From: Bacteriovoracaceae bacterium
GTDB taxonomy: Bacteria; Bdellovibrionota; Bacteriovoracia; Bacteriovoracales; Bacteriovoracaceae
Reading direction: 5' to 3'
DNA length: 64,000 nucleotides
Assembly (NCBI GenBank): GCA_018649885.1
Contig: JABIHA010000018.1
Span: forward strand, 1 to 64,000
Shown here: piece by piece, positions 1-64,000 of the stretch
How positions within the stretch are numbered: position 1 is the first letter of the stretch
Layout of the letters: each line of letters opens with the position of its first letter
Made by a program: the position numbers and the translations under genes
The notes under the pieces: generated by a model
What the model saw: only the letters and a program-made list of their open reading frames with translations
Told to the model about the DNA's origin: nothing
Database searches by the model: none

Positions 1-243
1 AATAAAATTTGCGGGATAAGTGGCATTTGCCATAATCCCACCAACTTTTGCAGCAGCAAGAAAGACATGTTGAGGTCTGTGGTGTTCAAAATATTGTAGT
101 ACATCACTTTGAACAAATAGGTTTAACTCAGATCTTTTAGGAGTTAGGACATTATCGTAACCCTCTTTTGCCAGGCAACGAGTAATGGCCGATCCAACAA
201 GACCTCCACTTCCTAAAACCAATATTTTATCGGACTTTAACAT
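1..243 (-). CDS. fcl: GDP-L-fucose synthase, 5' part (truncated by window edge)
   Basis: Hand translation from ATG at 243: MLKSDKILVLGSGGLVGSAI...VFLAAAKVGGIMANATYPANFI; GxxGxxG and LAAAKVGGI motifs; directly downstream of gmd. Confidence 0.92.
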   Translation of the reverse strand, partial: MLKSDKILVLGSGGLVGSAITRCLAKEGYDNVLTPKRSELNLFVQSDVLQYFEHHRPQHVFLAAAKVGGIMANATYPANFI

Positions 244-1293
244 CTAGCCTCTGCTCTTCTCAATATGCTTAAGGTCTGCTTCCATCATGAGTCTAACAAG
301 TTCTTCAAAAGTTGTAGTTGGTGCCCATCCAAGCTTTTCTTTAGCTTTACTAGGGTCTCCCACAAGTAGTTCAACTTCTGTTGGTCTAAAATATTTGGGA
401 TCAATATTAACAAGAGTTTTGCCGGTCGCTTTATCAACACCATATTCTTCAACAGTGCCTCTTTCGCCTTTCCATTCAATCTCTACGTTAATCATCTTAA
501 ATGCTTTTTCTACAAATTCTCTAACAGTTTTGGTTTCACCTGTTGCAAGAACAAAGTCATCTGGCTCATCAGCTTGAAGCATGCGCCACATTCCCTCGAC
601 ATATTCTTTAGCAAAGCCCCAGTCTCTCTTAGCATCCATGTTTCCAAGGGTAAGAAGATCTTGATTACCATATTTTATATTGGCTACGGCCATTGTGATT
701 TTTCTTGTCACAAACGTTTCGCCTCTTAGTGGAGATTCGTGATTGAACAAAATCCCATTACAGGCAAACATATTATAGGCTTCTCTGTAATTAACGGTAA
801 TCCAGTAGCCATATAATTTGGCAACGCCATATGGGCTTCTTGGGTAAAATGGAGTTGTTTCTTTTTGAGGAATTTCTTGAACTTTTCCGTAGAGCTCACT
901 AGTAGATGCTTGATAGAATCTACATGTTTCACTAAGACCACAAATTCTAATGGCCTCAAGTAATCTCATAGTACCCATTGCATCTACATTGGCAGTGTAC
1001 TCTGGGGAGTCAAAAGAGACTTTAACGTGGCTCATGGCCCCTAAGTTATAAATCTCATCTGGTTTAATTTCTTGAACTAAACGTATGATATTTGTGGAGT
1101 CTGATAAGTCTCCATAGTGTAGTTGAAAATTATTTCCGTAGTCTTTATTGTAATAAAGATGATCAACCCTTTCTGTATTAAATTGGCTGCTTCTTCTTTT
1201 TATTCCGTGAACTTCATATCCCTTTTCGAGTAGTAACTCAGCAAGGTAAGCCCCATCTTGTCCAGTGACTCCAGTAACTAATGCTTTTTTCAT
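244..1293 (-). CDS. gmd: GDP-mannose 4,6-dehydratase
   Basis: [39 protein letters not shown] motifs. Confidence 0.97.
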
Positions 1294-1477
1294 AAAAACC
1301 TCTAAAGTGTTGTGCTATCTCAAGTGGACTAATATAGCAGGGGAATAGCTAATGGGAAACCCTTTGTCGCTAAGAGTTGATAGGTTCATGGCCCCTTGTG
1401 GAAAAGAATTTGTTGGTCTGTTCTAAAATTGCTACATTTAATGCCCAATACGATTATTATTCGAGGAATGTAGAGAA

Positions 1478-2446
1478 TTGAAAACTGCCTTTATCACAGG
1501 AATTTCCGGTCAAGATGGACCCTACCTGGCCAAGCTATTGCTGGGAAAGGGTGTAAAAGTAGTTGGATTAACTAGATGCATTACTGACGAAACAATGAGA
1601 GGGATCCGTTATCTCGGCATTGAAGGTGATGTGGAAATGGTTGCCACTGAACTGGGTGATAAAAAGATAATCGAATCTTTAATAGCTAAATACGAACCAG
1701 ATGAAATTTATAATCTAGCTGCTCAAAGCTCTGTTGGAGCCTCGTTCACGAGCCCATGTACAACTCTTGAATTTAATATCCTTTCGGTATTGTACTTTCT
1801 TGAAGCTATTAGGCTGTTTGATAAAAAACAAATAAAATTTTATCAAGCCTCTAGTAGTGAGATATTTGGAAAAGTTCAATCTCTTCCCATTACAGAAAAA
1901 AAAGCGATTCACCCTTTGAGTCCATATGCTGTTTCTAAGGCTTCTGCGCATTATATGACCGTGAATTACCGAGAAGCATTTAGCACCTATTCTTGTTGTG
2001 GAATTCTATTTAACCACGAGTCTTATCTTCGTCACCCAAGCTTTTTTATGAAAAAAGTTATTCGTGAATCCATTGAGATTTCCAGGGGAATGAGAGATGA
2101 GCTGAGAGTTGGAAATATCGATATCAAAAGAGATTTTGGCTATGGTCCAAAATATGTTGAGGCCATGTACCTGATGCTCCAGCAAGAAGGTCCTGATGAC
2201 TTTATTGTCTGCTCTGGTGAGTCACATGCATTAAGAGAAATTATTAATTGGCTCTTTTTGAAACTTGATATTGGTAGTGATCGACTTGTTATTGATAAAA
2301 AATTAATCAGACCGACTGAGATAGAAGATATGGTGGGCGATAATTCAAAGGCCAAAAATATCTTGGGTTGGGATTACTCTTTAAGTTTATCAGGACTTTT
2401 AGATATACTCCTAGAAGAAGAACTTCGAAATTTTTCTGAAAAATGA
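1478..2446 (+). CDS. Second GDP-mannose 4,6-dehydratase-family SDR (gmd paralog)
   Basis: TGISGQDG, QASSSE, YAVSK, NHES motifs; TTG start; divergent from gmd. Confidence 0.8.
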   Translation: MKTAFITGISGQDGPYLAKLLLGKGVKVVGLTRCITDETMRGIRYLGIEGDVEMVATELGDKKIIESLIAKYEPDEIYNLAAQSSVGASFTSPCTTLEFNILSVLYFLEAIRLFDKKQIKFYQASSSEIFGKVQSLPITEKKAIHPLSPYAVSKASAHYMTVNYREAFSTYSCCGILFNHESYLRHPSFFMKKVIRESIEISRGMRDELRVGNIDIKRDFGYGPKYVEAMYLMLQQEGPDDFIVCSGESHALREIINWLFLKLDIGSDRLVIDKKLIRPTEIEDMVGDNSKAKNILGWDYSLSLSGLLDILLEEELRNFSEK

Positions 2447-3534
2447 ATAAACTTATATTAAATTACAGTTTGACTCCAGAAAAAGGCGGTATCGAAAGAT
2501 ATGGTCACAATCTTTTAAAATTTCTTTCAACTAAAGATGGTGAAGTTTTTACTTTTTCAGAAAGATTTGAGCATGAGACTTTCTTTGGAGAAGAAAATAT
2601 AACTTCTTCCATTAAAAGTTTTGGCGCTCTCGATAGATTTACTCTTGGATTTCGTATCGCTAGTAGGCTGAAACGGAAGAAAATAGATGTAATCTACTGT
2701 CTTCACCTCTATCTATTGCCCAAGGCCTTTATTATTTCACACCTGACAGGGGCAAAGATTGTTTTGGCGGTCTATGGGATTGAATGTTGGGGAGGAAGAA
2801 TTTCAAAATATCTTCGTTATTTTGAAAGAGTCGAAAAGATAATTTGTATTAGTGAGTTTACTAAAAAAGAAGTTGTAGAAGGGGGAGTAAATCCTAAGCT
2901 TATTGAAATAGTTCCTCCTGTTTTAGATTTGACCCATATTCCCGAATATACAAAATTGCCTCATGAATCTCTCAATATATTAACTGTGGGTCGATTGAAT
3001 TCGGATGAAAAGTATAAAGGCCATGATCAGGTTATAAAGTCCCTCAAATTGGTTAAGGATAAGCTAGAGAATATAAAATATCATATTGTAGGTCGCGGAG
3101 ATGATCAGAAACGCCTTGAAGATTTAGCAAAAAGTGAAGGGGTCAGCGAATTGGTTGAGTTTCACGGATTTGTATCTGAGGAGGAGTTAGATCAACTTTA
3201 TCGTGCTGCCGATATTTTCATTATGCCTAGTCGTGTAGAAATCTCTCGTGAGTGTGCACAAGGAGAGGGCTTTGGTATTGTCTTCTTAGAGGCCTCAAAA
3301 TATGGGGTTCCATCAATTGGTCCAAATATTGGAGGGTCATGTGATTTTTTAAAAGAGGGAGAAAATGCTCTTTTAGTAGATCCTGATTCTTGTGAGAATA
3401 TAGCAAAGGCAATCATTTCTTTGGGTGCGGACTCAGCTCTAAGAGAAAAATTAGGGAAGGCCTCCCTTGAAAAATTAAAAAGCGGATATATTTTCAGTAA
3501 TCTTGAAAACTATCTCCCTGCATCTCTTTATTAA
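2443..3534 (+). CDS. Glycosyltransferase family 4
   Basis: VGRL...KG and EGFGIVFLEA (ExFGxxxxEA) GT-B motifs; ATGA overlap with upstream gene. Confidence 0.9.
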   Translation: MNKLILNYSLTPEKGGIERYGHNLLKFLSTKDGEVFTFSERFEHETFFGEENITSSIKSFGALDRFTLGFRIASRLKRKKIDVIYCLHLYLLPKAFIISHLTGAKIVLAVYGIECWGGRISKYLRYFERVEKIICISEFTKKEVVEGGVNPKLIEIVPPVLDLTHIPEYTKLPHESLNILTVGRLNSDEKYKGHDQVIKSLKLVKDKLENIKYHIVGRGDDQKRLEDLAKSEGVSELVEFHGFVSEEELDQLYRAADIFIMPSRVEISRECAQGEGFGIVFLEASKYGVPSIGPNIGGSCDFLKEGENALLVDPDSCENIAKAIISLGADSALREKLGKASLEKLKSGYIFSNLENYLPASLY

Positions 3535-4775
3535 TTTTTGAGAACTGATTGATAGAAGGATTTGTAGCTTGTGGATAGATTGCTACTATTGAAATTCTCT
3601 TCAACATAGAGGTGCATCTTATCTCTTCTGTTTTTATCAAAACTCTCTCCCATACACCACCTGATACCCTTATCAAAGCTGGCCTGGTCTTTGTAAATGG
3701 CGAGGTAGCCATTTTCACAGTGAGTTATCAATTCCTTTGGAGCTGAATAATCAAAAGAAACTACGGGAGTTCCACAGGATAGAGATTCAACAATTGTTTT
3801 TCCAAATGCTTCTTCTAGTGAGGGAGCTGCGAAGACATCGCATGCACTGTAAATTTGAGAGAGTTTTTGGGTATCTGAAATCTTACCGAGACTTATATGC
3901 GGGATTGAATCATCATCAAATCCATCAGAGCCAAAAGTCACTAGCATTTCATCCTCATTTTGATGAAAATTAAAATAGTTCTCTACAAACTCCCATCCCT
4001 TTCGTGGGTCAACTCGAGATGAGATAGCTCCAAAAAGAATCAGCTTTTTATCCTCGGGAAGTCCCAGTTTTTTTCTTGCCTCAAGTTTATCCCAAACAGG
4101 AAACTGAGAGCATGGAATTCCGTTATATATGAGTTTAATATCTTGTTGATTAAATAGTGCACTTTTGACGGCTTCTTCCCTAATCCACTTTGAAATAGCA
4201 ACAGGAAATAGATTTTTGTGAGTTGAATATATTTTCGATTTAATTTTAAATATATTTGAAGAAAGATCTGAATTCGAAGTAGAACCTAAAATGGGGCAAG
4301 CACTACAGACTCGATAGTATTTTGTGCAACCATTTGAGTAATGGCATCCACCTGTAAAAGGCCAAAGATCTCTTAGTGTCCATACAACAGGTCTTTTAAA
4401 CTTTGATATTTGGCTCATTGAAAGAAGCCCATTATTGACCCAATGGAGGTGAATGACATCGGGGTTAATTTTAGCAATGATCTTTTCAAGAGATGGGCCT
4501 AAAAGTGTTGGGCTAAATAGGGCAGACCTGCTTCTTTTCTTGTAAAACTGGACAGGAATTCGATCCATTTTCTGATAGAGAGCAACACTTACATTACCTA
4601 TTATACTGGTGGCACTAAGAATTTTTTGGTCAGGGTCACTATCTCCAAATTGTATGAAAAAATGAGAGTCAACACCACACTCCATTAGTGATTGATGCAA
4701 CCAAAGAGCACCTTTAGCGGCTCCCCAGCTAATATCTCCCGCACAAATATGTAGTACACTAAGATCTTTTTTCAT
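3531..4775 (-). CDS. Glycosyltransferase family 4 (WcaC-like)
   Basis: HLHW, WTLRDLWPFTGGCHY, EAFGKTIVESLSCGTP; start placed at ATG 4775 (ATGA overlap with asnB-like stop) rather than 4820. Confidence 0.88.
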   Translation of the reverse strand: MKKDLSVLHICAGDISWGAAKGALWLHQSLMECGVDSHFFIQFGDSDPDQKILSATSIIGNVSVALYQKMDRIPVQFYKKRSRSALFSPTLLGPSLEKIIAKINPDVIHLHWVNNGLLSMSQISKFKRPVVWTLRDLWPFTGGCHYSNGCTKYYRVCSACPILGSTSNSDLSSNIFKIKSKIYSTHKNLFPVAISKWIREEAVKSALFNQQDIKLIYNGIPCSQFPVWDKLEARKKLGLPEDKKLILFGAISSRVDPRKGWEFVENYFNFHQNEDEMLVTFGSDGFDDDSIPHISLGKISDTQKLSQIYSACDVFAAPSLEEAFGKTIVESLSCGTPVVSFDYSAPKELITHCENGYLAIYKDQASFDKGIRWCMGESFDKNRRDKMHLYVEENFNSSNLSTSYKSFYQSVLKN

Positions 4776-6553
4776 AGCTTTTGTCTTTCCCTCCACATTG
4801 TTAGAACAAGAAGGCTCCATACACCTCTATAATCCCGCGGGTTAGAGTAAAATCTTTTGACCATGGCCTGCACCAGACCTTCTGGTAAGGCCAAGTCACT
4901 TAGCTTTTCATGAAGAGTGCTTAATTCTGCACTAAGCACCTTGGCAATCCAATTGCCCACAGGCATCTCAAAGCCTCTTTTGGGGGCCTTGGTGATTTCA
5001 TCTGGTAGCACTCCAGGAAATGAATCAATCAGTAGTTTTTTATTGATATGGTTTGCATGTTTAAGATCTTGTGGAAGTGAATATACATATTCAAATAGTT
5101 CGGGATCAATATAGGGAACCCTAACTTCAAGTGAATGGTGCATACTAATGGCGTCGGCATCTCTTAAGAGCATATTGGGAAGATAGTGGTTTGTTTCAAA
5201 TGCTGAGATGTTTTGATAGGCATCGAGTTCATCATTCCAACGGTATTCACATTTTGACTTTGATAAATTGAAAATTTCTCTGTTAATAAACCGGTACTTT
5301 TCAAGCTTATTTGGATCAAAGGCCATATGTTCAAATCCAAGCTTTCTCATAACTCGTAGTGGGAGAAAGGGAGCTTTTATAGGGGAGCTGGCATTCTTGT
5401 ATGCAATTTTAAATAATGGGTAGCCTCCAAAGACTTCATCAGCACCTAGACCTGAAAAGGCCACTTTATATTTTTTTTGAACCGAACGACTTATAAAATA
5501 GGAATTGAGGCCATCTGCCGTTGGTTGGTCCATGGAATCTATATAGTCATCAAGGCAATTTTTAAAATCATCTTGTGAAATACTGACCTCAGTGTGGTTG
5601 GTATTGAAGCGGCCTGCAACTAACTTGGCAAGTGCCCATTCATTTAAGTCTTCTCCTTCGCTGCCAAAACCAATTGAGAAAGTATTGATTTTTTTACCTG
5701 AAATCTGTCCCATCAGACCAACCAGAAGACCCGAATCAATTCCTCCACTCAAAAATGCAGATATAGGTACATCACTTCTCATCTGTCTTTCGAGGATTTG
5801 GGTAAACTTGGTGTTTACAGTGTCAGTAGCTTCACGGTAATCAATTTTTTCTTTGAGAGGAGCTACGTCACATAAATTCCAATATTTTTGAATTTTAAGG
5901 CCAGCATTTGTTATCAGGGCCTTATGTCCAGGAGGGAGTACCTTTATTTCTTCAAATATAGTGTGAGGCGCGGGCACATTTCCTAGTGTTAAAAAATCCC
6001 AAACACTTTGGTCTCTCAATTTTAAAGGAGATAGTAGTTTTGATTTTACCAGAGGAGCCAGTTCAGATGAAAATGAAAAAGACTCATTTGAATTCGTGTA
6101 GTACAGAGGCTTTACTCCGAGCTGATCTCTAGCAATAAATAGCTCATTTTCTTTTTTATCAAAAATAGCGAAATCAAAAATTCCTTGGAGCTTTTTCAGG
6201 ATCTGGTCTTTGTGCTCTATATAACCTCTTAGTAGAACTTCAGTATCTGAGTTAGAAACAAATTTGTGTCCTTTTTTTTCTAGCTCAGATCTTATTTCTA
6301 AAAAATTATAGATCTCTCCGTTGTAGCAAAGGGTGTATCTTCCACACTCTGAGCTCATAGGTTGAGAGCCAGCGTCGCTTAAATCTAAAATGGAAAGACG
6401 AGCGTGTAGGAATGTGAGATTTTTACTTTCACCATGATATGTGAATGGGTGGGTAAACTCCCCACTTCCATCAGGACCTCTTCTTCTGAGTTCTTCAAAG
6501 ATAGGACCATGATCTAATTTTGAATGATGAATATATCCAAAAATCCCACACAT
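4772..6553 (-). CDS. asnB: Asparagine synthase (glutamine-hydrolysing)-like amidotransferase, probably glycan amidation
   Basis: N-terminal MCGI nucleophile, RGPD, NGEIYN, LSGGIDS, SGLGADE, LEVRVP. Confidence 0.9.
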   Translation of the reverse strand: MCGIFGYIHHSKLDHGPIFEELRRRGPDGSGEFTHPFTYHGESKNLTFLHARLSILDLSDAGSQPMSSECGRYTLCYNGEIYNFLEIRSELEKKGHKFVSNSDTEVLLRGYIEHKDQILKKLQGIFDFAIFDKKENELFIARDQLGVKPLYYTNSNESFSFSSELAPLVKSKLLSPLKLRDQSVWDFLTLGNVPAPHTIFEEIKVLPPGHKALITNAGLKIQKYWNLCDVAPLKEKIDYREATDTVNTKFTQILERQMRSDVPISAFLSGGIDSGLLVGLMGQISGKKINTFSIGFGSEGEDLNEWALAKLVAGRFNTNHTEVSISQDDFKNCLDDYIDSMDQPTADGLNSYFISRSVQKKYKVAFSGLGADEVFGGYPLFKIAYKNASSPIKAPFLPLRVMRKLGFEHMAFDPNKLEKYRFINREIFNLSKSKCEYRWNDELDAYQNISAFETNHYLPNMLLRDADAISMHHSLEVRVPYIDPELFEYVYSLPQDLKHANHINKKLLIDSFPGVLPDEITKAPKRGFEMPVGNWIAKVLSAELSTLHEKLSDLALPEGLVQAMVKRFYSNPRDYRGVWSLLVLTMWRERQKL

Positions 6554-6556
6554 AGA

Positions 6557-7699
6557 TTACTTTAAAACCTCTTCTATTATTTGCAGTGTATCAGCTGCAA
6601 TTTGTTTTACACTATATCTTAGTGCTTTTTTGGTATCTTGTTTTTTTAAATTCTCTCGGTCAATAAGTAGTTTTGATAGAGCTACTTCGTCGCCCTCAGG
6701 AAATATAAATCTATCATCTCCAACCACTTCGACAATCGCCCCAGAGTCTGCTCCTATTACAGGGATCCCACAAAGCTGTGCCTGAGGGATCACCAGGCCA
6801 AATTGTTCTGTCCAGTCTTCAGTAGAGCGCGATGGAAGAACCATTACATCGAAGGCCCGCATATAATCAGGAACTTCAGATTGGTCGATATGGCCTGTGA
6901 TAATGACCTTGTCTACTAGATCTAACTCACGGACTTTGTCTCCAAAAGCAGACCTTTCATCACCATCACCAACAATTACCAATTTGGTATCTAAGTCAGT
7001 GGGTAGTAGTTTTACTGCTGCAAGTAGATCAAAAACTCCCTTGAGAGAGACGATCCTGCCAACAAAGCCAATTGTGTAGCAGTCCTTGTCTAATTTTAGT
7101 TTTTCTCGGACTAGATCCCTTTTTTTGAGATCGGGATAAAAGATCTTAGGGTCGACTCCAATTTCTGTTTGAGTATAGATTTTCTTTGTATATCCCTTTG
7201 CATAGAAGAGTTCTGCAATCTTATTTGTTCCTGCCAGGAAGAAGTCACTCAAGCCATTAAGGAGATACCATCTGACTTTCTTAGTTATTGTATCGTTTGG
7301 AATTTTAAGATTTTGCCAGGAGAAGAATCCAATTTTTGTTTTCCTGGAATATAGTTTGGTATTTAACAGTGTCCAGTGAAGGCCATGGCTATATTCTTCA
7401 ATCATGGCAAAAGTGACTAAAGGTTGATACTTCTTTAATAAAGCAGGTAAACCCTCTATACGATATCGGCTCCAGTCACTAGGATGAGTTGTTTTAACAG
7501 CTACAATTTCTAAGGCTTCACTTTGATAGTTTTGAGTGCTCCAGGTTTTTTTATCTCCAAACCAAGTTGATTCCCAGTATTCAGGAATCAGCAAAATGAT
7601 CTTGTACTTATTTGTTAAACTAGCTAGTTCTTCCCACCTTTTTCGATTCTCTGGTACCACCAAAGCATGGGAGATAACGAAAATATTAGATCTTTTCAT
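6557..7699 (-). CDS. Glycosyltransferase family 4
   Basis: FVGRIVSLKG, EQFGLVIPQAQLCGIPV. Confidence 0.88.
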   Translation of the reverse strand: MKRSNIFVISHALVVPENRKRWEELASLTNKYKIILLIPEYWESTWFGDKKTWSTQNYQSEALEIVAVKTTHPSDWSRYRIEGLPALLKKYQPLVTFAMIEEYSHGLHWTLLNTKLYSRKTKIGFFSWQNLKIPNDTITKKVRWYLLNGLSDFFLAGTNKIAELFYAKGYTKKIYTQTEIGVDPKIFYPDLKKRDLVREKLKLDKDCYTIGFVGRIVSLKGVFDLLAAVKLLPTDLDTKLVIVGDGDERSAFGDKVRELDLVDKVIITGHIDQSEVPDYMRAFDVMVLPSRSTEDWTEQFGLVIPQAQLCGIPVIGADSGAIVEVVGDDRFIFPEGDEVALSKLLIDRENLKKQDTKKALRYSVKQIAADTLQIIEEVLK

Positions 7700-8987
7700 C
7701 TAGGATTCTCGATAGTTTGGGGAAATTAAAACTCTTAAATTGAATTAGAAAGATTTTCCTGGCCCTGGGATGAAAAATATTGAGCCATACTGCTACTGAA
7801 GAAGATGACACTAATGTAGCTATAGCTGCGCCTTTACCTGCAAATTTGGGAATTAGTAAGTAATTTAAGCTAAGGTTGATAATTGATCCGGCGACTGTTT
7901 TAAAGAGAGAAAATGTCAGAAGGTCTTCTGCTAAATCAAAGGGGCCTTGGGCCACTCCCCAAAATACAAAAATTATAGTCCAAATATAAATATGTAAAAT
8001 AGGAATAGATTCATTAAAGGACTTGGAAAAAATCGCTGATAGCCAACTTCCAGGAATGACTGAAACACCAATAATCAGTAAAAAGCCTAGAAAGGTAAGA
8101 ATTCTGTAAAGATCTTCAAGCTTGTTTTGATACTCGAAAGGATTCTCTTTTTTGTATCTCAGTATATTGGGTAAGTATGATCCCATTAAGGCCATAGGAA
8201 TAATATACCAAATTTCAGTAATCTTTATGGCAAGAGAATAAATGCCAACAGCTTTATTTGAAAGCATGTGTTTAAGCATTATCTGATCCATCTTCATATA
8301 CATGGCAACTGCAATTCCAGAAAAAAGAAGTGGCAGGGCCTGACTCATAAGTTTGAATGTAGTTGATTTTTTAAACTCCCACTGACTCATTGAAAATCCG
8401 AGTTTCTTGTAGAAGAAGATATGACCAAGACCTATGACCACAAATTCGAGAGCAGCAATAATGGCAAAAGTTTGAAGACTTTGCCCCGTAACAATGGCCA
8501 GAATTTTTAAACCGGCCATGGTGAAGTTTGTTGTGCTTTTAACCGTTGTAATGATTTTTGATTGCAGTTTGTACTCGAAATAAGTTTCGATATTATCAAA
8601 AACGCGAAAACTAAAGCCTACACCAAAAATGATAATTAATTTTCTTAGAACTAATTCATCAACGTGTAGGGTGAAAGATAAAATCAAAACGCTTATGAGT
8701 GAAAAGATGGTCCCTGAAAGTCTGAGAGCAAATCCAGCTCCCAAAATTTCATTTTTCTGGTCAGGTTGATCTACCAGCCATTTTTTTTGGATGCCGGGCA
8801 GACCAAGGGTTACGAGAGGTTCAAAGAGCAGGATCAGTGTGAATGCATAACTCAAAGCGCCAAAATTTTTGGGGCCCAAATACCTAATCATCCATAGGGT
8901 CGTGAAGAAATTAACAAAGGTTCTAAGAAACTTCTCTAGCCCGTGCCACATGGCATTTTTATAGATATTCGCAGTGCTATCAAACAT
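7686..8987 (-). CDS. wzx: Polysaccharide flippase
   Basis: Multi-TM; RYLGPKNFG, MKMDQIML, VGIYSLA, LIPKFAGKGAAIAT typical of Wzx. Confidence 0.88.
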   Translation of the reverse strand: MFDSTANIYKNAMWHGLEKFLRTFVNFFTTLWMIRYLGPKNFGALSYAFTLILLFEPLVTLGLPGIQKKWLVDQPDQKNEILGAGFALRLSGTIFSLISVLILSFTLHVDELVLRKLIIIFGVGFSFRVFDNIETYFEYKLQSKIITTVKSTTNFTMAGLKILAIVTGQSLQTFAIIAALEFVVIGLGHIFFYKKLGFSMSQWEFKKSTTFKLMSQALPLLFSGIAVAMYMKMDQIMLKHMLSNKAVGIYSLAIKITEIWYIIPMALMGSYLPNILRYKKENPFEYQNKLEDLYRILTFLGFLLIIGVSVIPGSWLSAIFSKSFNESIPILHIYIWTIIFVFWGVAQGPFDLAEDLLTFSLFKTVAGSIINLSLNYLLIPKFAGKGAAIATLVSSSSVAVWLNIFHPRARKIFLIQFKSFNFPKLSRILDEKI

Positions 8988-9072
8988 AGCTAAATCTTAT
9001 CATGAGTGAACTAATTTAGAACACTACTGATTTCCTGCTATGGGTAAACTCAAAATTTGGTGCTATATTGGG

Positions 9073-9876
9073 ATGATGAAAATATCAATTGTCACAGCAA
9101 CCTGGAATTCAGATAAAACTGTTGAGAGGAATATAAAATCGGTCCTGGGTCAGGACTACTGCGACGTAGAGCATATTTTTATCGATAACCTTAGCGGTGA
9201 CAAGACTCTTGAGATCATAGAAAAATCTCATGATGGCAGTGCTTCCGATTTTAAAGTTTACTCCGGGGCTGACAAAGGTATCGCCGATGCTTTTAATAAA
9301 GGTATTGGTGCTTCAAGCGGTGAGATTATTGGGCTTTTAAATAGTGATGATTTTTATCCCGACCCTCAGGTGATAAGCCGAGTGATGGATGCTTTTTCTG
9401 ATCCTAAGGTGATGTTTGTTCATGGGAATATGTTTTTTGAGGACCCAGTACATGGATCTAATTTAAGAAAACCTCTACTATGCCCACCAACTTACGCTTT
9501 TCCCTATAACCATCCGGCCTTTTTCGTAAGGTCCGATCTTTACAAAAAACTAGGGCTATTTGATATTAGTTATAAATTCGCCATGGATTTTGAATTAATT
9601 TGTCGTATGTACGAAACTCCCAATCAGTGTGCAGTCAAGGGAGTTTATCTAGATGGTGACGCTCTTGTATGCATGAGTTTCGGAGGGGTATCTCAAAGTA
9701 GTGAACTTGCTTCGATCCTAGAGGTTAAGCGTGCCTTGCAGTTACATAATTTTTATAATTTTTCAGCAAGAGTGAACCTCTTACTTAGAATGCTTAGAAT
9801 AAAAGTGAAATCTCTCTTATCAGCAGTTGGACTCAATTGGCTTGTTGTATGGTGGAGAAATAGAAAATGGGCATAA
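9073..9876 (+). CDS. Glycosyltransferase family 2 (WcaE-like)
   Basis: KISIVTATWN, IDNLSGD, GIADAFNKG, LNSDD; start probably 9073/9076 (ORF track 9040). Confidence 0.88.
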   Translation: MMKISIVTATWNSDKTVERNIKSVLGQDYCDVEHIFIDNLSGDKTLEIIEKSHDGSASDFKVYSGADKGIADAFNKGIGASSGEIIGLLNSDDFYPDPQVISRVMDAFSDPKVMFVHGNMFFEDPVHGSNLRKPLLCPPTYAFPYNHPAFFVRSDLYKKLGLFDISYKFAMDFELICRMYETPNQCAVKGVYLDGDALVCMSFGGVSQSSELASILEVKRALQLHNFYNFSARVNLLLRMLRIKVKSLLSAVGLNWLVVWWRNRKWA

Positions 9877-9883
9877 TACCCAG

Positions 9884-11002
9884 TTAATACAGTTCAATAT
9901 ATTTTTTTGCCATAGATTTAGCAGTATATTTTTTTTCAATTAAGGCCTTAGCTTCACCTCTTATTTTTTCCCGCAATTTATTGTCCTGGCAAAGCATAAG
10001 GCATTTTTCTTTGAAATCGGTTGAAGACTCTAGCTCAAATTTCAAACCATTTTCACCATGATCAATTAATGTTGTGTGCCCAACAACATTACTAACTAAG
10101 CAGGGCATACCCACTGACATTGCCTCTAAAAGCGAAAGCGGTAGTCCCTCCCAGCGTGAGAAACTTAGGTACACATCGACCTTACTGAGTAGCTCGCCAG
10201 GTCCGGCGGTGTTTCCAACAAAATCGACTTCACCACTTAGTCCCAGTTCTTGACACTGTTTTTCAAGATTTACTTTATCTTCGCCATCCCCAGCAATAAG
10301 GTATTTAAACTTAATTTCGGGGTACTGAGCTTTAAATTCCTTTATGTATTTAAGGGCAATATCGATTCCCTTTTGATAGGTGAGTCGTGCCAGTGTTCCC
10401 ATTTGAATAGTATCTGCCAATTTGTGGGCGGAGTAGTTCTGGGCGATGGCCTCAGAGTCTACTCCATTAACGATGCAAATAGATTTGGCCTCGGTACATT
10501 GATTGTATGAGATCGCCTCAATTTGTTCATCTTTTGATACACAAACAAAGTAATCTGTAAGAGGCTTTAGGGCCTTATCTACATTCCATTTAATAAGACC
10601 AGTAAAACTTTTCTCAAGGTGGATGCCATGAAAAGTGTGAATGATAGTAAAATTTTTAAATAGTTTTAAAAGTCTTGAGTATATTCCTGCCCCTCTACCA
10701 TGAGAGTGAATAGTTTTTATATGGTTATTGATACAAAATTTAAAAAGTCGAAAAAATACAGGTAAAGAAAACTTTCTTTCCGGAATTTCAAAGTGCTTTT
10801 CGGCAATTGATTTTAATTTTTGACCATGTGGGGGGGCCAAGGGACTGGCAATATAAATAGATTTCTTAAATCCAAGTGCTTTTAAGTTGGTTGTTAGATC
10901 AACCAAATGGCCAGGGCCACCTCCAATATCTGATCTTGAAGAAATGAATAAAATTCCTTCATTTTCCACGGATGCATTCAAGAGGAAATTCTCCTTTGGC
11001 AT
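9884..11002 (-). CDS. Glycosyltransferase family 4
   Basis: GGGP, HTFHG, ARLTYQKG, EGLPLSLLEAM; real start may be GTG 10969. Confidence 0.88.
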   Translation of the reverse strand: MPKENFLLNASVENEGILFISSRSDIGGGPGHLVDLTTNLKALGFKKSIYIASPLAPPHGQKLKSIAEKHFEIPERKFSLPVFFRLFKFCINNHIKTIHSHGRGAGIYSRLLKLFKNFTIIHTFHGIHLEKSFTGLIKWNVDKALKPLTDYFVCVSKDEQIEAISYNQCTEAKSICIVNGVDSEAIAQNYSAHKLADTIQMGTLARLTYQKGIDIALKYIKEFKAQYPEIKFKYLIAGDGEDKVNLEKQCQELGLSGEVDFVGNTAGPGELLSKVDVYLSFSRWEGLPLSLLEAMSVGMPCLVSNVVGHTTLIDHGENGLKFELESSTDFKEKCLMLCQDNKLREKIRGEAKALIEKKYTAKSMAKKYIELY

Positions 11003-12395
11003 AATAGAAGTACTCGTTTTCCATTAGAACATGCAATGCATGTTTGTGACAACGTTTCTCAATTTCTATAACATTTTCATTTGATAGCGGGTGTATATCT
11101 CCCGAGTTATTTTTTTCAAGTAAAATATATTGATAGCTAGGCTGCGGTTTTGAATATTTCACAAATTGATAGATTTGCATTCCCGGTCTCATTATACGGG
11201 GAATAACTCCAGCAGTTGATATGATTTTTTCAGAAGGTTTAATCTCTCTTGTAAGATCAACAAGCTTTTTTGTTAAATTCAATTTCTCTTCAGTCAAAAC
11301 ACACTTTTTACTACTATTAAATAGTGTTGTTTTTACCATCTTTGTGTATACAGAGGATGAGCTTGCAAAAAATAGAATTAATGTCAGAAAAAGAGGTATA
11401 GGCTTCTTAATTAAATCTTTAATCCCACCTTCAAAAATGATCAGGGCGAGTAGAGGGGCGACAAATGTTGTTCCGTATTGAAAATGGAATTTATTGGCCA
11501 GAAAATGGAGTAGGAAATGGGGGACAAGTAAAAAGGCCGTTGCCCATAAAGGCGAGTAGCGTGAGTGATTTTTCTTATATACAAAATAAAGTGGAATGAT
11601 GAAAGGATATAGAATTTTAAATGGTACTGCGTACTCAAAATTTTGTGCTGATTGCAAAAGGAAGCTAAAAGGGGAGTTTACTAGTGAGCTTAAAAATTCC
11701 CCGCCATAATTATAGACTTCGCCAAAAATTTTAGGCCTTATCACTTGGACAAATCCTATCCAGATACTTCCTATGGAAATGAGGATTCCCGCTCGGTTAA
11801 ACTTTTTAAATAATAAGTAGTAAATTCCAAGGGTGATAATTCCAAAAGGAAAGGATTCTCTAAATAGGCATAAAAATATCGATGATAATACTATCATCAA
11901 TGTTTCATCTTTTTTAATTGATTTAATTAGCAGAAACCATCCAATGCCTGACCAGAAGGCAGGATGAACAGGAAACTCTAGACCTGTTAATAGACCTTTG
12001 GAAAAAATGATCATGTAAAATGCAACTAGTTGTTCTGAAGAGCTATGATTTTTCCTGGTATAGTGGAAAGCAAATGGAAATAAGGAAATAAAGAATAACC
12101 ATTCGATTATAATGAGAGAGCTGGGATAGTAATTAAAAAGCCTAACAAGGTAGGCCACTGGAATAGTAATGGGTAAGAAGTGATCATTGAAAAAAGATAA
12201 ATTTCTAATTGTTAAATAAGGGTTAAAGCTGGGTCCACTCGATATTTCAAAAAATGCTTGTTCAAAAATTCCAAAGTCTGTGGCATTTAGACAATTACCT
12301 GCAAGAAGTTTTAGGTTTGTAACGAGTGGCAGGACCACCATTATTAAAAGATAGATGGCGAAAATTGCTTTTTTGGGAAAGTGCGATTTATTCAC
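10959..12395 (-). CDS. Multi-TM membrane protein, GT-C-like (DUF2079-like)
   Basis: DFGIFEQ, DHFLP, FPVHP, RES motifs and about 10 hydrophobic segments. Confidence 0.65.
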   Translation of the reverse strand: MNKSHFPKKAIFAIYLLIMVVLPLVTNLKLLAGNCLNATDFGIFEQAFFEISSGPSFNPYLTIRNLSFFNDHFLPITIPVAYLVRLFNYYPSSLIIIEWLFFISLFPFAFHYTRKNHSSSEQLVAFYMIIFSKGLLTGLEFPVHPAFWSGIGWFLLIKSIKKDETLMIVLSSIFLCLFRESFPFGIITLGIYYLLFKKFNRAGILISIGSIWIGFVQVIRPKIFGEVYNYGGEFLSSLVNSPFSFLLQSAQNFEYAVPFKILYPFIIPLYFVYKKNHSRYSPLWATAFLLVPHFLLHFLANKFHFQYGTTFVAPLLALIIFEGGIKDLIKKPIPLFLTLILFFASSSSVYTKMVKTTLFNSSKKCVLTEEKLNLTKKLVDLTREIKPSEKIISTAGVIPRIMRPGMQIYQFVKYSKPQPSYQYILLEKNNSGDIHPLSNENVIEIEKRCHKHALHVLMENEYFYYAKGEFPLECIRGK

Positions 12396-12402
12396 CTTGG
12401 AC

Positions 12403-13173
12403 TTACGCTCTCAATATTTCATATAGCTCTTTTTGAGTTTTTCTAAATGATTCACCAAAACCTGTGAAGAGATTAAATTTTATAATGGACCAAATTGCAG
12501 AGAATCCATCTTTCCATCCAATTTTCTTGCCCTCATCATAAGTTCTACCGTAGTAGGAAATTGAGACTTCATAAATTCTAATCTCATGAATCTTTGAAAT
12601 TTTTGCCGTCATTTCAGGCTCGATCCCAAATCTTTGGGATGTCAGAATCATATTTTTTATAACAGGGGCCTTAAATACTTTATAGCAGGTCTCCATGTCA
12701 CTTAATGTTAAATTGGTGAACATATTAGAAAGTAGAGTCAAAAACTGATTTCCAAGAGAGTGCCAAAAATATAAAACTCTTGCTTGGTGGCCACCTTTAA
12801 ATCTTGATCCGTATACAACGTCAGCTTTTCCTTTGAGAATTGGATCTAATAAAATTCCGTACTCTGCAGGGTCATACTCTAAATCGGCATCTTGGATGAT
12901 GGCGATGTCTCCTGTCATTTCCTGGAAGCCTCTTGTGATAGCGGCACCCTTTCCCATATTACAGGGTTGGAAGAAGAGTTTTACTTGATCATCACCACTC
13001 AAACCCTCTTGTAGGTTTTTCTTGGTGTCATCACTTGAGCCGTCCTCAACCACGACAATTTCTACTTCGCTTACTTGGCTGGGAAGATTGGCGCTTTCTT
13101 TTTTTACAATTCCAATGAGATCTAAAACGGTTTTTTCTTCATTGTAGACTGGAATGACGATGCTGAGTTTCAT
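12403..13173 (-). CDS. GT2 polyprenyl-phosphate glycosyltransferase (DPM1/GtrB-like)
   Basis: [41 protein letters not shown]. Confidence 0.9.
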
Positions 13174-13243
13174 AATAAATTCCTAAAAATCTCTTTATAC
13201 CAAGCCTGAGGAGCTTTGTTAATACCGCGGTGCTTGGCGTCTT

Positions 13244-14545
13244 TTACTTAAGTATAATTCTTTCTTGTTCCTGCTTTGTGAAATAGTGGAAAATATAACC
13301 TTGAACTTGCGGCCTATCAACAAAGTTCCAGTTCCTTTTGTGGAAATACCTCTTGGGGAAGGTCCAGTGAAGCTCAATAGGCTTATCAGAATTCTTTATT
13401 TTGCTCTTAACATCCGCAGTTATTTCTTCAATAGTCTTTTTTTCGTAGCTCTTAAATCTGGCGACATAGGCATGATGCCAGAAAAAACTAAATATAAGCG
13501 GGGTTAAAATCGCAATTTTCCATTTTTTTGTAGTCTCAACCTTTTTCAGAGTGTGAAGAACCCCCAGCACTAAAAGACACCAGTAAAAATACATATGGCC
13601 TGCAAGGGCCCTTCTAGACGAGTAATCCATTATTACAAAGTAGAAAACACCGCTAAGGACCATGAGAAATAGAATAAGAATATCTGTGGAAATGGTTTTT
13701 TTGCTGCCATTTTGCTTAAAACGTAGGATTAGAAAAAGTACTTGAGCCAGCACTATTACTGATCCAGTAGCATAGATATGTTTGTAGTAATCAGCTGAGA
13801 ATATGGCATAGAGAAACTGTGTAAAGAGGTGCCATTTAAATCCAAATTTTGCGGCATATCCATAGGGCCAGATGATATTGGAGAGCCATTTGAGAAAAAA
13901 TGAAAGGCCAATGCCCAGAAGAGTTTGCTTTAAAACATGGGTAGTATGAGTGAAAAGATTGCTTTCTTTATGGGTAATATACACACAGTGAGCCACTTCC
14001 CATAAAACCACCATCGGTAGCAGGGTTTCGAAGGTAAAAAAGCCCACCACGTAGGCAATATTTTTTATCAACCAGTTTAGGGTGGTTGGATTTTTGGCCC
14101 AGCGATGAAATGCAAAAACTATAATTATCAGTGAGGGGACCATGGTCATACATGTTGGCCAGTAGTGCCACTCATAATTATTCATGGGAAAGGCCATAAC
14201 AAAGGGTAGGAAAGCGTAGCCAAAGTGAGTTTTAACTTTGATTCGAAAATCTTTAATATAGAGATCACAAATCCAGTAAGCACAGAGTATGAATAGACCC
14301 CAGAGAATAAATTTTCCCAGGAAAAACCAATTTTTTACAAACAGTGGGAAGAAAACAATATGCCATAAGCTGTGAAAGGGATTTCGATGAACCCAAAAAA
14401 GGATCTTTTGTGGCCCTATGCCTCGATGATAAAAATATAAGTGTTCAAAATCATCGGCCAAAAAGTGAACGGGAAATACCAGGCAAAAAACCAAGAAAAC
14501 GGCGAAAAAGGCAATTGGCCCTCTATAATCTTTGAGTATTTTCAT
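13244..14545 (-). CDS. Multi-TM membrane protein, putative GT-C
   Basis: Acidic ADD motif after first TM, many hydrophobic segments, context between two polyprenyl-P GT2 genes. Confidence 0.55.
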   Translation of the reverse strand: MKILKDYRGPIAFFAVFLVFCLVFPVHFLADDFEHLYFYHRGIGPQKILFWVHRNPFHSLWHIVFFPLFVKNWFFLGKFILWGLFILCAYWICDLYIKDFRIKVKTHFGYAFLPFVMAFPMNNYEWHYWPTCMTMVPSLIIIVFAFHRWAKNPTTLNWLIKNIAYVVGFFTFETLLPMVVLWEVAHCVYITHKESNLFTHTTHVLKQTLLGIGLSFFLKWLSNIIWPYGYAAKFGFKWHLFTQFLYAIFSADYYKHIYATGSVIVLAQVLFLILRFKQNGSKKTISTDILILFLMVLSGVFYFVIMDYSSRRALAGHMYFYWCLLVLGVLHTLKKVETTKKWKIAILTPLIFSFFWHHAYVARFKSYEKKTIEEITADVKSKIKNSDKPIELHWTFPKRYFHKRNWNFVDRPQVQGYIFHYFTKQEQERIILK

Positions 14546-15998
14546 AAAGCCTATAACTTTCTACTTCTAAGTGATATTTCCAATTTGTTCGAATTTCATT
14601 ATAACAAGGGTTTTTCACAGGGTCAGCAAGAATAGCAAACTGATACTTTGAAAGTTTCGAAACCTGGGCCTGTGTACATTTCCCAATAAACTCAGCATTT
14701 ACATTGGCGGCATACTGCTCAAGCCTGGCACCTTTGGGAGCATAGAAAAATTGAGAGGACCTGTCTGAGAGTATATAATCACCCTCTTTCACGTAATTCC
14801 AAAAAAGCGTCAGCTTGGACACCTTATTCACTATTTCTCTATCTGATTTTGAGCTGGCATACATTCTATAGGTTTTTTTAATTCTCGAGATACTTTTGTC
14901 GATTTTTGAGTCCGCCAGAGTTAGCCCTAGAACCAAAATAAAGGCCAGCTTAGGAATTTTTAAGGTGGCAAGGCCGTAGTAGAGGTAAAAGAGCATTAAG
15001 AAATAAGCCGGAAAATAAAATCTCTCATAAAGCACACCACCATTTTTAAATAGATATAACAAAAGGCCCAAAAGTGGTGCTAGATATATGTATGGGCTGA
15101 TTTTTTTACTCTTAAAATTGAGGAAAAATATGACTGGTGTGAATGCGAGAATCAGTTTTCCTAGGAAAAATGAGCTCATATGTTTTGGTAAAAGCTCCAT
15201 TGTTAGAGGCTTTGCCATGTGGGCCTTGTAGTAGGTCAGGATGGCGGGAGTAAGAACTCCTGGAAATTGATCTAAAAGAGCTGGAAATAGAGGTGATTTA
15301 ATGGAAGTCCAGTTTCTAATCATTATGGGAAGAAAACTTAAAAAGGCGATAAATCCGCAAACAAGAATTTCTCTGATTTTTTTAGAGGAAATGGTCATAA
15401 AAAGAAATAGCGGAGCAGCAAAGAAAGCAGCACTTAATTTAACTCCTACCGCAAGTCCCATAAATAGACCTATGAGAGCTGATCTTTTTAAGCCTGTTAC
15501 GCGGGCCAAAAATGTTGGATGCCAGATGGTGATGGCGGTTAGAAGTATAAGAAATGCAACTACGCCATCATTTTTAGCGTAGAGAAAGAAGTCACTGCTT
15601 TTATTAATTGTGAGTAGGGCAATGCAGGTTAAATAGGTCCATTTTTTTTCACCGATCTCACTATCAAAAATGGTTTTAATTAATAAACATCCTGCGCCCA
15701 GTGAGAAGATCATATGCATCAGCTGACCCATCAATTGGGCCTTTAGTGTGGCCCCAAAAATCCAAACAGGAATGATATAGAGGTAGTCAAAATATCCGGC
15801 TTGGTTGAAGGGAATAAATTCATGATGCATTTGAGAAAATGAAGTTTCAAGCCACAGCTTTGGTCCCACTAGATGGTAATAAAGTGGATCTCCGTGGGGG
15901 AGCATACAAAGGGCTTCCAGAACTTTTATACTAAAAATTAAAGCTAGGAGCCCCAGTAGAAACTTTTCAATGGTTTGGTTATTTTTAGAAGTAGGCAT
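14523..15998 (-). CDS. Multi-TM membrane protein, putative GT-C
   Basis: DPLYYHL after TM1, KND, AVGVKLS, NW...SPLFP, RFYFP motifs typical of GT-C-like proteins. Confidence 0.62.
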   Translation of the reverse strand: MPTSKNNQTIEKFLLGLLALIFSIKVLEALCMLPHGDPLYYHLVGPKLWLETSFSQMHHEFIPFNQAGYFDYLYIIPVWIFGATLKAQLMGQLMHMIFSLGAGCLLIKTIFDSEIGEKKWTYLTCIALLTINKSSDFFLYAKNDGVVAFLILLTAITIWHPTFLARVTGLKRSALIGLFMGLAVGVKLSAAFFAAPLFLFMTISSKKIREILVCGFIAFLSFLPIMIRNWTSIKSPLFPALLDQFPGVLTPAILTYYKAHMAKPLTMELLPKHMSSFFLGKLILAFTPVIFFLNFKSKKISPYIYLAPLLGLLLYLFKNGGVLYERFYFPAYFLMLFYLYYGLATLKIPKLAFILVLGLTLADSKIDKSISRIKKTYRMYASSKSDREIVNKVSKLTLFWNYVKEGDYILSDRSSQFFYAPKGARLEQYAANVNAEFIGKCTQAQVSKLSKYQFAILADPVKNPCYNEIRTNWKYHLEVESYRLYENTQRL

Positions 15999-16008
15999 TT
16001 ACACCTTT

Positions 16009-16746
16009 CTAGCCGTTTAACGTTCCCAGCATCTTTTTTATTCTAAGCTTGAAAACGGTTATCACAGATTCAAGGATAACTCCGCTGGTCATCTTGCTTT
16101 GACCATCTCGCCTTTCATAAAAAATAATAGGATGTTCGCAGGCCTTCAGCCCAAGTGCCCATACTTTATATTTGAGCTCTACTTGAAAAGCGTAGCCTTT
16201 AGTGAAAATTTTATCAAAGCGAAGTGTAGTTAGTGCTTTTCTAGTGAAGCAGTTAAAGCCACTAGTGGGATCATTAAAAGGGATTCCCGAAATCACACGA
16301 CAATATCTGGAAGCAAAAAATGAAAGTAAAAGTCTTCTAAATGGCCAATTGATGATTCTTATACCATCCACGTACCTCGAACCAATAACGAGCTCACATT
16401 CGTTGGCCTTCTCTATCATCAGGGGGACATCTTCTGGAGGGTGAGAAAAGTCACTATCCATGGTCATTATGTATTCATAGTCCCTTTCTAATGCCCATTT
16501 AAAACCTAATAAGTAAGCAGTTCCAAGACCTAGCTTTCCACTTCTTTCGATTAGGAAAACATTTTTATAATTCTTTTCAGCCTGAGCTTTTTTGACAATG
16601 GCAGCTGTTCCATCTGGAGAATTATCGTCAACGACTAAAAGATTAATTTTGTCATTTATACCTTGGAGAGTTTCTAACATTCTTTCGATGTTATCTGCTT
16701 CATTGTATGTAGGAAGGACAATAAGGGCCTTGCTAAAATCCGTCAA
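16009..16746 (-). CDS. Polyprenol-monophosphomannose synthase (Ppm1/DPM1-like GT2)
   Basis: LPTYNEADN, VDDNSPDGT, KLGLGTAY, MDSDFSH, GYAFQVELK. Confidence 0.88.
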   Translation of the reverse strand: MTDFSKALIVLPTYNEADNIERMLETLQGINDKINLLVVDDNSPDGTAAIVKKAQAEKNYKNVFLIERSGKLGLGTAYLLGFKWALERDYEYIMTMDSDFSHPPEDVPLMIEKANECELVIGSRYVDGIRIINWPFRRLLLSFFASRYCRVISGIPFNDPTSGFNCFTRKALTTLRFDKIFTKGYAFQVELKYKVWALGLKACEHPIIFYERRDGQSKMTSGVILESVITVFKLRIKKMLGTLNG

Positions 16747-16920
16747 AGACGCTCCGAGTTTAACGTTTATCTGATATAATATATCCTCTTTTATAGTAAA
16801 TTCTGCCAGGTTATGCCAGTTCTATTAAAGGATAGAATTGAATAATTGAGTTCATATGGATAATATGATGGCGCCACGCGCGAGAATTTTAAATAGTAAT
16901 TTATTAAAATGGAGTGATAG

Positions 16921-18027
16921 ATGCCTAACAGGGATATTCGAGATTTTGTAAAGCTCTCAAAATGGGCAGGGGAGCGGTTTGATTTAGTTCAGGCCGGGGG
17001 TGGAAATTCTTCTGTAAAGTTAGACAGTGGTGAGATGTTAATAAAGGCTTCAGGATTTTCCTTATCTGAGCTCAGTACCACTCGCGCCTTTTCAACTGTC
17101 AACTGTCAGGGAGTAGAATCGATCTTAGATGTGCCTGAGCTAAAGGCCCTTGAGAAAAAACAAGATAGAGAGAAAAAGGCAAAAGAGCTTCTTGCAGAAT
17201 ATATTGCAAAAGACAGCCCAAGGCCTTCCATTGAGACCTTTTTACATTCTTCATTAAAAAAATTCACCCTTCATGTTCATCCCATTGTAGTCAATACCAT
17301 TGTTTGCCAAAAAAACTGGCGAAAAATTCTGTGTGACTTATTTTCAATTACAGATGTAAGCCCGAGAGGTTTTGCATTTGTTGAGTATGATACTCCTGGA
17401 ATTGATTTGGCCTTACTTCTGAAGGAAGTCCTAGAAGACTATAAAGAGAAATATCACGACCTTCCAAAAGTGGTTTTCATGAAAAATCATGGAATTATTG
17501 TGACCTCTACCACTGCTAGAGAAGTTAGAGAGAAAACTGATGAAGTAGTGATAAAGCTAGAGTCCTATGTCGGTCTAAACCTTGAAAAATATCGTCTATG
17601 TAATAAGGTTTCAGACTTTTTGGAAACTATTACTGACGAAAATTACTGTAGCTACTTATGTGAAGATTCTGTGATCAATGGATACTTAGAAAAAAAGAGT
17701 GAGCTTTTTGGTCTAGGGCCCATATGCCCAGACGATTTTATTTTTTGGGGAGGAGCTCCTTTTCGAATGAATGAGCTGGGAGATGAAGAGCTATTTAAAT
17801 ACAAAAATAAATTTGGTGATCTACCAAAAGTGATCATCTACAACAGAAGAGTTTTCTTTACAGGCCTTAGCATTAAAAAGGCCAAAGATGTCGAAGATGT
17901 TTTTAAATTTCATCTGATGGCCGTAGTGGACGTCGATAGCTCAAATATTGATTTTATCACCATGGAAGAAATGGCTTACCTGGGTGGATGGGAAGCTGAA
18001 AAATTCAGACAAAACCTAAACTCTTAG
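16921..18027 (+). CDS. Class II aldolase/adducin-family sugar-phosphate enzyme (RhaD/AraD-like)
   Basis: GGNSSVK, IKASG, RPSIETFLH, HVHP, NHG metal-binding motifs. Confidence 0.82.
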   Translation: MPNRDIRDFVKLSKWAGERFDLVQAGGGNSSVKLDSGEMLIKASGFSLSELSTTRAFSTVNCQGVESILDVPELKALEKKQDREKKAKELLAEYIAKDSPRPSIETFLHSSLKKFTLHVHPIVVNTIVCQKNWRKILCDLFSITDVSPRGFAFVEYDTPGIDLALLLKEVLEDYKEKYHDLPKVVFMKNHGIIVTSTTAREVREKTDEVVIKLESYVGLNLEKYRLCNKVSDFLETITDENYCSYLCEDSVINGYLEKKSELFGLGPICPDDFIFWGGAPFRMNELGDEELFKYKNKFGDLPKVIIYNRRVFFTGLSIKKAKDVEDVFKFHLMAVVDVDSSNIDFITMEEMAYLGGWEAEKFRQNLNS

Positions 18028-18227
18028 GCTCAATTAGGGCTAGGACTTTAGGAGAAAAGTGAGTTTACTCAATTTTGAGTTTTATTTATTGTAGGATCTT
18101 GCCTCCAATGATCAAGATCTAAACAGTATTTATTTTATTATTTCACAATATAGTTTTAATTTCCTTCTACTCAACTATTTAAATAGAGTGATTTTTTTCT
18201 AAATTATCCGATAAATAAAAGTTATGA

Positions 18228-18256
18228 ATTTTATTTTATTTTATTTTATTTTATTT
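18228..18256 (+). repeat. Pentanucleotide simple sequence repeat (ATTTT)5+ATTT in signal-peptide coding region
   Basis: Directly visible just after ATG 18224. Confidence 0.9.
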
Positions 18257-19980
18257 GGTTTTTTTATTCTTTTTATAATAGTAGACGTTGAGGCAAATCA
18301 GTTAACTCAACTAGGGTGTACTAAAAAGAGAAAGCCCCAAAATGATGAAGTTTGTTCGTTAAAAAAATATTCTCGTAAAGGAGAGCTTTGTATTTTTGAT
18401 ACAAGTACTTCTTATCTTACAGTGAGACTAGTTCTACCAAAAAAGAAAACTTTTTCAAAAGTTGTTGATCTTCATATCCATAAAGAAACTGGATCTATTG
18501 AAGATGCCTTAATTAACTATTCACCATTAAATAGTGAAGAAAGTAGAAAGTGGAGTATAATTTTAAATCCATATAATACTTCCTTAATAGGAAAAACAGA
18601 AGATACTGTCTCAGATGAAAGCAGAAAGAAGTTATTGTACCCTGAGAGCGAGGAAGATTATAGAGTTGTAGAGTCTGAAAAATCTATTGATCAATACCGG
18701 GCTTTATTAGATGAAGCAGAGGGCGCGATACATGCTATTGGCGCTGAGGATTGTCCATTTATTGATAACCACAAAAAAAACTATACTAACCTTGAAGGTT
18801 TTCAGAGAGATGTTCAGATAGATTTCTTTTCTGCGTGTGACAGTAATAATCCCGATCCATGTAATTGGGGAGGTCTACCAACTTTAGATGAGCTTGAAAA
18901 ATTACAAGAAGGGGGAGAAGTCACAAAGCTGAACTCAGAGCTTCTCAGAGAGCTTGGGGGGGGCTTCTCCATAACTACTTTCAACTTGGTTTGGCTTCTG
19001 GGCATGAAGCTCAGCTAGATTCTTTCGACTTTAGCACTTTTTCATGCAGCTCTGAAGATATGCAAACATTAAGTGAACAACAATCATTGAGTGAGGATGT
19101 TATTAGTCAATTACCAGTATCAGCAAAAAAGAAATTTAAAGAGAGCGTACAAAAGCTTATAAAATTCTAAAAAAAGAGTTGAAAAATCTTTACCCCAATA
19201 AATATAAAGATAAATACTTCGAAAATCGCTATGCTTGTAATAGTTCCGAAGCCAGAGAGTTTATTAGTAAAGTAAGGAAAGATCTTAAAGAGAGCGAAAG
19301 TCCCCTGACGAAAAAAATCCTTGTAGAAAATTCTCAGTGGTCAACCTTTATGAAGGAAATGACTGATCGCCAACGGAAGTCACTCGAAGGTGAAATAAAA
19401 AAAATTAAAGATCATTGTGCTCAAGCGGGTGTAATGTATGATGCTGGATGGTTTAGAGATGAAGGATTATCGTTTTGGACAAATCCTCAACTGATGACAC
19501 GGGTTGTTGCGCAGAGATCAAATAATGGTCAATCCTTAGAGAAGGCCAATCAGCTCTATTGTTCTGCTATGAAAGATCTTGAAAGGTTGAATACAAAAAA
19601 ACAAAGAGCAGTTTTAGGTTTAACCGCATCAAGCTTAGCAGCGATACCAATAGGAGTATTGGCCGGACCTACTGCTATAGGTGCATTAACAGCTCAAGCA
19701 AGTTTTGGAGTTGGAGCAGCTGCAGGGTTACTTAGTTTAGGGGTTAGTTCTTCAGATTTTTATGCTTCATATCGAGAGTATGAAGAAGTTCAGGCAGCAT
19801 ATCAAGCTGGACTCTCTAGTTTTCAAGATTTAAATTCTGCCTCTGCAAAAATGTATGACGATCTTTTTTGGATGAGTCTTGATGTGGCCGGTTCAGGCCT
19901 CGATTTTGTTGGTTTTTCTAAAACATTAGGCAAGGTTTTACGTAAGTCTTCTAGAGGAGTAGAGGGCCTGCATACTCTCG

Positions 19981-20004
19981 AAGACTTTAAGACTTTAAGA
20001 CTGT
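19981..20004 (+). repeat. 8-bp tandem duplication AAGACTTT x2 (+AAGACTGT)
   Basis: Directly visible; removing one unit fuses ORF 19179 with ORF 20045. Confidence 0.85.
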
Positions 20005-21322
20005 AATAGCGAGAGCTGATGGTGATGGAGCTTTTAAAGAAAGATTGGCCCGAGAACTTCTCGAAAACTGTCAAGGTGATACCAAGCTGTGCAGAGATGC
20101 TCTTTCAGCTTTGGTCGAACCTTCAAGAAGTGCAATAATAGATAGCATTTTAGGGCGATTAGCAAAGATGGTGCCAGCACCAACAACGGTGGCAGGAGAG
20201 GTATCTGATGCGCAAGTGGCTAGTTTATACTCAGAGAGTAAAGAGGCTCTTGAGGAAATGGGGGTAAAATATTCACAAAGAAGTGGGGGGGACTGTTCTG
20301 AGTGATGCCATAGATTTCAATTGGAATGGGATGAGAAGTACTAAACTGAAGGGAGGGATTACTATGCAAGAAATTCGCGAGCTTCCTCTTCTAGTTGTTG
20401 ATGAACTTCCTTCTAAGAAAATGAAAGGTCGAAACCCTCTGGCCCTATTTCATCCAGAAATGGAAAAATATTTAGAAGTTCTTAGAGAGAAGGGGTATGA
20501 ATTGGTCATTGATCCAACTAACTCTCTATATGGTGCAGGTGCTTACTTTGCCCCGAGTGAAAAATTAATTAGCTTAAATCCAAATTCAAGTTGGCAAACC
20601 TTTCTTCATGGATTTCAGCACTTAGAATTCCATGAACTAATCAAAAGAGAATTTTATACTTTTCAAGATAAAATTATTCGGCAAGGATCTTCAATGGAAG
20701 ACTTGCTTCAACCTGAAATCGTCTCCTATCTTGGGCCTAAAAAAATACAGAGATTGGATAAGTTGATGGGCCAAGGCTTACCCGTTACTGCGGTAAATGA
20801 AACAATGAGTGTATCGGATGAGCTTGATTTGATAGGGTTTAAAAAATGGGTTCCAAGTGCTTTAGGAGGAAAGCTTACTTCTGCAGCACTAACGCAAGAT
20901 TATGCTTTGAGGCACCAAATTAATGAGCTTAGAAAAATTTTGGATAGAGGAGCGACGCTCACAGATGCCCAAAAAGGAGCTTTAAGGCAAGCGCTTTTGA
21001 AACGCTTGGGAGGAAATGGAGTACTCGTAGCCGATCTCTTAATTATGGGGGTACCCCCAGTCGCGATTATTTCTGGAGGAATTCATTACATAAAAGAAAA
21101 AAACATTTATCTCTATAAAGATGATGAGGGAAGTTGGCACATCGTACAGGGAATCAAAAAAAATCAGTAATTAAAGAGTGATAGGGGAGAGGTACGTGAT
21201 ACAAATGCTACTGCTTTAACAAAAGAGTTTTATAATTTTAAAGAAATATTTCCACATGTCGTTGATACCGTTTAGTTAACAATTGTTCATTTTAAAATTC
21301 TTGTTTAAATCCGTAATGGCCT

Positions 21323-22435
21323 CTAATTTGAGTAAAAGTCCCTCAGCACAGTAACCACTTTTTCTTGTTCATAGCTTGTTAGAAAAGGGTGGATGGGGAT
21401 ACAGATAACCCTTGAAGCAAAATCTCGGGCCTTTTCATCAGCTCCTTGGTATTCAGCAAGTGGCCCCTCTTCCATTAAAGTCTTTTCATAAAAAAGTGCA
21501 GAACCAACTTCATGACTTTGAAGGAAGCTTTGCAATTTATCTCTTTCAGTTTTACTTTGGGCCAAAATAGGAAATAGGTGCCAGCAAGAATAGTTCAGTA
21601 GTTGTTTTTTTGGTAGCTTGAGGGGAAGGTCTGCGAGAGTGTCTAGGTAGTGCTTCGCAAGCTCTTTTCTTTTTGTGTTTTGCTCAGCAAGCTCTTTAAA
21701 TTTATGAAATAAAACAGCTGCCTGAAAGTGATCACATCTTGAATTTCTGCCAATCAACGTATGTCCACTAGGTGAGCGGCCATGATTTCTAATTCTAATG
21801 ACTTTCTCTGCAAGCTCATCACTATCAGTTAAAATGGCGCCAGCGTCTCCCATCGCCCCTAGGTTTTTAGTCACATAGAAAGAAAAAGTCGTGAGATGAT
21901 TTCCGCTGCCAACCATTTTCTCACTTTTTTCAAATCTTGAGCCGGCGGCTTGAGCGGCATCTTCTACCAGGACAATTCCATTTTCTGAGCATATGGTTTC
22001 AATTTCTTCAATATTAACTGGGTGTCCATAGAGATCCACAACAAGAAGGGCATCGATTTTTTGATTTTGTATTGTACTTTTAAGGGAGTCTAAACAAATC
22101 AGACCTGTGGATGGATTGATATCCACAAATACAGGAGTTGCGCCCACATTAATAATTGCTTCTGCCGTGGCATAAAATGATAAACTAGGCAGGGCCACTA
22201 CGGATCCTGCTCCAATATCATTTGCCTGAAGAGAAATCTCAATTGCATCAGTGCCGTTGGCCACTAATAGACAATGCTTGGCCTGGCAATACTCGCCAAA
22301 TTCTTTTTCAAATTGCCCGTTATATGTGCCCTCTATAAAGGAGCCCTTTTCCATTATTTCATCAAAGCTTTTGAGAATATCTTTTCTTAAAGATTCGTGG
22401 TGAAGTTTAGGGAAATCATAGAAATTTACTTTCAT
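21323..22435 (-). CDS. DegT/DnrJ/EryC1/StrS sugar aminotransferase
   Basis: ANGTDA, EDAAQA, SFYVTKNLG (PLP Lys), GDAG; start likely MKVNFYD at 22435. Confidence 0.92.
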   Translation of the reverse strand: MKVNFYDFPKLHHESLRKDILKSFDEIMEKGSFIEGTYNGQFEKEFGEYCQAKHCLLVANGTDAIEISLQANDIGAGSVVALPSLSFYATAEAIINVGATPVFVDINPSTGLICLDSLKSTIQNQKIDALLVVDLYGHPVNIEEIETICSENGIVLVEDAAQAAGSRFEKSEKMVGSGNHLTTFSFYVTKNLGAMGDAGAILTDSDELAEKVIRIRNHGRSPSGHTLIGRNSRCDHFQAAVLFHKFKELAEQNTKRKELAKHYLDTLADLPLKLPKKQLLNYSCWHLFPILAQSKTERDKLQSFLQSHEVGSALFYEKTLMEEGPLAEYQGADEKARDFASRVICIPIHPFLTSYEQEKVVTVLRDFYSN

Positions 22436-22609
22436 ATATAACATCCAGATTGGGCGATTCATTACGGCTGCCAAAGATGGTTCATTTTCTCTCATTTTTA
22501 ACCAATTTGCACTTTTTATGCAAAGCAGCCTCTAGGCTTGCAAGGTTTTCTTTATTGTTTAGCCATAATTGATTAACCTCTAGATCTAACTTAAAAAAGT
22601 CAGGAGCTT

Positions 22610-23419
22610 ATGTTTAAAAAAAATGTGAACTTGAAGCATATATCTGTCAGTCCGTGGCGAAAGTTGGCCATGGGAACTTGGAGAAATGCTAAGGATCCTT
22701 CGGTGTATGGAAGTATGGACATTGAGGCCCAAGGGATCATGGACTGCATCGAAAGTTATAAAGCCAAGGGGATTAGATTGACCCCTACTGCTGTTGTGGC
22801 CAAGGCCATTGCAGTTGCCATGAAAGAAGTCCCCTCGATTAATTGTATTATTCGCTTTGGGAGATTTTACCAAAGAGAGAAAATAGATATTTTTTTACAA
22901 GTGGCAGCTGATCAGGATGGGGAAGACCTCTCTGGTATGGTTATTAGAGATTGCGATAACAAGCCACTTGAAAGTATCGCTACTGAGATAAAGGCCAAGG
23001 CACAAAAAATTAGAGACAAAGAGGAAAAGGAATATTCTGAAGGCAAAAAGAATATGAAGCTTTTGCCTGGAATTTTTCTGCCATTTCTTATCGATTTCTT
23101 GGGATTTGTTCTCTATTCACTCAATATTTGGACGCCACTATTAGGGGCTCCAAGGGATGGTTTTGGTTCTGCCATGGTCACTTCTGTCGGCATGCTAGGC
23201 CTTGATGGAGGTTTTCCCCCTCTTGTTCCCTATTCTAGATGCCCCATTTTAGTTGCTCTAGGAAGAATTCAGCAAAAACCAGTGGTAAATGATGATGGAG
23301 AAATTGTGGCCAAACTAATGGTTCCTTTTTCAGTAACTTTTGATCACAGACTCCTCGATGGAGTAGGCGCTGCAAAGCTGATGAAAGCATTACTTAAATA
23401 TTTAAAGGATCCCTATTGA
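22610..23419 (+). CDS. Stand-alone 2-oxoacid dehydrogenase E2/CAT-like acyltransferase catalytic domain
   Basis: TFDHRLLDG catalytic motif, ILVALGRI..KPVV; no lipoyl or E3-binding domain; AGGAG RBS. Confidence 0.82.
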   Translation: MFKKNVNLKHISVSPWRKLAMGTWRNAKDPSVYGSMDIEAQGIMDCIESYKAKGIRLTPTAVVAKAIAVAMKEVPSINCIIRFGRFYQREKIDIFLQVAADQDGEDLSGMVIRDCDNKPLESIATEIKAKAQKIRDKEEKEYSEGKKNMKLLPGIFLPFLIDFLGFVLYSLNIWTPLLGAPRDGFGSAMVTSVGMLGLDGGFPPLVPYSRCPILVALGRIQQKPVVNDDGEIVAKLMVPFSVTFDHRLLDGVGAAKLMKALLKYLKDPY

Positions 23420-25095
23420 GTTCATCCTCTGATCGCAAAATCTTATTTGGTTGGACCATGTTGGCAGCATTTGTGTGTCATTTTTTATTCTCACACTTAG
23501 GCTTTAATATTGGTGATGATGGATTCGTTGTGGCGATGTCTGAGAGAATCTTGAAAGGCCAATTTCCACACCGAGACTTTATTTCAGTAAGGCCTATTGG
23601 GTCGGCCATCTTGTGGGCCCCTGTTGTGGCCTTTTCAGGTAAGTATGCACATATAGCAGTGAGATTTTTTAGCTGGATTCAGTTTTCTCTCATTGCCTTT
23701 TTTTGGATCAGTATCAATAACAGGCAGTGGAAGATAGAGCTATCCACTTTCCAGTCCACTATCATTCATACTGTTACACTTTTTCTTGGATCGAGTATTT
23801 TTACATATTATGGGTGGAACACACTTGATGGTTTATTTTTCACAAGTTTGGGTGCTTATATTTATCTTCACTCAAACGAGAAAATGATCCCTCAACTTTT
23901 GGCCTTTCTTTTAATAGGGCTTGCGCCACTTTTTAAGCAAAATTTTCTGGCCGTGATTCCTCTAAGCTATGTGTGTCTTTGTGATATCAAGAAAAAATAC
24001 CATCTACTTTTTATCTCTATCTTTCCCAGCTTAATCTATCTTGCTCTGATTAGATCCTTTGGAGGATGGGAGGAAATGAGAATTCAATTCACTTCATATA
24101 CAAGTATTTTAGGGCCTGGATTTTTTGCCTATATCCAAAATAAGGCTACTCACCGAGGTGTGATATTTGGACTTTTATGGATTTTTTCTATGAGGTGGAT
24201 GCTTAAAAGACCTCTGAGAATTATTGAAAAATTCAAAGCCTTTTCTCCTTTGGTGGTATGTGCTCCACTTCTCCTATTCTTTTTCTATGGTGCTTTGGTG
24301 TGGTGGCAAGGAAAATATACCTATAAATATCCCTTTACTTTATTTGGATTCATCTTCGTTCTTCTTTTAACATTTATAGTAAATGAAGCAAAATCTAAGA
24401 ATTTTAAAAATACTCAGATTGCTTTATTTCCCCTGGGAGTTGCTTGGGTGACGGGTATATCTGGGGGTTATATAACTCCCATTTTAGGGGGCGCACCTAT
24501 TATTTCTTTGATCTTACTTTTTAGTTTTAAAAAGATTGAAGAGTTTAATTTTCCTGAAAAATTTCGTGCAAGGGAGATGGTGGTTGTAATCGCCTTTTTT
24601 AGCTTCTTTCCCTGTTGGATTTATGGGCGTTATAATTTTATCTATGGAGAGTATCCGGCAAGTAAGTTAGTTCATCCTCTGGATGGTTTGCTGCCTGGGG
24701 GGAGTGGCCTGTATACAACGAAAAATAACTATCTTGCCTTTAAGTCCCTAAACCAAATTGTGGAAAAGTACGAAAATTATGAACTTGCTCTGATTCCAGA
24801 TTATCCAGGATTTTGGGTGGGCTTCCATCAGCTCAACCCCCTTCCCATCGATTGGGCCAATGTTTTTGAGCTAGCTAACCCTAAAGTCTATGAGCGTTTT
24901 TCTAGAGAGCTAAAACAGCTGTCTGGCTCAAAGAATCAATTGGTGGTTTTACAGAAATTTGCCGGCTACACTTTTTCAATTCTAGGCGAGGGAGAAGTAC
25001 TTCCGCTACACGATAAAAGAGAGTTTATTTTGCACGTTCAGAAGAATTTTACTCTGATCGATGAAAATGAATTTTTTGGAGTCTATAGGCCTTGA
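23416..25095 (+). CDS. Multi-TM membrane protein, putative GT-C
   Basis: GDDG...RILKGQFPHRDF motif after TM1, FKQN, about 11 TM and a soluble C-terminal domain; overlaps E2-like stop. Confidence 0.62.
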   Translation: MSSSSDRKILFGWTMLAAFVCHFLFSHLGFNIGDDGFVVAMSERILKGQFPHRDFISVRPIGSAILWAPVVAFSGKYAHIAVRFFSWIQFSLIAFFWISINNRQWKIELSTFQSTIIHTVTLFLGSSIFTYYGWNTLDGLFFTSLGAYIYLHSNEKMIPQLLAFLLIGLAPLFKQNFLAVIPLSYVCLCDIKKKYHLLFISIFPSLIYLALIRSFGGWEEMRIQFTSYTSILGPGFFAYIQNKATHRGVIFGLLWIFSMRWMLKRPLRIIEKFKAFSPLVVCAPLLLFFFYGALVWWQGKYTYKYPFTLFGFIFVLLLTFIVNEAKSKNFKNTQIALFPLGVAWVTGISGGYITPILGGAPIISLILLFSFKKIEEFNFPEKFRAREMVVVIAFFSFFPCWIYGRYNFIYGEYPASKLVHPLDGLLPGGSGLYTTKNNYLAFKSLNQIVEKYENYELALIPDYPGFWVGFHQLNPLPIDWANVFELANPKVYERFSRELKQLSGSKNQLVVLQKFAGYTFSILGEGEVLPLHDKREFILHVQKNFTLIDENEFFGVYRP

Positions 25096-25177
25096 GGTGA
25101 GAATTGAGTGCCTGGCTCCGCGTGGCAGCAAGTCTATTATATAAGACAAAAGCCTCATTTTAGGGCATATTCTGTGC

Positions 25178-27241
25178 ATGTTTAAAATTTTTCGTGACAT
25201 GATTCCCCAAAATCCTTTTGAAAAGCGTATGTTTTGGGCCTTAGTGATTCTCAAGTTATTTGTGGGGGCGCTTTTTTCCTCAGGTTATAGGGATGATATT
25301 TTTCTTCCGTTTACTAGCCACTTTGTAGAAAACCTAGACAATACTTGGCAGTATTTCTTTGAAGTGGATAAAAGTGTCGCTTTTCCCTACCCTCCATTAA
25401 TGCTTTTAATTTTTACTCCTGGTGCATTTCTCATAGGTCTTCTTAAAATTACCTCACCTTTTTTGATAAATTTAATTTTTACTATTCCTACACTAATTGC
25501 TGATCTTCTTATTTATAGAACTTTGAGAAAGTATATGGGGAAGTACTCGAAAGAAGTATTGATCTATTATTTCGCCTCACCAATTATTCTTTATGCCTGT
25601 TTTATTCACGGTCAATTGGATTTAATTCCCACAAGTCTTTTGGTACTTAGTACTTACTATCTTTCAAAAAATAGATTGGCCCAGTCTATGATTTTATTTG
25701 GTCTGTCTTTTACCGCAAAGTTTCACACTGTTATGGCGGCTCCCTTTTTTCTGATTTATGTCTACAAAAGAAATAAGCACAACAAACTTAGCTATCTTGA
25801 TATACTCAAAATAATTCTTATTCCCGTAGCGATTCATTTTATACTGACTGCTCCTTATTTTATATCAGAGGGCTATCAATTCTTTGTTCACCAAAATAGA
25901 GAACAATCCCTTGTGTTTGAAGCCTACCAAAGAATTGGGGAGCTACATATATTAATAGTTCCATCCATACTTTCTTGTCTCGCCGCTAGATTCTTACTCT
26001 ATCCTAAAATAAATGCAGATTTACTATTTAGCTTTTTAGGACTTTTGTTTGCCACCTTTGTGCTTTTTGTAAGACCTACACCGGGCTGGTATGTTTGGGC
26101 TTACCCCTACTACGTAGGTCTTCTTTTAAAAAGCGAGTTGAAAAGAAAATATCTCAATGCCATGTTTGGCCTACTTGTGGTTGCCTACTTGGTCTATTTT
26201 CTCGTTTTTTACACTCACCCATTTGTAGAGCGGGCGGGGATGATTTTTCTTGGATCAGTAGTCAACTTGGATTGGGCTTATACTAGCTTACAAAAAGATC
26301 TATCCTTCACTATACTGGAGATATCTTTAATCTTTGTTATCTATAATATTTATCAATTTGGTATTAAGAGCAATTCCATCTATAAATTGAGGCATCGCGC
26401 TTTTTCACTTGGCATAAGTGGTGACAGTGCTGCAGGAAAAACGACTTTACTCGAAGACATTCGAAAAATATTGGGTGCCGGCAATGTTGTGCTGCTTGAA
26501 GGAGATGCTGAGCACAAGTGGGAAAGAGGTGATAAAAAGTGGGATGAGTTTACTCATCTTAATCCTCGCGCCAACTTCTTATACAAACAGGCTCAGCACC
26601 TAGAGATACTAAAGCGTGGTCAGTCAACCAAGAGAGGTGAGTATGACCACAGTACCGGCAAGTTCACTGAGCTGAAAAAAGTCGATCCAGGGCATTTTAT
26701 AGCCCTTAGTGGTCTTCATGCGTTCTATCTTCCTAAGCTAAGAAAACTACTTGATTTGAAAATTTTTCTAGATCCCGATGAAAGGATCAGAAAAGAATGG
26801 AAGGTCACGAGAGATACCAAAGAGCGTGGCCATGATAAAGAGAAAGTAGAAAAGCAAATCGAGGATAGATTAAGTGATGCCAAAAAATATATTTTACCTC
26901 AAAAAGAATACTCAGACTTAGTGATTTCGTATGGTCTATCTGAAGAGCAGAAACACTGTCTCAAAATTGAATGTAGTGCCAGTATAGATCTTGAAGTACT
27001 TAATAGCTATTTAGATGGTATGGAGAATTGTCACTACCAACACGATTTTAGTGAGGATTTGAATAAGCAAGTCTTGGTCTTTTTTGAAAGACCATCTGTA
27101 GCCGATCTAGAACTTTTGGCAGGCGAATTAATACCTAATAGAAGAGACATCGTTGATCGTGAAATTGTATGGGAGCCAGGATTTAGAGGGCTAGTACAAC
27201 TCTTTGTACTGCTTGAAATTAGTGAGAAAATGAAAGGGTAA
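25178..27241 (+). CDS. Fusion: GT-C-like membrane domain + phosphoribulokinase/uridine-kinase domain
   Basis: N-terminal FPYPP, GQLD, AKF and TM segments; C-terminal Walker A GDSAAGKTT, YDHSTG, KVTRDTKERGH (PRK-like signature). Confidence 0.8.
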   Translation: MFKIFRDMIPQNPFEKRMFWALVILKLFVGALFSSGYRDDIFLPFTSHFVENLDNTWQYFFEVDKSVAFPYPPLMLLIFTPGAFLIGLLKITSPFLINLIFTIPTLIADLLIYRTLRKYMGKYSKEVLIYYFASPIILYACFIHGQLDLIPTSLLVLSTYYLSKNRLAQSMILFGLSFTAKFHTVMAAPFFLIYVYKRNKHNKLSYLDILKIILIPVAIHFILTAPYFISEGYQFFVHQNREQSLVFEAYQRIGELHILIVPSILSCLAARFLLYPKINADLLFSFLGLLFATFVLFVRPTPGWYVWAYPYYVGLLLKSELKRKYLNAMFGLLVVAYLVYFLVFYTHPFVERAGMIFLGSVVNLDWAYTSLQKDLSFTILEISLIFVIYNIYQFGIKSNSIYKLRHRAFSLGISGDSAAGKTTLLEDIRKILGAGNVVLLEGDAEHKWERGDKKWDEFTHLNPRANFLYKQAQHLEILKRGQSTKRGEYDHSTGKFTELKKVDPGHFIALSGLHAFYLPKLRKLLDLKIFLDPDERIRKEWKVTRDTKERGHDKEKVEKQIEDRLSDAKKYILPQKEYSDLVISYGLSEEQKHCLKIECSASIDLEVLNSYLDGMENCHYQHDFSEDLNKQVLVFFERPSVADLELLAGELIPNRRDIVDREIVWEPGFRGLVQLFVLLEISEKMKG

Positions 27242-27245
27242 CAAT

Positions 27246-27947
27246 ATGTTAAAGGGCATCTTAATAGATCTGGACAATACCTTGTATGAATACGATGTAT
27301 GTCATGAATATGCACTAGACGTTGCGGTTCAAAAAATTTCGAGTATCACAAATCAAAAAACTGATGAGATTCGCCTTCAATACGATCAGGCAAAAAATCT
27401 AGTCAAGAAAACTCTCAAAAAAACCCAGTCACAAGGAATTGCCTCTTCACACAATAGGCTTCTATATTTTCAAAAATACTTTGAAACTATAGGTCTTACG
27501 CCGATTCCTGTTGCCCTTGAACTCTATCATCTCTATTGGAATAGCTACCTTGAAAAAGCAGTATTATTTGATGGTGTAATCGATTTTTTCGAAGAGACTA
27601 AAAAAAGAGGGCTGAAAGTTGTGGTGGTCACTGACTTAACTGCAGATGTTCAACACCAAAAAATTGAAAAATTAGGTTTAGGGAAATATCTGGATCTCAT
27701 AGTAACAAGTGAGGAAGCAGGGGTTGAAAAACCTAACTTAGAGATTTTTCAGTTGGCACTTGAAAAGGCCGAACTACTGGCAAGTGAAGTTTGCATGATA
27801 GGTGATAACTATAAAAAAGATATAGAAGGTGCAGTAAGTGCCAATATAAGAGCTTATTATATTACAAGTGAGTCAAGAGAAGAATCTGAAGGTGTCGTTT
27901 CATTTACAGATTTTAATCAACTGGCGAAACTAATTTTCAAGAACTGA
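27246..27947 (+). CDS. HAD-superfamily hydrolase (phosphatase)
   Basis: DLDNTL, TD, EKP, GDNYKKD motifs I-IV. Confidence 0.9.
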   Translation: MLKGILIDLDNTLYEYDVCHEYALDVAVQKISSITNQKTDEIRLQYDQAKNLVKKTLKKTQSQGIASSHNRLLYFQKYFETIGLTPIPVALELYHLYWNSYLEKAVLFDGVIDFFEETKKRGLKVVVVTDLTADVQHQKIEKLGLGKYLDLIVTSEEAGVEKPNLEIFQLALEKAELLASEVCMIGDNYKKDIEGAVSANIRAYYITSESREESEGVVSFTDFNQLAKLIFKN

Positions 27948-27958
27948 ATGGGGAAAAA

Positions 27959-29605
27959 ATGCAGGTTATAATTCCAATGTCCGGAGTAGGTCAACGATTT
28001 GTCGATGCGGGATACAGTGATCTAAAACCACTTATTAAAATTGATGGAAAATGTATTATAGAACATGTTATTGATCTTTTCCCAGGGGAAACGAATTTTA
28101 TTTTTATCTGTAATGAAACTCACTTAAAAACCACACCAATTGAAAGAATTCTAAAAGAAAAAATGCCCTCAGGAAAAATTGTTCCTATATCACCTCATAA
28201 AAAAGGTCCTGTTTTTGCTGTATCTCAAGTTTTCGATTTGATTGATGACAGTGAAGAAGTCATTGTAAACTATTGCGACTTTGGAACCTACTGGGATTAC
28301 GATGATTTTCTTAAGCATACCAGAGATAGAGATGCTGACGGGGCCGTCGTTTCCTACCGGAATTTTCATCCACACATGCTTGGGTCTACTAATTACGCTT
28401 TTATGAGAGATGATAAGCAGTGGATGCTTGAAATTAAGGAAAAAGAGCCTTTCACTGATGATCGAATGAATGAATTCGCTTCAAATGGAACCTACTATTT
28501 TAAAAGTGGAGAGTTAGTTAAAAAATATTTTGTGGAGCTAATGGAAAAAGGCATTGGAGTTAAGGGTGAATTCTATGTCAGTATGATTTATAATCTTTTA
28601 GTTCAAGATGATTTAAAGGTTTCAATCTATAAAATTCAACACATGCTTCAATGGGGAACACCTCAGGATGTTGAAGAATATGGCAATTGGTCTCGGTATT
28701 TTAGAGATGTTCTTACCCACACAGATATTGAATCAAAACTACCTGGGAGAAATACAACAGTTATTCCGATGGCCGGAAGAGGCAGCAGATTTGCTGTAGA
28801 AAACTACACCGATCCCAAACCACTTATTGATGTAAGTGGATATCCGATGATTGTTCAGGCCTTAAACTATTTGCCCAAAACTGATGACTATCAATTCCTT
28901 TGTCTTGGCGAGCACCTCGATCAGTATCCTCTTCAAAAGACGCTAGAAGAAAGGTATTCAAATTGTAAGATTATCCGTGTAGATGAAGTTACTCAGGGGC
29001 AAGCATGTACATGCGAGCTGGCCATAAAGGATATTGATTCTGATACATCTGTACTCATAGGTGCTTGTGACAATGGAATGCTTTGGAATACAAAGAAAAT
29101 GGAGAGCTTAGTAAGTGATGAGGGAGTAGATGCAATTTGTTTTACTTTTAGAAACCATCCCTCTAGTTCGCAAAATCCTCAAATGTATGGCTGGGTCAAA
29201 ACCTCAGGTGAGACAATTACAGGTGTTTCAGTAAAAGTTCCCATCAGTGACAAACCTGAAAATGATCACGCCATTGTAGGCGCCTTCTGGTTTAGAAGAG
29301 CAAGGGACTTCATGGCATGTTTAAATGATCTTTATAAAAACAATGAGAGGGTTAACACCGAGTTTTATGTAGATTCTCTCATGGGAGTGATTGCTAAAAT
29401 GGGGAAAAATGCCAAAGTTATGGAAGTTGATGACTACATTTGTTGGGGAACTCCTAATGATTTGAAGTCCTATCAGTACTGGCAAAGCTTTTTCCATAAA
29501 GCAGATTTTCACCCCTATGATATTGAAAAAGATCCATACGCGAACCCTCAAAAAGTTGAGGCCCTAAAAGAAGAGTTTGGTACCTTTTCCCAGGAGAATC
29601 GCTAA
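27959..29605 (+). CDS. Tandem-domain nucleotidyltransferase
   Basis: Two copies of IPMxGxGxRF...KPLI, EFYV and WGTP motifs. Confidence 0.85.
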   Translation: MQVIIPMSGVGQRFVDAGYSDLKPLIKIDGKCIIEHVIDLFPGETNFIFICNETHLKTTPIERILKEKMPSGKIVPISPHKKGPVFAVSQVFDLIDDSEEVIVNYCDFGTYWDYDDFLKHTRDRDADGAVVSYRNFHPHMLGSTNYAFMRDDKQWMLEIKEKEPFTDDRMNEFASNGTYYFKSGELVKKYFVELMEKGIGVKGEFYVSMIYNLLVQDDLKVSIYKIQHMLQWGTPQDVEEYGNWSRYFRDVLTHTDIESKLPGRNTTVIPMAGRGSRFAVENYTDPKPLIDVSGYPMIVQALNYLPKTDDYQFLCLGEHLDQYPLQKTLEERYSNCKIIRVDEVTQGQACTCELAIKDIDSDTSVLIGACDNGMLWNTKKMESLVSDEGVDAICFTFRNHPSSSQNPQMYGWVKTSGETITGVSVKVPISDKPENDHAIVGAFWFRRARDFMACLNDLYKNNERVNTEFYVDSLMGVIAKMGKNAKVMEVDDYICWGTPNDLKSYQYWQSFFHKADFHPYDIEKDPYANPQKVEALKEEFGTFSQENR

Positions 29606-30315
29606 TGAGTGCTAAGTACTCTGTAGTTGTTCCCTGTTATAATGAAGAAGCTAATATTCCTCTTATTCTAAAAAGATTTAAAGAAGTCATTAATCGAGAT
29701 GATATAGAAGTGGTCTTAGTCAATAATGGGTCCACTGATGATAGTCAAAATGTTTTCGCTGAGCTTTTACCAAACTTTTCTTTCGCCAAAGTTGTCGTTG
29801 TTGTAAAAAACCAGGGCTATGGATTTGGTATTCTCGCTGGACTTAAAGAGTGTCAGGGGGATTTTATTGGTTGGACTCATGCAGATATGCAAACAGATCC
29901 AGCTGATCTTATAAGGGCCATCGATATCATTGAAGAAAGTGGCTGTAATGAAAAAATTTATGTAAAAGGCAATAGAAAAGGACGGGCCATATTTGATCAG
30001 TTTTTTACAACAGGTATGAGCATATTTGAAACTATTTATCTTCAAACCAAGCTGTCTGATATAAATGCCCAGCCCAACCTCTTTCACAAGAGCTTTTTTA
30101 AATCGTGGCAGTCTCCACCTCATGATTTTTCTCTTGATCTTTTCGTTCTCTATACTGCAAGTAAAATGGGCCTAGAAACCAAACGCTTTGATGTTGTATT
30201 TCCGGAAAGAGTACACGGAGAATCTAAGTGGAATACCGGCTTTGGATCAAAGTGGAAATTTATCAAAAGAACAATTGAGTTTAGTACCAAGTTGAAAAAG
30301 GAGATAACAAGATGA
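29605..30315 (+). CDS. GT2 polyprenyl-phosphate glycosyltransferase
   Basis: VVVPCYNEE, NNGSTD, NQGYG, HADMQ, RVHGESK; TAATG coupling. Confidence 0.85.
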   Translation: MSAKYSVVVPCYNEEANIPLILKRFKEVINRDDIEVVLVNNGSTDDSQNVFAELLPNFSFAKVVVVVKNQGYGFGILAGLKECQGDFIGWTHADMQTDPADLIRAIDIIEESGCNEKIYVKGNRKGRAIFDQFFTTGMSIFETIYLQTKLSDINAQPNLFHKSFFKSWQSPPHDFSLDLFVLYTASKMGLETKRFDVVFPERVHGESKWNTGFGSKWKFIKRTIEFSTKLKKEITR

Positions 30316-30917
30316 AATTTATCGCCCATAGAATCAACACTGTCCAGGAGCTAAATGAACTCGACCAGGATTTGGGAGTTGAGCTAGATCTTAGAGACTC
30401 CGGGGGTGAGCTAATTATGGTTCACGATCCCTTTTCGGGTGGGGAAACCTTTGAGGAATACCTCAAAAATTATCGGCACGGACTTATGATTCTCAATGTT
30501 AAAAGTGAGAGAATTGAGCACAAAGTGCTGGAGTTAATTAAAAAATATGAAATCAAAGAATACTTCTTTCTCGATTCTAGTTTTCCCATGATTTATCTTC
30601 TTTCATCAACTGGTGAGAAAAGGGTAGCTGTGCGTTTTTCTGAATTCGAAGGAATTGACACGCTAGAGAAAATGTCAGGGAAATGCCAATACGCATGGGT
30701 TGATTGTTTTACTAAGTTTCCACTTGATAGCAGTACTTTTCAAGAATTAAAAAAATTAGGATATCTTCTTGCATTTGTTTCGCCTGAGTTGCAGGGAAGA
30801 GATCAGGACATAGAAAACTATGCCCAGATCATGAGGGATGAGAGTATTAGTTTTGATTACATTTGTACCAAATCGTATAATATCTCTAGGTGGAAGAGTG
30901 CTCTTGCACTCCAGTAA
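30312..30917 (+). CDS. GDPD/PLC-like phosphodiesterase
   Basis: IAHRIN, GVELDLR, HDP, LNVK, WVD, VSPEL motifs. Confidence 0.72.
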   Translation: MKFIAHRINTVQELNELDQDLGVELDLRDSGGELIMVHDPFSGGETFEEYLKNYRHGLMILNVKSERIEHKVLELIKKYEIKEYFFLDSSFPMIYLLSSTGEKRVAVRFSEFEGIDTLEKMSGKCQYAWVDCFTKFPLDSSTFQELKKLGYLLAFVSPELQGRDQDIENYAQIMRDESISFDYICTKSYNISRWKSALALQ

Positions 30918-30926
30918 GCCTAAAGT

Positions 30927-31214
30927 TTAGGCCGTGCTTGCAAAAGCATTGATGCTACCAACCGCAATCATTTTATTCCTTTTAAATTTTTTGGTTTGTT
31001 TGGTAACCGCCTTTCTGGCCTTCTCCAGACTTTCAACAGGATTCTTTGAGCTTTTTTTCGAAACGAATCTTCGTCCTGTGGTAAAAACTTGAACTAGGCT
31101 CCTGAAATCCCCATCAGGTGTTTGATCGATTTTTACATCAATTTTTCTGGCCTTAGGAAAAATCCCTTGAAGTTTATCTAGTGTACCTTGTATTAATATA
31201 TTTAAATTTTGCAT
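30927..31214 (-). CDS. Small basic protein, HPF/RaiA-like
   Basis: beta-beta-beta-alpha pattern ending ESLEKARKAVTKQTKKFK; GGAG RBS before ATG 31214 (ORF track start 31295). Confidence 0.5.
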   Translation of the reverse strand: MQNLNILIQGTLDKLQGIFPKARKIDVKIDQTPDGDFRSLVQVFTTGRRFVSKKSSKNPVESLEKARKAVTKQTKKFKRNKMIAVGSINAFASTA

Positions 31215-31226
31215 ACAATTCTCCAT

Positions 31227-31245
31227 AGTGATTCTTAGAATCACT
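31227..31245. promoter_or_regulatory. Perfect 9-1-9 palindrome AGTGATTCT-T-AGAATCACT, candidate operator
   Basis: Directly visible immediately upstream of the RBS of the HPF-like gene. Confidence 0.5.
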
Positions 31246-31254
31246 TTCAGTTCT

Positions 31255-31357
31255 ATACTGATCCCAGTTTGAATTTCAAGTGGTGCATTCCTCATCGGAG
31301 TGTGCTACACGCCTTCTTCGTCATCCACTCACTTGAAATCCAAACTGGAATCAGTAT
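31255..31357 (-). other. Long stem-loop (28-bp arms), candidate structured RNA or repeat element
   Basis: Arms 31255-31282 and 31330-31357 are complementary with 2 mismatches, both G-U pairs on the minus strand. Confidence 0.6.
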
Positions 31358-31389
31358 CATTAAATTAATTAAAGTAAAAAAAAGAAAAA

Positions 31390-31689
31390 TTATGCGATAG
31401 GGGGACTGATGCCACTTAGGCAGTATCGACCTCTTTTATCTGAGGTCTTTTTCATTCCATGATTTGTCACCACTTTTTGGACTCTTCGAGGAAGAGACGC
31501 TGGGATGTTAAGGCCCACCTTCGAATTTACATTGAAGCAATTGCCTTGGTTTGATGGGTGTGAACAGGAGGGAAGTCTGGAAATAAATTTACAGGATTTT
31601 ACTGAGCTATCCCCTTCCTCGCATTGCCCATGAGCGTATGACATACTTGAAAAGATTATAAAGAATGTTGTAAGTGCCGATATTTTCAC
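31390..31689 (-). CDS. Small secreted Cys-containing hypothetical protein
   Basis: AAGGAG RBS, GTG start, signal peptide ending SYA, 5 Cys. Confidence 0.55.
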   Translation of the reverse strand: MKISALTTFFIIFSSMSYAHGQCEEGDSSVKSCKFISRLPSCSHPSNQGNCFNVNSKVGLNIPASLPRRVQKVVTNHGMKKTSDKRGRYCLSGISPPIA

Positions 31690-31762
31690 AGCTTCTCCTT
31701 ATAGGGGAAAGATGGCCTCACTTCCAGTAATGTCAATGTTGCTGTCAGGTTTTTTTAGAAAC

Positions 31763-32707
31763 TTATTTTTGTTTAAGAATATTTTCTTTAATTAGCACTA
31801 ATATCTCATTAATATCATTAGGATTCTGAGTGATTGATGGGTGAACCTGCAAAGCTATAGACAACCTTGCATTAAAACAAATTGTTCCAATTCCAATGGG
31901 ATGGGCCTTTGTTACTGGAGGGCAGAAAAACCAATCCCTTTTATCAGTCAAACTGTTCCATACTCCAAGATTGCTAAATGTTCCTACCCAGGAATGATTT
32001 TTTTGATGGTACTTGTTTAGTATCTTTTCCATTCCCGCTATGCCAATTTTTTTACCGAGCATAACTCCCCACCATGAGGCCCAGTGGTAACCAATTTTAA
32101 TTTTTGTTTTAATTTTTGATTGAATTGATTGTACTTTTTCACCATGAGCGATTTTCAAAGAGATATAAGAGGCATGGTTTTTAACTGGACTATCTCTTGT
32201 GATGGGACCTCTCATATTGATTGGAAGTAACCAAAGGTTTTCTTTTGTCCCATTTATAAGTTTTTGATTGATAGCACTATTTATTTTGTGAACAAGGTAG
32301 CTATTTACAGATACCTCATTTTTTTTTGATCTTTCAAGCAGATGAGAAGTCTCTGAGTTTGAAAGCACAAAATAATGAGGGTCGATTTTTGCTCCTAGCT
32401 TTGTTGTGTCTCTATTCTTCCAATTAACAGAAGCCACGCCACTTTCAAGAAAATATGAGATGAATCCCAATAGAAGTCTGAAAATTGATGGTTTGTGATC
32501 TTCTGACAAAGTGGGAAGGTTTTGGTTTTGACCAATGAGAGTGGCAAAAGCACCTATTCCATCAAAGTCCTTGTGAGGCATATGGTGGAATTCAACGGTG
32601 TTAGAATTTGGATCATAACTTCCAAAGGGAATGTGAGTGTACTCACCATTTCTTTCCATTATGGGAAACCATTGTCCAACCCAGTCAATTTTAGTTTGGT
32701 TTTTCAT
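31763..32707 (-). CDS. CoA-dependent acyltransferase / condensation-fold protein
   Basis: HKDFDG (HxxxDG), PINMR, FSNLG; start ATG 32707 in TAATG overlap with radical SAM stop. Confidence 0.65.
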   Translation of the reverse strand: MKNQTKIDWVGQWFPIMERNGEYTHIPFGSYDPNSNTVEFHHMPHKDFDGIGAFATLIGQNQNLPTLSEDHKPSIFRLLLGFISYFLESGVASVNWKNRDTTKLGAKIDPHYFVLSNSETSHLLERSKKNEVSVNSYLVHKINSAINQKLINGTKENLWLLPINMRGPITRDSPVKNHASYISLKIAHGEKVQSIQSKIKTKIKIGYHWASWWGVMLGKKIGIAGMEKILNKYHQKNHSWVGTFSNLGVWNSLTDKRDWFFCPPVTKAHPIGIGTICFNARLSIALQVHPSITQNPNDINEILVLIKENILKQK

Positions 32708-34053
32708 TAGGCTACCGGGGTATTTCCACGGCCAAAATATACCGGAATGATATTTCGTTTTATTTTTATCCAATAAACGAGCGTCTTTCCTAGGTGGTAA
32801 AATTTATTCTTAAATTTTCCAAAGAGGTGCCGCTTTAAAATATTTTTTAACGAATAGAATTCTCTAAGTGTGGCCCAGTAGTATTTAAGAATTTCATCTG
32901 ATGACATTTGAGGATGATCAAAAACAATATATCCTTCTCTAAAATGGGCCAAGTTACTATCAGTGATTTTTCCTGCATCCCAAGCCTGTTTTCCCATAGG
33001 AGTCTTAGGATATGGAGTTGCCGTGAAAAATTCAGCAACAGAGATATTGATATTATCTAAGTAATCGATAGTTTGTTTAAAAACTTCAGGTGTATCTTGA
33101 TCGAGTCCAAACATAATAAGTGCATGTACAGCAATTCCCGAAAGATGGATATTCTCTATTTGGCCTTTAAAAAGACCTGCTTTATTAAATCCTTTTCCAA
33201 CGCCATTTAGATTATCCTGGCTCAAGCTTTCCATTCCAACGGCAAGCCACCTGCAGCCTGCTTTGTAGGCAAGATCTAGAAGTTCAGGATCTTTATGACA
33301 ATTTATGGTTACCTGAGAACCCCAAGTCACCTTAAGTGGAATCATTTCTCTAAATAGTTTCTTTGCAAAATTTGTATCTTCCATTAAGTTGTCATCAGTA
33401 AAAAATATAAATTTTGATTTAGTCGCTTTTATATCTCTAATGATGTGTTCAACTGGACGATGCCGATAAGTATACTGATTAAATTGAATAATTGAGCAGT
33501 ATTCGCATGTAAACGGGCAACCCCTTGTGGCCTGAACAGGGTATACTACAAACCTGTCTTTCTTAATGAGATCATATCGAGGAGTTGGCATTTCACTAAT
33601 ATCAAAGCTTGCTTCGCCTTTATAGACTTTTTTAAGGCAGCCATTTTCAATATCCGAGATCATTTGTTTCCAAACTTTGTCACCTTCACCTAGGCACATG
33701 GAATCGACAACATCTTCGATCATCTCGGGATGCATGGTTGGAAGGTAGCCACCAATGACTACAATTTTTCCTCTCTTTCTAAACTCGGTAGCTATATCTC
33801 TCGCTCTTTCCACTTGCATGACCTGGGCCGAGATGGCGACAACTTGAGCCTCATCGTCAAAGTTAACTTCTTCAAAGCAATCTTCAACAAGTTCCATTTC
33901 AATATCACTTGGTAAGTATGCTGCCAGTAGAGGGAGCGCCATGTGAACAACATTGGCGACACTTAAGCGGTCTATGAATTTATCGGCCCTGACGACACTT
34001 CCACAGTCGTCATAATGTGCTGAATGAACCAATAAAATACGTGAGATTTTCAT
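32707..34053 (-). CDS. Cobalamin-binding radical SAM enzyme
   Basis: N-terminal B12-binding domain (VVIGGYLPT, GEGD), RGCPFTCEYC, FTDDN, GMES, TPYPKTP. Confidence 0.9.
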   Translation of the reverse strand: MKISRILLVHSAHYDDCGSVVRADKFIDRLSVANVVHMALPLLAAYLPSDIEMELVEDCFEEVNFDDEAQVVAISAQVMQVERARDIATEFRKRGKIVVIGGYLPTMHPEMIEDVVDSMCLGEGDKVWKQMISDIENGCLKKVYKGEASFDISEMPTPRYDLIKKDRFVVYPVQATRGCPFTCEYCSIIQFNQYTYRHRPVEHIIRDIKATKSKFIFFTDDNLMEDTNFAKKLFREMIPLKVTWGSQVTINCHKDPELLDLAYKAGCRWLAVGMESLSQDNLNGVGKGFNKAGLFKGQIENIHLSGIAVHALIMFGLDQDTPEVFKQTIDYLDNINISVAEFFTATPYPKTPMGKQAWDAGKITDSNLAHFREGYIVFDHPQMSSDEILKYYWATLREFYSLKNILKRHLFGKFKNKFYHLGKTLVYWIKIKRNIIPVYFGRGNTPVA

Positions 34054-34143
34054 ATGTTAAGTGTATGCCAATTATCAAAAAACACATCGTTTTAGTCGTA
34101 TATTGGTAATAATTTCAGGACTGTATAGCAGGCTGTACACCTC

Positions 34144-34180
34144 CAGCATCAAAACATGCCATTGGCATGTTTTGATGCTG
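34144..34180. repeat. Perfect 18-1-18 palindrome
   Basis: CAGCATCAAAACATGCCA-T-TGGCATGTTTTGATGCTG; second hairpin GAGAGACT-CCCCC-AGTCTCTC at 34197-34217. Confidence 0.85.
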
Positions 34181-34419
34181 AGAGGTATGTGACTGAGAGA
34201 GACTCCCCCAGTCTCTCGCGAAACAAGCACTAAAACACTAAATATCTATTGAGCACTTTTTGGTAAAAATTGGAGTCTTTTTTAGCTTTTTAAGGACATT
34301 TGGCCCGAGCACACTAAAATTAATGATTTCAATGATATAGGTCTGTAAACTATTCAATTTAGGCACTCCAAACGCTGAGCCGTGATATACCTTTTGGGCA
34401 CAATTCTTTGGAGGAAAAC

Positions 34420-36264
34420 ATGCGAGTTTTAGCACTGCTTATGCTACTTCAACCCCTTTCTGCGATCGCCGCAGATTCTGAAAAGGGATATGAAACCGAA
34501 TACGACAAACCAGAATATTCAAAAAGGATGGCCAGCGTCTATCACGAAACAAGAGTGAAGGTTTTGGAGTCTACAAGCCCAGTAATCAGGCCTCTATCTG
34601 AGTATGATATCAAGACTATTTTCGAAACCAGGGGCGGAAAAAGACCCAAATTCAACTACTATATTTACGATGCAGGACTTGGTACTGAGGAGCTAATCTA
34701 CCCAGTTTTCCAAAGTGGCTGGATGAAAAATTGGTTTCAGTTAATTCCTGGCATATTTGGTGCTGTGGGAAAAACAGATATCTATTCTATCACTGATTTA
34801 AAAGAAGGTTGTAAAGTTTGGACCTACTACAATATTAGAAAACTTAAAAAATCTCCAAAAGATATGTTTGCTTCCGTTAAGCAGAAAGGTTTTAAGTACC
34901 TAGTCTTAAGATTTGAATACTACCAAAAATCTCATAAAGATGCTCATTGTGGAAAGCATGTGGCCAATGAACTGGGCGCCGACTTATTTGATCCCTTTGA
35001 CATTATTAAAGAGTACAAAGATATTTATTCTCTGTCGGAGTTTCCAGCAGATTTAATGCCTAAATTTGAAATAAAAATTTCAGCAACTAAGTATATTGAT
35101 ACTGAAACTAAGAAGAGAAAAATCAAGAGAATTGATAAGAGACAAATAAAACCAGAAAACAACTCTCTATTTTACTACAAGGGCTCTCCTGTAGCCCACC
35201 TTGATACTGAGGAATCAAACCCTCAAGTAGATGCACCAGCACTTGAGTTCGCAAGTCAGACTGTGTTTCCTGCTAATAAATTGATGAGAGAAAAGATTGT
35301 ATTAAAAAATCTATTAACAGAGGTTGAATTTAAGAGATTTGTTAAAATGCTCGAAGGACAGCCGGTAGCTGGATATTCAAGCAGTGATGAACCAGGTGGA
35401 GACACTTTAAAGTTAGAAAATATCACTAGCACCAATTTATATACTGCAGGCGTCGACAGATGGAAAAATTTGGACCGCGGAAAAATCACAACAGATATCA
35501 ACAACTATGTGGTTGCTGGTTTTGTAGTGAAGCCCTATGAAAAAGAAACTGACGCTAGCTTTGATGGACTTAGAGTTGTTCCTCAAATTCGATTTGTCTT
35601 TCAACTTAAAGATCCGGCCAGTGGAAAGTATCTTGAACAAGTTGGTATTCATTTAAATTTTGATGCCATTGATCGACTTCAAGATAAAGCTACAAGAGAC
35701 GCCAGTCACAAATTATTTTTAAAAGATTTAGAAGCTCTCGCTAACGGCAAGGGCAGTAAAAATTATGACCAAAAAACCATCGATTTTTTAACAAAGTATA
35801 TCTCTGGAAAGGGTGCAGAAAACTTGGCATGGAGCTCTAGTTTGACAGGGCCTTGGGTATTTGGCGCTCTTTCAAGTGTGGATAACGATAAAAGGATTTT
35901 AGTTCCAGTAAGACTTAAGTGGCACGGAGTTGACCTTGGCTACTATTCTTCTGTTCATGATGGTGATGTATTCAAGGATGCTCTTAAATCAGATGATCCT
36001 GCAGTTGATAAAGAGGCCATTGTAAAAGGTTTTGAAGCTCTTGATGCCAGTCACTACCGCGATCCAAAAAGAATGGATGTAGATAAGATTGGATTTAGCG
36101 CAGTAACTTGTTCGCAATGCCACCATATGTCCGGAAAGGATGCCATCTTTCTAAAATACAATGATGGCGTTGATCCTAGAGATAAAAGAGAAGTTACGCC
36201 TTCTGAGTTTATTTACCGCGAATCAAATAGACAGCTTAAGTTTGGAAAGTCATTTTGGCATTGA
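34420..36264 (+). CDS. Secreted hypothetical protein with single C-terminal CxxCH (possible c-type heme)
   Basis: GGAGG RBS, signal peptide MRVLALLMLLQPLSAIA, CSQCH near C-terminus. Confidence 0.6.
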   Translation: MRVLALLMLLQPLSAIAADSEKGYETEYDKPEYSKRMASVYHETRVKVLESTSPVIRPLSEYDIKTIFETRGGKRPKFNYYIYDAGLGTEELIYPVFQSGWMKNWFQLIPGIFGAVGKTDIYSITDLKEGCKVWTYYNIRKLKKSPKDMFASVKQKGFKYLVLRFEYYQKSHKDAHCGKHVANELGADLFDPFDIIKEYKDIYSLSEFPADLMPKFEIKISATKYIDTETKKRKIKRIDKRQIKPENNSLFYYKGSPVAHLDTEESNPQVDAPALEFASQTVFPANKLMREKIVLKNLLTEVEFKRFVKMLEGQPVAGYSSSDEPGGDTLKLENITSTNLYTAGVDRWKNLDRGKITTDINNYVVAGFVVKPYEKETDASFDGLRVVPQIRFVFQLKDPASGKYLEQVGIHLNFDAIDRLQDKATRDASHKLFLKDLEALANGKGSKNYDQKTIDFLTKYISGKGAENLAWSSSLTGPWVFGALSSVDNDKRILVPVRLKWHGVDLGYYSSVHDGDVFKDALKSDDPAVDKEAIVKGFEALDASHYRDPKRMDVDKIGFSAVTCSQCHHMSGKDAIFLKYNDGVDPRDKREVTPSEFIYRESNRQLKFGKSFWH

Positions 36265-36278
36265 TTGTCATTACGGTA

Positions 36279-36806
36279 CTAAAGTTTTAGAGACATTCGA
36301 ATGTCGCCAATGCTGGTACCGTTTACATAAAATGCATCTTTGACTTCTCCGTTAATGATAAACCCATTTTTTTTATAGAGACTTATAGCAGGCGTGTTTG
36401 TATCGAATACGCCTAGATCCATCCACTCGAGTCCAGATTCTTTGGCCCAGGATATAGCAAAACAAAGAAGTCCTTTTCCATACCCTTGAGCTTTGTAATC
36501 TCTATCAACTCCCATCATCAAAGTGCAGCGGTGAAGATTTGTTAAAACTGATCCACCACTTAAATCAACTGACCCAATAAACTTTCCATCTTCCAAAATT
36601 CCCCAGGATCTTTTCCATCCCGGAGCTGTCAATTCAGTGGACATAGATGCAAGGTGAGACTCGGGTTGCCAAGTCCAACTATCAAGCATTTCCTGATTGA
36701 ATGGGTTATAAATTGGGGCACCATCAATGCCAGACCTAGATACCATCAGCTCTTTGTGTTCACTATATAGAAGCGCTGTACTTTTATCTATGGCCTCAAT
36801 TTTCAT
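36279..36806 (-). CDS. GNAT N-acetyltransferase
   Basis: MGVDRDYKAQGYG, LGVFDTNTPAISLYKKNGF. Confidence 0.88.
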   Translation of the reverse strand: MKIEAIDKSTALLYSEHKELMVSRSGIDGAPIYNPFNQEMLDSWTWQPESHLASMSTELTAPGWKRSWGILEDGKFIGSVDLSGGSVLTNLHRCTLMMGVDRDYKAQGYGKGLLCFAISWAKESGLEWMDLGVFDTNTPAISLYKKNGFIINGEVKDAFYVNGTSIGDIRMSLKL

Positions 36807-36900
36807 TTTATATTCTCCACTTTATGGAAAGTCCTATGAATGATGTTATCAGATATAGATGATATTTAATTGTGCTTTGCAGAATTAAATTGTCATAGTA

Positions 36901-36962
36901 CTACTAAGTTTTTAGTAGACAACTACGAAATCTTTAGTAGCATACTACTAATCTTTTAGTAG
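36901..36962. promoter_or_regulatory. Three tandem palindromic operators CTACTAA-N4-TTAGTAG (22-bp period), putative BlaI sites
   Basis: 36901-36918, 36923-36940 (1 mismatch), 36945-36962, directly upstream of the blaI-family gene. Confidence 0.8.
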
Positions 36963-36975
36963 ACACGAGGTAATA

Positions 36976-37371
36976 GTGAAGAAAAGAAAACAAGCAGCTG
37001 GAAGGCTAACTGACTTAGAGTTGGAAATTATGAATGTAATTTGGGAATTGGGGGAGACCACTATTTCTGAGGTAAATCAGATTCTGGGTGAAACTAGTAA
37101 AAAACACGCCTATACAACAACTGCTACTATGATGAAAATCTTAGAAAAGAAAAAATTTCTCAAAAGTAAGAAGAAAGAGCGTGCTCATAAATATACTCCT
37201 TCGGTCACTAAAGATATCTATGAGGGAAATGCAATAAACCATATTGTGGACAATGTGTTCGAGGGAGCTTCTGCAAAACTTGTCATGAAGCTTTTGGATG
37301 ATACAAAACTAAATCGCGAAGAGCTCATTGAAATTAGAAAAACTCTTGAATCAAGGATTGAAGATGAGTAG
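36976..37371 (+). CDS. blaI: BlaI/MecI/CopY-family repressor
   Basis: LTDLELEIMNVIW, AYTTTATMMKILEKK, RAHKY, VFEG. Confidence 0.9.
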   Translation: MKKRKQAAGRLTDLELEIMNVIWELGETTISEVNQILGETSKKHAYTTTATMMKILEKKKFLKSKKKERAHKYTPSVTKDIYEGNAINHIVDNVFEGASAKLVMKLLDDTKLNREELIEIRKTLESRIEDE

Positions 37372-39400
37372 TGGGTTTCATTTTTTAATAAATATCAATA
37401 TACTCCTTTTACTTAGTTTCTTAGGCTACAAGGTATTGTTTTACTTCAAAGATTCCTCTGTAAAGTCTGTTAGAAAAACCTTTCTTTTGAACTGTGCACG
37501 ATCAGTTTTATTAATATCACTTGTGCTCCCTGCAATTGTCTTCAATCTAAAACTAGATAAGGATTTACCTTCAATTGAATATTCTCAATTTAACGTCTTG
37601 CCAGAGGGAATTTCACAACCGTTAGTAACAAAAAACCAATTTCAAAAAGAAAAGCTGCTATTTGAAAGCAGTGCTGGCCCAAAGTCTTCACCGCATAATA
37701 TCTATCGCTATTTGTGGATGTTTTTATTGATAGGATTGGGGATTTCTATAATAAAACTAATAGATAGTTTGTTTGAATTAAATAGGCTTTTAAGTTCATC
37801 TGTTCAAGTTCGAAAATTCAAAAACTATAAACTCTATATTTCCCATTTGATCGATACTCCCTTTACATACTATAGTTTTAAAGGAGCTGTTGTAGTCATC
37901 CCCGATAGTCTTATAGCTGATAAAGCTAATTTTTATCTTTCCCTAAGTCATGAAAATCAACACATCAGGCAAAGAGATATTCACTGGTCCCTGGCGTTAG
38001 AGTTTGTTAAATGCTTTTTTTGGTATAACCCAGCAATTTATCTTTGGAATACTCTTTTAAAAGATCTCTCTGAGCTGGCTTGTGACGAAAGAGTTCTAGA
38101 ACGCGGTAGGGTAGATCTTTTTGAATATGGGAACTGCTTAGTGGATGTTGCTGAAAGTGCCTTGAATTCAAAAAATTACTATGTAGTAGGCGCAGCAATG
38201 GCCGGGAATTATCATTCAAATAAATCATTTCTGTTAAGGAGGATCGAAATGTTAAAAACTAAAAATACACTCAAATCGAATTCAACTAAATTCACTGCAA
38301 AAGCGGCAATGCTTTTTAGTATTTTAATCAGCTTATCAGTCCTAACTAGGGTTCAGGCTAGCTTTAGTAAAATTACTACTCACCCTGATATCCAAAAAAT
38401 AGTGGAAAAAACTCTTAAAAAGGGAATGGGCAAGGCATCGGCCAAAAGAGGATTTGCTATTGTGGCCAACCCTAATACGGGTGAGATTGTGGGACTTAGT
38501 CATTTGGAATTAGTAAATCATGAGTTTCGTGAATTGAGTGCCGAAAATTTTCTCAAACAAACATATGAGCCGTATTCACATATAAAGCCCATGATAGCGG
38601 CAATTGCCCTTGAGAAAGGAAATATGCACGAGCAAACAATTCTCGATGCTAGGGGAGGAAAAGTTGTTATTGGAGGCGAGAGCTTCCATGACTGGAAAGA
38701 CCACGGAAAAATTTCCCTTACCAATACAATTGCAAACTCTAGTTTTGTGGGGACTTACAGAATAGCCGAATCCATTAGGGAGTCTGATTTAGTTGCTGGT
38801 CTTAACAATTTTGGTTTTGATAAAGGAAGTAGTGTGGAAGGACTTCCTTTTGCTAAGAGAGGGAAAATTTATTTAGGAACAGGAGAGAGAAGTAAATACA
38901 ATCTGGCATTCTTATCAAATGGCATAGGGGCCATCAAGGTTTCACCTCTAGAGGTTTTGCAAGCTTACTCTAGTATTGCCAATGGTGGAAAATTGCTGAA
39001 ACCTGTAGCTTTTGGAAATGGTAGCGTAAAACCTGAATTAATTCGAAATACTATAGGGCATGAAACAGCTTCGAGAATGAAAGATATACTTTTAAGAACA
39101 ATGACCCAGGGAACGGGAAAGTGGTCACAAAGCTCTAGCTACACAATTGCAGGAAAAACAGCAAGTGGATTTGTATCAAAAGCTATAAGCAGTGATGACA
39201 AACATGCTAAAGCTGATCGGGGCCTATTTATAGGATTTGCCCCCTTTAAGTCTCCAAAGCTCATCGCTTTTGTAATTATTGACCACCCCAAAGGGCCTGC
39301 TCATGGAAGCAAGCATGCAGCTCCGCTAGTCAGATCAATACTAAACCTGTCCTTAAAAAAAATGAGTGTTAAGGTTGATCATAGGTCATCTTCGAATTAA
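37364..39400 (+). CDS. BlaR1-like M56 metallopeptidase fused to a PBP transpeptidase-type domain
   Basis: TM segments, HENQH, FWYNP, ELACD, RRIEM; C-terminal NPNTGEI, EPYSHIK, AGKTAS; start likely 37364. Confidence 0.85.
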   Translation: MSSGFHFLININILLLLSFLGYKVLFYFKDSSVKSVRKTFLLNCARSVLLISLVLPAIVFNLKLDKDLPSIEYSQFNVLPEGISQPLVTKNQFQKEKLLFESSAGPKSSPHNIYRYLWMFLLIGLGISIIKLIDSLFELNRLLSSSVQVRKFKNYKLYISHLIDTPFTYYSFKGAVVVIPDSLIADKANFYLSLSHENQHIRQRDIHWSLALEFVKCFFWYNPAIYLWNTLLKDLSELACDERVLERGRVDLFEYGNCLVDVAESALNSKNYYVVGAAMAGNYHSNKSFLLRRIEMLKTKNTLKSNSTKFTAKAAMLFSILISLSVLTRVQASFSKITTHPDIQKIVEKTLKKGMGKASAKRGFAIVANPNTGEIVGLSHLELVNHEFRELSAENFLKQTYEPYSHIKPMIAAIALEKGNMHEQTILDARGGKVVIGGESFHDWKDHGKISLTNTIANSSFVGTYRIAESIRESDLVAGLNNFGFDKGSSVEGLPFAKRGKIYLGTGERSKYNLAFLSNGIGAIKVSPLEVLQAYSSIANGGKLLKPVAFGNGSVKPELIRNTIGHETASRMKDILLRTMTQGTGKWSQSSSYTIAGKTASGFVSKAISSDDKHAKADRGLFIGFAPFKSPKLIAFVIIDHPKGPAHGSKHAAPLVRSILNLSLKKMSVKVDHRSSSN

Positions 39401-39437
39401 TGTGTGAGGACGGCTATTCCTTTTGTTTTTTCTTGGC

Positions 39438-39580
39438 GTTGGCAGTTGCCCTTGCCCTCCCAAGATAATTAAGTTGAAGCTGCAATATATTCAAATTCAT
39501 CTTGAGATATACTGCAAACCAGTAGAATGTAGATAAAATTGTGTATTTATAGAATTATTCTAGGGAGGGCAACTGCCAAC
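39438..39580. repeat. Element bounded by 15-bp perfect inverted repeats (MITE/REP-like)
   Basis: GTTGGCAGTTGCCCT (39438-39452) / AGGGCAACTGCCAAC (39566-39580), with imperfect extensions. Confidence 0.6.
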
Positions 39581-39587
39581 ACCCAAC

Positions 39588-39616
39588 AACAAGGTAAAGG
39601 GAAGCTTTACCTTGTT
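39588..39616. terminator. Hairpin between convergent genes, likely terminator
   Basis: AACAAGGTAAAG-GGAAG-CTTTACCTTGTT, 12-bp stem. Confidence 0.6.
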
Positions 39617-39627
39617 ACTTTGGAACT

Positions 39628-40818
39628 CTAATCATCACGATCAACTTGCTTTTGATGTTTGTCTTTAACCATTGATAGGTAGCAAATTTTCTGACTTGAT
39701 TTATCGACATCACAATTGTCATTCGCTGACTCACAGTCAACAATGAGTTTTACTCGACATTTATGAAGGTTTCCTGCTGTTCTTTTAAGTATGGCAGATG
39801 CTTTACGTTTTCCAATCCCTTTTAATTCAGTGAGTGAGGTTTTACTACATCCTCCTGACTCCCATCTTTTAGTGAAGAGACCTTTTCTTGTTTCTTGAGT
39901 GTGTCTAATATTTTTGACAGTATAATTTGAGGGGCAACTTTTAGATAGATTATAGTTAGTATGGAAAAAAGCTTGAGGTTTAGTTTCCTTCCAACCACTT
40001 TTGACTGTAGTAGAATCTCCACCTTTGCAATTGACACTACTATTTTGAGTGATATTGGTACAAACTTCTTTGAATCTATATTTTGTACCATGTTTATTAA
40101 TCACGATTGAATTGAGATTATTTATCTCGATTAGCTTAGTGGATATTTTATTAATAGTAACTTCATTGAAATCACCATACATATTAGTACATTTACCATC
40201 TTGCATATTAAACTCACCATCCATCGATGTACAAACAGATTCCTCGATATCATTTAGTGAGCTACAACCCAGGTATGAGGACTCATCGTCAGAAATACCT
40301 AGTGTAATTGGAAATTCTAGTTTCTTAAAACTTTCATTCTTACCAACAATAAATTTAGCATTCAGCACTAGGGTTGCTGATTCAGAACCATCTGGTGCAT
40401 AACTATCTTCGGGAACTACTATGGCACTTGCTATCTCAGTTCCACGGTAGTCGTTACTCCATCCTTCATCTGGTTCAGCTTCCTTCATTTCATCAGGGAG
40501 CTCTTCTTCGTCAAACACGAGTACCTCTCCGCCTAAAATAATATAGGGAAGGCTATAGCTTTCTTCTCCAATATCTTGACCGCCCATAATCTGAGAGATC
40601 CCTGTTTCTTCACATGAAGAAGAGTTGAATAATGAATTCATACGATTAAAAAGATTGGCCTTTTCAATACTTGCTTGCATTCTTGTTGTAGTCTTATTTC
40701 CCTCATCACTGATTTTCATAACTGTGAGTGTAAGGCCTGAAACAATTGCAGCCGCAATTGTGGCCTGTAAAATACTAGTTCCACGAGCATTGTTAATTAA
40801 AAATAGTTTCTTACTCAT
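39628..40818 (-). CDS. Prepilin-like (class III signal) secreted protein with Cys-rich C-terminus and HhH-like motif
   Basis: NNARG|TSILQATIAAAIVSGLTL; LTELKGIGKRKASAIL; start MSKKLF at 40818. Confidence 0.55.
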   Translation of the reverse strand: MSKKLFLINNARGTSILQATIAAAIVSGLTLTVMKISDEGNKTTTRMQASIEKANLFNRMNSLFNSSSCEETGISQIMGGQDIGEESYSLPYIILGGEVLVFDEEELPDEMKEAEPDEGWSNDYRGTEIASAIVVPEDSYAPDGSESATLVLNAKFIVGKNESFKKLEFPITLGISDDESSYLGCSSLNDIEESVCTSMDGEFNMQDGKCTNMYGDFNEVTINKISTKLIEINNLNSIVINKHGTKYRFKEVCTNITQNSSVNCKGGDSTTVKSGWKETKPQAFFHTNYNLSKSCPSNYTVKNIRHTQETRKGLFTKRWESGGCSKTSLTELKGIGKRKASAILKRTAGNLHKCRVKLIVDCESANDNCDVDKSSQKICYLSMVKDKHQKQVDRDD

Positions 40819-41029
40819 TTGGAAATCCCCCAATCGTCTTTATCAGTTTTAGATATACCTTGTTTGCTTTATTCAACTAACCCTAGTCTTAAAGGCATAT
40901 CGACAAATAAAAATTATAAGTTGAGTTCAAAAAATGGGCAGAAAAATTAAAATTAAATCCATAAGCACTTGTATTAATAAGACTTCTTGTGAGATTAAGT
41001 GGTTTTTATTTAGCAAATAATTATTGGCA

Positions 41030-41803
41030 TTATTTAGAAATAGAGGCCAGGGGCCTGATTAGGATAGAAGATAAGATATCAGCACCTTGCTGGCTTAAGT
41101 GGATAGTATCGATAAAGTAATCAAAACCTCTCTCTTTTGCCATTTGATCGAAGCTTTTTCCAAGAATAAAGTGGGCATATCCATTAATAAAACCAGGCTC
41201 AAGATAATTCAGAGGAAAGGGGAAGGAGAATTCTAGTGGACTTTGATCCATTAGCTTTGAAAATTCACTGTGAAAATCAATTAAACTAATTTGGTCTTTT
41301 TTAGAAATATCTTTCAGTAGCTGATTGTACTTTGAGATTTGGGTGTTTCGAATACTCGTTTTTTCTTCTCTTAATGGGGGAATGGTAATTAAAGTGATAT
41401 TTGATGTGAGCTGTCTGAGGTTTTGAATGACCTTTTCGACATTGAGCACGGCCAGGTCTATGTCCATATTTTGGTCGATATCATTTGTACCAATCAATAT
41501 AAAAATTTGATCATCTTTCTTTAATTCAATAGTTTCAATTTTTTTTAGTAAACCAGCTGTTGTAAGCCCATTTACTCCAAAGTTGAGGATATCTTTGTTT
41601 GAATATTCGCCATTTTTTTTAAGGGGGCTGATAAAACTTCCACTGATAGTGGCCTTTGTTAAGCTATCTCCTAAAAAAACTACTGCTCCTTCGCTCGTTA
41701 GGCGCTGATTATCGAAGGGCCTGAAAATTTGAAAAATAGTATAGAAGACAGTAAATATGATACTGCAAGTTACCACTAAAAAAAATAGGCTAATTTTTAG
41801 CAT
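41030..41803 (-). CDS. Membrane-anchored SGNH/GDSL hydrolase
   Basis: N-terminal TM, GDSLT, GVNG, IGTND, DTIH blocks. Confidence 0.88.
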   Translation of the reverse strand: MLKISLFFLVVTCSIIFTVFYTIFQIFRPFDNQRLTSEGAVVFLGDSLTKATISGSFISPLKKNGEYSNKDILNFGVNGLTTAGLLKKIETIELKKDDQIFILIGTNDIDQNMDIDLAVLNVEKVIQNLRQLTSNITLITIPPLREEKTSIRNTQISKYNQLLKDISKKDQISLIDFHSEFSKLMDQSPLEFSFPFPLNYLEPGFINGYAHFILGKSFDQMAKERGFDYFIDTIHLSQQGADILSSILIRPLASISK

Positions 41804-42171
41804 TGACCAACTAGTTTTACGATTGATCCTACTGAAATATAGTCTTTTAAATCAGCTGGAGTAATTCCAGACTTGTTCTCATCTAAAAGAGGTAAGTATT
41901 CTTTTAATTTAGATAGTGCTTTCTGGGTAAGAGTGCCTTCACTGATGGCCTCTTCTTCTGGCAGATCAATACGTTTTAAAAAATTGAAATCTTCCTTATC
42001 GAGAGTGATATCAAATTTTTCTTCTAGTTGAAACATAATGTCTAGAAAATCTAGAGAGTCCGCTCCAAGATCTACAATCAGTTTAGTATTAGTGGTAATC
42101 TCTTGATCTTCGATAACAAGGGATTCTTTCACACATTCAATCACTCCATCAACGATTTCTTGCTTTTCCAT
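41797..42171 (-). CDS. Acyl carrier protein, extended (124 aa)
   Basis: DLGADSLD phosphopantetheine site, LEEKFDI; AGGAGG RBS. Confidence 0.88.
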   Translation of the reverse strand: MEKQEIVDGVIECVKESLVIEDQEITTNTKLIVDLGADSLDFLDIMFQLEEKFDITLDKEDFNFLKRIDLPEEEAISEGTLTQKALSKLKEYLPLLDENKSGITPADLKDYISVGSIVKLVGQC

Positions 42172-42186
42172 ATTGTCCTCCTAAAA

Positions 42187-42909
42187 CTATATTAATAAGT
42201 ATCCACCATCTACAGGTAAACATACTCCGGTAATCATTTTTGATAAGTCTGAAACTAAAAAAGCGCATGCATTTGCTATATCTTCAGCAGGTATCAATTT
42301 CCCCATGGGAACCATATCTGCAGGGTTCACACCTGTTTGCACAATACTTTTTTCAAGCATCGGGCTCATAACAGGCCCTGGAAGAATTGCGTTTACTCTA
42401 ATGCCTCGTTTGGCGACTTCAGCCGCAAGAGATTTCACTAGTCCTTCTATTCCGGCCTTTGTAGCACTATAGGTGACGTGTCCTCTAGTCATTCTGTGGG
42501 CAGAGACTGATCCCATGTGGATCAAAACACCTGCTCTTTTTCTCATCATGGCCTTAACCGCAAGTTGTGAGATAAAGATACTACCAGTTAGATTGACCTC
42601 AATGAGTTTCCTAGTGTCTTCTTCGCTCATACCAACTAGTGGTGCAGCGCTGTGGACACCACTGCAATTGATGACAGCGTCGATCTTGTCTACATTTTCT
42701 TTATAGAGCTTAAATAGATTTTCAATATTTTCATAACTAGAGATGTCACACTGAAATGAGTTATCAGAAAATTCATTTAACTCACTTGTAAGCTCTCTAT
42801 TATAGGTGACTGATACATTGGCACCAGCTTGTTTGAGTACAACTGCACAGCTTTTACCAATGGCCCCTGAAGCTCCAATTATTAGGATATTTTTTCCAGC
42901 TAGATTCAT
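42187..42909 (-). CDS. fabG: 3-oxoacyl-ACP reductase-like SDR
   Basis: GASGAIG, VNL, YSATK, IRVNAILPG, VDGG. Confidence 0.8.
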   Translation of the reverse strand: MNLAGKNILIIGASGAIGKSCAVVLKQAGANVSVTYNRELTSELNEFSDNSFQCDISSYENIENLFKLYKENVDKIDAVINCSGVHSAAPLVGMSEEDTRKLIEVNLTGSIFISQLAVKAMMRKRAGVLIHMGSVSAHRMTRGHVTYSATKAGIEGLVKSLAAEVAKRGIRVNAILPGPVMSPMLEKSIVQTGVNPADMVPMGKLIPAEDIANACAFLVSDLSKMITGVCLPVDGGYLLI

Positions 42910-44111
42910 TGTGGTCCCCTTTCAATAATCAAAGAAGAGTTCTGTCCACCAAATCCAAAGGAATTTTTGAGGATATATTTAAAATCACCTTTTAAGTTTT
43001 CTTCACGGACATGACAAAGATCGCAGCTTTCATCAACTTCATCGAGATTGAGAGTTTGGTGCAACTCTTGTCTTTTAAAGGCAATCACTGAGGTAACCGT
43101 TTCGATAGCACCTGCTGCTGATATACAGTGTCCTACAAGCGATTTAGTCGCAAATACAGGAGTAGTTTTTGCTTTATCTCCCAGCAAGGTTTTTATAGCA
43201 TATGTTTCTGTAGGATCATTTTTAGGAGTTGCGGTCCCGTGTACAGAGATAGCATCAATATCGGAAATATCTAATCCACTATCATCAAGGGCCCTTTTCA
43301 TAGAGTCATAAGCTCCTCTACCTTCAGGGTGAGGATCACTGACACTGTGGGCGTCAAGACTATTTCCATGACCTACGATGTAACCCAAAACCTTAGCTCC
43401 TCTAGCTATTGCACTAGTTTCAGATTCTAGAACTAAAAATGCAGCTCCTTCTCCAAGTACAAAACCATTTCTATTTTTATCAAATGGTCTTGAAGCCGTT
43501 TTTGGGTTTTCATTATCAGTGGTCATTGCACCAATTCGACAAAAGCCTGCAATACCCATGGGATTGACCATGGAATCAGTTCCGCCGGCCAAGCATATAT
43601 CAAGAGATCCTGATTTGACTTTTTTATAGGCATCTCCAATGGCATCTGTTCCAGCTGCACATGCTGAAATATGAATTGCGGGTGAATGATTGAATCCAAA
43701 TTCATGAGAAATCATATGAGCACATAAATCACTCGGAAAGTTGAGAAATGATATTTCATTTGAAGTTTTTCCATTAAAGCGCACATCAATTAAGTCATCC
43801 ATGGAGAAAAGCTCAAGCCCTATTCCAATGGAAAGTGATGAGTTTGCCTTTTTAATCTGATCTGTGCTGAGGCCACTATTTGAAATCGCCTCACGAGATG
43901 CCTTCAGAGCAAAGTCAACTTTGATATCACGGTAGTTTGCACTGAAATCTTTAACTTCACATGCTATATGAGTTGGAAGCCCAGAAGCATCAAATCTAGT
44001 AATTTCACCTGCGCCAGAGACCCCGTCATAGAGTGATTTTTCAAATGCTTCAATATCATTTCCAATAGGTGTGATGGCCCCAATACCTGTAATACAGACG
44101 CGATTACTCAT
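42906..44111 (-). CDS. fabF: Beta-ketoacyl-ACP synthase (FabF-type)
   Basis: Intact Cys-His-His triad: SACAAG, HGTAT, KSLVGH; SRPFD, GEGA, NSFGFGG. Confidence 0.92.
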   Translation of the reverse strand: MSNRVCITGIGAITPIGNDIEAFEKSLYDGVSGAGEITRFDASGLPTHIACEVKDFSANYRDIKVDFALKASREAISNSGLSTDQIKKANSSLSIGIGLELFSMDDLIDVRFNGKTSNEISFLNFPSDLCAHMISHEFGFNHSPAIHISACAAGTDAIGDAYKKVKSGSLDICLAGGTDSMVNPMGIAGFCRIGAMTTDNENPKTASRPFDKNRNGFVLGEGAAFLVLESETSAIARGAKVLGYIVGHGNSLDAHSVSDPHPEGRGAYDSMKRALDDSGLDISDIDAISVHGTATPKNDPTETYAIKTLLGDKAKTTPVFATKSLVGHCISAAGAIETVTSVIAFKRQELHQTLNLDEVDESCDLCHVREENLKGDFKYILKNSFGFGGQNSSLIIERGPQ

Positions 44112-44964
44112 GTTGAGCCCCTCCTAGTTCAATGGAGATACTTGTTCCAAAGTCAGTGTGGTGATCTATAGTTTCACAGTGGTTTTCTTTTGCACTTTCT
44201 AGCTTTGTGACAATCTCTAGAGAAATTTGGCTACACCCAAGAGGAAGCTCTAGGGTTTTTCCTTGGATTTCACTAATCTTGTTACCAATATCCACTGGCC
44301 TGTAAGACTCTATGACATCTTTTATTTGTAGGCCCAAGTCATCTCTTCTAAGTATCATGACTGACGCTGAATCTATGGGATCCTTGTTTAAGTCGTGGCC
44401 CAAACGTTGGTAGAATTGCCTGACGAGAAAGTTATCTTGATCACAAGCGGATCCAACTATAGCATAGTCAATGATTCCATCTTCCAGATCTTTGATTCCC
44501 TTTTGCAAGCATTGAACCCAGTCCGAAACACCAGAATAAGTCATAAAATACCTTCCGGTGACACCTAAGTTATATGAAGTGTGAAACAAGGCCATATTGG
44601 GAAGACATTTAAAAGTCAGAAGTGGATTCATCGAATTATAAGCAAGATCTGAAAAAACCTTTATATCAAATTTGTTATCAGTAATTGATTTTACACATAA
44701 TTTTTCTAGTGGTGCCTCATCAAATGGCAGAATTCCTACGCATAGATAAATGCCAACTCGGCTGAGATCTTGATCTTCTTCAATTTTTGCCTGCTCCCAT
44801 GACTTGAGAGCGCAAAGGGCCATGAGTTTATCCTGCTTTGACATGAACTTAAAAAGCTTTCTATCTTTTAAAAGCCCCTTGATTTCAGTGTCTAGGCTTT
44901 TCATGGCCAATTGATTTGACTCAAAATCACTTGATATGAAGTTGTATCCGGATTTTATTCTCAT
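44104..44964 (-). CDS. Truncated, catalytically inactive ketosynthase-like protein (chain-length-factor-like)
   Basis: KS N-domain motifs (RVGIYL, NPLLTFKCLPNM, YAIVGS) but no catalytic Cys loop (YSGVSD) and no C-terminal His motifs. Confidence 0.7.
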   Translation of the reverse strand: MRIKSGYNFISSDFESNQLAMKSLDTEIKGLLKDRKLFKFMSKQDKLMALCALKSWEQAKIEEDQDLSRVGIYLCVGILPFDEAPLEKLCVKSITDNKFDIKVFSDLAYNSMNPLLTFKCLPNMALFHTSYNLGVTGRYFMTYSGVSDWVQCLQKGIKDLEDGIIDYAIVGSACDQDNFLVRQFYQRLGHDLNKDPIDSASVMILRRDDLGLQIKDVIESYRPVDIGNKISEIQGKTLELPLGCSQISLEIVTKLESAKENHCETIDHHTDFGTSISIELGGAQHE

Positions 44965-45437
44965 CGATACTCCGGTGGATTTTCAAGTCCTCTAGTCCAT
45001 ACTTTATATACATCTTGTCTTTGTTTTTTTACATTTTCTGAATCAATGGCCATTAAGCTAAATGTGATAATTCCTGAGGCCCTTTGCTCGCCATTACAGC
45101 TGGCCTCCACTTTAATTTTTGCAGCATCGGTGAGTTGTGACATAAAAGTTGCCTTATATGTTAAGACATCACCAGGAATTGAAAATCCTCTGAACTTCAT
45201 TTTATCAACTTGGCAAAGGAGGGCCCTTTTAATATTTTCATCACTTGTATTTACTGTGGCCTCAAGGAGGAAACCCGCAAGTTGAGCAAGTCCTTCAATA
45301 ATCATAGCTCCTGGAAGCACGGGAAAATCAGGAAAGTGATCATGCATTATTGATTCAGTATAAGAGATGGCCTTAAGACCTGTTGCAGTTTCACCCAAGT
45401 GAATTTCTGTAATTCTATCTAGTAAGAAATATCTCAT
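44961..45437 (-). CDS. fabZ: 3-hydroxyacyl-ACP dehydratase
   Basis: LLDRI, HFPDFPVLPGAMIIEGLAQ, KFR..PGD. Confidence 0.88.
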   Translation of the reverse strand: MRYFLLDRITEIHLGETATGLKAISYTESIMHDHFPDFPVLPGAMIIEGLAQLAGFLLEATVNTSDENIKRALLCQVDKMKFRGFSIPGDVLTYKATFMSQLTDAAKIKVEASCNGEQRASGIITFSLMAIDSENVKKQRQDVYKVWTRGLENPPEYR

Positions 45438-46123
45438 TATAGGCCCCCATCGAGGACAAAGTTTTGTCCTGTTATATATGTATTTTCAGAAACGATCCAA
45501 GAAATTGTCTTGGCCATATCTTTATTTGTCCCGAATCGTTTTAAGGAACAGTGTTTAAGGTAAGATTTTTTACTTTTCTGATCGATAATTTTTCCAGCCC
45601 CATCTTCTAGAAGTCCAGGATCTACACAATTGATTAGGACACCATCACGACCCAGTTGCTTGGACAGAGATTGAACCAGCCCTTTCAATGTCCCTTTTGA
45701 TAGTGCATACTCTGGTGCCACATCAATGGATTTAGTTCCAACAAGAGATCCTACGAAAATAATATTCGAAGGTCGCTTCAATAGCTTCTTTGAGTTGAGT
45801 ATTCCAATAAGATCGTATGGACCTACACTTTGAACAAGATTTGATTTTGTAAATATTTGGTAATTTAATTTTGAGCGGTCTTCATCAACATTTAACTCAC
45901 GATCAATACCAGCGGCAAATACAATGGCATCAACAGGTCTTGTGATCTTTTCACATAATGCAGCAATTGATTTTGGGTCGGTTAAATCGCAGTGTTCCCC
46001 ATCATCTTGAATTTTATTTTGGTGGTAACTGCCAATAGTCTCAAAACCTAGTTCTCGTAAGCTCTTTTGAACTTCACTACCAATGTAGCCACTAGCACCA
46101 ATAATTAAGGCAAGTCTTTTCAT
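45437..46123 (-). CDS. Divergent SDR (FabG-like)
   Basis: GASGYIG, YALSK, NCVDPG, GQNFVLDGG. Confidence 0.78.
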   Translation of the reverse strand: MKRLALIIGASGYIGSEVQKSLRELGFETIGSYHQNKIQDDGEHCDLTDPKSIAALCEKITRPVDAIVFAAGIDRELNVDEDRSKLNYQIFTKSNLVQSVGPYDLIGILNSKKLLKRPSNIIFVGSLVGTKSIDVAPEYALSKGTLKGLVQSLSKQLGRDGVLINCVDPGLLEDGAGKIIDQKSKKSYLKHCSLKRFGTNKDMAKTISWIVSENTYITGQNFVLDGGL

Positions 46124-46872
46124 TACAGCCCCCCATCAGCGATAAGGGTTGAGCCGCTCATATAGCCACTTAAATCAGATAATAAAAATGATGTGACCTT
46201 GGCAATTTCACTAAAACTTCCAGGTCTTCCAAGAGCTGTTTGCTCAAAGAATTCTTCCTTTTTTTCTTCAGGAATTCCCTTTGCTACACCGCCATCTAAT
46301 ATTCCTGGGGCCAAGCAGTTGACTCTTATTTGGTATTTACCAATCTCTTTACAAAGAGATTCAGAAAATCCTTTAAGCGCTGCTTTTGTGGCACAGTAGT
46401 CTATGGGAGCTGCTAATATTCTTACACCAGCTAACGAGCTGACATTTACAATAGAGCCTGATTTTTTTCTAATCATTGGACGAATAATTGATTTAGTCGC
46501 TGCAAATGCACTCTTTAAGTTAATTCTTGTGGTGCGATCCCAATCTTCTTCATCGAGTAGTGCTAGCGGATAAAATTCACTTACTCCCAAATTATTGACA
46601 AGACCATCGATTTTTCCCCACTTCTCCATTACCAATTCAGAAAGTTTCTTATAACCCTCTAATGAGTCAGCTTCAACCTGCATACAGATATGTTCTCTTC
46701 CAGTGTTGTCAGCGATTTCATCAAGAAGCTCATTTGCAATTTTCTCATTTTTACCATAAGTAAACGCAATATGGGCCCCTCTACTACTGAGGAGTTTGAC
46801 TATCTCACATCCGAGACCGCGCGATCCGCCGGTTACGATAATGACTTTGTCCATATGTAAGTTTTCAAACAT
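46123..46872 (-). CDS. fabG: 3-oxoacyl-ACP reductase-like SDR
   Basis: TGGSRGLG, LVNN, NVSS, YCATK, IRVNCLAPG. Confidence 0.83.
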   Translation of the reverse strand: MFENLHMDKVIIVTGGSRGLGCEIVKLLSSRGAHIAFTYGKNEKIANELLDEIADNTGREHICMQVEADSLEGYKKLSELVMEKWGKIDGLVNNLGVSEFYPLALLDEEDWDRTTRINLKSAFAATKSIIRPMIRKKSGSIVNVSSLAGVRILAAPIDYCATKAALKGFSESLCKEIGKYQIRVNCLAPGILDGGVAKGIPEEKKEEFFEQTALGRPGSFSEIAKVTSFLLSDLSGYMSGSTLIADGGL

Positions 46873-46874
46873 AA

Positions 46875-47642
46875 TTAAGCTCCCATAATATGACCACCAG
46901 AATCAATATAATGGGTTCCTCCTGTAATATTTTTTGCAAGATCAGAGCAAAGATAGGTAGCAAAATTTCCAACATCAGTTATAGTTGTTGGCTCCCCAAG
47001 AGGAGTTCTTTCTTTGACAATCTCCATAGTTTTTTTAAAATTTGGAAATATTGAAGCAGCTAGCGTTTTTACTGGCCCAGGTGAAAGAGTGTTAACTCTA
47101 ATTTTATGAGCTCCAAGTTCATCGGCAAGATACTTTACAGATGACTCAAGAGCCGCTTTTGCTGGTCCCATGATTTTGTAACCTGTCATAACTTTTTGTG
47201 AACCGTAAAATGAAAGTGTTAATATTGATCCGCCGTTGTCTTTCATGAAGGGAGTGGATCTATTTGCAATATCTATTAGTGAAAAAACACTTATTTCCAT
47301 TGTTTGCGAGAAATCTTCCTTAGAAGTTTTGGTGAAGTCATTTTCAAGACAGTTCGTGGGCGTAAATGCTAGGGAATGGACCACTATATCTACTGAGCCC
47401 CATTTTTTTTCAACTTCACTAAATACAAGATCAAGGTCAGTTGAATCTGTAACATCACATTTAACAACAAAGCTGGCATTCAACTCGTTATCAACTTTTT
47501 GTACTCTTGAAAGAAGTCTTTCATTTTGATAAGTAAAAGCAATGTCAGCACCGGCTTCTTTAAGAGACCTTGCAATTCCATAAGCTATGCTTCTGTTATT
47601 GGCTATTCCAAAAATGAGTGCTTTTTTGCCGCTTAAATTCAT
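46875..47642 (-). CDS. fabI: Enoyl-ACP reductase
   Basis: GIANNRSIAYGIA, HSLAF, YKIMGPAKAALE, GPVKTLAAS. Confidence 0.92.
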   Translation of the reverse strand: MNLSGKKALIFGIANNRSIAYGIARSLKEAGADIAFTYQNERLLSRVQKVDNELNASFVVKCDVTDSTDLDLVFSEVEKKWGSVDIVVHSLAFTPTNCLENDFTKTSKEDFSQTMEISVFSLIDIANRSTPFMKDNGGSILTLSFYGSQKVMTGYKIMGPAKAALESSVKYLADELGAHKIRVNTLSPGPVKTLAASIFPNFKKTMEIVKERTPLGEPTTITDVGNFATYLCSDLAKNITGGTHYIDSGGHIMGA

Positions 47643-49159
47643 GGTTCAAGCTCCGTTCTCTCTGGCACTTTCACACCATCAAGCTTTAGTCTTTGATCTT
47701 TAAAACGGTGAATATTATTGTATGCACAGCCAGGCATTAGCCTTCCATCAGGAAGAGCATAGTGGGTGCAACATTTTCTAATTCTCGCAACATCAAAATC
47801 AAATTCATCCATAAAGGCGTGAATAAAAATGGCCTTAACTTTTGTTTCTGAGAGCTTCCACAACTGGTCTTGCTCTAGTGTACCGGCTTGCTGATATTCT
47901 TTTAAAATTGCTTTAAGTGATTTGAGAAGCCCCTCTGAGTCAACTGTTACTGATTGAGCTGACCAAAGGTTATAGATTGCATCTTGAATTAATTCCGATG
48001 CCTTATTATCAACATCCATGATCGCCCTATTGGTGAGAGCATCCATATAGACCGCTAAATCTCCAAAGTGAGTAAGAGGGACAAATTTCTTATCATCAAC
48101 TTTTAATACATAGGAAGCCGTATAGCATGATGGATGAGAACAAGGGATAGGTAGGAAATCTTCTTTTTCAAGCCAAGTGGATTGTTCTCCTATTAGCTTA
48201 TGAATATCATATTGAGTTAGCTTTTGTAATGGATCAGATGGAAATGATGTCCCACCTGCTCCAGTATAGGCAGCTGGTTGAAGAGTCACTGAAGTTATAA
48301 AATCTTTTGATAATGCAAAATCTATAATCTTACCTATTTCATGGTCATTATAACCTTTGGCAATTGTGGGAACTAATATTGTAGGGATATCAAACTCTTC
48401 ACAATGCTCAAGGCACTTCATTTTCAACTCTAAAAGGTTTTCACCTCTAATGGCGTGATAGTTTTTGTCTTCCATGGAATCAAATTGCAAAGACAGATAT
48501 AGACCTGCTTCTTTGAATTTTTTAGCAAACTCTCTATTTCTAGCAATTCTTAGTCCATGGGATGAAACCAAAACTCTTTTGATGTTTTTCTGGCTTGTGG
48601 CATACTCTGCTAATTTGAAAAAATCTGGATGAAGAGTTGGCTCTCCTCCACTTAAGAGCATTAATTCTAAACTGCCTTCTTTTTCAAGTAATCCATCAGT
48701 AACCTTTTTAAAGTCTTCTAAACTCATATCGTAATTATTTTCATTCCATACAATGCATATAGGGCATTTGAGATCACACTTATTACTTATCTCTACGATA
48801 GGTGAGCAGGTGTGTTGCTCATGATCCTCACACAGACCACAATCATCAGGACAGCCTTTTTCTACAGGTGTTGACCACTGCTTTGGCTTGGTGCCTGGTT
48901 TTGTGTAAGAAAGTGATTTCACCCAGTAGTTGATGTCTGAGCTTAATAATGCCTCAAATTCACCGTGGATCATGCACCTTTTTGAAAGTACAACTCGGCC
49001 ATCTCTGAAGATTACCTTTGCTTGAATTGTTCTTCTGCATTTTGGACAGATTGATTGTGTAGCGGTGAAAAATGCACCCTTACGATCTTCTTTGTCTTTA
49101 AACGTGTTATCACAGCAGTCCATTGAATTACTCCGTATTTTAGCTAAATTTAACTTCAA
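47639..49159 (-). CDS. Radical SAM enzyme of the tetraether synthase (Tes/GDGT-MAS) family
   Basis: TQSICPKC...KRCMIHG, GCPDDCGLCEDH, CDLKCPIC, SGGEPT, PCSHPSC, DVARIRKCCTHYALPDGRLMPGCAYN; alternative start ATG 49123. Confidence 0.8.
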   Translation of the reverse strand: MKLNLAKIRSNSMDCCDNTFKDKEDRKGAFFTATQSICPKCRRTIQAKVIFRDGRVVLSKRCMIHGEFEALLSSDINYWVKSLSYTKPGTKPKQWSTPVEKGCPDDCGLCEDHEQHTCSPIVEISNKCDLKCPICIVWNENNYDMSLEDFKKVTDGLLEKEGSLELMLLSGGEPTLHPDFFKLAEYATSQKNIKRVLVSSHGLRIARNREFAKKFKEAGLYLSLQFDSMEDKNYHAIRGENLLELKMKCLEHCEEFDIPTILVPTIAKGYNDHEIGKIIDFALSKDFITSVTLQPAAYTGAGGTSFPSDPLQKLTQYDIHKLIGEQSTWLEKEDFLPIPCSHPSCYTASYVLKVDDKKFVPLTHFGDLAVYMDALTNRAIMDVDNKASELIQDAIYNLWSAQSVTVDSEGLLKSLKAILKEYQQAGTLEQDQLWKLSETKVKAIFIHAFMDEFDFDVARIRKCCTHYALPDGRLMPGCAYNNIHRFKDQRLKLDGVKVPERTELEP

Positions 49160-49320
49160 AAATTTGTGTACCTAGATTCATAATATGACCAAAACGCATT
49201 TATTTCGAATGCTTAGCGTTCATGGTGTAATCTTTATAGGAAATACTCGGAAGTTGTCGGCTGCAATTGTTTACAGACTTTACAGCGGTAAAATTAATGG
49301 GAAGTTTTTACATAAAAAGG

Positions 49321-52300
49321 CTATTCAAAGAGGGATTCAAAGTCACTCATAGTGAGTCTTCCAGTGAAATATTGGTCATCATTATCTGCCAATAAATCTT
49401 GAAATAGCTCACGTTTGGCGTCTTGAAGTAAGAGTACTTTCTCTTCTACCGAGTCTTTGATAATAGGTCGGTATACGGTCAAGGTATTTTTTTGACCAAT
49501 CCTGTGGGCCCTATCAACGGCCTGTGATTCCACTGCAGGATTCCACCAAGGGTCCATCAAAAAGATATAGCTAGCTTGAGGAAGGTTTAGCCCCACGCCC
49601 CCAGCTTTTAGTGAAATAACAAAAATTGATGTCTTACCAGCTTGAAATTCTTCAATTTCTTTTTGACGTTTTTTAAAGTTTTGGCTGCCATCAATTCTAG
49701 AATATTTCCAATGTTTTTCTATAATCGCCTTTTGGATAATATCTAGATAGGAAGTAAATTGTGAAAATACTAGGACCTGGTGTCCTTCAGCTACAATTTG
49801 CTCTAGGTTTTCCATCAAAAAATCAACTTTTGTGGAAATATGATTAGCCGATTTTTGCCAAAGACACATTTGCCTTAGCTCTAAGAGGCCTTTTAAAATT
49901 TCGCCATACTTTTTCTTGGGGATGACATTTTTAATTCTTTCTTTGATTCGTGTTAAACCATTTTTATATTTATCTCTTTCAAGCTCACTAAAATTTAGAT
50001 AGACAACATTTTCAATTTTGTCAGGCAAGTCAGTTAGAACCTGAGCTTTCGTTCTTCTCAAAATAAAAGGTCTTGCTGTTTTCTTAGCCAGAAGTCTAGA
50101 CTTCTTAGTCGAGGTGGTCCTAATGAATTGGAGATCTCCCCATACGCCAGGTATAGATAAATCTAATATATTATAAAATTCAGAGAGGTCATTTTCTACT
50201 GGTGTACCAGTCAAACAGATTCTAAATCCAGCATTAATCTTCCTGGCGGCCATTGCCCCAAGGGACCTTATATTTTTTAGGTGTTGAACCTCATCTAGGA
50301 TAAATATATCGAAGAACTCTTCTTGGAAAATATTATCAGCTTCTTTTTTCATCACACCATAACTGGTGATAATAACTTTTGTATCTTTTGGATATTGTCT
50401 ATCTCCACCGTAATAAACAGAGTAATCAAGTGTCGAAAATTTGAGAATTTCTTTTTCCCAATTGAGAAGAATTGATACTGGGCATACTATAAGAACTTTT
50501 TTGATTTTATGGATGATACTTTCTAAGAACATTATTGTCTGAAGCGTTTTACCAAGACCCATATCATCTGCCAGACAGGCACCCAATTTATTTTCATGTA
50601 AAAATCGTAGCCAATTATAGCCAGTTACTTGGTAGTTTCGAGCAATATCTTTAAATATAGGAGGGGTATCATATTCAGGCATTTTATCAAGAGTGAGAAG
50701 TCTCTCACATAGTGCTTTTTCTTCGTCTGTTAGAATTCCATCAATGCCGAGTCTTTTAAGTTCGAAGAGCTCAAAAATCCTTGCTCGATTAAACGGAACT
50801 AGAAAATTCTTACCTTTCGTCTCTGAATTTTGACTCTCTTCGCTTTTTTCAAATTTAGTATATTTCTTCATGAATCTTAATAGATCTTTTTGATCCTTAT
50901 TCAGAAGTACTAAACCTGTTTTGGTGAGAGCGTATCCTTTGTCAGAATCGGCTCTTTTTATGATTTCAAAATCCTCTTCACTCATTTTGAGCTCTAGGTC
51001 AAACCAATCTAGCTTGAAATTTCTTCTTTCAAAGCGAATAGATGAATTCCATGTGCTGAGCTCTAATTTATCGTAGTAAATAGTGACACCGTAAGGAGTG
51101 ACTTTTTCAAAGAAACTTGAAATACCATCTAGCAAACTTCCTGTGGGAATTTCCAACTGAAGGGTATGATCTTCACTAATATACTTTGAGTAGCGAAATG
51201 AATTGACCCCAAAATTTGAAAAAATGGATTCAAAAATCAGTTTAAAAAATTGGCCATCGTATTTTATAAGTTTCTCATCGACATGATGATAAGAATAAAA
51301 TGTTTTGTCATCCAAGAGGTTCTTACAAAGTGATGTAACGGTTGCCCTTTCATTGGAAGTTCGCAAAACACTTGTATAGGGGTCAGACCTATTTTCAATA
51401 CTTTCAAAGAATTTCTCTACAAACTCTGTCGCATCAATTTTTCTTTTAAATGTAGCAAGGTAGCCACCTTCAAAACAAAAGAGCTTGAGTCCCTTGTGAA
51501 AGGGAAGTATTAGATCGTTGTCGTCATGGAGAACTATTTCTACTGAGAGATGATTTTTTCTTGTGGCCTTTTGGATGCTAATTCTTGTGTGGGTGTCTTT
51601 GATTTCTAATTCATTTAATTTCTTTCCAGAAACTTTTAAATCCAGAATATCCATTTCAACTAGATTGCTGGTTACACTTAGGTAATCTTCAATATCATGA
51701 GGTGAATTTTCGGATCTTAATTTTCTAATAAAATCTTTTAGCTCAATTGGCAGGTGATATGACTTCCCACCTTTCCAGTCATAGAGGTAGAGATTTTCAA
51801 AAACTGTTATTTCCCCGACTTCTTCTCCATCAGCTAATTGATAGGAAAACTTCCTATTCCAGTAGGGGACTCCACCAATTTGATCTTCTTTTAAATTTAC
51901 AACCAATTTTCCTTCAAACTTAACGGGAAGAGGAAATTGAATTGATTTAGAACGATCTGCTAACCAGTAAAATAGTGATGAATAAGTGGAATTAGGAGGT
52001 GCCCCTTTAAGTCTTTGAGCCGAATCAATTATTGTGCCGTATTCATTGATAGAGACGGCACTGAGATCAGAAAGTGATGTGGGAACATTGAGATTAATTT
52101 GAGTACCAAGGGACTTGAGCCTGAATTCAATAAATAGTGCAAGAGCATGGATGCAATGATGATCTGCTCTCCACTCTCTACAGCTACAATAAGAGCGCAT
52201 AGGACCTTCTGCACTTCCTTCCAGCCGTTTCTTATAAGTCAGCCGGCTTTCGGCAATAGGCGAGTCTTTTATTATGCCTGAAATAATATAAAACTCATCC

Positions 52301-52347
52301 GAGTTGTGTTTGATAAAAGACAGGTTAACCTTGCCTCCTAAGCACAC
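49321..52347 (-). CDS. SWIM-domain SNF2-family helicase/ATPase
   Basis: CSC...CIH SWIM; LADDMGLGKT, DEVQ, LTGTPVEN, DPWWNPAVESQAVDRAHRIGQ; frame stays open upstream to 52470. Confidence 0.93.
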   Translation of the reverse strand: MCLGGKVNLSFIKHNSDEFYIISGIIKDSPIAESRLTYKKRLEGSAEGPMRSYCSCREWRADHHCIHALALFIEFRLKSLGTQINLNVPTSLSDLSAVSINEYGTIIDSAQRLKGAPPNSTYSSLFYWLADRSKSIQFPLPVKFEGKLVVNLKEDQIGGVPYWNRKFSYQLADGEEVGEITVFENLYLYDWKGGKSYHLPIELKDFIRKLRSENSPHDIEDYLSVTSNLVEMDILDLKVSGKKLNELEIKDTHTRISIQKATRKNHLSVEIVLHDDNDLILPFHKGLKLFCFEGGYLATFKRKIDATEFVEKFFESIENRSDPYTSVLRTSNERATVTSLCKNLLDDKTFYSYHHVDEKLIKYDGQFFKLIFESIFSNFGVNSFRYSKYISEDHTLQLEIPTGSLLDGISSFFEKVTPYGVTIYYDKLELSTWNSSIRFERRNFKLDWFDLELKMSEEDFEIIKRADSDKGYALTKTGLVLLNKDQKDLLRFMKKYTKFEKSEESQNSETKGKNFLVPFNRARIFELFELKRLGIDGILTDEEKALCERLLTLDKMPEYDTPPIFKDIARNYQVTGYNWLRFLHENKLGACLADDMGLGKTLQTIMFLESIIHKIKKVLIVCPVSILLNWEKEILKFSTLDYSVYYGGDRQYPKDTKVIITSYGVMKKEADNIFQEEFFDIFILDEVQHLKNIRSLGAMAARKINAGFRICLTGTPVENDLSEFYNILDLSIPGVWGDLQFIRTTSTKKSRLLAKKTARPFILRRTKAQVLTDLPDKIENVVYLNFSELERDKYKNGLTRIKERIKNVIPKKKYGEILKGLLELRQMCLWQKSANHISTKVDFLMENLEQIVAEGHQVLVFSQFTSYLDIIQKAIIEKHWKYSRIDGSQNFKKRQKEIEEFQAGKTSIFVISLKAGGVGLNLPQASYIFLMDPWWNPAVESQAVDRAHRIGQKNTLTVYRPIIKDSVEEKVLLLQDAKRELFQDLLADNDDQYFTGRLTMSDFESLFE

Positions 52348-52680
52348 TTGGCTGGCAGAATTATAGTTTATCTGAGGAAAATACTCGGTGGCCTGAGTAT
52401 GAATTTCTCTAGGAATTAAAGGACTTAGGGCTTTCTCGGGGCTGCTAATAGCTGATCTCCAAAATTTAACTCAAAAGTCTATTGTAACACCTACTTCACC
52501 CTAAGGCCTTAGGTCCTTTGTGCCTCTAAACAAATAATTTCAAAAAAAATGGAAAAAGATTGGTGTATTAATCTAGTTATTCGACCCCAGGCTGCCGCTG
52601 TTGCTTCCTTTTTTCAAGATATATAAAAATCTCTGTGTGGTAGGGTTTTTTGAATTTGATTAGTGGATTAATTGAATTTA

Positions 52681-52707
52681 GCGCTGCCCATGGTTTTAAG
52701 GCAGCGC
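52681..52707 (-). terminator. Hairpin downstream of rpoD
   Basis: GCGCTGCC...GGCAGCGC stem about 20 nt after the rpoD stop. Confidence 0.5.
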
Positions 52708-52727
52708 CAAGTTCAAATAAGATTGAT

Positions 52728-54479
52728 TTAATTATCGATGTAGGATTTTAAAAGTTTTGATCTTGAGGGGTGGCGAAGTTTTCTAAGGGCCTTGGCCTCA
52801 ATTTGTCTAATACGTTCACGAGTTACAAAGAAGTCTTGCCCAACCTCTTCAAGAGTGTGATCCGATTTCTCACCAATACCAAAACGCATTCTAAGAACTT
52901 TTTCTTCTCTAGGAGTTAATGTTGAGAGAACTGCTCTCGTTTGCTCTGAGAGCGTGATACTCATGACTGCATCTTGGGGTGAGATAATCTTCTTATCCTC
53001 AATGAAATCGCCAAGTGAGCTATCTTCTTCTTCTCCAATCGGAGTTTCAAGAGAGATAGGCTCTTTTGATATCTTTAATACCTTTTTGACTTTATCAACT
53101 GGAAGCTCCATCTTTTCAGCAATTTCTTCAGGACTTGGCTCTCTACCGAGTTCCTGGATAAGCTGACGTGACGTACGAACTAGTTTGTTAATAGTCTCAA
53201 TCATGTGCACTGGAATTCTAATTGTTCTGGCTTGGTCAGCAATTGCTCTTGTGATGGCCTGTCTAATCCACCAAGTGGCGTAGGTTGAAAATTTATAACC
53301 ACGTCTGTACTCAAATTTATCAACAGCTTTCATGAGCCCAATATTACCTTCTTGAATCAGATCAAGAAATTGAAGTCCACGATTTGTATATTTTTTGGCA
53401 ATTGATACCACTAGTCTTAGGTTGGCCTCAACAAGTCTTGCTTTGGCATCATCAGCTTTTTCTTCACCTTTAATAATAATCTTGTAAACTTTTTCAAGCT
53501 CTTCAAACTCCATTCCCACTTCAAGAGAAAGTCTTCTAAATTTTCTAAGATTATCTTCTTGGTTTCTAATGAGTTGCTCAATTTTAGCGTCATTAGTGTA
53601 AAGATTTTTGGCAAAGGATCTTTTGAAAGCATCACTTTCCATAACCTTATCGTAGAGCTCTCTGTATTCTTCAAGGTTACCAACTTCAAGAAATTTGAAG
53701 ATACGATCTTGGTTTTCAAATAACAGCTTAAACTTAAGAAAGTAGCTCTTCACTGGTTCAACAAAGCTGTTGATGATTTTTCTATTGAAAGTTAGATCTA
53801 CTAGCTTTTGACCGATTTCTTGATATTTAACTTTCTGCTCATCAGTGAGAACCTTGAATGTTCCATCTTCGTTAGAAGTTTCATATAGGAGATTTGCGAT
53901 ACTTTCACAAACGCCGTAAATAACATTTTTGGTTTTTACAATGTCTTCAGCAGGTGACTCATCATCAAGTCCTCTCACAAGGTCTTTTACGTATTCGTTT
54001 GTATTTTCTACACTTTCAATTTTATCTTTTAGCTTTATGATTTCAGCTAAGCCGTGAGTTGAAGATAGAGTGGAGAGAACAATTTCTTTTTCACCTTCTT
54101 CAATTTCTTTAGCAATAACAACTTCGCCTTCTCTGGTAAGAAGTGCAACGGAGCCCATTTTCTTAAGATAAAGTTTTACAGGATCTGTTGAAGCTGTGCG
54201 GAGCTCTTCTTTTTCAGCTCTCGATAGTGCTTCTTCAATAATTTCTGTGCCATCAAGTCTGATGCCTTCATCTTCTTCTTCAACTTCTTTTTCTGATGTT
54301 TGGATTTCAATCTTGGCCTTGCTTAGCTCCATGACAATACTGTCTACAGAGGCAGCCTCGACAATGTTTGCAGGAATTGCATCATTGACTTCGTCCGGCG
54401 TTAGAAAGCCTTGGTCTTTGCCTTTAACCAAAAGCTTTGAAAATTCTTTTGAGCTTATAAAGGCCATTATTACTGACAT
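52728..54479 (-). CDS. rpoD: RNA polymerase primary sigma factor
   Basis: [57 protein letters not shown]. Confidence 0.98.
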
Positions 54480-54500
54480 GTAAATCCTTGTGTTAAATGA

Positions 54501-56426
54501 TTATTTTTCTAATAGTCCAAATTGTATTTTTTTAGCTTTTTTAATTTTGTTAAGCTCTTTTTCAATGGAGGTAATATCCCTTAAAAGTTGATCTTGGTCG
54601 TCGTCAGTGACAACAGACTTTTGCCTTTTCAAAATTTCTGCTTTTTCGGCCCTCAATTTTTCCTCAGCAAGTCTATTATTTAAATCTGATAAAACTCTTT
54701 CACATTGTCTGGAGTCGAGTTTTTTCGTCTCTTGTCTAAAAATTGTTGTGGAGATAATCTCCCTAAGCTCCAAGGAGTACTCCTCACTGCTAACCGCATC
54801 GATTAGAAGACGAGGTAGCTCTTTCTCATCAACTTCCCAAATCATCTCTTTCATAAGGTGAAACACCCTTTTTATCTCATCATTAGCCAGATTATCAAGT
54901 ATTTCCGCGCTTTTGGGGTGTTCTAAAATTTCGGGGTGTCCGACAATTTGCTGTAAAACAACCTTATTGGCCTTGCTCATTTGGGTGCTGATTTCCATTG
55001 GAGAATTTTGCATAGCAGAGGGTTCGAGGTTTATTGGTTCAAACTCGCGATTTGGTAAAGGCGGCTCAGACTCAATTTTAGTTTTAACTTGTGGCTTACT
55101 ACTCCATTTCTTATTCTTTTCAAGAAACTCTTTGTAGCTATCTATAATTTGTGAGGGCTGGGAGCTTAGGCCCAATATTTTTGAATATTTAACTGCAATT
55201 TCAGAGGCATAGAGCTCATCTCCCAGAGGGGAAATAAGTCCAAATATGTCTTCTAGGAAGGCCAATTTGGTGTCGAGGTTGGCATCTTTTCCAGTTGAAA
55301 TCAGCTCACTGATTTCCATTTCAAGTAAGACTGGCGCATTTTCGAGTTTTTCTTTAAGTCCCAAAGCTCCTTCAGCTGCCAAGTATTCATCTGGATCTTT
55401 TTGAGGGGAAAATTCTAAAAATTTGGGTGAGATTCCCTGCTTGAGAAGTTCTACTAATATCCGGCTTGAAGCCTTCCTCCCCGCATCATCGGAGTCTAGT
55501 GCCAATACAAATTGACCCGTGCCTACAAATGATTTTAGATTTTTGATTGCTCTCTCGCCGAGTGCTGTTCCCATTATTGCCACCGTTTCAGTGAATCCAT
55601 GCCGATGCATTGAGATTGCATCCATATAGCCTTCTACAAGTATGACTTGGCCTTTCTCACGAATACTTTGTTTTGCAAGATGAAGGCCATAGAGAATGTC
55701 TTTCTTGTGGAAAATAAAGGAATCTTTTGAATTTATGTATTTACCTTTCTGCCCTTCTACCGTTGCCCTAGAGCCAAAGCCCACAGTCTGTCCCCTTAGG
55801 TCACAAATAGGGAAGATAATGCGCTTATTGAAGGTATCATAATGGGACTTGTCACCATAAGAGCTAGGGGAGATGACAGCAATTTGCTCGGCAATGTGAA
55901 AGGCGCGCCCGCGATCTGATTCAGGAATAGATTGCAAATAATTATAAAGGTGACTGCCTTCAGGACAGATTCCGAGTTTAAAATTTGCAGCTACATCTTC
56001 AGGTATATCTCTATCTTTCAAAAAGCTTTGAAAACTCTCAAACTGAGCTGTAAGGGCCAATTTGCGGTAGAGTTTAGTGGCACTGGTAAGGATTTTCTGT
56101 GCAGTCACTACATTGGGGTTTTGATTTTTCTTTTGTTCAAGTGAAGAGATGTCGATATTGAGAACGCCTGCGCATTCAATCAAGGCCTCTCTAAAAGGAA
56201 TATTTTTCAATTTCTCTACGAAAGTGATGTGGTCACCTCCGGTATCACAAGCAAAACAGCGAAAGAGTCCAAGCTTATCACTAACACTCATAGAAGGCTT
56301 GCTATCGCTGTGAAATGGGCACAGGCCCATTACTGACGTACCTCTTGTCTGAAGAGGTATGTAGTGACCAATCAGTCTTGAGATTGGAGTTTCTTTAATT
56401 TGAAGTCTTACTTCATCTCTACTCAT
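54501..56426 (-). CDS. dnaG: DNA primase
   Basis: CPFH...CFAC zinc finger, KYINS, VEGYMD, DSDDAG, KDPDE. Confidence 0.97.
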   Translation of the reverse strand: MSRDEVRLQIKETPISRLIGHYIPLQTRGTSVMGLCPFHSDSKPSMSVSDKLGLFRCFACDTGGDHITFVEKLKNIPFREALIECAGVLNIDISSLEQKKNQNPNVVTAQKILTSATKLYRKLALTAQFESFQSFLKDRDIPEDVAANFKLGICPEGSHLYNYLQSIPESDRGRAFHIAEQIAVISPSSYGDKSHYDTFNKRIIFPICDLRGQTVGFGSRATVEGQKGKYINSKDSFIFHKKDILYGLHLAKQSIREKGQVILVEGYMDAISMHRHGFTETVAIMGTALGERAIKNLKSFVGTGQFVLALDSDDAGRKASSRILVELLKQGISPKFLEFSPQKDPDEYLAAEGALGLKEKLENAPVLLEMEISELISTGKDANLDTKLAFLEDIFGLISPLGDELYASEIAVKYSKILGLSSQPSQIIDSYKEFLEKNKKWSSKPQVKTKIESEPPLPNREFEPINLEPSAMQNSPMEISTQMSKANKVVLQQIVGHPEILEHPKSAEILDNLANDEIKRVFHLMKEMIWEVDEKELPRLLIDAVSSEEYSLELREIISTTIFRQETKKLDSRQCERVLSDLNNRLAEEKLRAEKAEILKRQKSVVTDDDQDQLLRDITSIEKELNKIKKAKKIQFGLLEK

Positions 56427-57190
56427 TGGATTCCTAGACTAGGCTTAATTGGTTTTAAGACGATTCCTTTTATTGGAGTGTTTTGTTTTAAAAATATTTT
56501 TTCAAATTTTGTTTCAAAACTACTGAGAAAATGTGCGGGATGTTCTGCTCTTAAATCTTCACTATAGAGCTCAATTTCAAATCGACCCTCAAGCTCTTCT
56601 TTTAATGCAAATTCTTTCATCCATCTTGCGTAAGTTAGGTGGTCAGTTTTAATAAACATTTTTCCATCAGGCTTAAGTATTTTCCAAACTTCCTTGAGAA
56701 ATGGCGTTTGAAAGAGCCTTTTTTTATTATGTCTTTTTTTAGGCCATGGATCTGGAAAGAAAAAGTAAAACTCGTCTACTTCATTTTCAGAAAAAATATG
56801 TCCAACTCTCTCGCCCTTAGCTCGAAGGTAGCGAAAGTTTTTATTTTCAATATTTTTTAATTGTCTGGCTAAATTGAAACTTCTTTTAAATCTATAATCG
56901 AGTCCTACAAAATTAATATTTGGATTTTTTTGACAAAAATCCAGCATAAAGTGTCCATAACCTGATCCTACTTCAACATGCAGTGGAGCAGACTTATTAA
57001 AAACTTTTTCACACCAAAGGCCACAGTTTTTTTCACCCTCCTGATCAAGGAGAACAAGGCCTTCAAATTCTTTGAGTTTGTCGTGATAAATATTTTTGTG
57101 GGAGTATTTGAAATCTTCGTTATAGGACCTATCTACTTTGTGATCACCTCTTAGGAGTTCAGCCGGAACGATTTCTTCGGTTTGTAGCAT
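56423..57190 (-). CDS. trmB: tRNA (guanine-N7)-methyltransferase
   Basis: EVGSGYG, FPDPWPKKRH, KTD, TKFEK. Confidence 0.94.
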   Translation of the reverse strand: MLQTEEIVPAELLRGDHKVDRSYNEDFKYSHKNIYHDKLKEFEGLVLLDQEGEKNCGLWCEKVFNKSAPLHVEVGSGYGHFMLDFCQKNPNINFVGLDYRFKRSFNLARQLKNIENKNFRYLRAKGERVGHIFSENEVDEFYFFFPDPWPKKRHNKKRLFQTPFLKEVWKILKPDGKMFIKTDHLTYARWMKEFALKEELEGRFEIELYSEDLRAEHPAHFLSSFETKFEKIFLKQNTPIKGIVLKPIKPSLGIQ

Positions 57191-57287
57191 TGTGCGCCTC
57201 GCTAGGGGTAACAGATTCTAAATCATACCTCTAACAAATTACAAAATTTGTGTCAATGTCACGCCGAGCGTTAAGTCCTCTAGTTTG

Positions 57288-57533
57288 CTACTTTTTTGAG
57301 CCAGAAATAAGAGATTCGATGATCATAGCGGCTTTTTTCAGTGAATCCGGGTCAGAGCCTATGGATTCACTGATTTTTTTCAAAAGCTCCCCGATCGCCA
57401 CTTTGTCTTTGGTGTGATCTTTGGGCCCTTTTTTCTTGAACTCTACCACTTCGCAAACTCTACTTGAGTTTGCGCCTCTCTCATTAGTTGTATCGACTAA
57501 TTTATTTCTGTCGTACTTTGCACCCATAGTCAT
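57288..57533 (-). CDS. Hypothetical protein
   Basis: ORF with AAGGT RBS, co-oriented with neighbours. Confidence 0.55.
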   Translation of the reverse strand: MTMGAKYDRNKLVDTTNERGANSSRVCEVVEFKKKGPKDHTKDKVAIGELLKKISESIGSDPDSLKKAAMIIESLISGSKK

Positions 57534-57540
57534 TTACCTT

Positions 57541-57762
57541 CTAGGCCGTAGGTTCTATTGGACGTCTTTTCTGTAAATTGGCCACTTTCTTTACGTGATC
57601 TTCAATCAAGTGAAATAGCTCTAGCTTTGTTGTTCTAGGATCAATTTCTTCGGGAAGGGCAGAGTAGATAAAATCGCCATCAATTTCAGAAAACACATAC
57701 CAAGTTTTTCCGAGTTTTTGGAAAAGCACTTCTTGTTCTTGTTGTTTTGGATTTACATTCAT
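57541..57762 (-). CDS. Hypothetical protein
   Basis: GGAGG RBS; globular-looking sequence FQKLGKTWYVFSE. Confidence 0.7.
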   Translation of the reverse strand: MNVNPKQQEQEVLFQKLGKTWYVFSEIDGDFIYSALPEEIDPRTTKLELFHLIEDHVKKVANLQKRRPIEPTA

Positions 57763-57975
57763 TGAGCTAACCTCCGTGTCAATTGCTCATCATCTCTTCC
57801 TAAGATGAAATACATGCTAGATTTATCGACTCAGCATGTCGAAACTTTAGACATTTTTTTCTTTTATTTATCCGAAGTTAAACAGTTGGTTTTGGCCTCT
57901 AATGCATTAAAAAAAGAAGAGTTTCCGAGTGAAAAGCTGGGCTTTGTGGCCAGCATTTATGCAGTTCTAAAAAGT

Positions 57976-59292
57976 TTATTTATAAAGGGAGCGAAAGAAA
58001 TCTTTTTGCTCGGGAAAGGATATGATGGCATTTTCAATTGCATTGTTAATGGCATCAGCATTTCTATCCACTTCGATAGATTTTCTTATGACGATTTCGT
58101 GTATTCTCGGAGTACCAGCTCCATTTTTAAGAGCGTTACTAGCAAGTTGTAATACTTCGCCGGCAGGGTAGTGATCACATTTGATCTCAAGCTCTAAATC
58201 TTTAAGCTCTCCTGGTTTTAAATCTGGCAGTTCTTCAAGCAGGTTAAATAATTTATTGGCCTCATCTGTATGGCCACTTTCAACATAGACCATAGTTATT
58301 TTCTTGAGAATATTTTTTCTTTGATCACCAAGAATAGTGGCCTTTTTTAAAGCATCAAGACCTTGGTCTTCTTGATCATTTTTTAAATAAAATTGACCGG
58401 TAAGTGTTAAGCCCGCTGCAATGGCAGGCCTTAGTGCAACTTGATCCTCGTCTGGATCAAGGTCCATAAAAATTTTATGAAAATTAATGATATCGACAAA
58501 TTTTTCATTAGCTAGAGCGGCTTTCATCAAAAAGGGAAGCATTGATGGAGGAGTAGAGTAATTTAAGACAAACATCAATGCCATTTCGTAAGCTAGTTTA
58601 TAATTCTTTCTTTCAAATTCTAATATCAAGGTATTTTTTAAGCATTGATAATTATCCGGTTGAAATTCAAGACCTTTCTCAAAGGATTCATGTGCTTCAT
58701 CCTTTTTGCCTTGCCCAAGCTTAATTTGGCCTATTAAAGAGTATGCTCCGCTTGGAAGCTCACTTTTTTCAGTGGCAAAGGTCGCGGTTTCAATGGCCTT
58801 TTCCATTTCCCCTGCTCTATAGCTGGCACGAGCATTGTCCATAAGCTGGTGATATTCACTAGGATTAAATTTATGAGAAAGGTTAGATATAAATTTGTTT
58901 TTTAATAAGTCTAGAGTGAAGGGTTTTGAAATAAATGTATCAATTTCAGATTCTGCAAGTTGGCATGTTACTGATGGAGAGTTCTGACCTGATAAGACTA
59001 CAAAACAAGTGTCAATTCTATTGGGAAAAATTTTTATATGCTCTTCAAGAAAATTAATTGAGCTAACTTTTTGTATTCTATAGTCAGTAAATACCACTTC
59101 TGGTTTTTCGGACTGAAGTAAATCTTTTGCTACTGAAAAATTGTCAGCTTGAGAAATATCTTGTTTTTTTACACCCAAACTTTCCGCAAATTTTCTAATA
59201 GAAACTCTAGTGGTTGAGGATGGATCAATAATGAGAACTCTCTTATTCTCAAAAAACTTCCCCGCCATTTCTTCTGCATTTTGGTTCGTCAT
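57976..59292 (-). CDS. Response regulator receiver + TPR protein
   Basis: VLIID, FTDY (phospho-Asp), SKPF; helical TPR-like repeats (A..G..EEA, FEKGLEFQPDN). Confidence 0.8.
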   Translation of the reverse strand: MTNQNAEEMAGKFFENKRVLIIDPSSTTRVSIRKFAESLGVKKQDISQADNFSVAKDLLQSEKPEVVFTDYRIQKVSSINFLEEHIKIFPNRIDTCFVVLSGQNSPSVTCQLAESEIDTFISKPFTLDLLKNKFISNLSHKFNPSEYHQLMDNARASYRAGEMEKAIETATFATEKSELPSGAYSLIGQIKLGQGKKDEAHESFEKGLEFQPDNYQCLKNTLILEFERKNYKLAYEMALMFVLNYSTPPSMLPFLMKAALANEKFVDIINFHKIFMDLDPDEDQVALRPAIAAGLTLTGQFYLKNDQEDQGLDALKKATILGDQRKNILKKITMVYVESGHTDEANKLFNLLEELPDLKPGELKDLELEIKCDHYPAGEVLQLASNALKNGAGTPRIHEIVIRKSIEVDRNADAINNAIENAIISFPEQKDFFRSLYK

Positions 59293-59294
59293 AA

Positions 59295-59735
59295 TTAGCC
59301 AGCTTTAACCTTTTTGAAATCATCAAATATTTTATTCTGTGATTGATTAATTTTATTCAGATATGCTTCCCATTCAGGTTGAGAGTATTGGGAAAACTCG
59401 CATTCAACGAAAGATGCCTCTTCAATATTATCTTGAGATATGACTTTCGTTGAAACTCTTATGGCCCCCTCAATATCACCACCTTTTGGGATTTTTTGTA
59501 TTTTTTGAGGGGAATTCTCAGTTAAAAAATAAATTGTAAGATTGTGACCAATGGCACATTTCTTTTGTGGAATTTTAAAAATACATCCAGCCTTTTTAAA
59601 CTCAATGATTTTTATGATCCTCCAGTCAAGAATTTCTTGTTGGCTAGTATCATTTATCAAAATGGCCCTAGGTGAAGGCATTCGCCTTTTGAAATTTTTC
59701 GAATCAATAACGTCTGTCAAATTCTTGTCTGACAT
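59295..59735 (-). CDS. Hypothetical protein, weakly PilZ-like
   Basis: KRRMP.PR near N-terminus, beta-rich, ends in EFSQ-helix. Confidence 0.5.
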   Translation of the reverse strand: MSDKNLTDVIDSKNFKRRMPSPRAILINDTSQQEILDWRIIKIIEFKKAGCIFKIPQKKCAIGHNLTIYFLTENSPQKIQKIPKGGDIEGAIRVSTKVISQDNIEEASFVECEFSQYSQPEWEAYLNKINQSQNKIFDDFKKVKAG

Positions 59736-59793
59736 ATTTTCTCCATTTGCCCAAGGTGTTTACAGATTGCTTTTAGGTAAACAATTAAAAAAT

Positions 59794-60981
59794 TTAATAT
59801 GAGGACTGAAATCCAATTGTAAAACTGAATTCCGGAACAAATCTGTGATTTATTCTGTCATCATTTTCAATTCTCCAAGTATCATTAGTAAATTCTTTTT
59901 GCTGCTGGGGCTTCATATTTGGTCCCAGTGGCTGTGCCATATGAATAGCTATATTTAAATCCAAGTCCTCAATCACATCTAGGAGTTGGTAGAGAGCTCC
60001 AATGCGTGGTGAGACCATATAGCTTTTAAATGTTCTAATTTCTTCACCCCTACTATTGATATTTTGGGTGATTGCAATTTTATTAATTGGGTAAAAGATC
60101 AGTCCTCCATAAAAAGTAGCTTGCCAATTTTGTGATCTAAAACCGTCCCAAGACATATAGGGACCAACTCCAAGTCTAGTCAATTTTTCTCTCGATATAT
60201 TTTCATTAAAGAGCCCAATCTTTGTGGATTGAGTGCTATATTCACCCATAAAACCAAAATATGTTCTATCGTAATTGTCGTAGTTCACTCTATTTGATGC
60301 CATGGCAAATATTTCAATTCGTGGGCCATAATTCTCTTTTTCAATATCATTTGGATAGTGATAATGAGAGCGGTAAGGGCTGCCAATTCCTGCATTTACA
60401 AGTGTTTTCCACTCTCTGACTTTTACGAAAGGGTAGTGCTTGCCAAGGGGTTCTGGTTTTCGGTAGTCGGTGGGATCATGCTCAAATCGATTGACTGTAT
60501 CACTTAATTCTCTTGAGTCTTTATAGAGAGGTTTAATGAATACTTTGGGTACATATGCAGTTTTACCTAACCTATCTATTGTCTGGTAAAAATCAAATTT
60601 TGTTATTTTAAGATTATCTTTATTTATGGTTCCACTTTTGCTCTCAACGGTCTCTTTTATGTCAGCGCCTCTAATATATTCATTGTAAGAAAGTCCTTCA
60701 TAGTATGCGACTAACTGATAGTTGGGTTTAAATGGAGCGCCTCCCGAGAGATCTTTTTTAATGTAGATGAGATCACCCTTTCTCATTCTTTGAACAATTT
60801 TAGAGTCAATATCAGGTTTCTCAAAAAGGGGAGCATTGAGTGTGATAACTTGGCCTTGATGCTGCTCTCTTTTATAGTATGAGTCCCAAGGCCTTGCTGG
60901 TCGCAAAATAGTACTTCCAGCACTAAAAAGTGACCCTGAGTACAAAACCAATAATATCACTAAAATATTTTTCATAACCAA
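59794..60981 (-). CDS. Secreted/outer-membrane hypothetical protein
   Basis: Signal peptide; SH3-like APLFEKPDIDSKIVQRMRKGD; amphipathic beta strands; aromatic C-terminus. Confidence 0.6.
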   Translation of the reverse strand: MVMKNILVILLVLYSGSLFSAGSTILRPARPWDSYYKREQHQGQVITLNAPLFEKPDIDSKIVQRMRKGDLIYIKKDLSGGAPFKPNYQLVAYYEGLSYNEYIRGADIKETVESKSGTINKDNLKITKFDFYQTIDRLGKTAYVPKVFIKPLYKDSRELSDTVNRFEHDPTDYRKPEPLGKHYPFVKVREWKTLVNAGIGSPYRSHYHYPNDIEKENYGPRIEIFAMASNRVNYDNYDRTYFGFMGEYSTQSTKIGLFNENISREKLTRLGVGPYMSWDGFRSQNWQATFYGGLIFYPINKIAITQNINSRGEEIRTFKSYMVSPRIGALYQLLDVIEDLDLNIAIHMAQPLGPNMKPQQQKEFTNDTWRIENDDRINHRFVPEFSFTIGFQSSY

Positions 60982-62501
60982 TCTACATCAAACTCTATTC
61001 CGTAAGTAAAACCAGCACTAAGTGCATATTTTTTTTCTTCTGACATAATTGCAGTTAATCCATTTTCACTGAAATTGACCCACTCATGGTGAAAGTGAAA
61101 ACCAATCACTCCGATTCCCCAATTGATACGGTCTCTTAACTCAAAACTTACTTGATACCCTCCTGAGGAGAGATTGTGCTGGCTCATAATATAGCTTTTA
61201 TCCTCAGAGTAATCTTTGAACTGATGTCTGAAGGATTTATGTCCACCAAAGGTAATATTAAAATCACCATCACTGATATAAAAAAGGCGCCACCTAAATT
61301 TTGGGCCAAAATAAAATTGGGATAGCCTAGCTCCCGCTCCAAAAGCATTTGAAAAAGAAGTTTTTTGGTAGCCAAATATAAGACCAGGTCTTATGGCAAA
61401 TCTCCAGTGATAAAAACCTGATAATTCAAAACGGTACCCAGTTCCTACGCTCTTTAAACCTTCTCTACCCAGCTCGCTAGCAAAGGGAGCATCTTGTCCA
61501 TATAGACCAAAATGGGGACCAAAATAGAGTTTATTTTCAATATCGTAATAGTTCTTGGCCCTAGGGGAATCATAGGTGATAAATTCTTTTGGAAGGCTCG
61601 AAAGCTGAGTGACTTGTCTTAAATCTTCAATATCTTTTTCGCTTACAATATATTTGTACTTCCCTTTTTTTGTCATAACGAACGTGTCACCACTTTTATC
61701 ATGACCATTTAAGGCCTTTACATAAACCCTTGTAGAGAGTTTGGTTTTCTTTCCGGTCTCTATTTCCTCTAACTGGGTCCCTTTTGGTAAATAGACATTT
61801 CTCTGCCCATTTTTTGCCAACTTTTCAAACTCCTCTTTTTTCCAATGGTCGGTAAATTTGAGATTGTGAATTCTATATTCACCACCTCTCATTTCGGAGT
61901 ACTTTTGATTCAAAAAATCTACTTCTTCATAGAAGTTTCTTTGATCAACGCCTGCATTATTGAAGTTTTCATCTAGTGGTTGAATTTTTTCAAAGTATAT
62001 TGGCTCTTTTCGATTTAACAGTTTTAAATCATTATCTTCATTTGTATAAAGCTCTTTTTCCACAATTTCAAAATCGTCATGTGAGCTGTGTTCATCTAGA
62101 TTCATTTGATATAGTAGCCATTCATTATTTTGGTATTTTTGATTTTGGGTTTTAAGATCTCCCTTAATATTAGAAGTTTCATCTTCTCTAAGAGTTTGAT
62201 CTACTGATAAGATAGATTTTTCTCTTAAGAACTTGTGAGTTTCAAAATCTCCCTCGAAGAAACTATCAGACTTCTCCAAATATTCTAAATCATTTCTATC
62301 TTCCTCTGAAATTGAAGAGAGCTCATCGTCCTGGTCGAGATGGGGATTGTGGGTGCGGTTTGAATCTAACTCATTTTCCTGGGCTAACGCCGTAGTTGCT
62401 ACTAGTAGAACAATCCATTTGAAAATTTTGAAAAGAGCAGTTTTCTTATTCAACCATGCCATCCTTATATATCTATTATCGCTGCCAGCTAAGTTGGCCA
62501 C
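60972..62501 (-). CDS. Secreted/outer-membrane hypothetical protein
   Basis: Signal-like segment ending ALA, acidic N-region, beta-barrel-like C-terminal half; real start probably downstream of 62501. Confidence 0.6.
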   Translation of the reverse strand: MANLAGSDNRYIRMAWLNKKTALFKIFKWIVLLVATTALAQENELDSNRTHNPHLDQDDELSSISEEDRNDLEYLEKSDSFFEGDFETHKFLREKSILSVDQTLREDETSNIKGDLKTQNQKYQNNEWLLYQMNLDEHSSHDDFEIVEKELYTNEDNDLKLLNRKEPIYFEKIQPLDENFNNAGVDQRNFYEEVDFLNQKYSEMRGGEYRIHNLKFTDHWKKEEFEKLAKNGQRNVYLPKGTQLEEIETGKKTKLSTRVYVKALNGHDKSGDTFVMTKKGKYKYIVSEKDIEDLRQVTQLSSLPKEFITYDSPRAKNYYDIENKLYFGPHFGLYGQDAPFASELGREGLKSVGTGYRFELSGFYHWRFAIRPGLIFGYQKTSFSNAFGAGARLSQFYFGPKFRWRLFYISDGDFNITFGGHKSFRHQFKDYSEDKSYIMSQHNLSSGGYQVSFELRDRINWGIGVIGFHFHHEWVNFSENGLTAIMSEEKKYALSAGFTYGIEFDVDWL

Positions 62502-62589
62502 AATGGGGAATATTTGGATGGAGTCAGCGCAGCAATGGTCAGGTGCTTAATATACCGACTATTAATTGTGGGCCTGTGCTTAATTTGGT

Positions 62590-63273
62590 ATGAATAGAGT
62601 AATGGATATCCAAAGTATAGTTTTCAAAATTGCAGTTTCTTTCCCCGGTTTTCTTGTGGCAATCATTTGCCATGAAGTGGCCCATGGCTATGTTGCCATG
62701 CGTTTTGGCGACCACACTGCCAAGTCTGCCGGTCGGTTAAATTTTAATCTTATGACTCATGCAGATCCTATAGGAACTCTTTTGATTCCGTTAATTGGAT
62801 TTGGCATGGGATTTCCCATTATCGGCTGGGCCAAGCCAGTGCCTATTAATCCGAGGAATTTTTCCAATTATAAAAAGGGACTTTTCTGGGTCAGCTTTGC
62901 CGGACCACTCACTAATTTTGTTCTGGGAGTTTTCTCGGCGATTTTAATGGCGATTTGTATTTTTATCATCCCCTCAGATTTTTTTCTCAGAGGCCCATTC
63001 ATTCAGATGTTAGAGTTTTCAATTCTGATCAATTTTGTGCTCTTCCTTTTTAATCTGATTCCACTTCCTCCGCTTGATGGCTCGAGAATGCTCAGTATCT
63101 TTCTCGATTACAATACAAATTTGAAGTATCAGCAGCTTGGTAATTACACAACAATCATACTTCTCGCACTACTATTTACAGGTGCCCTGAGATATTTGTT
63201 CATGCCAATTATTTGGCTTGCCCAGGTAACAATTGCGCTTTGTAACTATGTAGTGCTGATGATATTTTCGTGA
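62590..63273 (+). CDS. Site-2 protease (peptidase M50)
   Basis: HEVAHG, GWAKPVP, AGP, NLIPLPPLDG. Confidence 0.93.
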   Translation: MNRVMDIQSIVFKIAVSFPGFLVAIICHEVAHGYVAMRFGDHTAKSAGRLNFNLMTHADPIGTLLIPLIGFGMGFPIIGWAKPVPINPRNFSNYKKGLFWVSFAGPLTNFVLGVFSAILMAICIFIIPSDFFLRGPFIQMLEFSILINFVLFLFNLIPLPPLDGSRMLSIFLDYNTNLKYQQLGNYTTIILLALLFTGALRYLFMPIIWLAQVTIALCNYVVLMIFS

Positions 63274-63280
63274 GGAATAA

Positions 63281-64000
63281 ATGAGTGATTTAGTTGTCAG
63301 TGGAATGAGGCCAACCGGCTCTCTTCATATGGGTCATTATGTCGGAGTCATAGAGAACTGGCTTGATCTTCAAAAAAAATACCCATGTTACTTTTTCTTA
63401 GCTGACTGGCATGCCCTTACTTCAAACTACCAAAAAGTCGAAGTTATAAAACAAAGTCGCTATGAATATGTCAAAGGCTGGATTGCCAGTGGTATTGATG
63501 CCGAAAAATGTGTGGTTTACAATCAGTCTGCCATTTCTGAGGTTTTAAATCTAAGCCAACTTTTTCTATGCTTAACTCCTCCCGGTTGGGCCGAACGATC
63601 TCCAAGCTGGAAGGACCTTAAAACCAATCCAGATAAAGTTCACGACAACCTTGGATTTTTTACTTATCCGGTTCTTCAAAGTGCAGATATTTCAATTATG
63701 AATGGAAAGTTTGTTCCAGTTGGCGAAGATCAGGTGGCCCACGTTGAATTATCCAGAGATATTGTCAAAAAATTCAACCGCCTCTATAGGGGCAAATTGA
63801 AAGAACCCGAGGCCATTTTAACAAAAGTTTCCAGGTTAGTTGGCACTGATGGTGACTCAAAAATGAGTTCTTCTAAGAAGAATGCCATAACGCTCAGAGA
63901 AACAGAAAAGAGTCTTCAGAAAAAAGTGAACAAAATGGTCACTGATATGAAAAGAATGGGCATTAATGATGCAGGAAACCCAGACAATTGCTCGGTCTTT
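63281..64000 (+). CDS. trpS: Tryptophanyl-tRNA synthetase, 5' part (truncated by window edge)
   Basis: Hand translation: MSDLVVSGMRPTGSLHMGHY (HIGH), ADWHALT, YPVLQSADI, VPVGEDQ, KMSSS. Confidence 0.95.
   Translation, partial: MSDLVVSGMRPTGSLHMGHYVGVIENWLDLQKKYPCYFFLADWHALTSNYQKVEVIKQSRYEYVKGWIASGIDAEKCVVYNQSAISEVLNLSQLFLCLTPPGWAERSPSWKDLKTNPDKVHDNLGFFTYPVLQSADISIMNGKFVPVGEDQVAHVELSRDIVKKFNRLYRGKLKEPEAILTKVSRLVGTDGDSKMSSSKKNAITLRETEKSLQKKVNKMVTDMKRMGINDAGNPDNCSVF

What the first reader, a model, noticed from the sequence alone, without database searches (positions are those of the whole stretch)
41030..49159. Tetraether-synthase-like radical SAM heading a dedicated type II FAS operon: candidate new cross-linked/macrocyclic lipid pathway
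Seen: ten minus-strand genes with overlapping or near-abutting stop/start codons (ATGA at 47639, 44961, 42906; TAATG at 46123, 45437). Order: Tes-like rSAM, fabI, SDR, SDR, fabZ, dead KS, fabF, SDR, extended ACP, SGNH hydrolase; no fabD, fabH or PPTase. Established: archaeal Tes/GDGT-MAS joins unactivated sp3 chain termini to make macrocyclic archaeol and GDGTs; most bacterial homologs have no assigned substrate. Inference: this operon builds a special acyl chain on its own ACP, and the rSAM couples two chains tail-to-tail or cyclises one, giving diacid, membrane-spanning or macrocyclic fatty acids that the SGNH enzyme releases or transfers. I know of no characterised pathway with this layout.
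Basis: partly seen in the sequence, partly recalled or inferred. Interest (0 to 1): 0.92.

Follow-up and report, generated by a model that had tools for sequence, protein, structure and literature searches.

The report
Tes-like radical enzyme in lipid operon
A marine predatory-type bacterium carries a private fatty-acid-style assembly line joined to a relative of the archaeal enzyme that welds lipid tails together, a gene combination shared by many bacterial phyla whose product nobody has identified.

Summary
The ten tightly coupled minus-strand genes at 41030-49159 are real. They encode a GDGT-MAS/Tes-superfamily radical SAM enzyme, FabI, three SDRs, a FabZ-like dehydratase, an active ketosynthase with a short Cys-less CLF-like partner, a 124-aa ACP and a membrane-anchored SGNH hydrolase. 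A separate housekeeping fabH-fabD-fabG-acpP-fabF set lies on another contig, so this is a dedicated accessory pathway. The radical SAM-ketosynthase link holds in 48 of 55 long related loci from at least eight phyla. In a tree the enzyme falls outside both the Tes and the TrsS clades and misses both curated score cut-offs. Its clade has His where GDGT-MAS has the labile Met ligand of the catalytic cluster. The system also reaches beyond the given coordinates: a B12-type radical SAM and a condensation-type acyltransferase at 31763-34053 sit directly beside the Tes-like gene in 30 of 80 relatives. The SGNH gene and the ten-gene order are specific to this genome. The product is unknown. My best guess is an ACP-built chain remodelled by radical C-C chemistry and then transferred. 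I found no paper describing this linkage. This scan has noted the same cluster family on other DNA before.

The parts
47639..49123 (-). GDGT-MAS/Tes-superfamily radical SAM enzyme (494 aa). It has a rubredoxin-type N-terminal ribbon, an N-terminal auxiliary cluster motif, CX3CX2C and a C-terminal cluster domain. It belongs to neither the Tes nor the TrsS clade.
   Evidence: Pfam PF04055 + PF23545. NCBIfam Tes 303.7 (cut-off 450) and TrsS 303.6 (cut-off 490). PDB 7tol_A E 3.7e-72. Tree. Ligand columns.
46875..47642 (-). FabI-type enoyl-ACP reductase, an extra copy
   Evidence: PF13561 269 bits. Best NCBIfam FabI model 310.9 against cut-off 337. Paralogues on C54 and C21. A homologue occurs in only 2 of 80 related loci.
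46123..46872 (-). SDR1, a FabG-like ketoreductase. It is the gene most constantly found beside the Tes-like gene.
   Evidence: A homologue lies in 69 of 80 related loci. The YxxxK motif was read by eye.
45437..46123 (-). SDR2, a divergent 228-aa short-chain dehydrogenase
   Evidence: PF13561 89.8 bits. A homologue was assigned in 14 of 80 loci.
44961..45437 (-). FabZ-like 3-hydroxyacyl-ACP dehydratase (158 aa)
   Evidence: PF07977 60.2 bits. TIGR01750 98 bits against cut-off 155. Found in 46 of 80 loci. A second FabZ-like gene lies on C130.
44104..44964 (-). Short CLF-like partner of the ketosynthase (286 aa). It has a thiolase fold, Asn at the position of the catalytic Cys, and no His-His half.
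   Evidence: Weak PF00109 hit, E 5e-4. No PDB hit by sequence. Alignment A2 of 25 sequences. hhalign to the KS, probability 72%. AF2 model pLDDT 81.9. Foldseek top hits are actinorhodin KS/CLF, AntDE and FabF. Complex score 0.94 against best control 0.00.
42906..44111 (-). FabF-like ketosynthase with an intact Cys-His-His triad
   Evidence: TIGR03150 397 bits against cut-off 493.75. Best PDB hit is B. subtilis FabF, 8e-88. C151, H291 and H328 are invariant in 24 sequences.
42187..42909 (-). SDR3, a FabG-like reductase
   Evidence: Found in 20 of 80 loci.
41797..42171 (-). Dedicated acyl carrier protein of 124 aa, with a DSL site and a C-terminal extension of about 45 aa
   Evidence: PF00550 39.4 bits at residues 9-62. 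Below all NCBIfam ACP cut-offs. Found in 38 of 80 loci. ACPs of 126-131 aa occur in L001, L009 and L063.
41030..41803 (-). SGNH/GDSL hydrolase or acyltransferase with an N-terminal membrane anchor, specific to this genome's version of the cluster
   Evidence: PF13472 65.2 bits. The GDS, GxND and DxxH blocks and the hydrophobic N-terminus were read by eye. No homologue in any of the 80 related loci.
32707..34053 (-). B12-binding-type (class B-like) radical SAM enzyme. It is the conserved neighbour of the Tes-like gene in relatives but lies about 13.6 kb from it here.
   Evidence: PF04055 58.6 bits; PF02310 28.2, sub-threshold. TIGR04072 'rSAM_ladder_B12' 97 against cut-off 360, and HpnJ 103 against 577. 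A homologue of 44-66% identity lies directly after the Tes-like gene in 30 of 80 loci.
31763..32707 (-). Compact condensation-superfamily acyltransferase (314 aa, invariant HxxxDG). By ORF coordinates its start overlaps the stop of the B12-type gene by 1 nt.
   Evidence: It is fused to the B12-type enzyme in L055, a 761-aa protein. Homologues. H45, D49 and G50 are invariant in 15 sequences. Weak PapA_C match in 10 of 15. AF2 model pLDDT 91.7. Foldseek top hits are NRPS E/C/Cy domains, PapA5 and the enacyloxin release domain.

Best explanation
This is an accessory, probably horizontally spread, type II FAS/PKS-like pathway for a specialised lipid or lipid-like metabolite.

Shown:
- A KS/CLF-type pair, its own extended ACP, a dehydratase, an enoyl reductase and three SDRs are co-transcribed with a radical SAM enzyme of the GDGT-MAS/Tes superfamily.
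- That enzyme keeps all four metal sites.

Inferred, step by step:
1. The CLF-like subunit, with Asn in place of the KS cysteine, pairs with the KS. It primes the chain or sets its length.
2. Malonyl units come from the housekeeping FabD.
3. A reduced or partly reduced chain grows on the dedicated ACP.
4. The Tes-like enzyme abstracts a hydrogen from an unactivated carbon of that chain. Through its C-terminal [4Fe-4S] cluster it forms a new C-C bond, either within one chain (a ring) or between two chains (tail-to-tail).
5. The B12-type radical SAM enzyme adds a second radical modification, most simply a C-methylation.
6. The chain is taken off the carrier by acyl transfer (condensation-type enzyme) and/or hydrolysis or transfer (SGNH enzyme at the membrane).

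I put about 0.9 on 'dedicated carrier-bound pathway with radical tailoring'. I put about 0.4 on C-C bond formation specifically; that is the figure given as confidence.
For: - Operon structure and gene identities.
- A separate housekeeping rpmF-fabH-fabD-fabG-acpP-fabF set on C76, with FabF at 576 bits, above its cut-off.
- A KS lies within 10 kb of the Tes-like gene in 48 of 55 related loci of 14 kb or more. Any of KS/ACP/FabZ/CLF is there in 50 of 55. An SDR1 homologue is present in 69 of 80 loci. By record titles the loci come from Bdellovibrionota, Myxococcota, Acidobacteriota, Planctomycetota, Verrucomicrobiota, Elusimicrobiota, Rokubacteria and Proteobacteria.
- Homology to GDGT-MAS over the full length.
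- The rubredoxin C-C-C-H, N-cluster C-C-C-H and CX3CX2C motifs and three C-terminal Cys columns are conserved in the 25 FAS-linked 'a' rows (two minor departures), as in Tes (motif definitions from figure legends of PMC9433317).
- The KS triad is invariant. The CLF-like fold and the predicted heterodimer are supported: score 0.94, best control 0.00; this mark was reached by 116 of 157 solved complexes and 2 of 215 mismatched pairs; partner pLDDT at least 84; runs agree in at least 88% of contacts. Solved KS/CLF complexes exist, so this pass may reflect likeness only.
- The B12-type radical SAM lies directly after the Tes-like gene in 30 of 80 loci and is fused to the condensation-type protein in L055.
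- The condensation fold with HxxxDG.
- Patchy distribution: a homologue in 1 of 300 other sampled genomes of the phylum and 0 of 67 of the family.
Against: - The enzyme is not in the Tes clade. A 99* split separates its 77-row half of the tree from the 63-row half that holds Tes and TrsS (quick IQ-TREE, LG+G4, SH-aLRT only, midpoint rooted).
- TrsS, annotated with a different, non-lipid context, is closer to Tes than this clade is. Function therefore cannot be transferred by homology.
- The labile Met439 of GDGT-MAS is His in 25 of 25 'a' and 14 of 15 'b' FAS-linked sequences. The cluster chemistry may differ.
- GDGT-MAS acts on whole phospholipids, not on carrier-bound chains (PMC9433317, passages).
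- No product, no expression data and no in-cluster PPTase are known. PF01648 was not found in this 92%-complete genome.
- Two full-length related loci (L014, L033) show no FAS core gene within reach.
- Accessory genes differ widely between clades, including a PigE-like aminotransferase, a nitroreductase and a flavin monooxygenase. The family probably makes several different products.
Confidence: 0.4

Rival explanations
1. The Tes-like enzyme performs a different radical tailoring step on the carrier-bound chain: sulfur insertion from its auxiliary cluster (LipA/BioB-like), methylation, desaturation or hydroxylation. No C-C coupling takes place.
For: - The characterised mechanism passes through a substrate carbon-cluster sulfur bond (abstract of PMC9433317). 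Without a second radical this could end as a thiol.
- The clade-specific Met-to-His change at the catalytic cluster.
- The enzyme lies outside the Tes clade, with TrsS, of different context, nearer to Tes.
That note is a lead only.
Against: The only characterised member of the superfamily forms C-C bonds. No sulfur-carrier or cluster-repair genes were seen among the ten genes. The B12-type partner already offers a methylation function.
Confidence: 0.25
2. The operon supplies a special fatty acid that is first built into phospholipids. The Tes-like enzyme then couples two lipid-bound tails in the membrane, as GDGT-MAS and Mss do, giving diabolic-acid-like membrane-spanning or macrocyclic lipids.
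For: - GDGT-MAS binds whole phospholipids, including E. coli ones (PMC9433317 passages).
- Bacterial Tes homologues have been proposed as brGDGT or membrane-spanning lipid enzymes (PMC8941075; PMC11868695).
- The clade occurs in Acidobacteriota families.
- The SGNH protein is membrane-anchored (by eye).
Against: - Tes homologues were found in only 3 of 14 iso-diabolic-acid-producing acidobacteria and in none of the other producers (PMC13159169).
- A membrane-acting enzyme would not need a private KS/CLF/ACP set, yet that link is the conserved feature.
- Many relatives add a PigE-like aminotransferase, a nitroreductase and a monooxygenase, which point to small-molecule products.
- The cluster is rare in its own phylum, unlike a core membrane trait.
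Confidence: 0.15
3. The cluster is a pigment-type or polyene-type type II PKS pathway, like aryl polyene or ladderane 'cluster I'. Its unsaturated chain is cyclised by the radical enzymes into a polycyclic hydrocarbon tail.
For: - The layout parallels anammox cluster I: ACP, FabZ, FabF plus a mutated FabF that form a KS/CLF-like heterodimer, and a B12 radical SAM (preprint 10.64898/2026.05.19.726425, abstract and introduction).
- Most relatives lack an enoyl reductase; FabI is present in 2 of 80 loci.
- The B12-type enzyme has a weak match to TIGR04072 'rSAM_ladder_B12'.
- Short CLF partners are known from aryl polyene clusters (abstract of PMC8358021).
Against: - This genome's version does carry FabI.
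- The KS and FabZ are nearer to canonical FabF and FabZ than to the chains I took to be the anammox ones in the PDB (the identity of those chains was inferred from their molecule names).
- TIGR04072 scores 97 against a cut-off of 360.
- There is no phytoene-desaturase-like gene among the ten.
- The CLF-like protein shows no similarity to the short CLF of this genome's own aryl-polyene-like cluster (E 5.4).
Confidence: 0.1
4. The FAS-like genes are merely a second or back-up fatty acid synthase, and the radical SAM gene is an unrelated neighbour.
For: The individual enzymes resemble FabF, FabG, FabZ and FabI.
Against: - Every one of them scores below the curated cut-offs for the housekeeping families.
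- A complete housekeeping set exists elsewhere.
- The stop and start codons overlap.
- The rSAM-KS linkage is kept across phyla.
Confidence: 0.03

Closest known systems
GDGT-MAS / tetraether synthase Tes (MJ0619; PDB 7TOL, 7TOM; NCBIfam NF045702)
   Same: Same domain order and full-length homology (E 3.7e-72). The rubredoxin-type site, the N-terminal cluster C-C-C-H, CX3CX2C and the C-terminal cluster cysteine columns are conserved. Both are lipid-related by context.
   Different: It scores 303.7 against the cut-off of 450. It lies in a separate clade, with TrsS closer to Tes. It has His instead of the labile Met439. It is bacterial and is linked to KS/CLF/ACP genes rather than to isoprenoid ether lipid genes. 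Its substrate is unknown.
Anammox 'cluster I' proposed for ladderane synthesis (KustE3603-3608: amxACP, amxFabZ, amxFabF2/amxFabFmut, phytoene-dehydrogenase-like, B12 radical SAM)
   Same: Both have a private ACP, a variant FabZ, an active KS paired with a catalytically altered KS homologue, and a B12-type radical SAM. In both the product chemistry is unsolved (review PMC13459092).
   Different: No Tes-like enzyme is described there in the text I read. There is no phytoene-dehydrogenase-like gene here. The B12-type enzyme misses TIGR04072 (97 against 360). The CLF-like protein here is truncated to 286 aa. The host is not an anammox bacterium.
Mss, bacterial membrane-spanning lipid synthase of Thermotoga and Thermoanaerobacter
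   Same: It is a radical SAM enzyme that couples two fatty acyl tails, the kind of reaction proposed here (PMC13159169 passages; PMC13459092).
   Different: That paper describes it as only remotely related to Tes. It was not reported with a dedicated FAS set in the passages I read. I had no Mss sequence to compare.
Type II PKS / aryl-polyene KS-CLF systems (actinorhodin 1TQY, AntDE 6SMO, ishigamide 6KXD, ApeO-ApeC)
   Same: A heterodimer of an active KS with a Cys-less partner, discrete ACP, KR and DH, and translational coupling of the pair.
   Different: The partner has Asn rather than the Gln recalled for aromatic CLFs, and it lacks most of the C-terminal half. FabI is present. The radical SAM tailoring enzymes are not part of those systems.
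PapA5 / stand-alone condensation-domain acyltransferases
   Same: The HxxxDG motif, the fold, and the role of taking an acyl chain from a carrier protein to an alcohol or amine.
   Different: It is only 314 aa, against about 420. The Pfam match is far below threshold for the window's protein (E 0.025). In one relative it is fused to a B12-type radical SAM. The acceptor is unknown.

Membership tests
Tes / GDGT-MAS (NF045702) | Score at or above the curated equivalog cut-off (450 bits) | tested here: not met
   303.7 bits, in two stretches.
Tes / GDGT-MAS (NF045702) | Placement inside the clade of sequences that pass the Tes model | tested here: not met
   The 16 Tes-passing representatives form one clade (98*). 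The window protein lies in a different 65-row clade (99*) across a 99* split (quick tree, SH-aLRT only).
Tes / GDGT-MAS (NF045702) | Rubredoxin-type CX2C...CX2H site, N-terminal cluster C-C-C-H, and CX3CX2C | tested here: met
   C26, C29, C50, H53; C91, C95, C98, H101; C116, C120, C123. These are conserved in the clade. The motif definitions come from figure legends of PMC9433317.
Tes / GDGT-MAS (NF045702) | Labile Met ligand (Met439) on the C-terminal [4Fe-4S] cluster | tested here: not met
   The aligned residue is His435. It is His in 25/25 and 14/15 FAS-linked sequences, and Met in 14/16 Tes and 15/15 TrsS.
Tes / GDGT-MAS (NF045702) | Cysteine ligands of the C-terminal cluster | tested here: inconclusive
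   C333, C451 and C466 are conserved in all groups. The passages I read do not name these ligands.
Tes / GDGT-MAS (NF045702) | Catalyses Csp3-Csp3 coupling of lipid tails | not testable with these tools
   Needs an enzyme assay or lipid analysis.
TrsS radical SAM (seleno)protein (NF045646) | Score at or above the cut-off (490 bits) and placement in the TrsS clade | tested here: not met
   303.6 bits. The TrsS clade (99*) lies in the other half of the tree.
KS/CLF heterodimer of type II PKS/FAS-like systems | An active KS (Cys-His-His) next to a homologous partner that lacks the catalytic Cys | tested here: met
   C151, H291 and H328 are invariant in 24 KS sequences. The partner aligns Asn132 with the KS Cys. 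Its thiolase fold matches KS/CLF structures.
KS/CLF heterodimer of type II PKS/FAS-like systems | The two proteins bind each other | tested here: met
   This is a model, not a measurement. Score 0.94 against best control 0.00. The mark was reached by 116 of 157 solved complexes and 2 of 215 mismatched pairs. Partner pLDDT was at least 84 and contact agreement at least 88%. Like complexes are solved, so the pass may come from memory. The pair also shows 4-8 nt stop/start overlaps in this window and in the relatives whose coordinates I compared.
Housekeeping type II FAS | Enzymes pass the equivalog cut-offs and are the genome's only set | tested here: not met
   KS 397 against 493.75, FabZ 98 against 155, ACP 49.6 against 70.45. 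A complete fabH-fabD-fabG-acpP-fabF set lies on C76.
Anammox ladderane-type cluster (TIGR04072 B12 radical SAM as marker) | The B12-binding radical SAM passes TIGR04072, and a phytoene-dehydrogenase-like gene is present | tested here: not met
   97 bits against 360. No amine-oxidase or phytoene-desaturase family among the ten genes or at 31763-34053.
SGNH/GDSL hydrolase | Pfam score above gathering, and the catalytic Ser, Gly, Asn and His blocks | tested here: met
   PF13472 65.2 against 32.9. The blocks GDS, GxND and DxxH were read by eye in the translation.
Condensation / PapA5-type acyltransferase | HxxxDG motif and the two-lobed condensation fold | tested here: met
   H45, D49 and G50 are invariant in 15 sequences. 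Foldseek probability 1.00 to NRPS C/E/Cy domains and PapA5. By sequence the match is weak only: PapA_C in 10 of 15, best E 2.6e-6.
Mss membrane-spanning lipid synthase | Sequence membership | not tested

The most novel reading that the evidence does not exclude
A large bacterial branch of the Tes superfamily works on chains built by its own KS/CLF-ACP machinery rather than on finished membrane lipids. In this branch a His replaces the labile Met on the catalytic cluster. The window's operon would then be a self-contained route to carbocyclic or tail-to-tail linked (dicarboxylic, possibly membrane-spanning) fatty acyl products, with a B12 radical SAM preparing or decorating the chain end. This would be the first carrier-protein-dependent Csp3-Csp3 coupling pathway. 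It would also mean that many 'Tes homologues' now counted as brGDGT markers in metagenomes do something else.
Probability: 0.3. Interest if true: 0.9.

Novelty: new variant of a known kind. Interest (0 to 1): 0.72.

Why it matters
What bacterial relatives of the archaeal tetraether synthase do is an acknowledged open question. It is raised in the discussions of PMC9433317 and PMC8941075 and in the 2026 review PMC13459092. These genes are already used, untested, to infer producers of brGDGT palaeoclimate biomarkers (PMC11868695).

The results here show that a whole clade of them is tied to a private carrier-protein assembly line in at least eight phyla. That gives a concrete, expressible gene set: about 8 kb here, plus a 2.3-kb partner pair. 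It also points to cultivable carriers (Sorangium) in which the question can be tested. And it warns that simple homology counts of 'Tes' in metagenomes mix at least three clades of different context.

If the enzyme does couple or cyclise carrier-bound chains, that would extend radical C-C coupling chemistry to fatty-acid and polyketide biosynthesis.

Tried and rejected
- **Sequence search of the CLF-like protein against the PDB:** no hit at E <= 1. Its nature came only from the profile comparison and the fold.
- **BLASTP of the CLF-like protein against the short CLF of this genome's aryl-polyene-like cluster:** no similarity (E 5.4).
- **Profile search of the acyltransferase family against PDB sequences:** only chance hits near E 1.
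- **Metagenome scan for closer relatives:** it returned only the same sequence (100%) and distant radical SAM genes. I could therefore not test whether the ten-gene order with SGNH recurs in near relatives.
- **PPTase family PF01648 in the own genome:** not found with this query (genome 92% complete).
- **Sequencing runs:** no RNA holder is listed. I did not lay reads, so expression was not examined.
- **Greedy ORF calling in high-GC relatives:** it produced merged and antisense ORFs. I therefore based the counts on tblastn matches instead.
- **Clustering of all ORFs of the loci:** used only as a guide, not for any count.
- **Literature:** six searches and passages of eight papers gave no description of a Tes-like gene linked to KS/ACP genes. 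Supplementary tables and figures of those papers were not read, for example the similarity network of PMC9433317 and the Tes trees of PMC8941075. They might show such neighbourhoods.
- **Rejected idea, pterin methyltransferase role (the old MJ0619 annotation still used by some sources):** PMC9433317 reports that it could not corroborate that role, and the gene context here is lipid-like.
- **Rejected idea, orf401 (39628-40833) belongs to the operon:** it looks like a pilin-type protein and has no homologue in the related loci.

Full report
**1. The observation**

The region 41030-49159 holds ten minus-strand ORFs and no competing long ORFs.
- ATGA overlaps at 47639, 44961 and 42906.
- TAATG at 46123 and 45437.
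- An 8-nt overlap between the CLF-like gene and the KS (ATGAGTAA).
- A 7-nt overlap between ACP and SGNH (ATGCTAA).
- A 2-nt gap between FabI and SDR1.
- A 15-nt gap with AGGAGG before the ACP.

The G+C content of the operon (0.381) matches that of the window (0.375).

Pfam and NCBIfam give, in order:
1. A radical SAM protein with the HMPTM-type zinc ribbon.
2. FabI.
3. A FabG-like SDR.
4. A divergent 228-aa SDR.
5. A FabZ-like dehydratase.
6. A 286-aa protein with only a sub-threshold ketoacyl-synthase match.
7. A FabF-like KS.
8. Another FabG-like SDR.
9. A 124-aa ACP.
10. A GDSL/SGNH hydrolase.

None is FabD, FabH or a PPTase. The radical SAM gene probably starts at the ATG at 49123 (494 aa). 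Upstream lies an SNF2 helicase and RpoD. Downstream lies a pilin-like protein. The operon boundaries are therefore clean. The simple promoter and terminator scan was no richer than shuffled sequence and adds nothing.

**2. What the radical SAM enzyme is**

It matches the solved GDGT-MAS (7TOL) at E 3.7e-72 over nearly its whole length. It scores 303.7 bits on the NCBIfam Tes model (cut-off 450) and 303.6 on TrsS (cut-off 490).

I collected the best 150 representatives of the superfamily. I labelled 100 full-length ones with NCBIfam: 16 pass the Tes cut-off and 14 pass TrsS, with one more at 489.9. I then built a tree of 140 rows that also held 39 sequences translated from related loci. The tree was made with IQ-TREE quick mode, LG+G4 and SH-aLRT support only, and was midpoint rooted.

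- Tes is one clade (98*). TrsS is one clade (99*). Together with two unlabelled representatives, these two form one 33-row clade (95*).
- The window's protein sits elsewhere, in a 65-row clade (99*). That clade is made of two paralogous groups, both found next to FAS-like genes, plus unlabelled representatives.
- A 99* split separates the two halves of the tree.

So the protein is a Tes relative but not a Tes.

All metal sites defined for GDGT-MAS are kept (figure legends of PMC9433317):
- The rubredoxin C-C-C-H site.
- The N-terminal cluster C-C-C-H.
- CX3CX2C.
- Three C-terminal Cys columns, which are conserved in every group.

There is one sharp difference. The labile Met439 on the catalytic C-terminal cluster aligns with His435. 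This position is His in 25 of 25 and 14 of 15 FAS-linked sequences, but Met in 14 of 16 Tes and 15 of 15 TrsS sequences.

**3. The linkage to FAS-like genes is conserved**

A scan of one genome per species found 187 relatives and kept the best 80 loci. By tblastn with the window's proteins:

| Window gene | Loci with a homologue (of 80) |
|---|---|
| SDR1 | 69 |
| KS | 56 |
| FabZ-like | 46 |
| ACP | 38 |
| CLF-like | 27 |
| SDR3 | 20 |
| SDR2 | 14 |
| FabI | 2 |
| SGNH | 0 |
| orf401 | 0 |

Among the 55 loci of at least 14 kb, a KS lies within 10 kb of the Tes-like gene in 48, and any of KS/ACP/FabZ/CLF in 50. The five exceptions are L014 and L033, which are full 21-kb loci, and L052, L053 and L071, where only about 3 kb of downstream sequence is held.

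By their record titles the loci come from Bdellovibrionota, Myxococcota (including complete Sorangium genomes), Acidobacteriota, Planctomycetota, Verrucomicrobiota, Elusimicrobiota, Rokubacteria and Proteobacteria-labelled MAGs. Twenty-eight loci carry two or three Tes-like genes in tandem.

Within the window's own phylum the gene is rare. It was found in 1 of 300 other sampled genomes and in 0 of 67 of the same family. That fits an accessory, laterally spread cluster.

**4. It is not the housekeeping FAS**

The genome (5.45 Mb, 92% complete) has rpmF-fabH-fabD-fabG-acpP-fabF on contig C76. There FabF (576 bits), FabH, FabD and the ACP are above their cut-offs. Further FabI-like genes lie on C54 and C21, and a second full-length FabZ-like gene on C130. 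Every enzyme of the window's operon scores below the housekeeping cut-offs.

**5. The 'dead KS' is a CLF-type partner**

- The KS keeps Cys-His-His, invariant in 24 sequences.
- The 286-aa protein is conserved in 27 loci.
- It aligns with the N-terminal half of the KS (hhalign probability 72%), with Asn where the KS has its cysteine.
- It folds with pLDDT 81.9 into a thiolase fold. The best structural matches are the actinorhodin KS/CLF, AntDE, FabF and the ishigamide CLF.
- A complex prediction gave 0.94 against a best control of 0.00. That mark was reached by 116 of 157 solved complexes and 2 of 215 mismatched pairs. Partner pLDDT was at least 84 and the runs agreed in at least 88% of contacts. 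Solved KS/CLF complexes exist, so this shows likeness rather than proven binding.
- The two genes overlap by 4-8 nt in this window and in the relatives whose coordinates I compared.

**6. The system extends beyond the given coordinates**

A tblastn of accessory proteins from relatives against the own genome hit the window itself. At 32707-34053 (minus strand) lies a B12-binding-type radical SAM. It is 59-66% identical to the gene that directly follows the Tes-like gene in Bdellovibrionales relatives. At 31763-32707 lies the protein that follows it there.

Homologues of the B12-type enzyme (44-66% identity) sit immediately after the Tes-like gene in 30 of 80 loci. All that were included in the tree belong to the window's own subclade, and four of the 30 are cut short by contig ends. 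In L055 the two proteins are fused into one 761-aa protein.

The B12-type enzyme matches HpnJ and the 'ladderane-type' TIGR04072 only far below their cut-offs.

The second protein has no Pfam family by itself. Its family, however, has an invariant HxxxDG and weak PapA_C matches in 10 of 15 members. A confident model (pLDDT 91.7) matches NRPS condensation, epimerisation and cyclisation domains, PapA5 and a chain-release condensation domain. It is therefore a compact condensation-type acyltransferase.

In this genome five other genes separate this pair from the operon: an ORF of no known family, a GNAT, BlaI, BlaR1 and the pilin-like gene.

**7. Variation among relatives**

- Polyangia, Planctomycetota and Elusimicrobia versions add a PigE-like class III aminotransferase, a small radical SAM, a BluB-like nitroreductase, a flavin monooxygenase and transporters.
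- The Acidobacteria-type version adds a further KS-like gene and a larger condensation-like protein.
- The nearest named relative (L001, 77%) has the FabI-to-ACP block in the same order, but its Tes-like gene lies beyond an MMPL-type transporter.

The family therefore shares a core: the Tes-like enzyme, SDR, KS with a CLF-like partner, FabZ-like dehydratase and extended ACP. It probably makes several related products. The ten-gene order, FabI and SGNH are local features.

**8. How it most likely works**

Shown: the gene content, the conservation and the intact catalytic motifs.

Inferred: the KS/CLF pair builds a chain on the private ACP using malonyl units from the housekeeping FabD. The reductases and the dehydratase process it. 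The Tes-like enzyme abstracts a hydrogen from an unactivated carbon and uses its C-terminal cluster to make a C-C bond, either ring closure or tail-to-tail coupling. The B12-type enzyme adds another radical modification, most simply a methylation. The condensation-type and SGNH enzymes move the chain to an acceptor or release it.

The arguments for C-C chemistry are homology to the only characterised member and retention of every cofactor site. The arguments against certainty are:
- The separate clade.
- The Met-to-His change.
- The nearer position of TrsS to Tes, although TrsS has an unrelated context.
- The fact that GDGT-MAS works on whole phospholipids.

I give 0.4 to C-C formation on a carrier-bound or newly released chain.

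**9. Comparison with what is known**

In the texts I read, bacterial Tes homologues are mentioned only as bioinformatic hits of unknown role, proposed for brGDGT synthesis:
- PMC8941075, passages.
- PMC9433317, discussion passages.
- PMC11868695, passages.
- PMC13459092, passages.

PMC13159169 found them in only 3 of 14 iso-diabolic-acid-producing acidobacteria and in no other producer.

[quoted passage not shown] The nearest analogue in layout is the anammox cluster I, whose two FabF homologues form a KS/CLF-like heterodimer (preprint, abstract and introduction). 'Ladderane-like' clusters called by antiSMASH in non-anammox phyla are reported without a function (PMC9902471). I could not check whether this locus would be called so.

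Six full-text searches found no paper linking a Tes-like gene to KS/ACP genes. I did not read supplements.

This scan has noted the same cluster family on other DNA before (e1-2081956, e1-4436341, e1-4245938, e1-4994700, e1-6556438). Those are unchecked AI notes and not independent evidence.

**10. Verdict**

- The dedicated pathway and the conserved linkage hold.
- Membership in the Tes clade does not hold.
- The product is unknown.
- The system is larger than described and, in its details, local to this genome.

It is a new variant of known kinds of system (a type II FAS/PKS-like cluster with radical SAM tailoring), and it bears on an acknowledged open question. Interest 0.72.

Noticed in passing
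window 31763-34053 (minus strand): A B12-type radical SAM gene and a condensation-type acyltransferase gene. Their stop and start overlap by 1 nt by ORF coordinates. They are the usual immediate neighbours of the Tes-like gene in relatives but lie 7 kb beyond the operon here. The pair has been made part of the finding.
   Followed up: yes
own genome contig C21, locus L086 1-19000: A third FAS/PKS-like cluster in the same genome. It holds a KS with a 244-aa short partner, FabI, a flavin halogenase-like gene, a LolA-like gene, a CrtI-family desaturase, an ACP, a FlxB-like reductase, two further KS genes, a polysaccharide deacetylase and acyltransferases. It looks like an aryl-polyene or flexirubin-type pigment cluster.
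   Followed up: partly
window 36976-39400 (plus strand): A BlaI-type repressor followed by a 690-aa BlaR1-like protein (M56 peptidase plus a penicillin-binding transpeptidase domain). This beta-lactam-sensing pair sits between the two parts of the lipid system.
   Followed up: no
window 49321-52347 (minus strand): A 1008-aa SNF2-family helicase with a weak SWIM zinc-finger match. Its best NCBIfam model is 'pilus expression-regulating Snf2 family helicase', far below the cut-off. It lies directly upstream of the operon and downstream of rpoD.
   Followed up: no
window 39628-40833 (minus strand): A 401-aa protein of no Pfam family. Its nearest Atlas clusters are Bdellovibrionota hypothetical proteins that partly carry the N_methyl pilin motif (score 0.93). 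It is probably a minor pilin and not part of the operon.
   Followed up: partly
window 25178-30917 (plus strand): A run of sugar or nucleotide-activation genes: a 687-aa uridine-kinase/PRK-domain protein with a weak glycosyltransferase-like membrane part, a HAD hydrolase, a double NTP-transferase, a GT2 glycosyltransferase and an unknown gene.
   Followed up: no
L019 13215-15963 and 19352-19981; L049 5907-7478; L037 13435-14061: Polyangia, Planctomycetota and Elusimicrobia versions of the cluster carry a PigE-like class III aminotransferase, a 363-aa radical SAM and a BluB-like nitroreductase wedged between SDR3 and the ACP. This suggests amine-containing products in those lineages.
   Followed up: partly
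L055 11365-13650: A natural fusion of the B12-type radical SAM with the condensation-type acyltransferase (761 aa) in a Bdellovibrionales MAG.
   Followed up: partly
rSAM superfamily representatives P0212, P0228: TrsS-clade members fused to a DVU_1556-type methyltransferase or a DVU_1551-type NTP transferase. They show that the sister clade of Tes has a quite different, non-lipid-looking context.
   Followed up: no
window 41030-49159 in public runs: Near-identical DNA is held by marine and seawater metagenome runs. Eight runs hold at least half of the sampled words, two of which may be the source. No RNA holder is listed.
   Followed up: no
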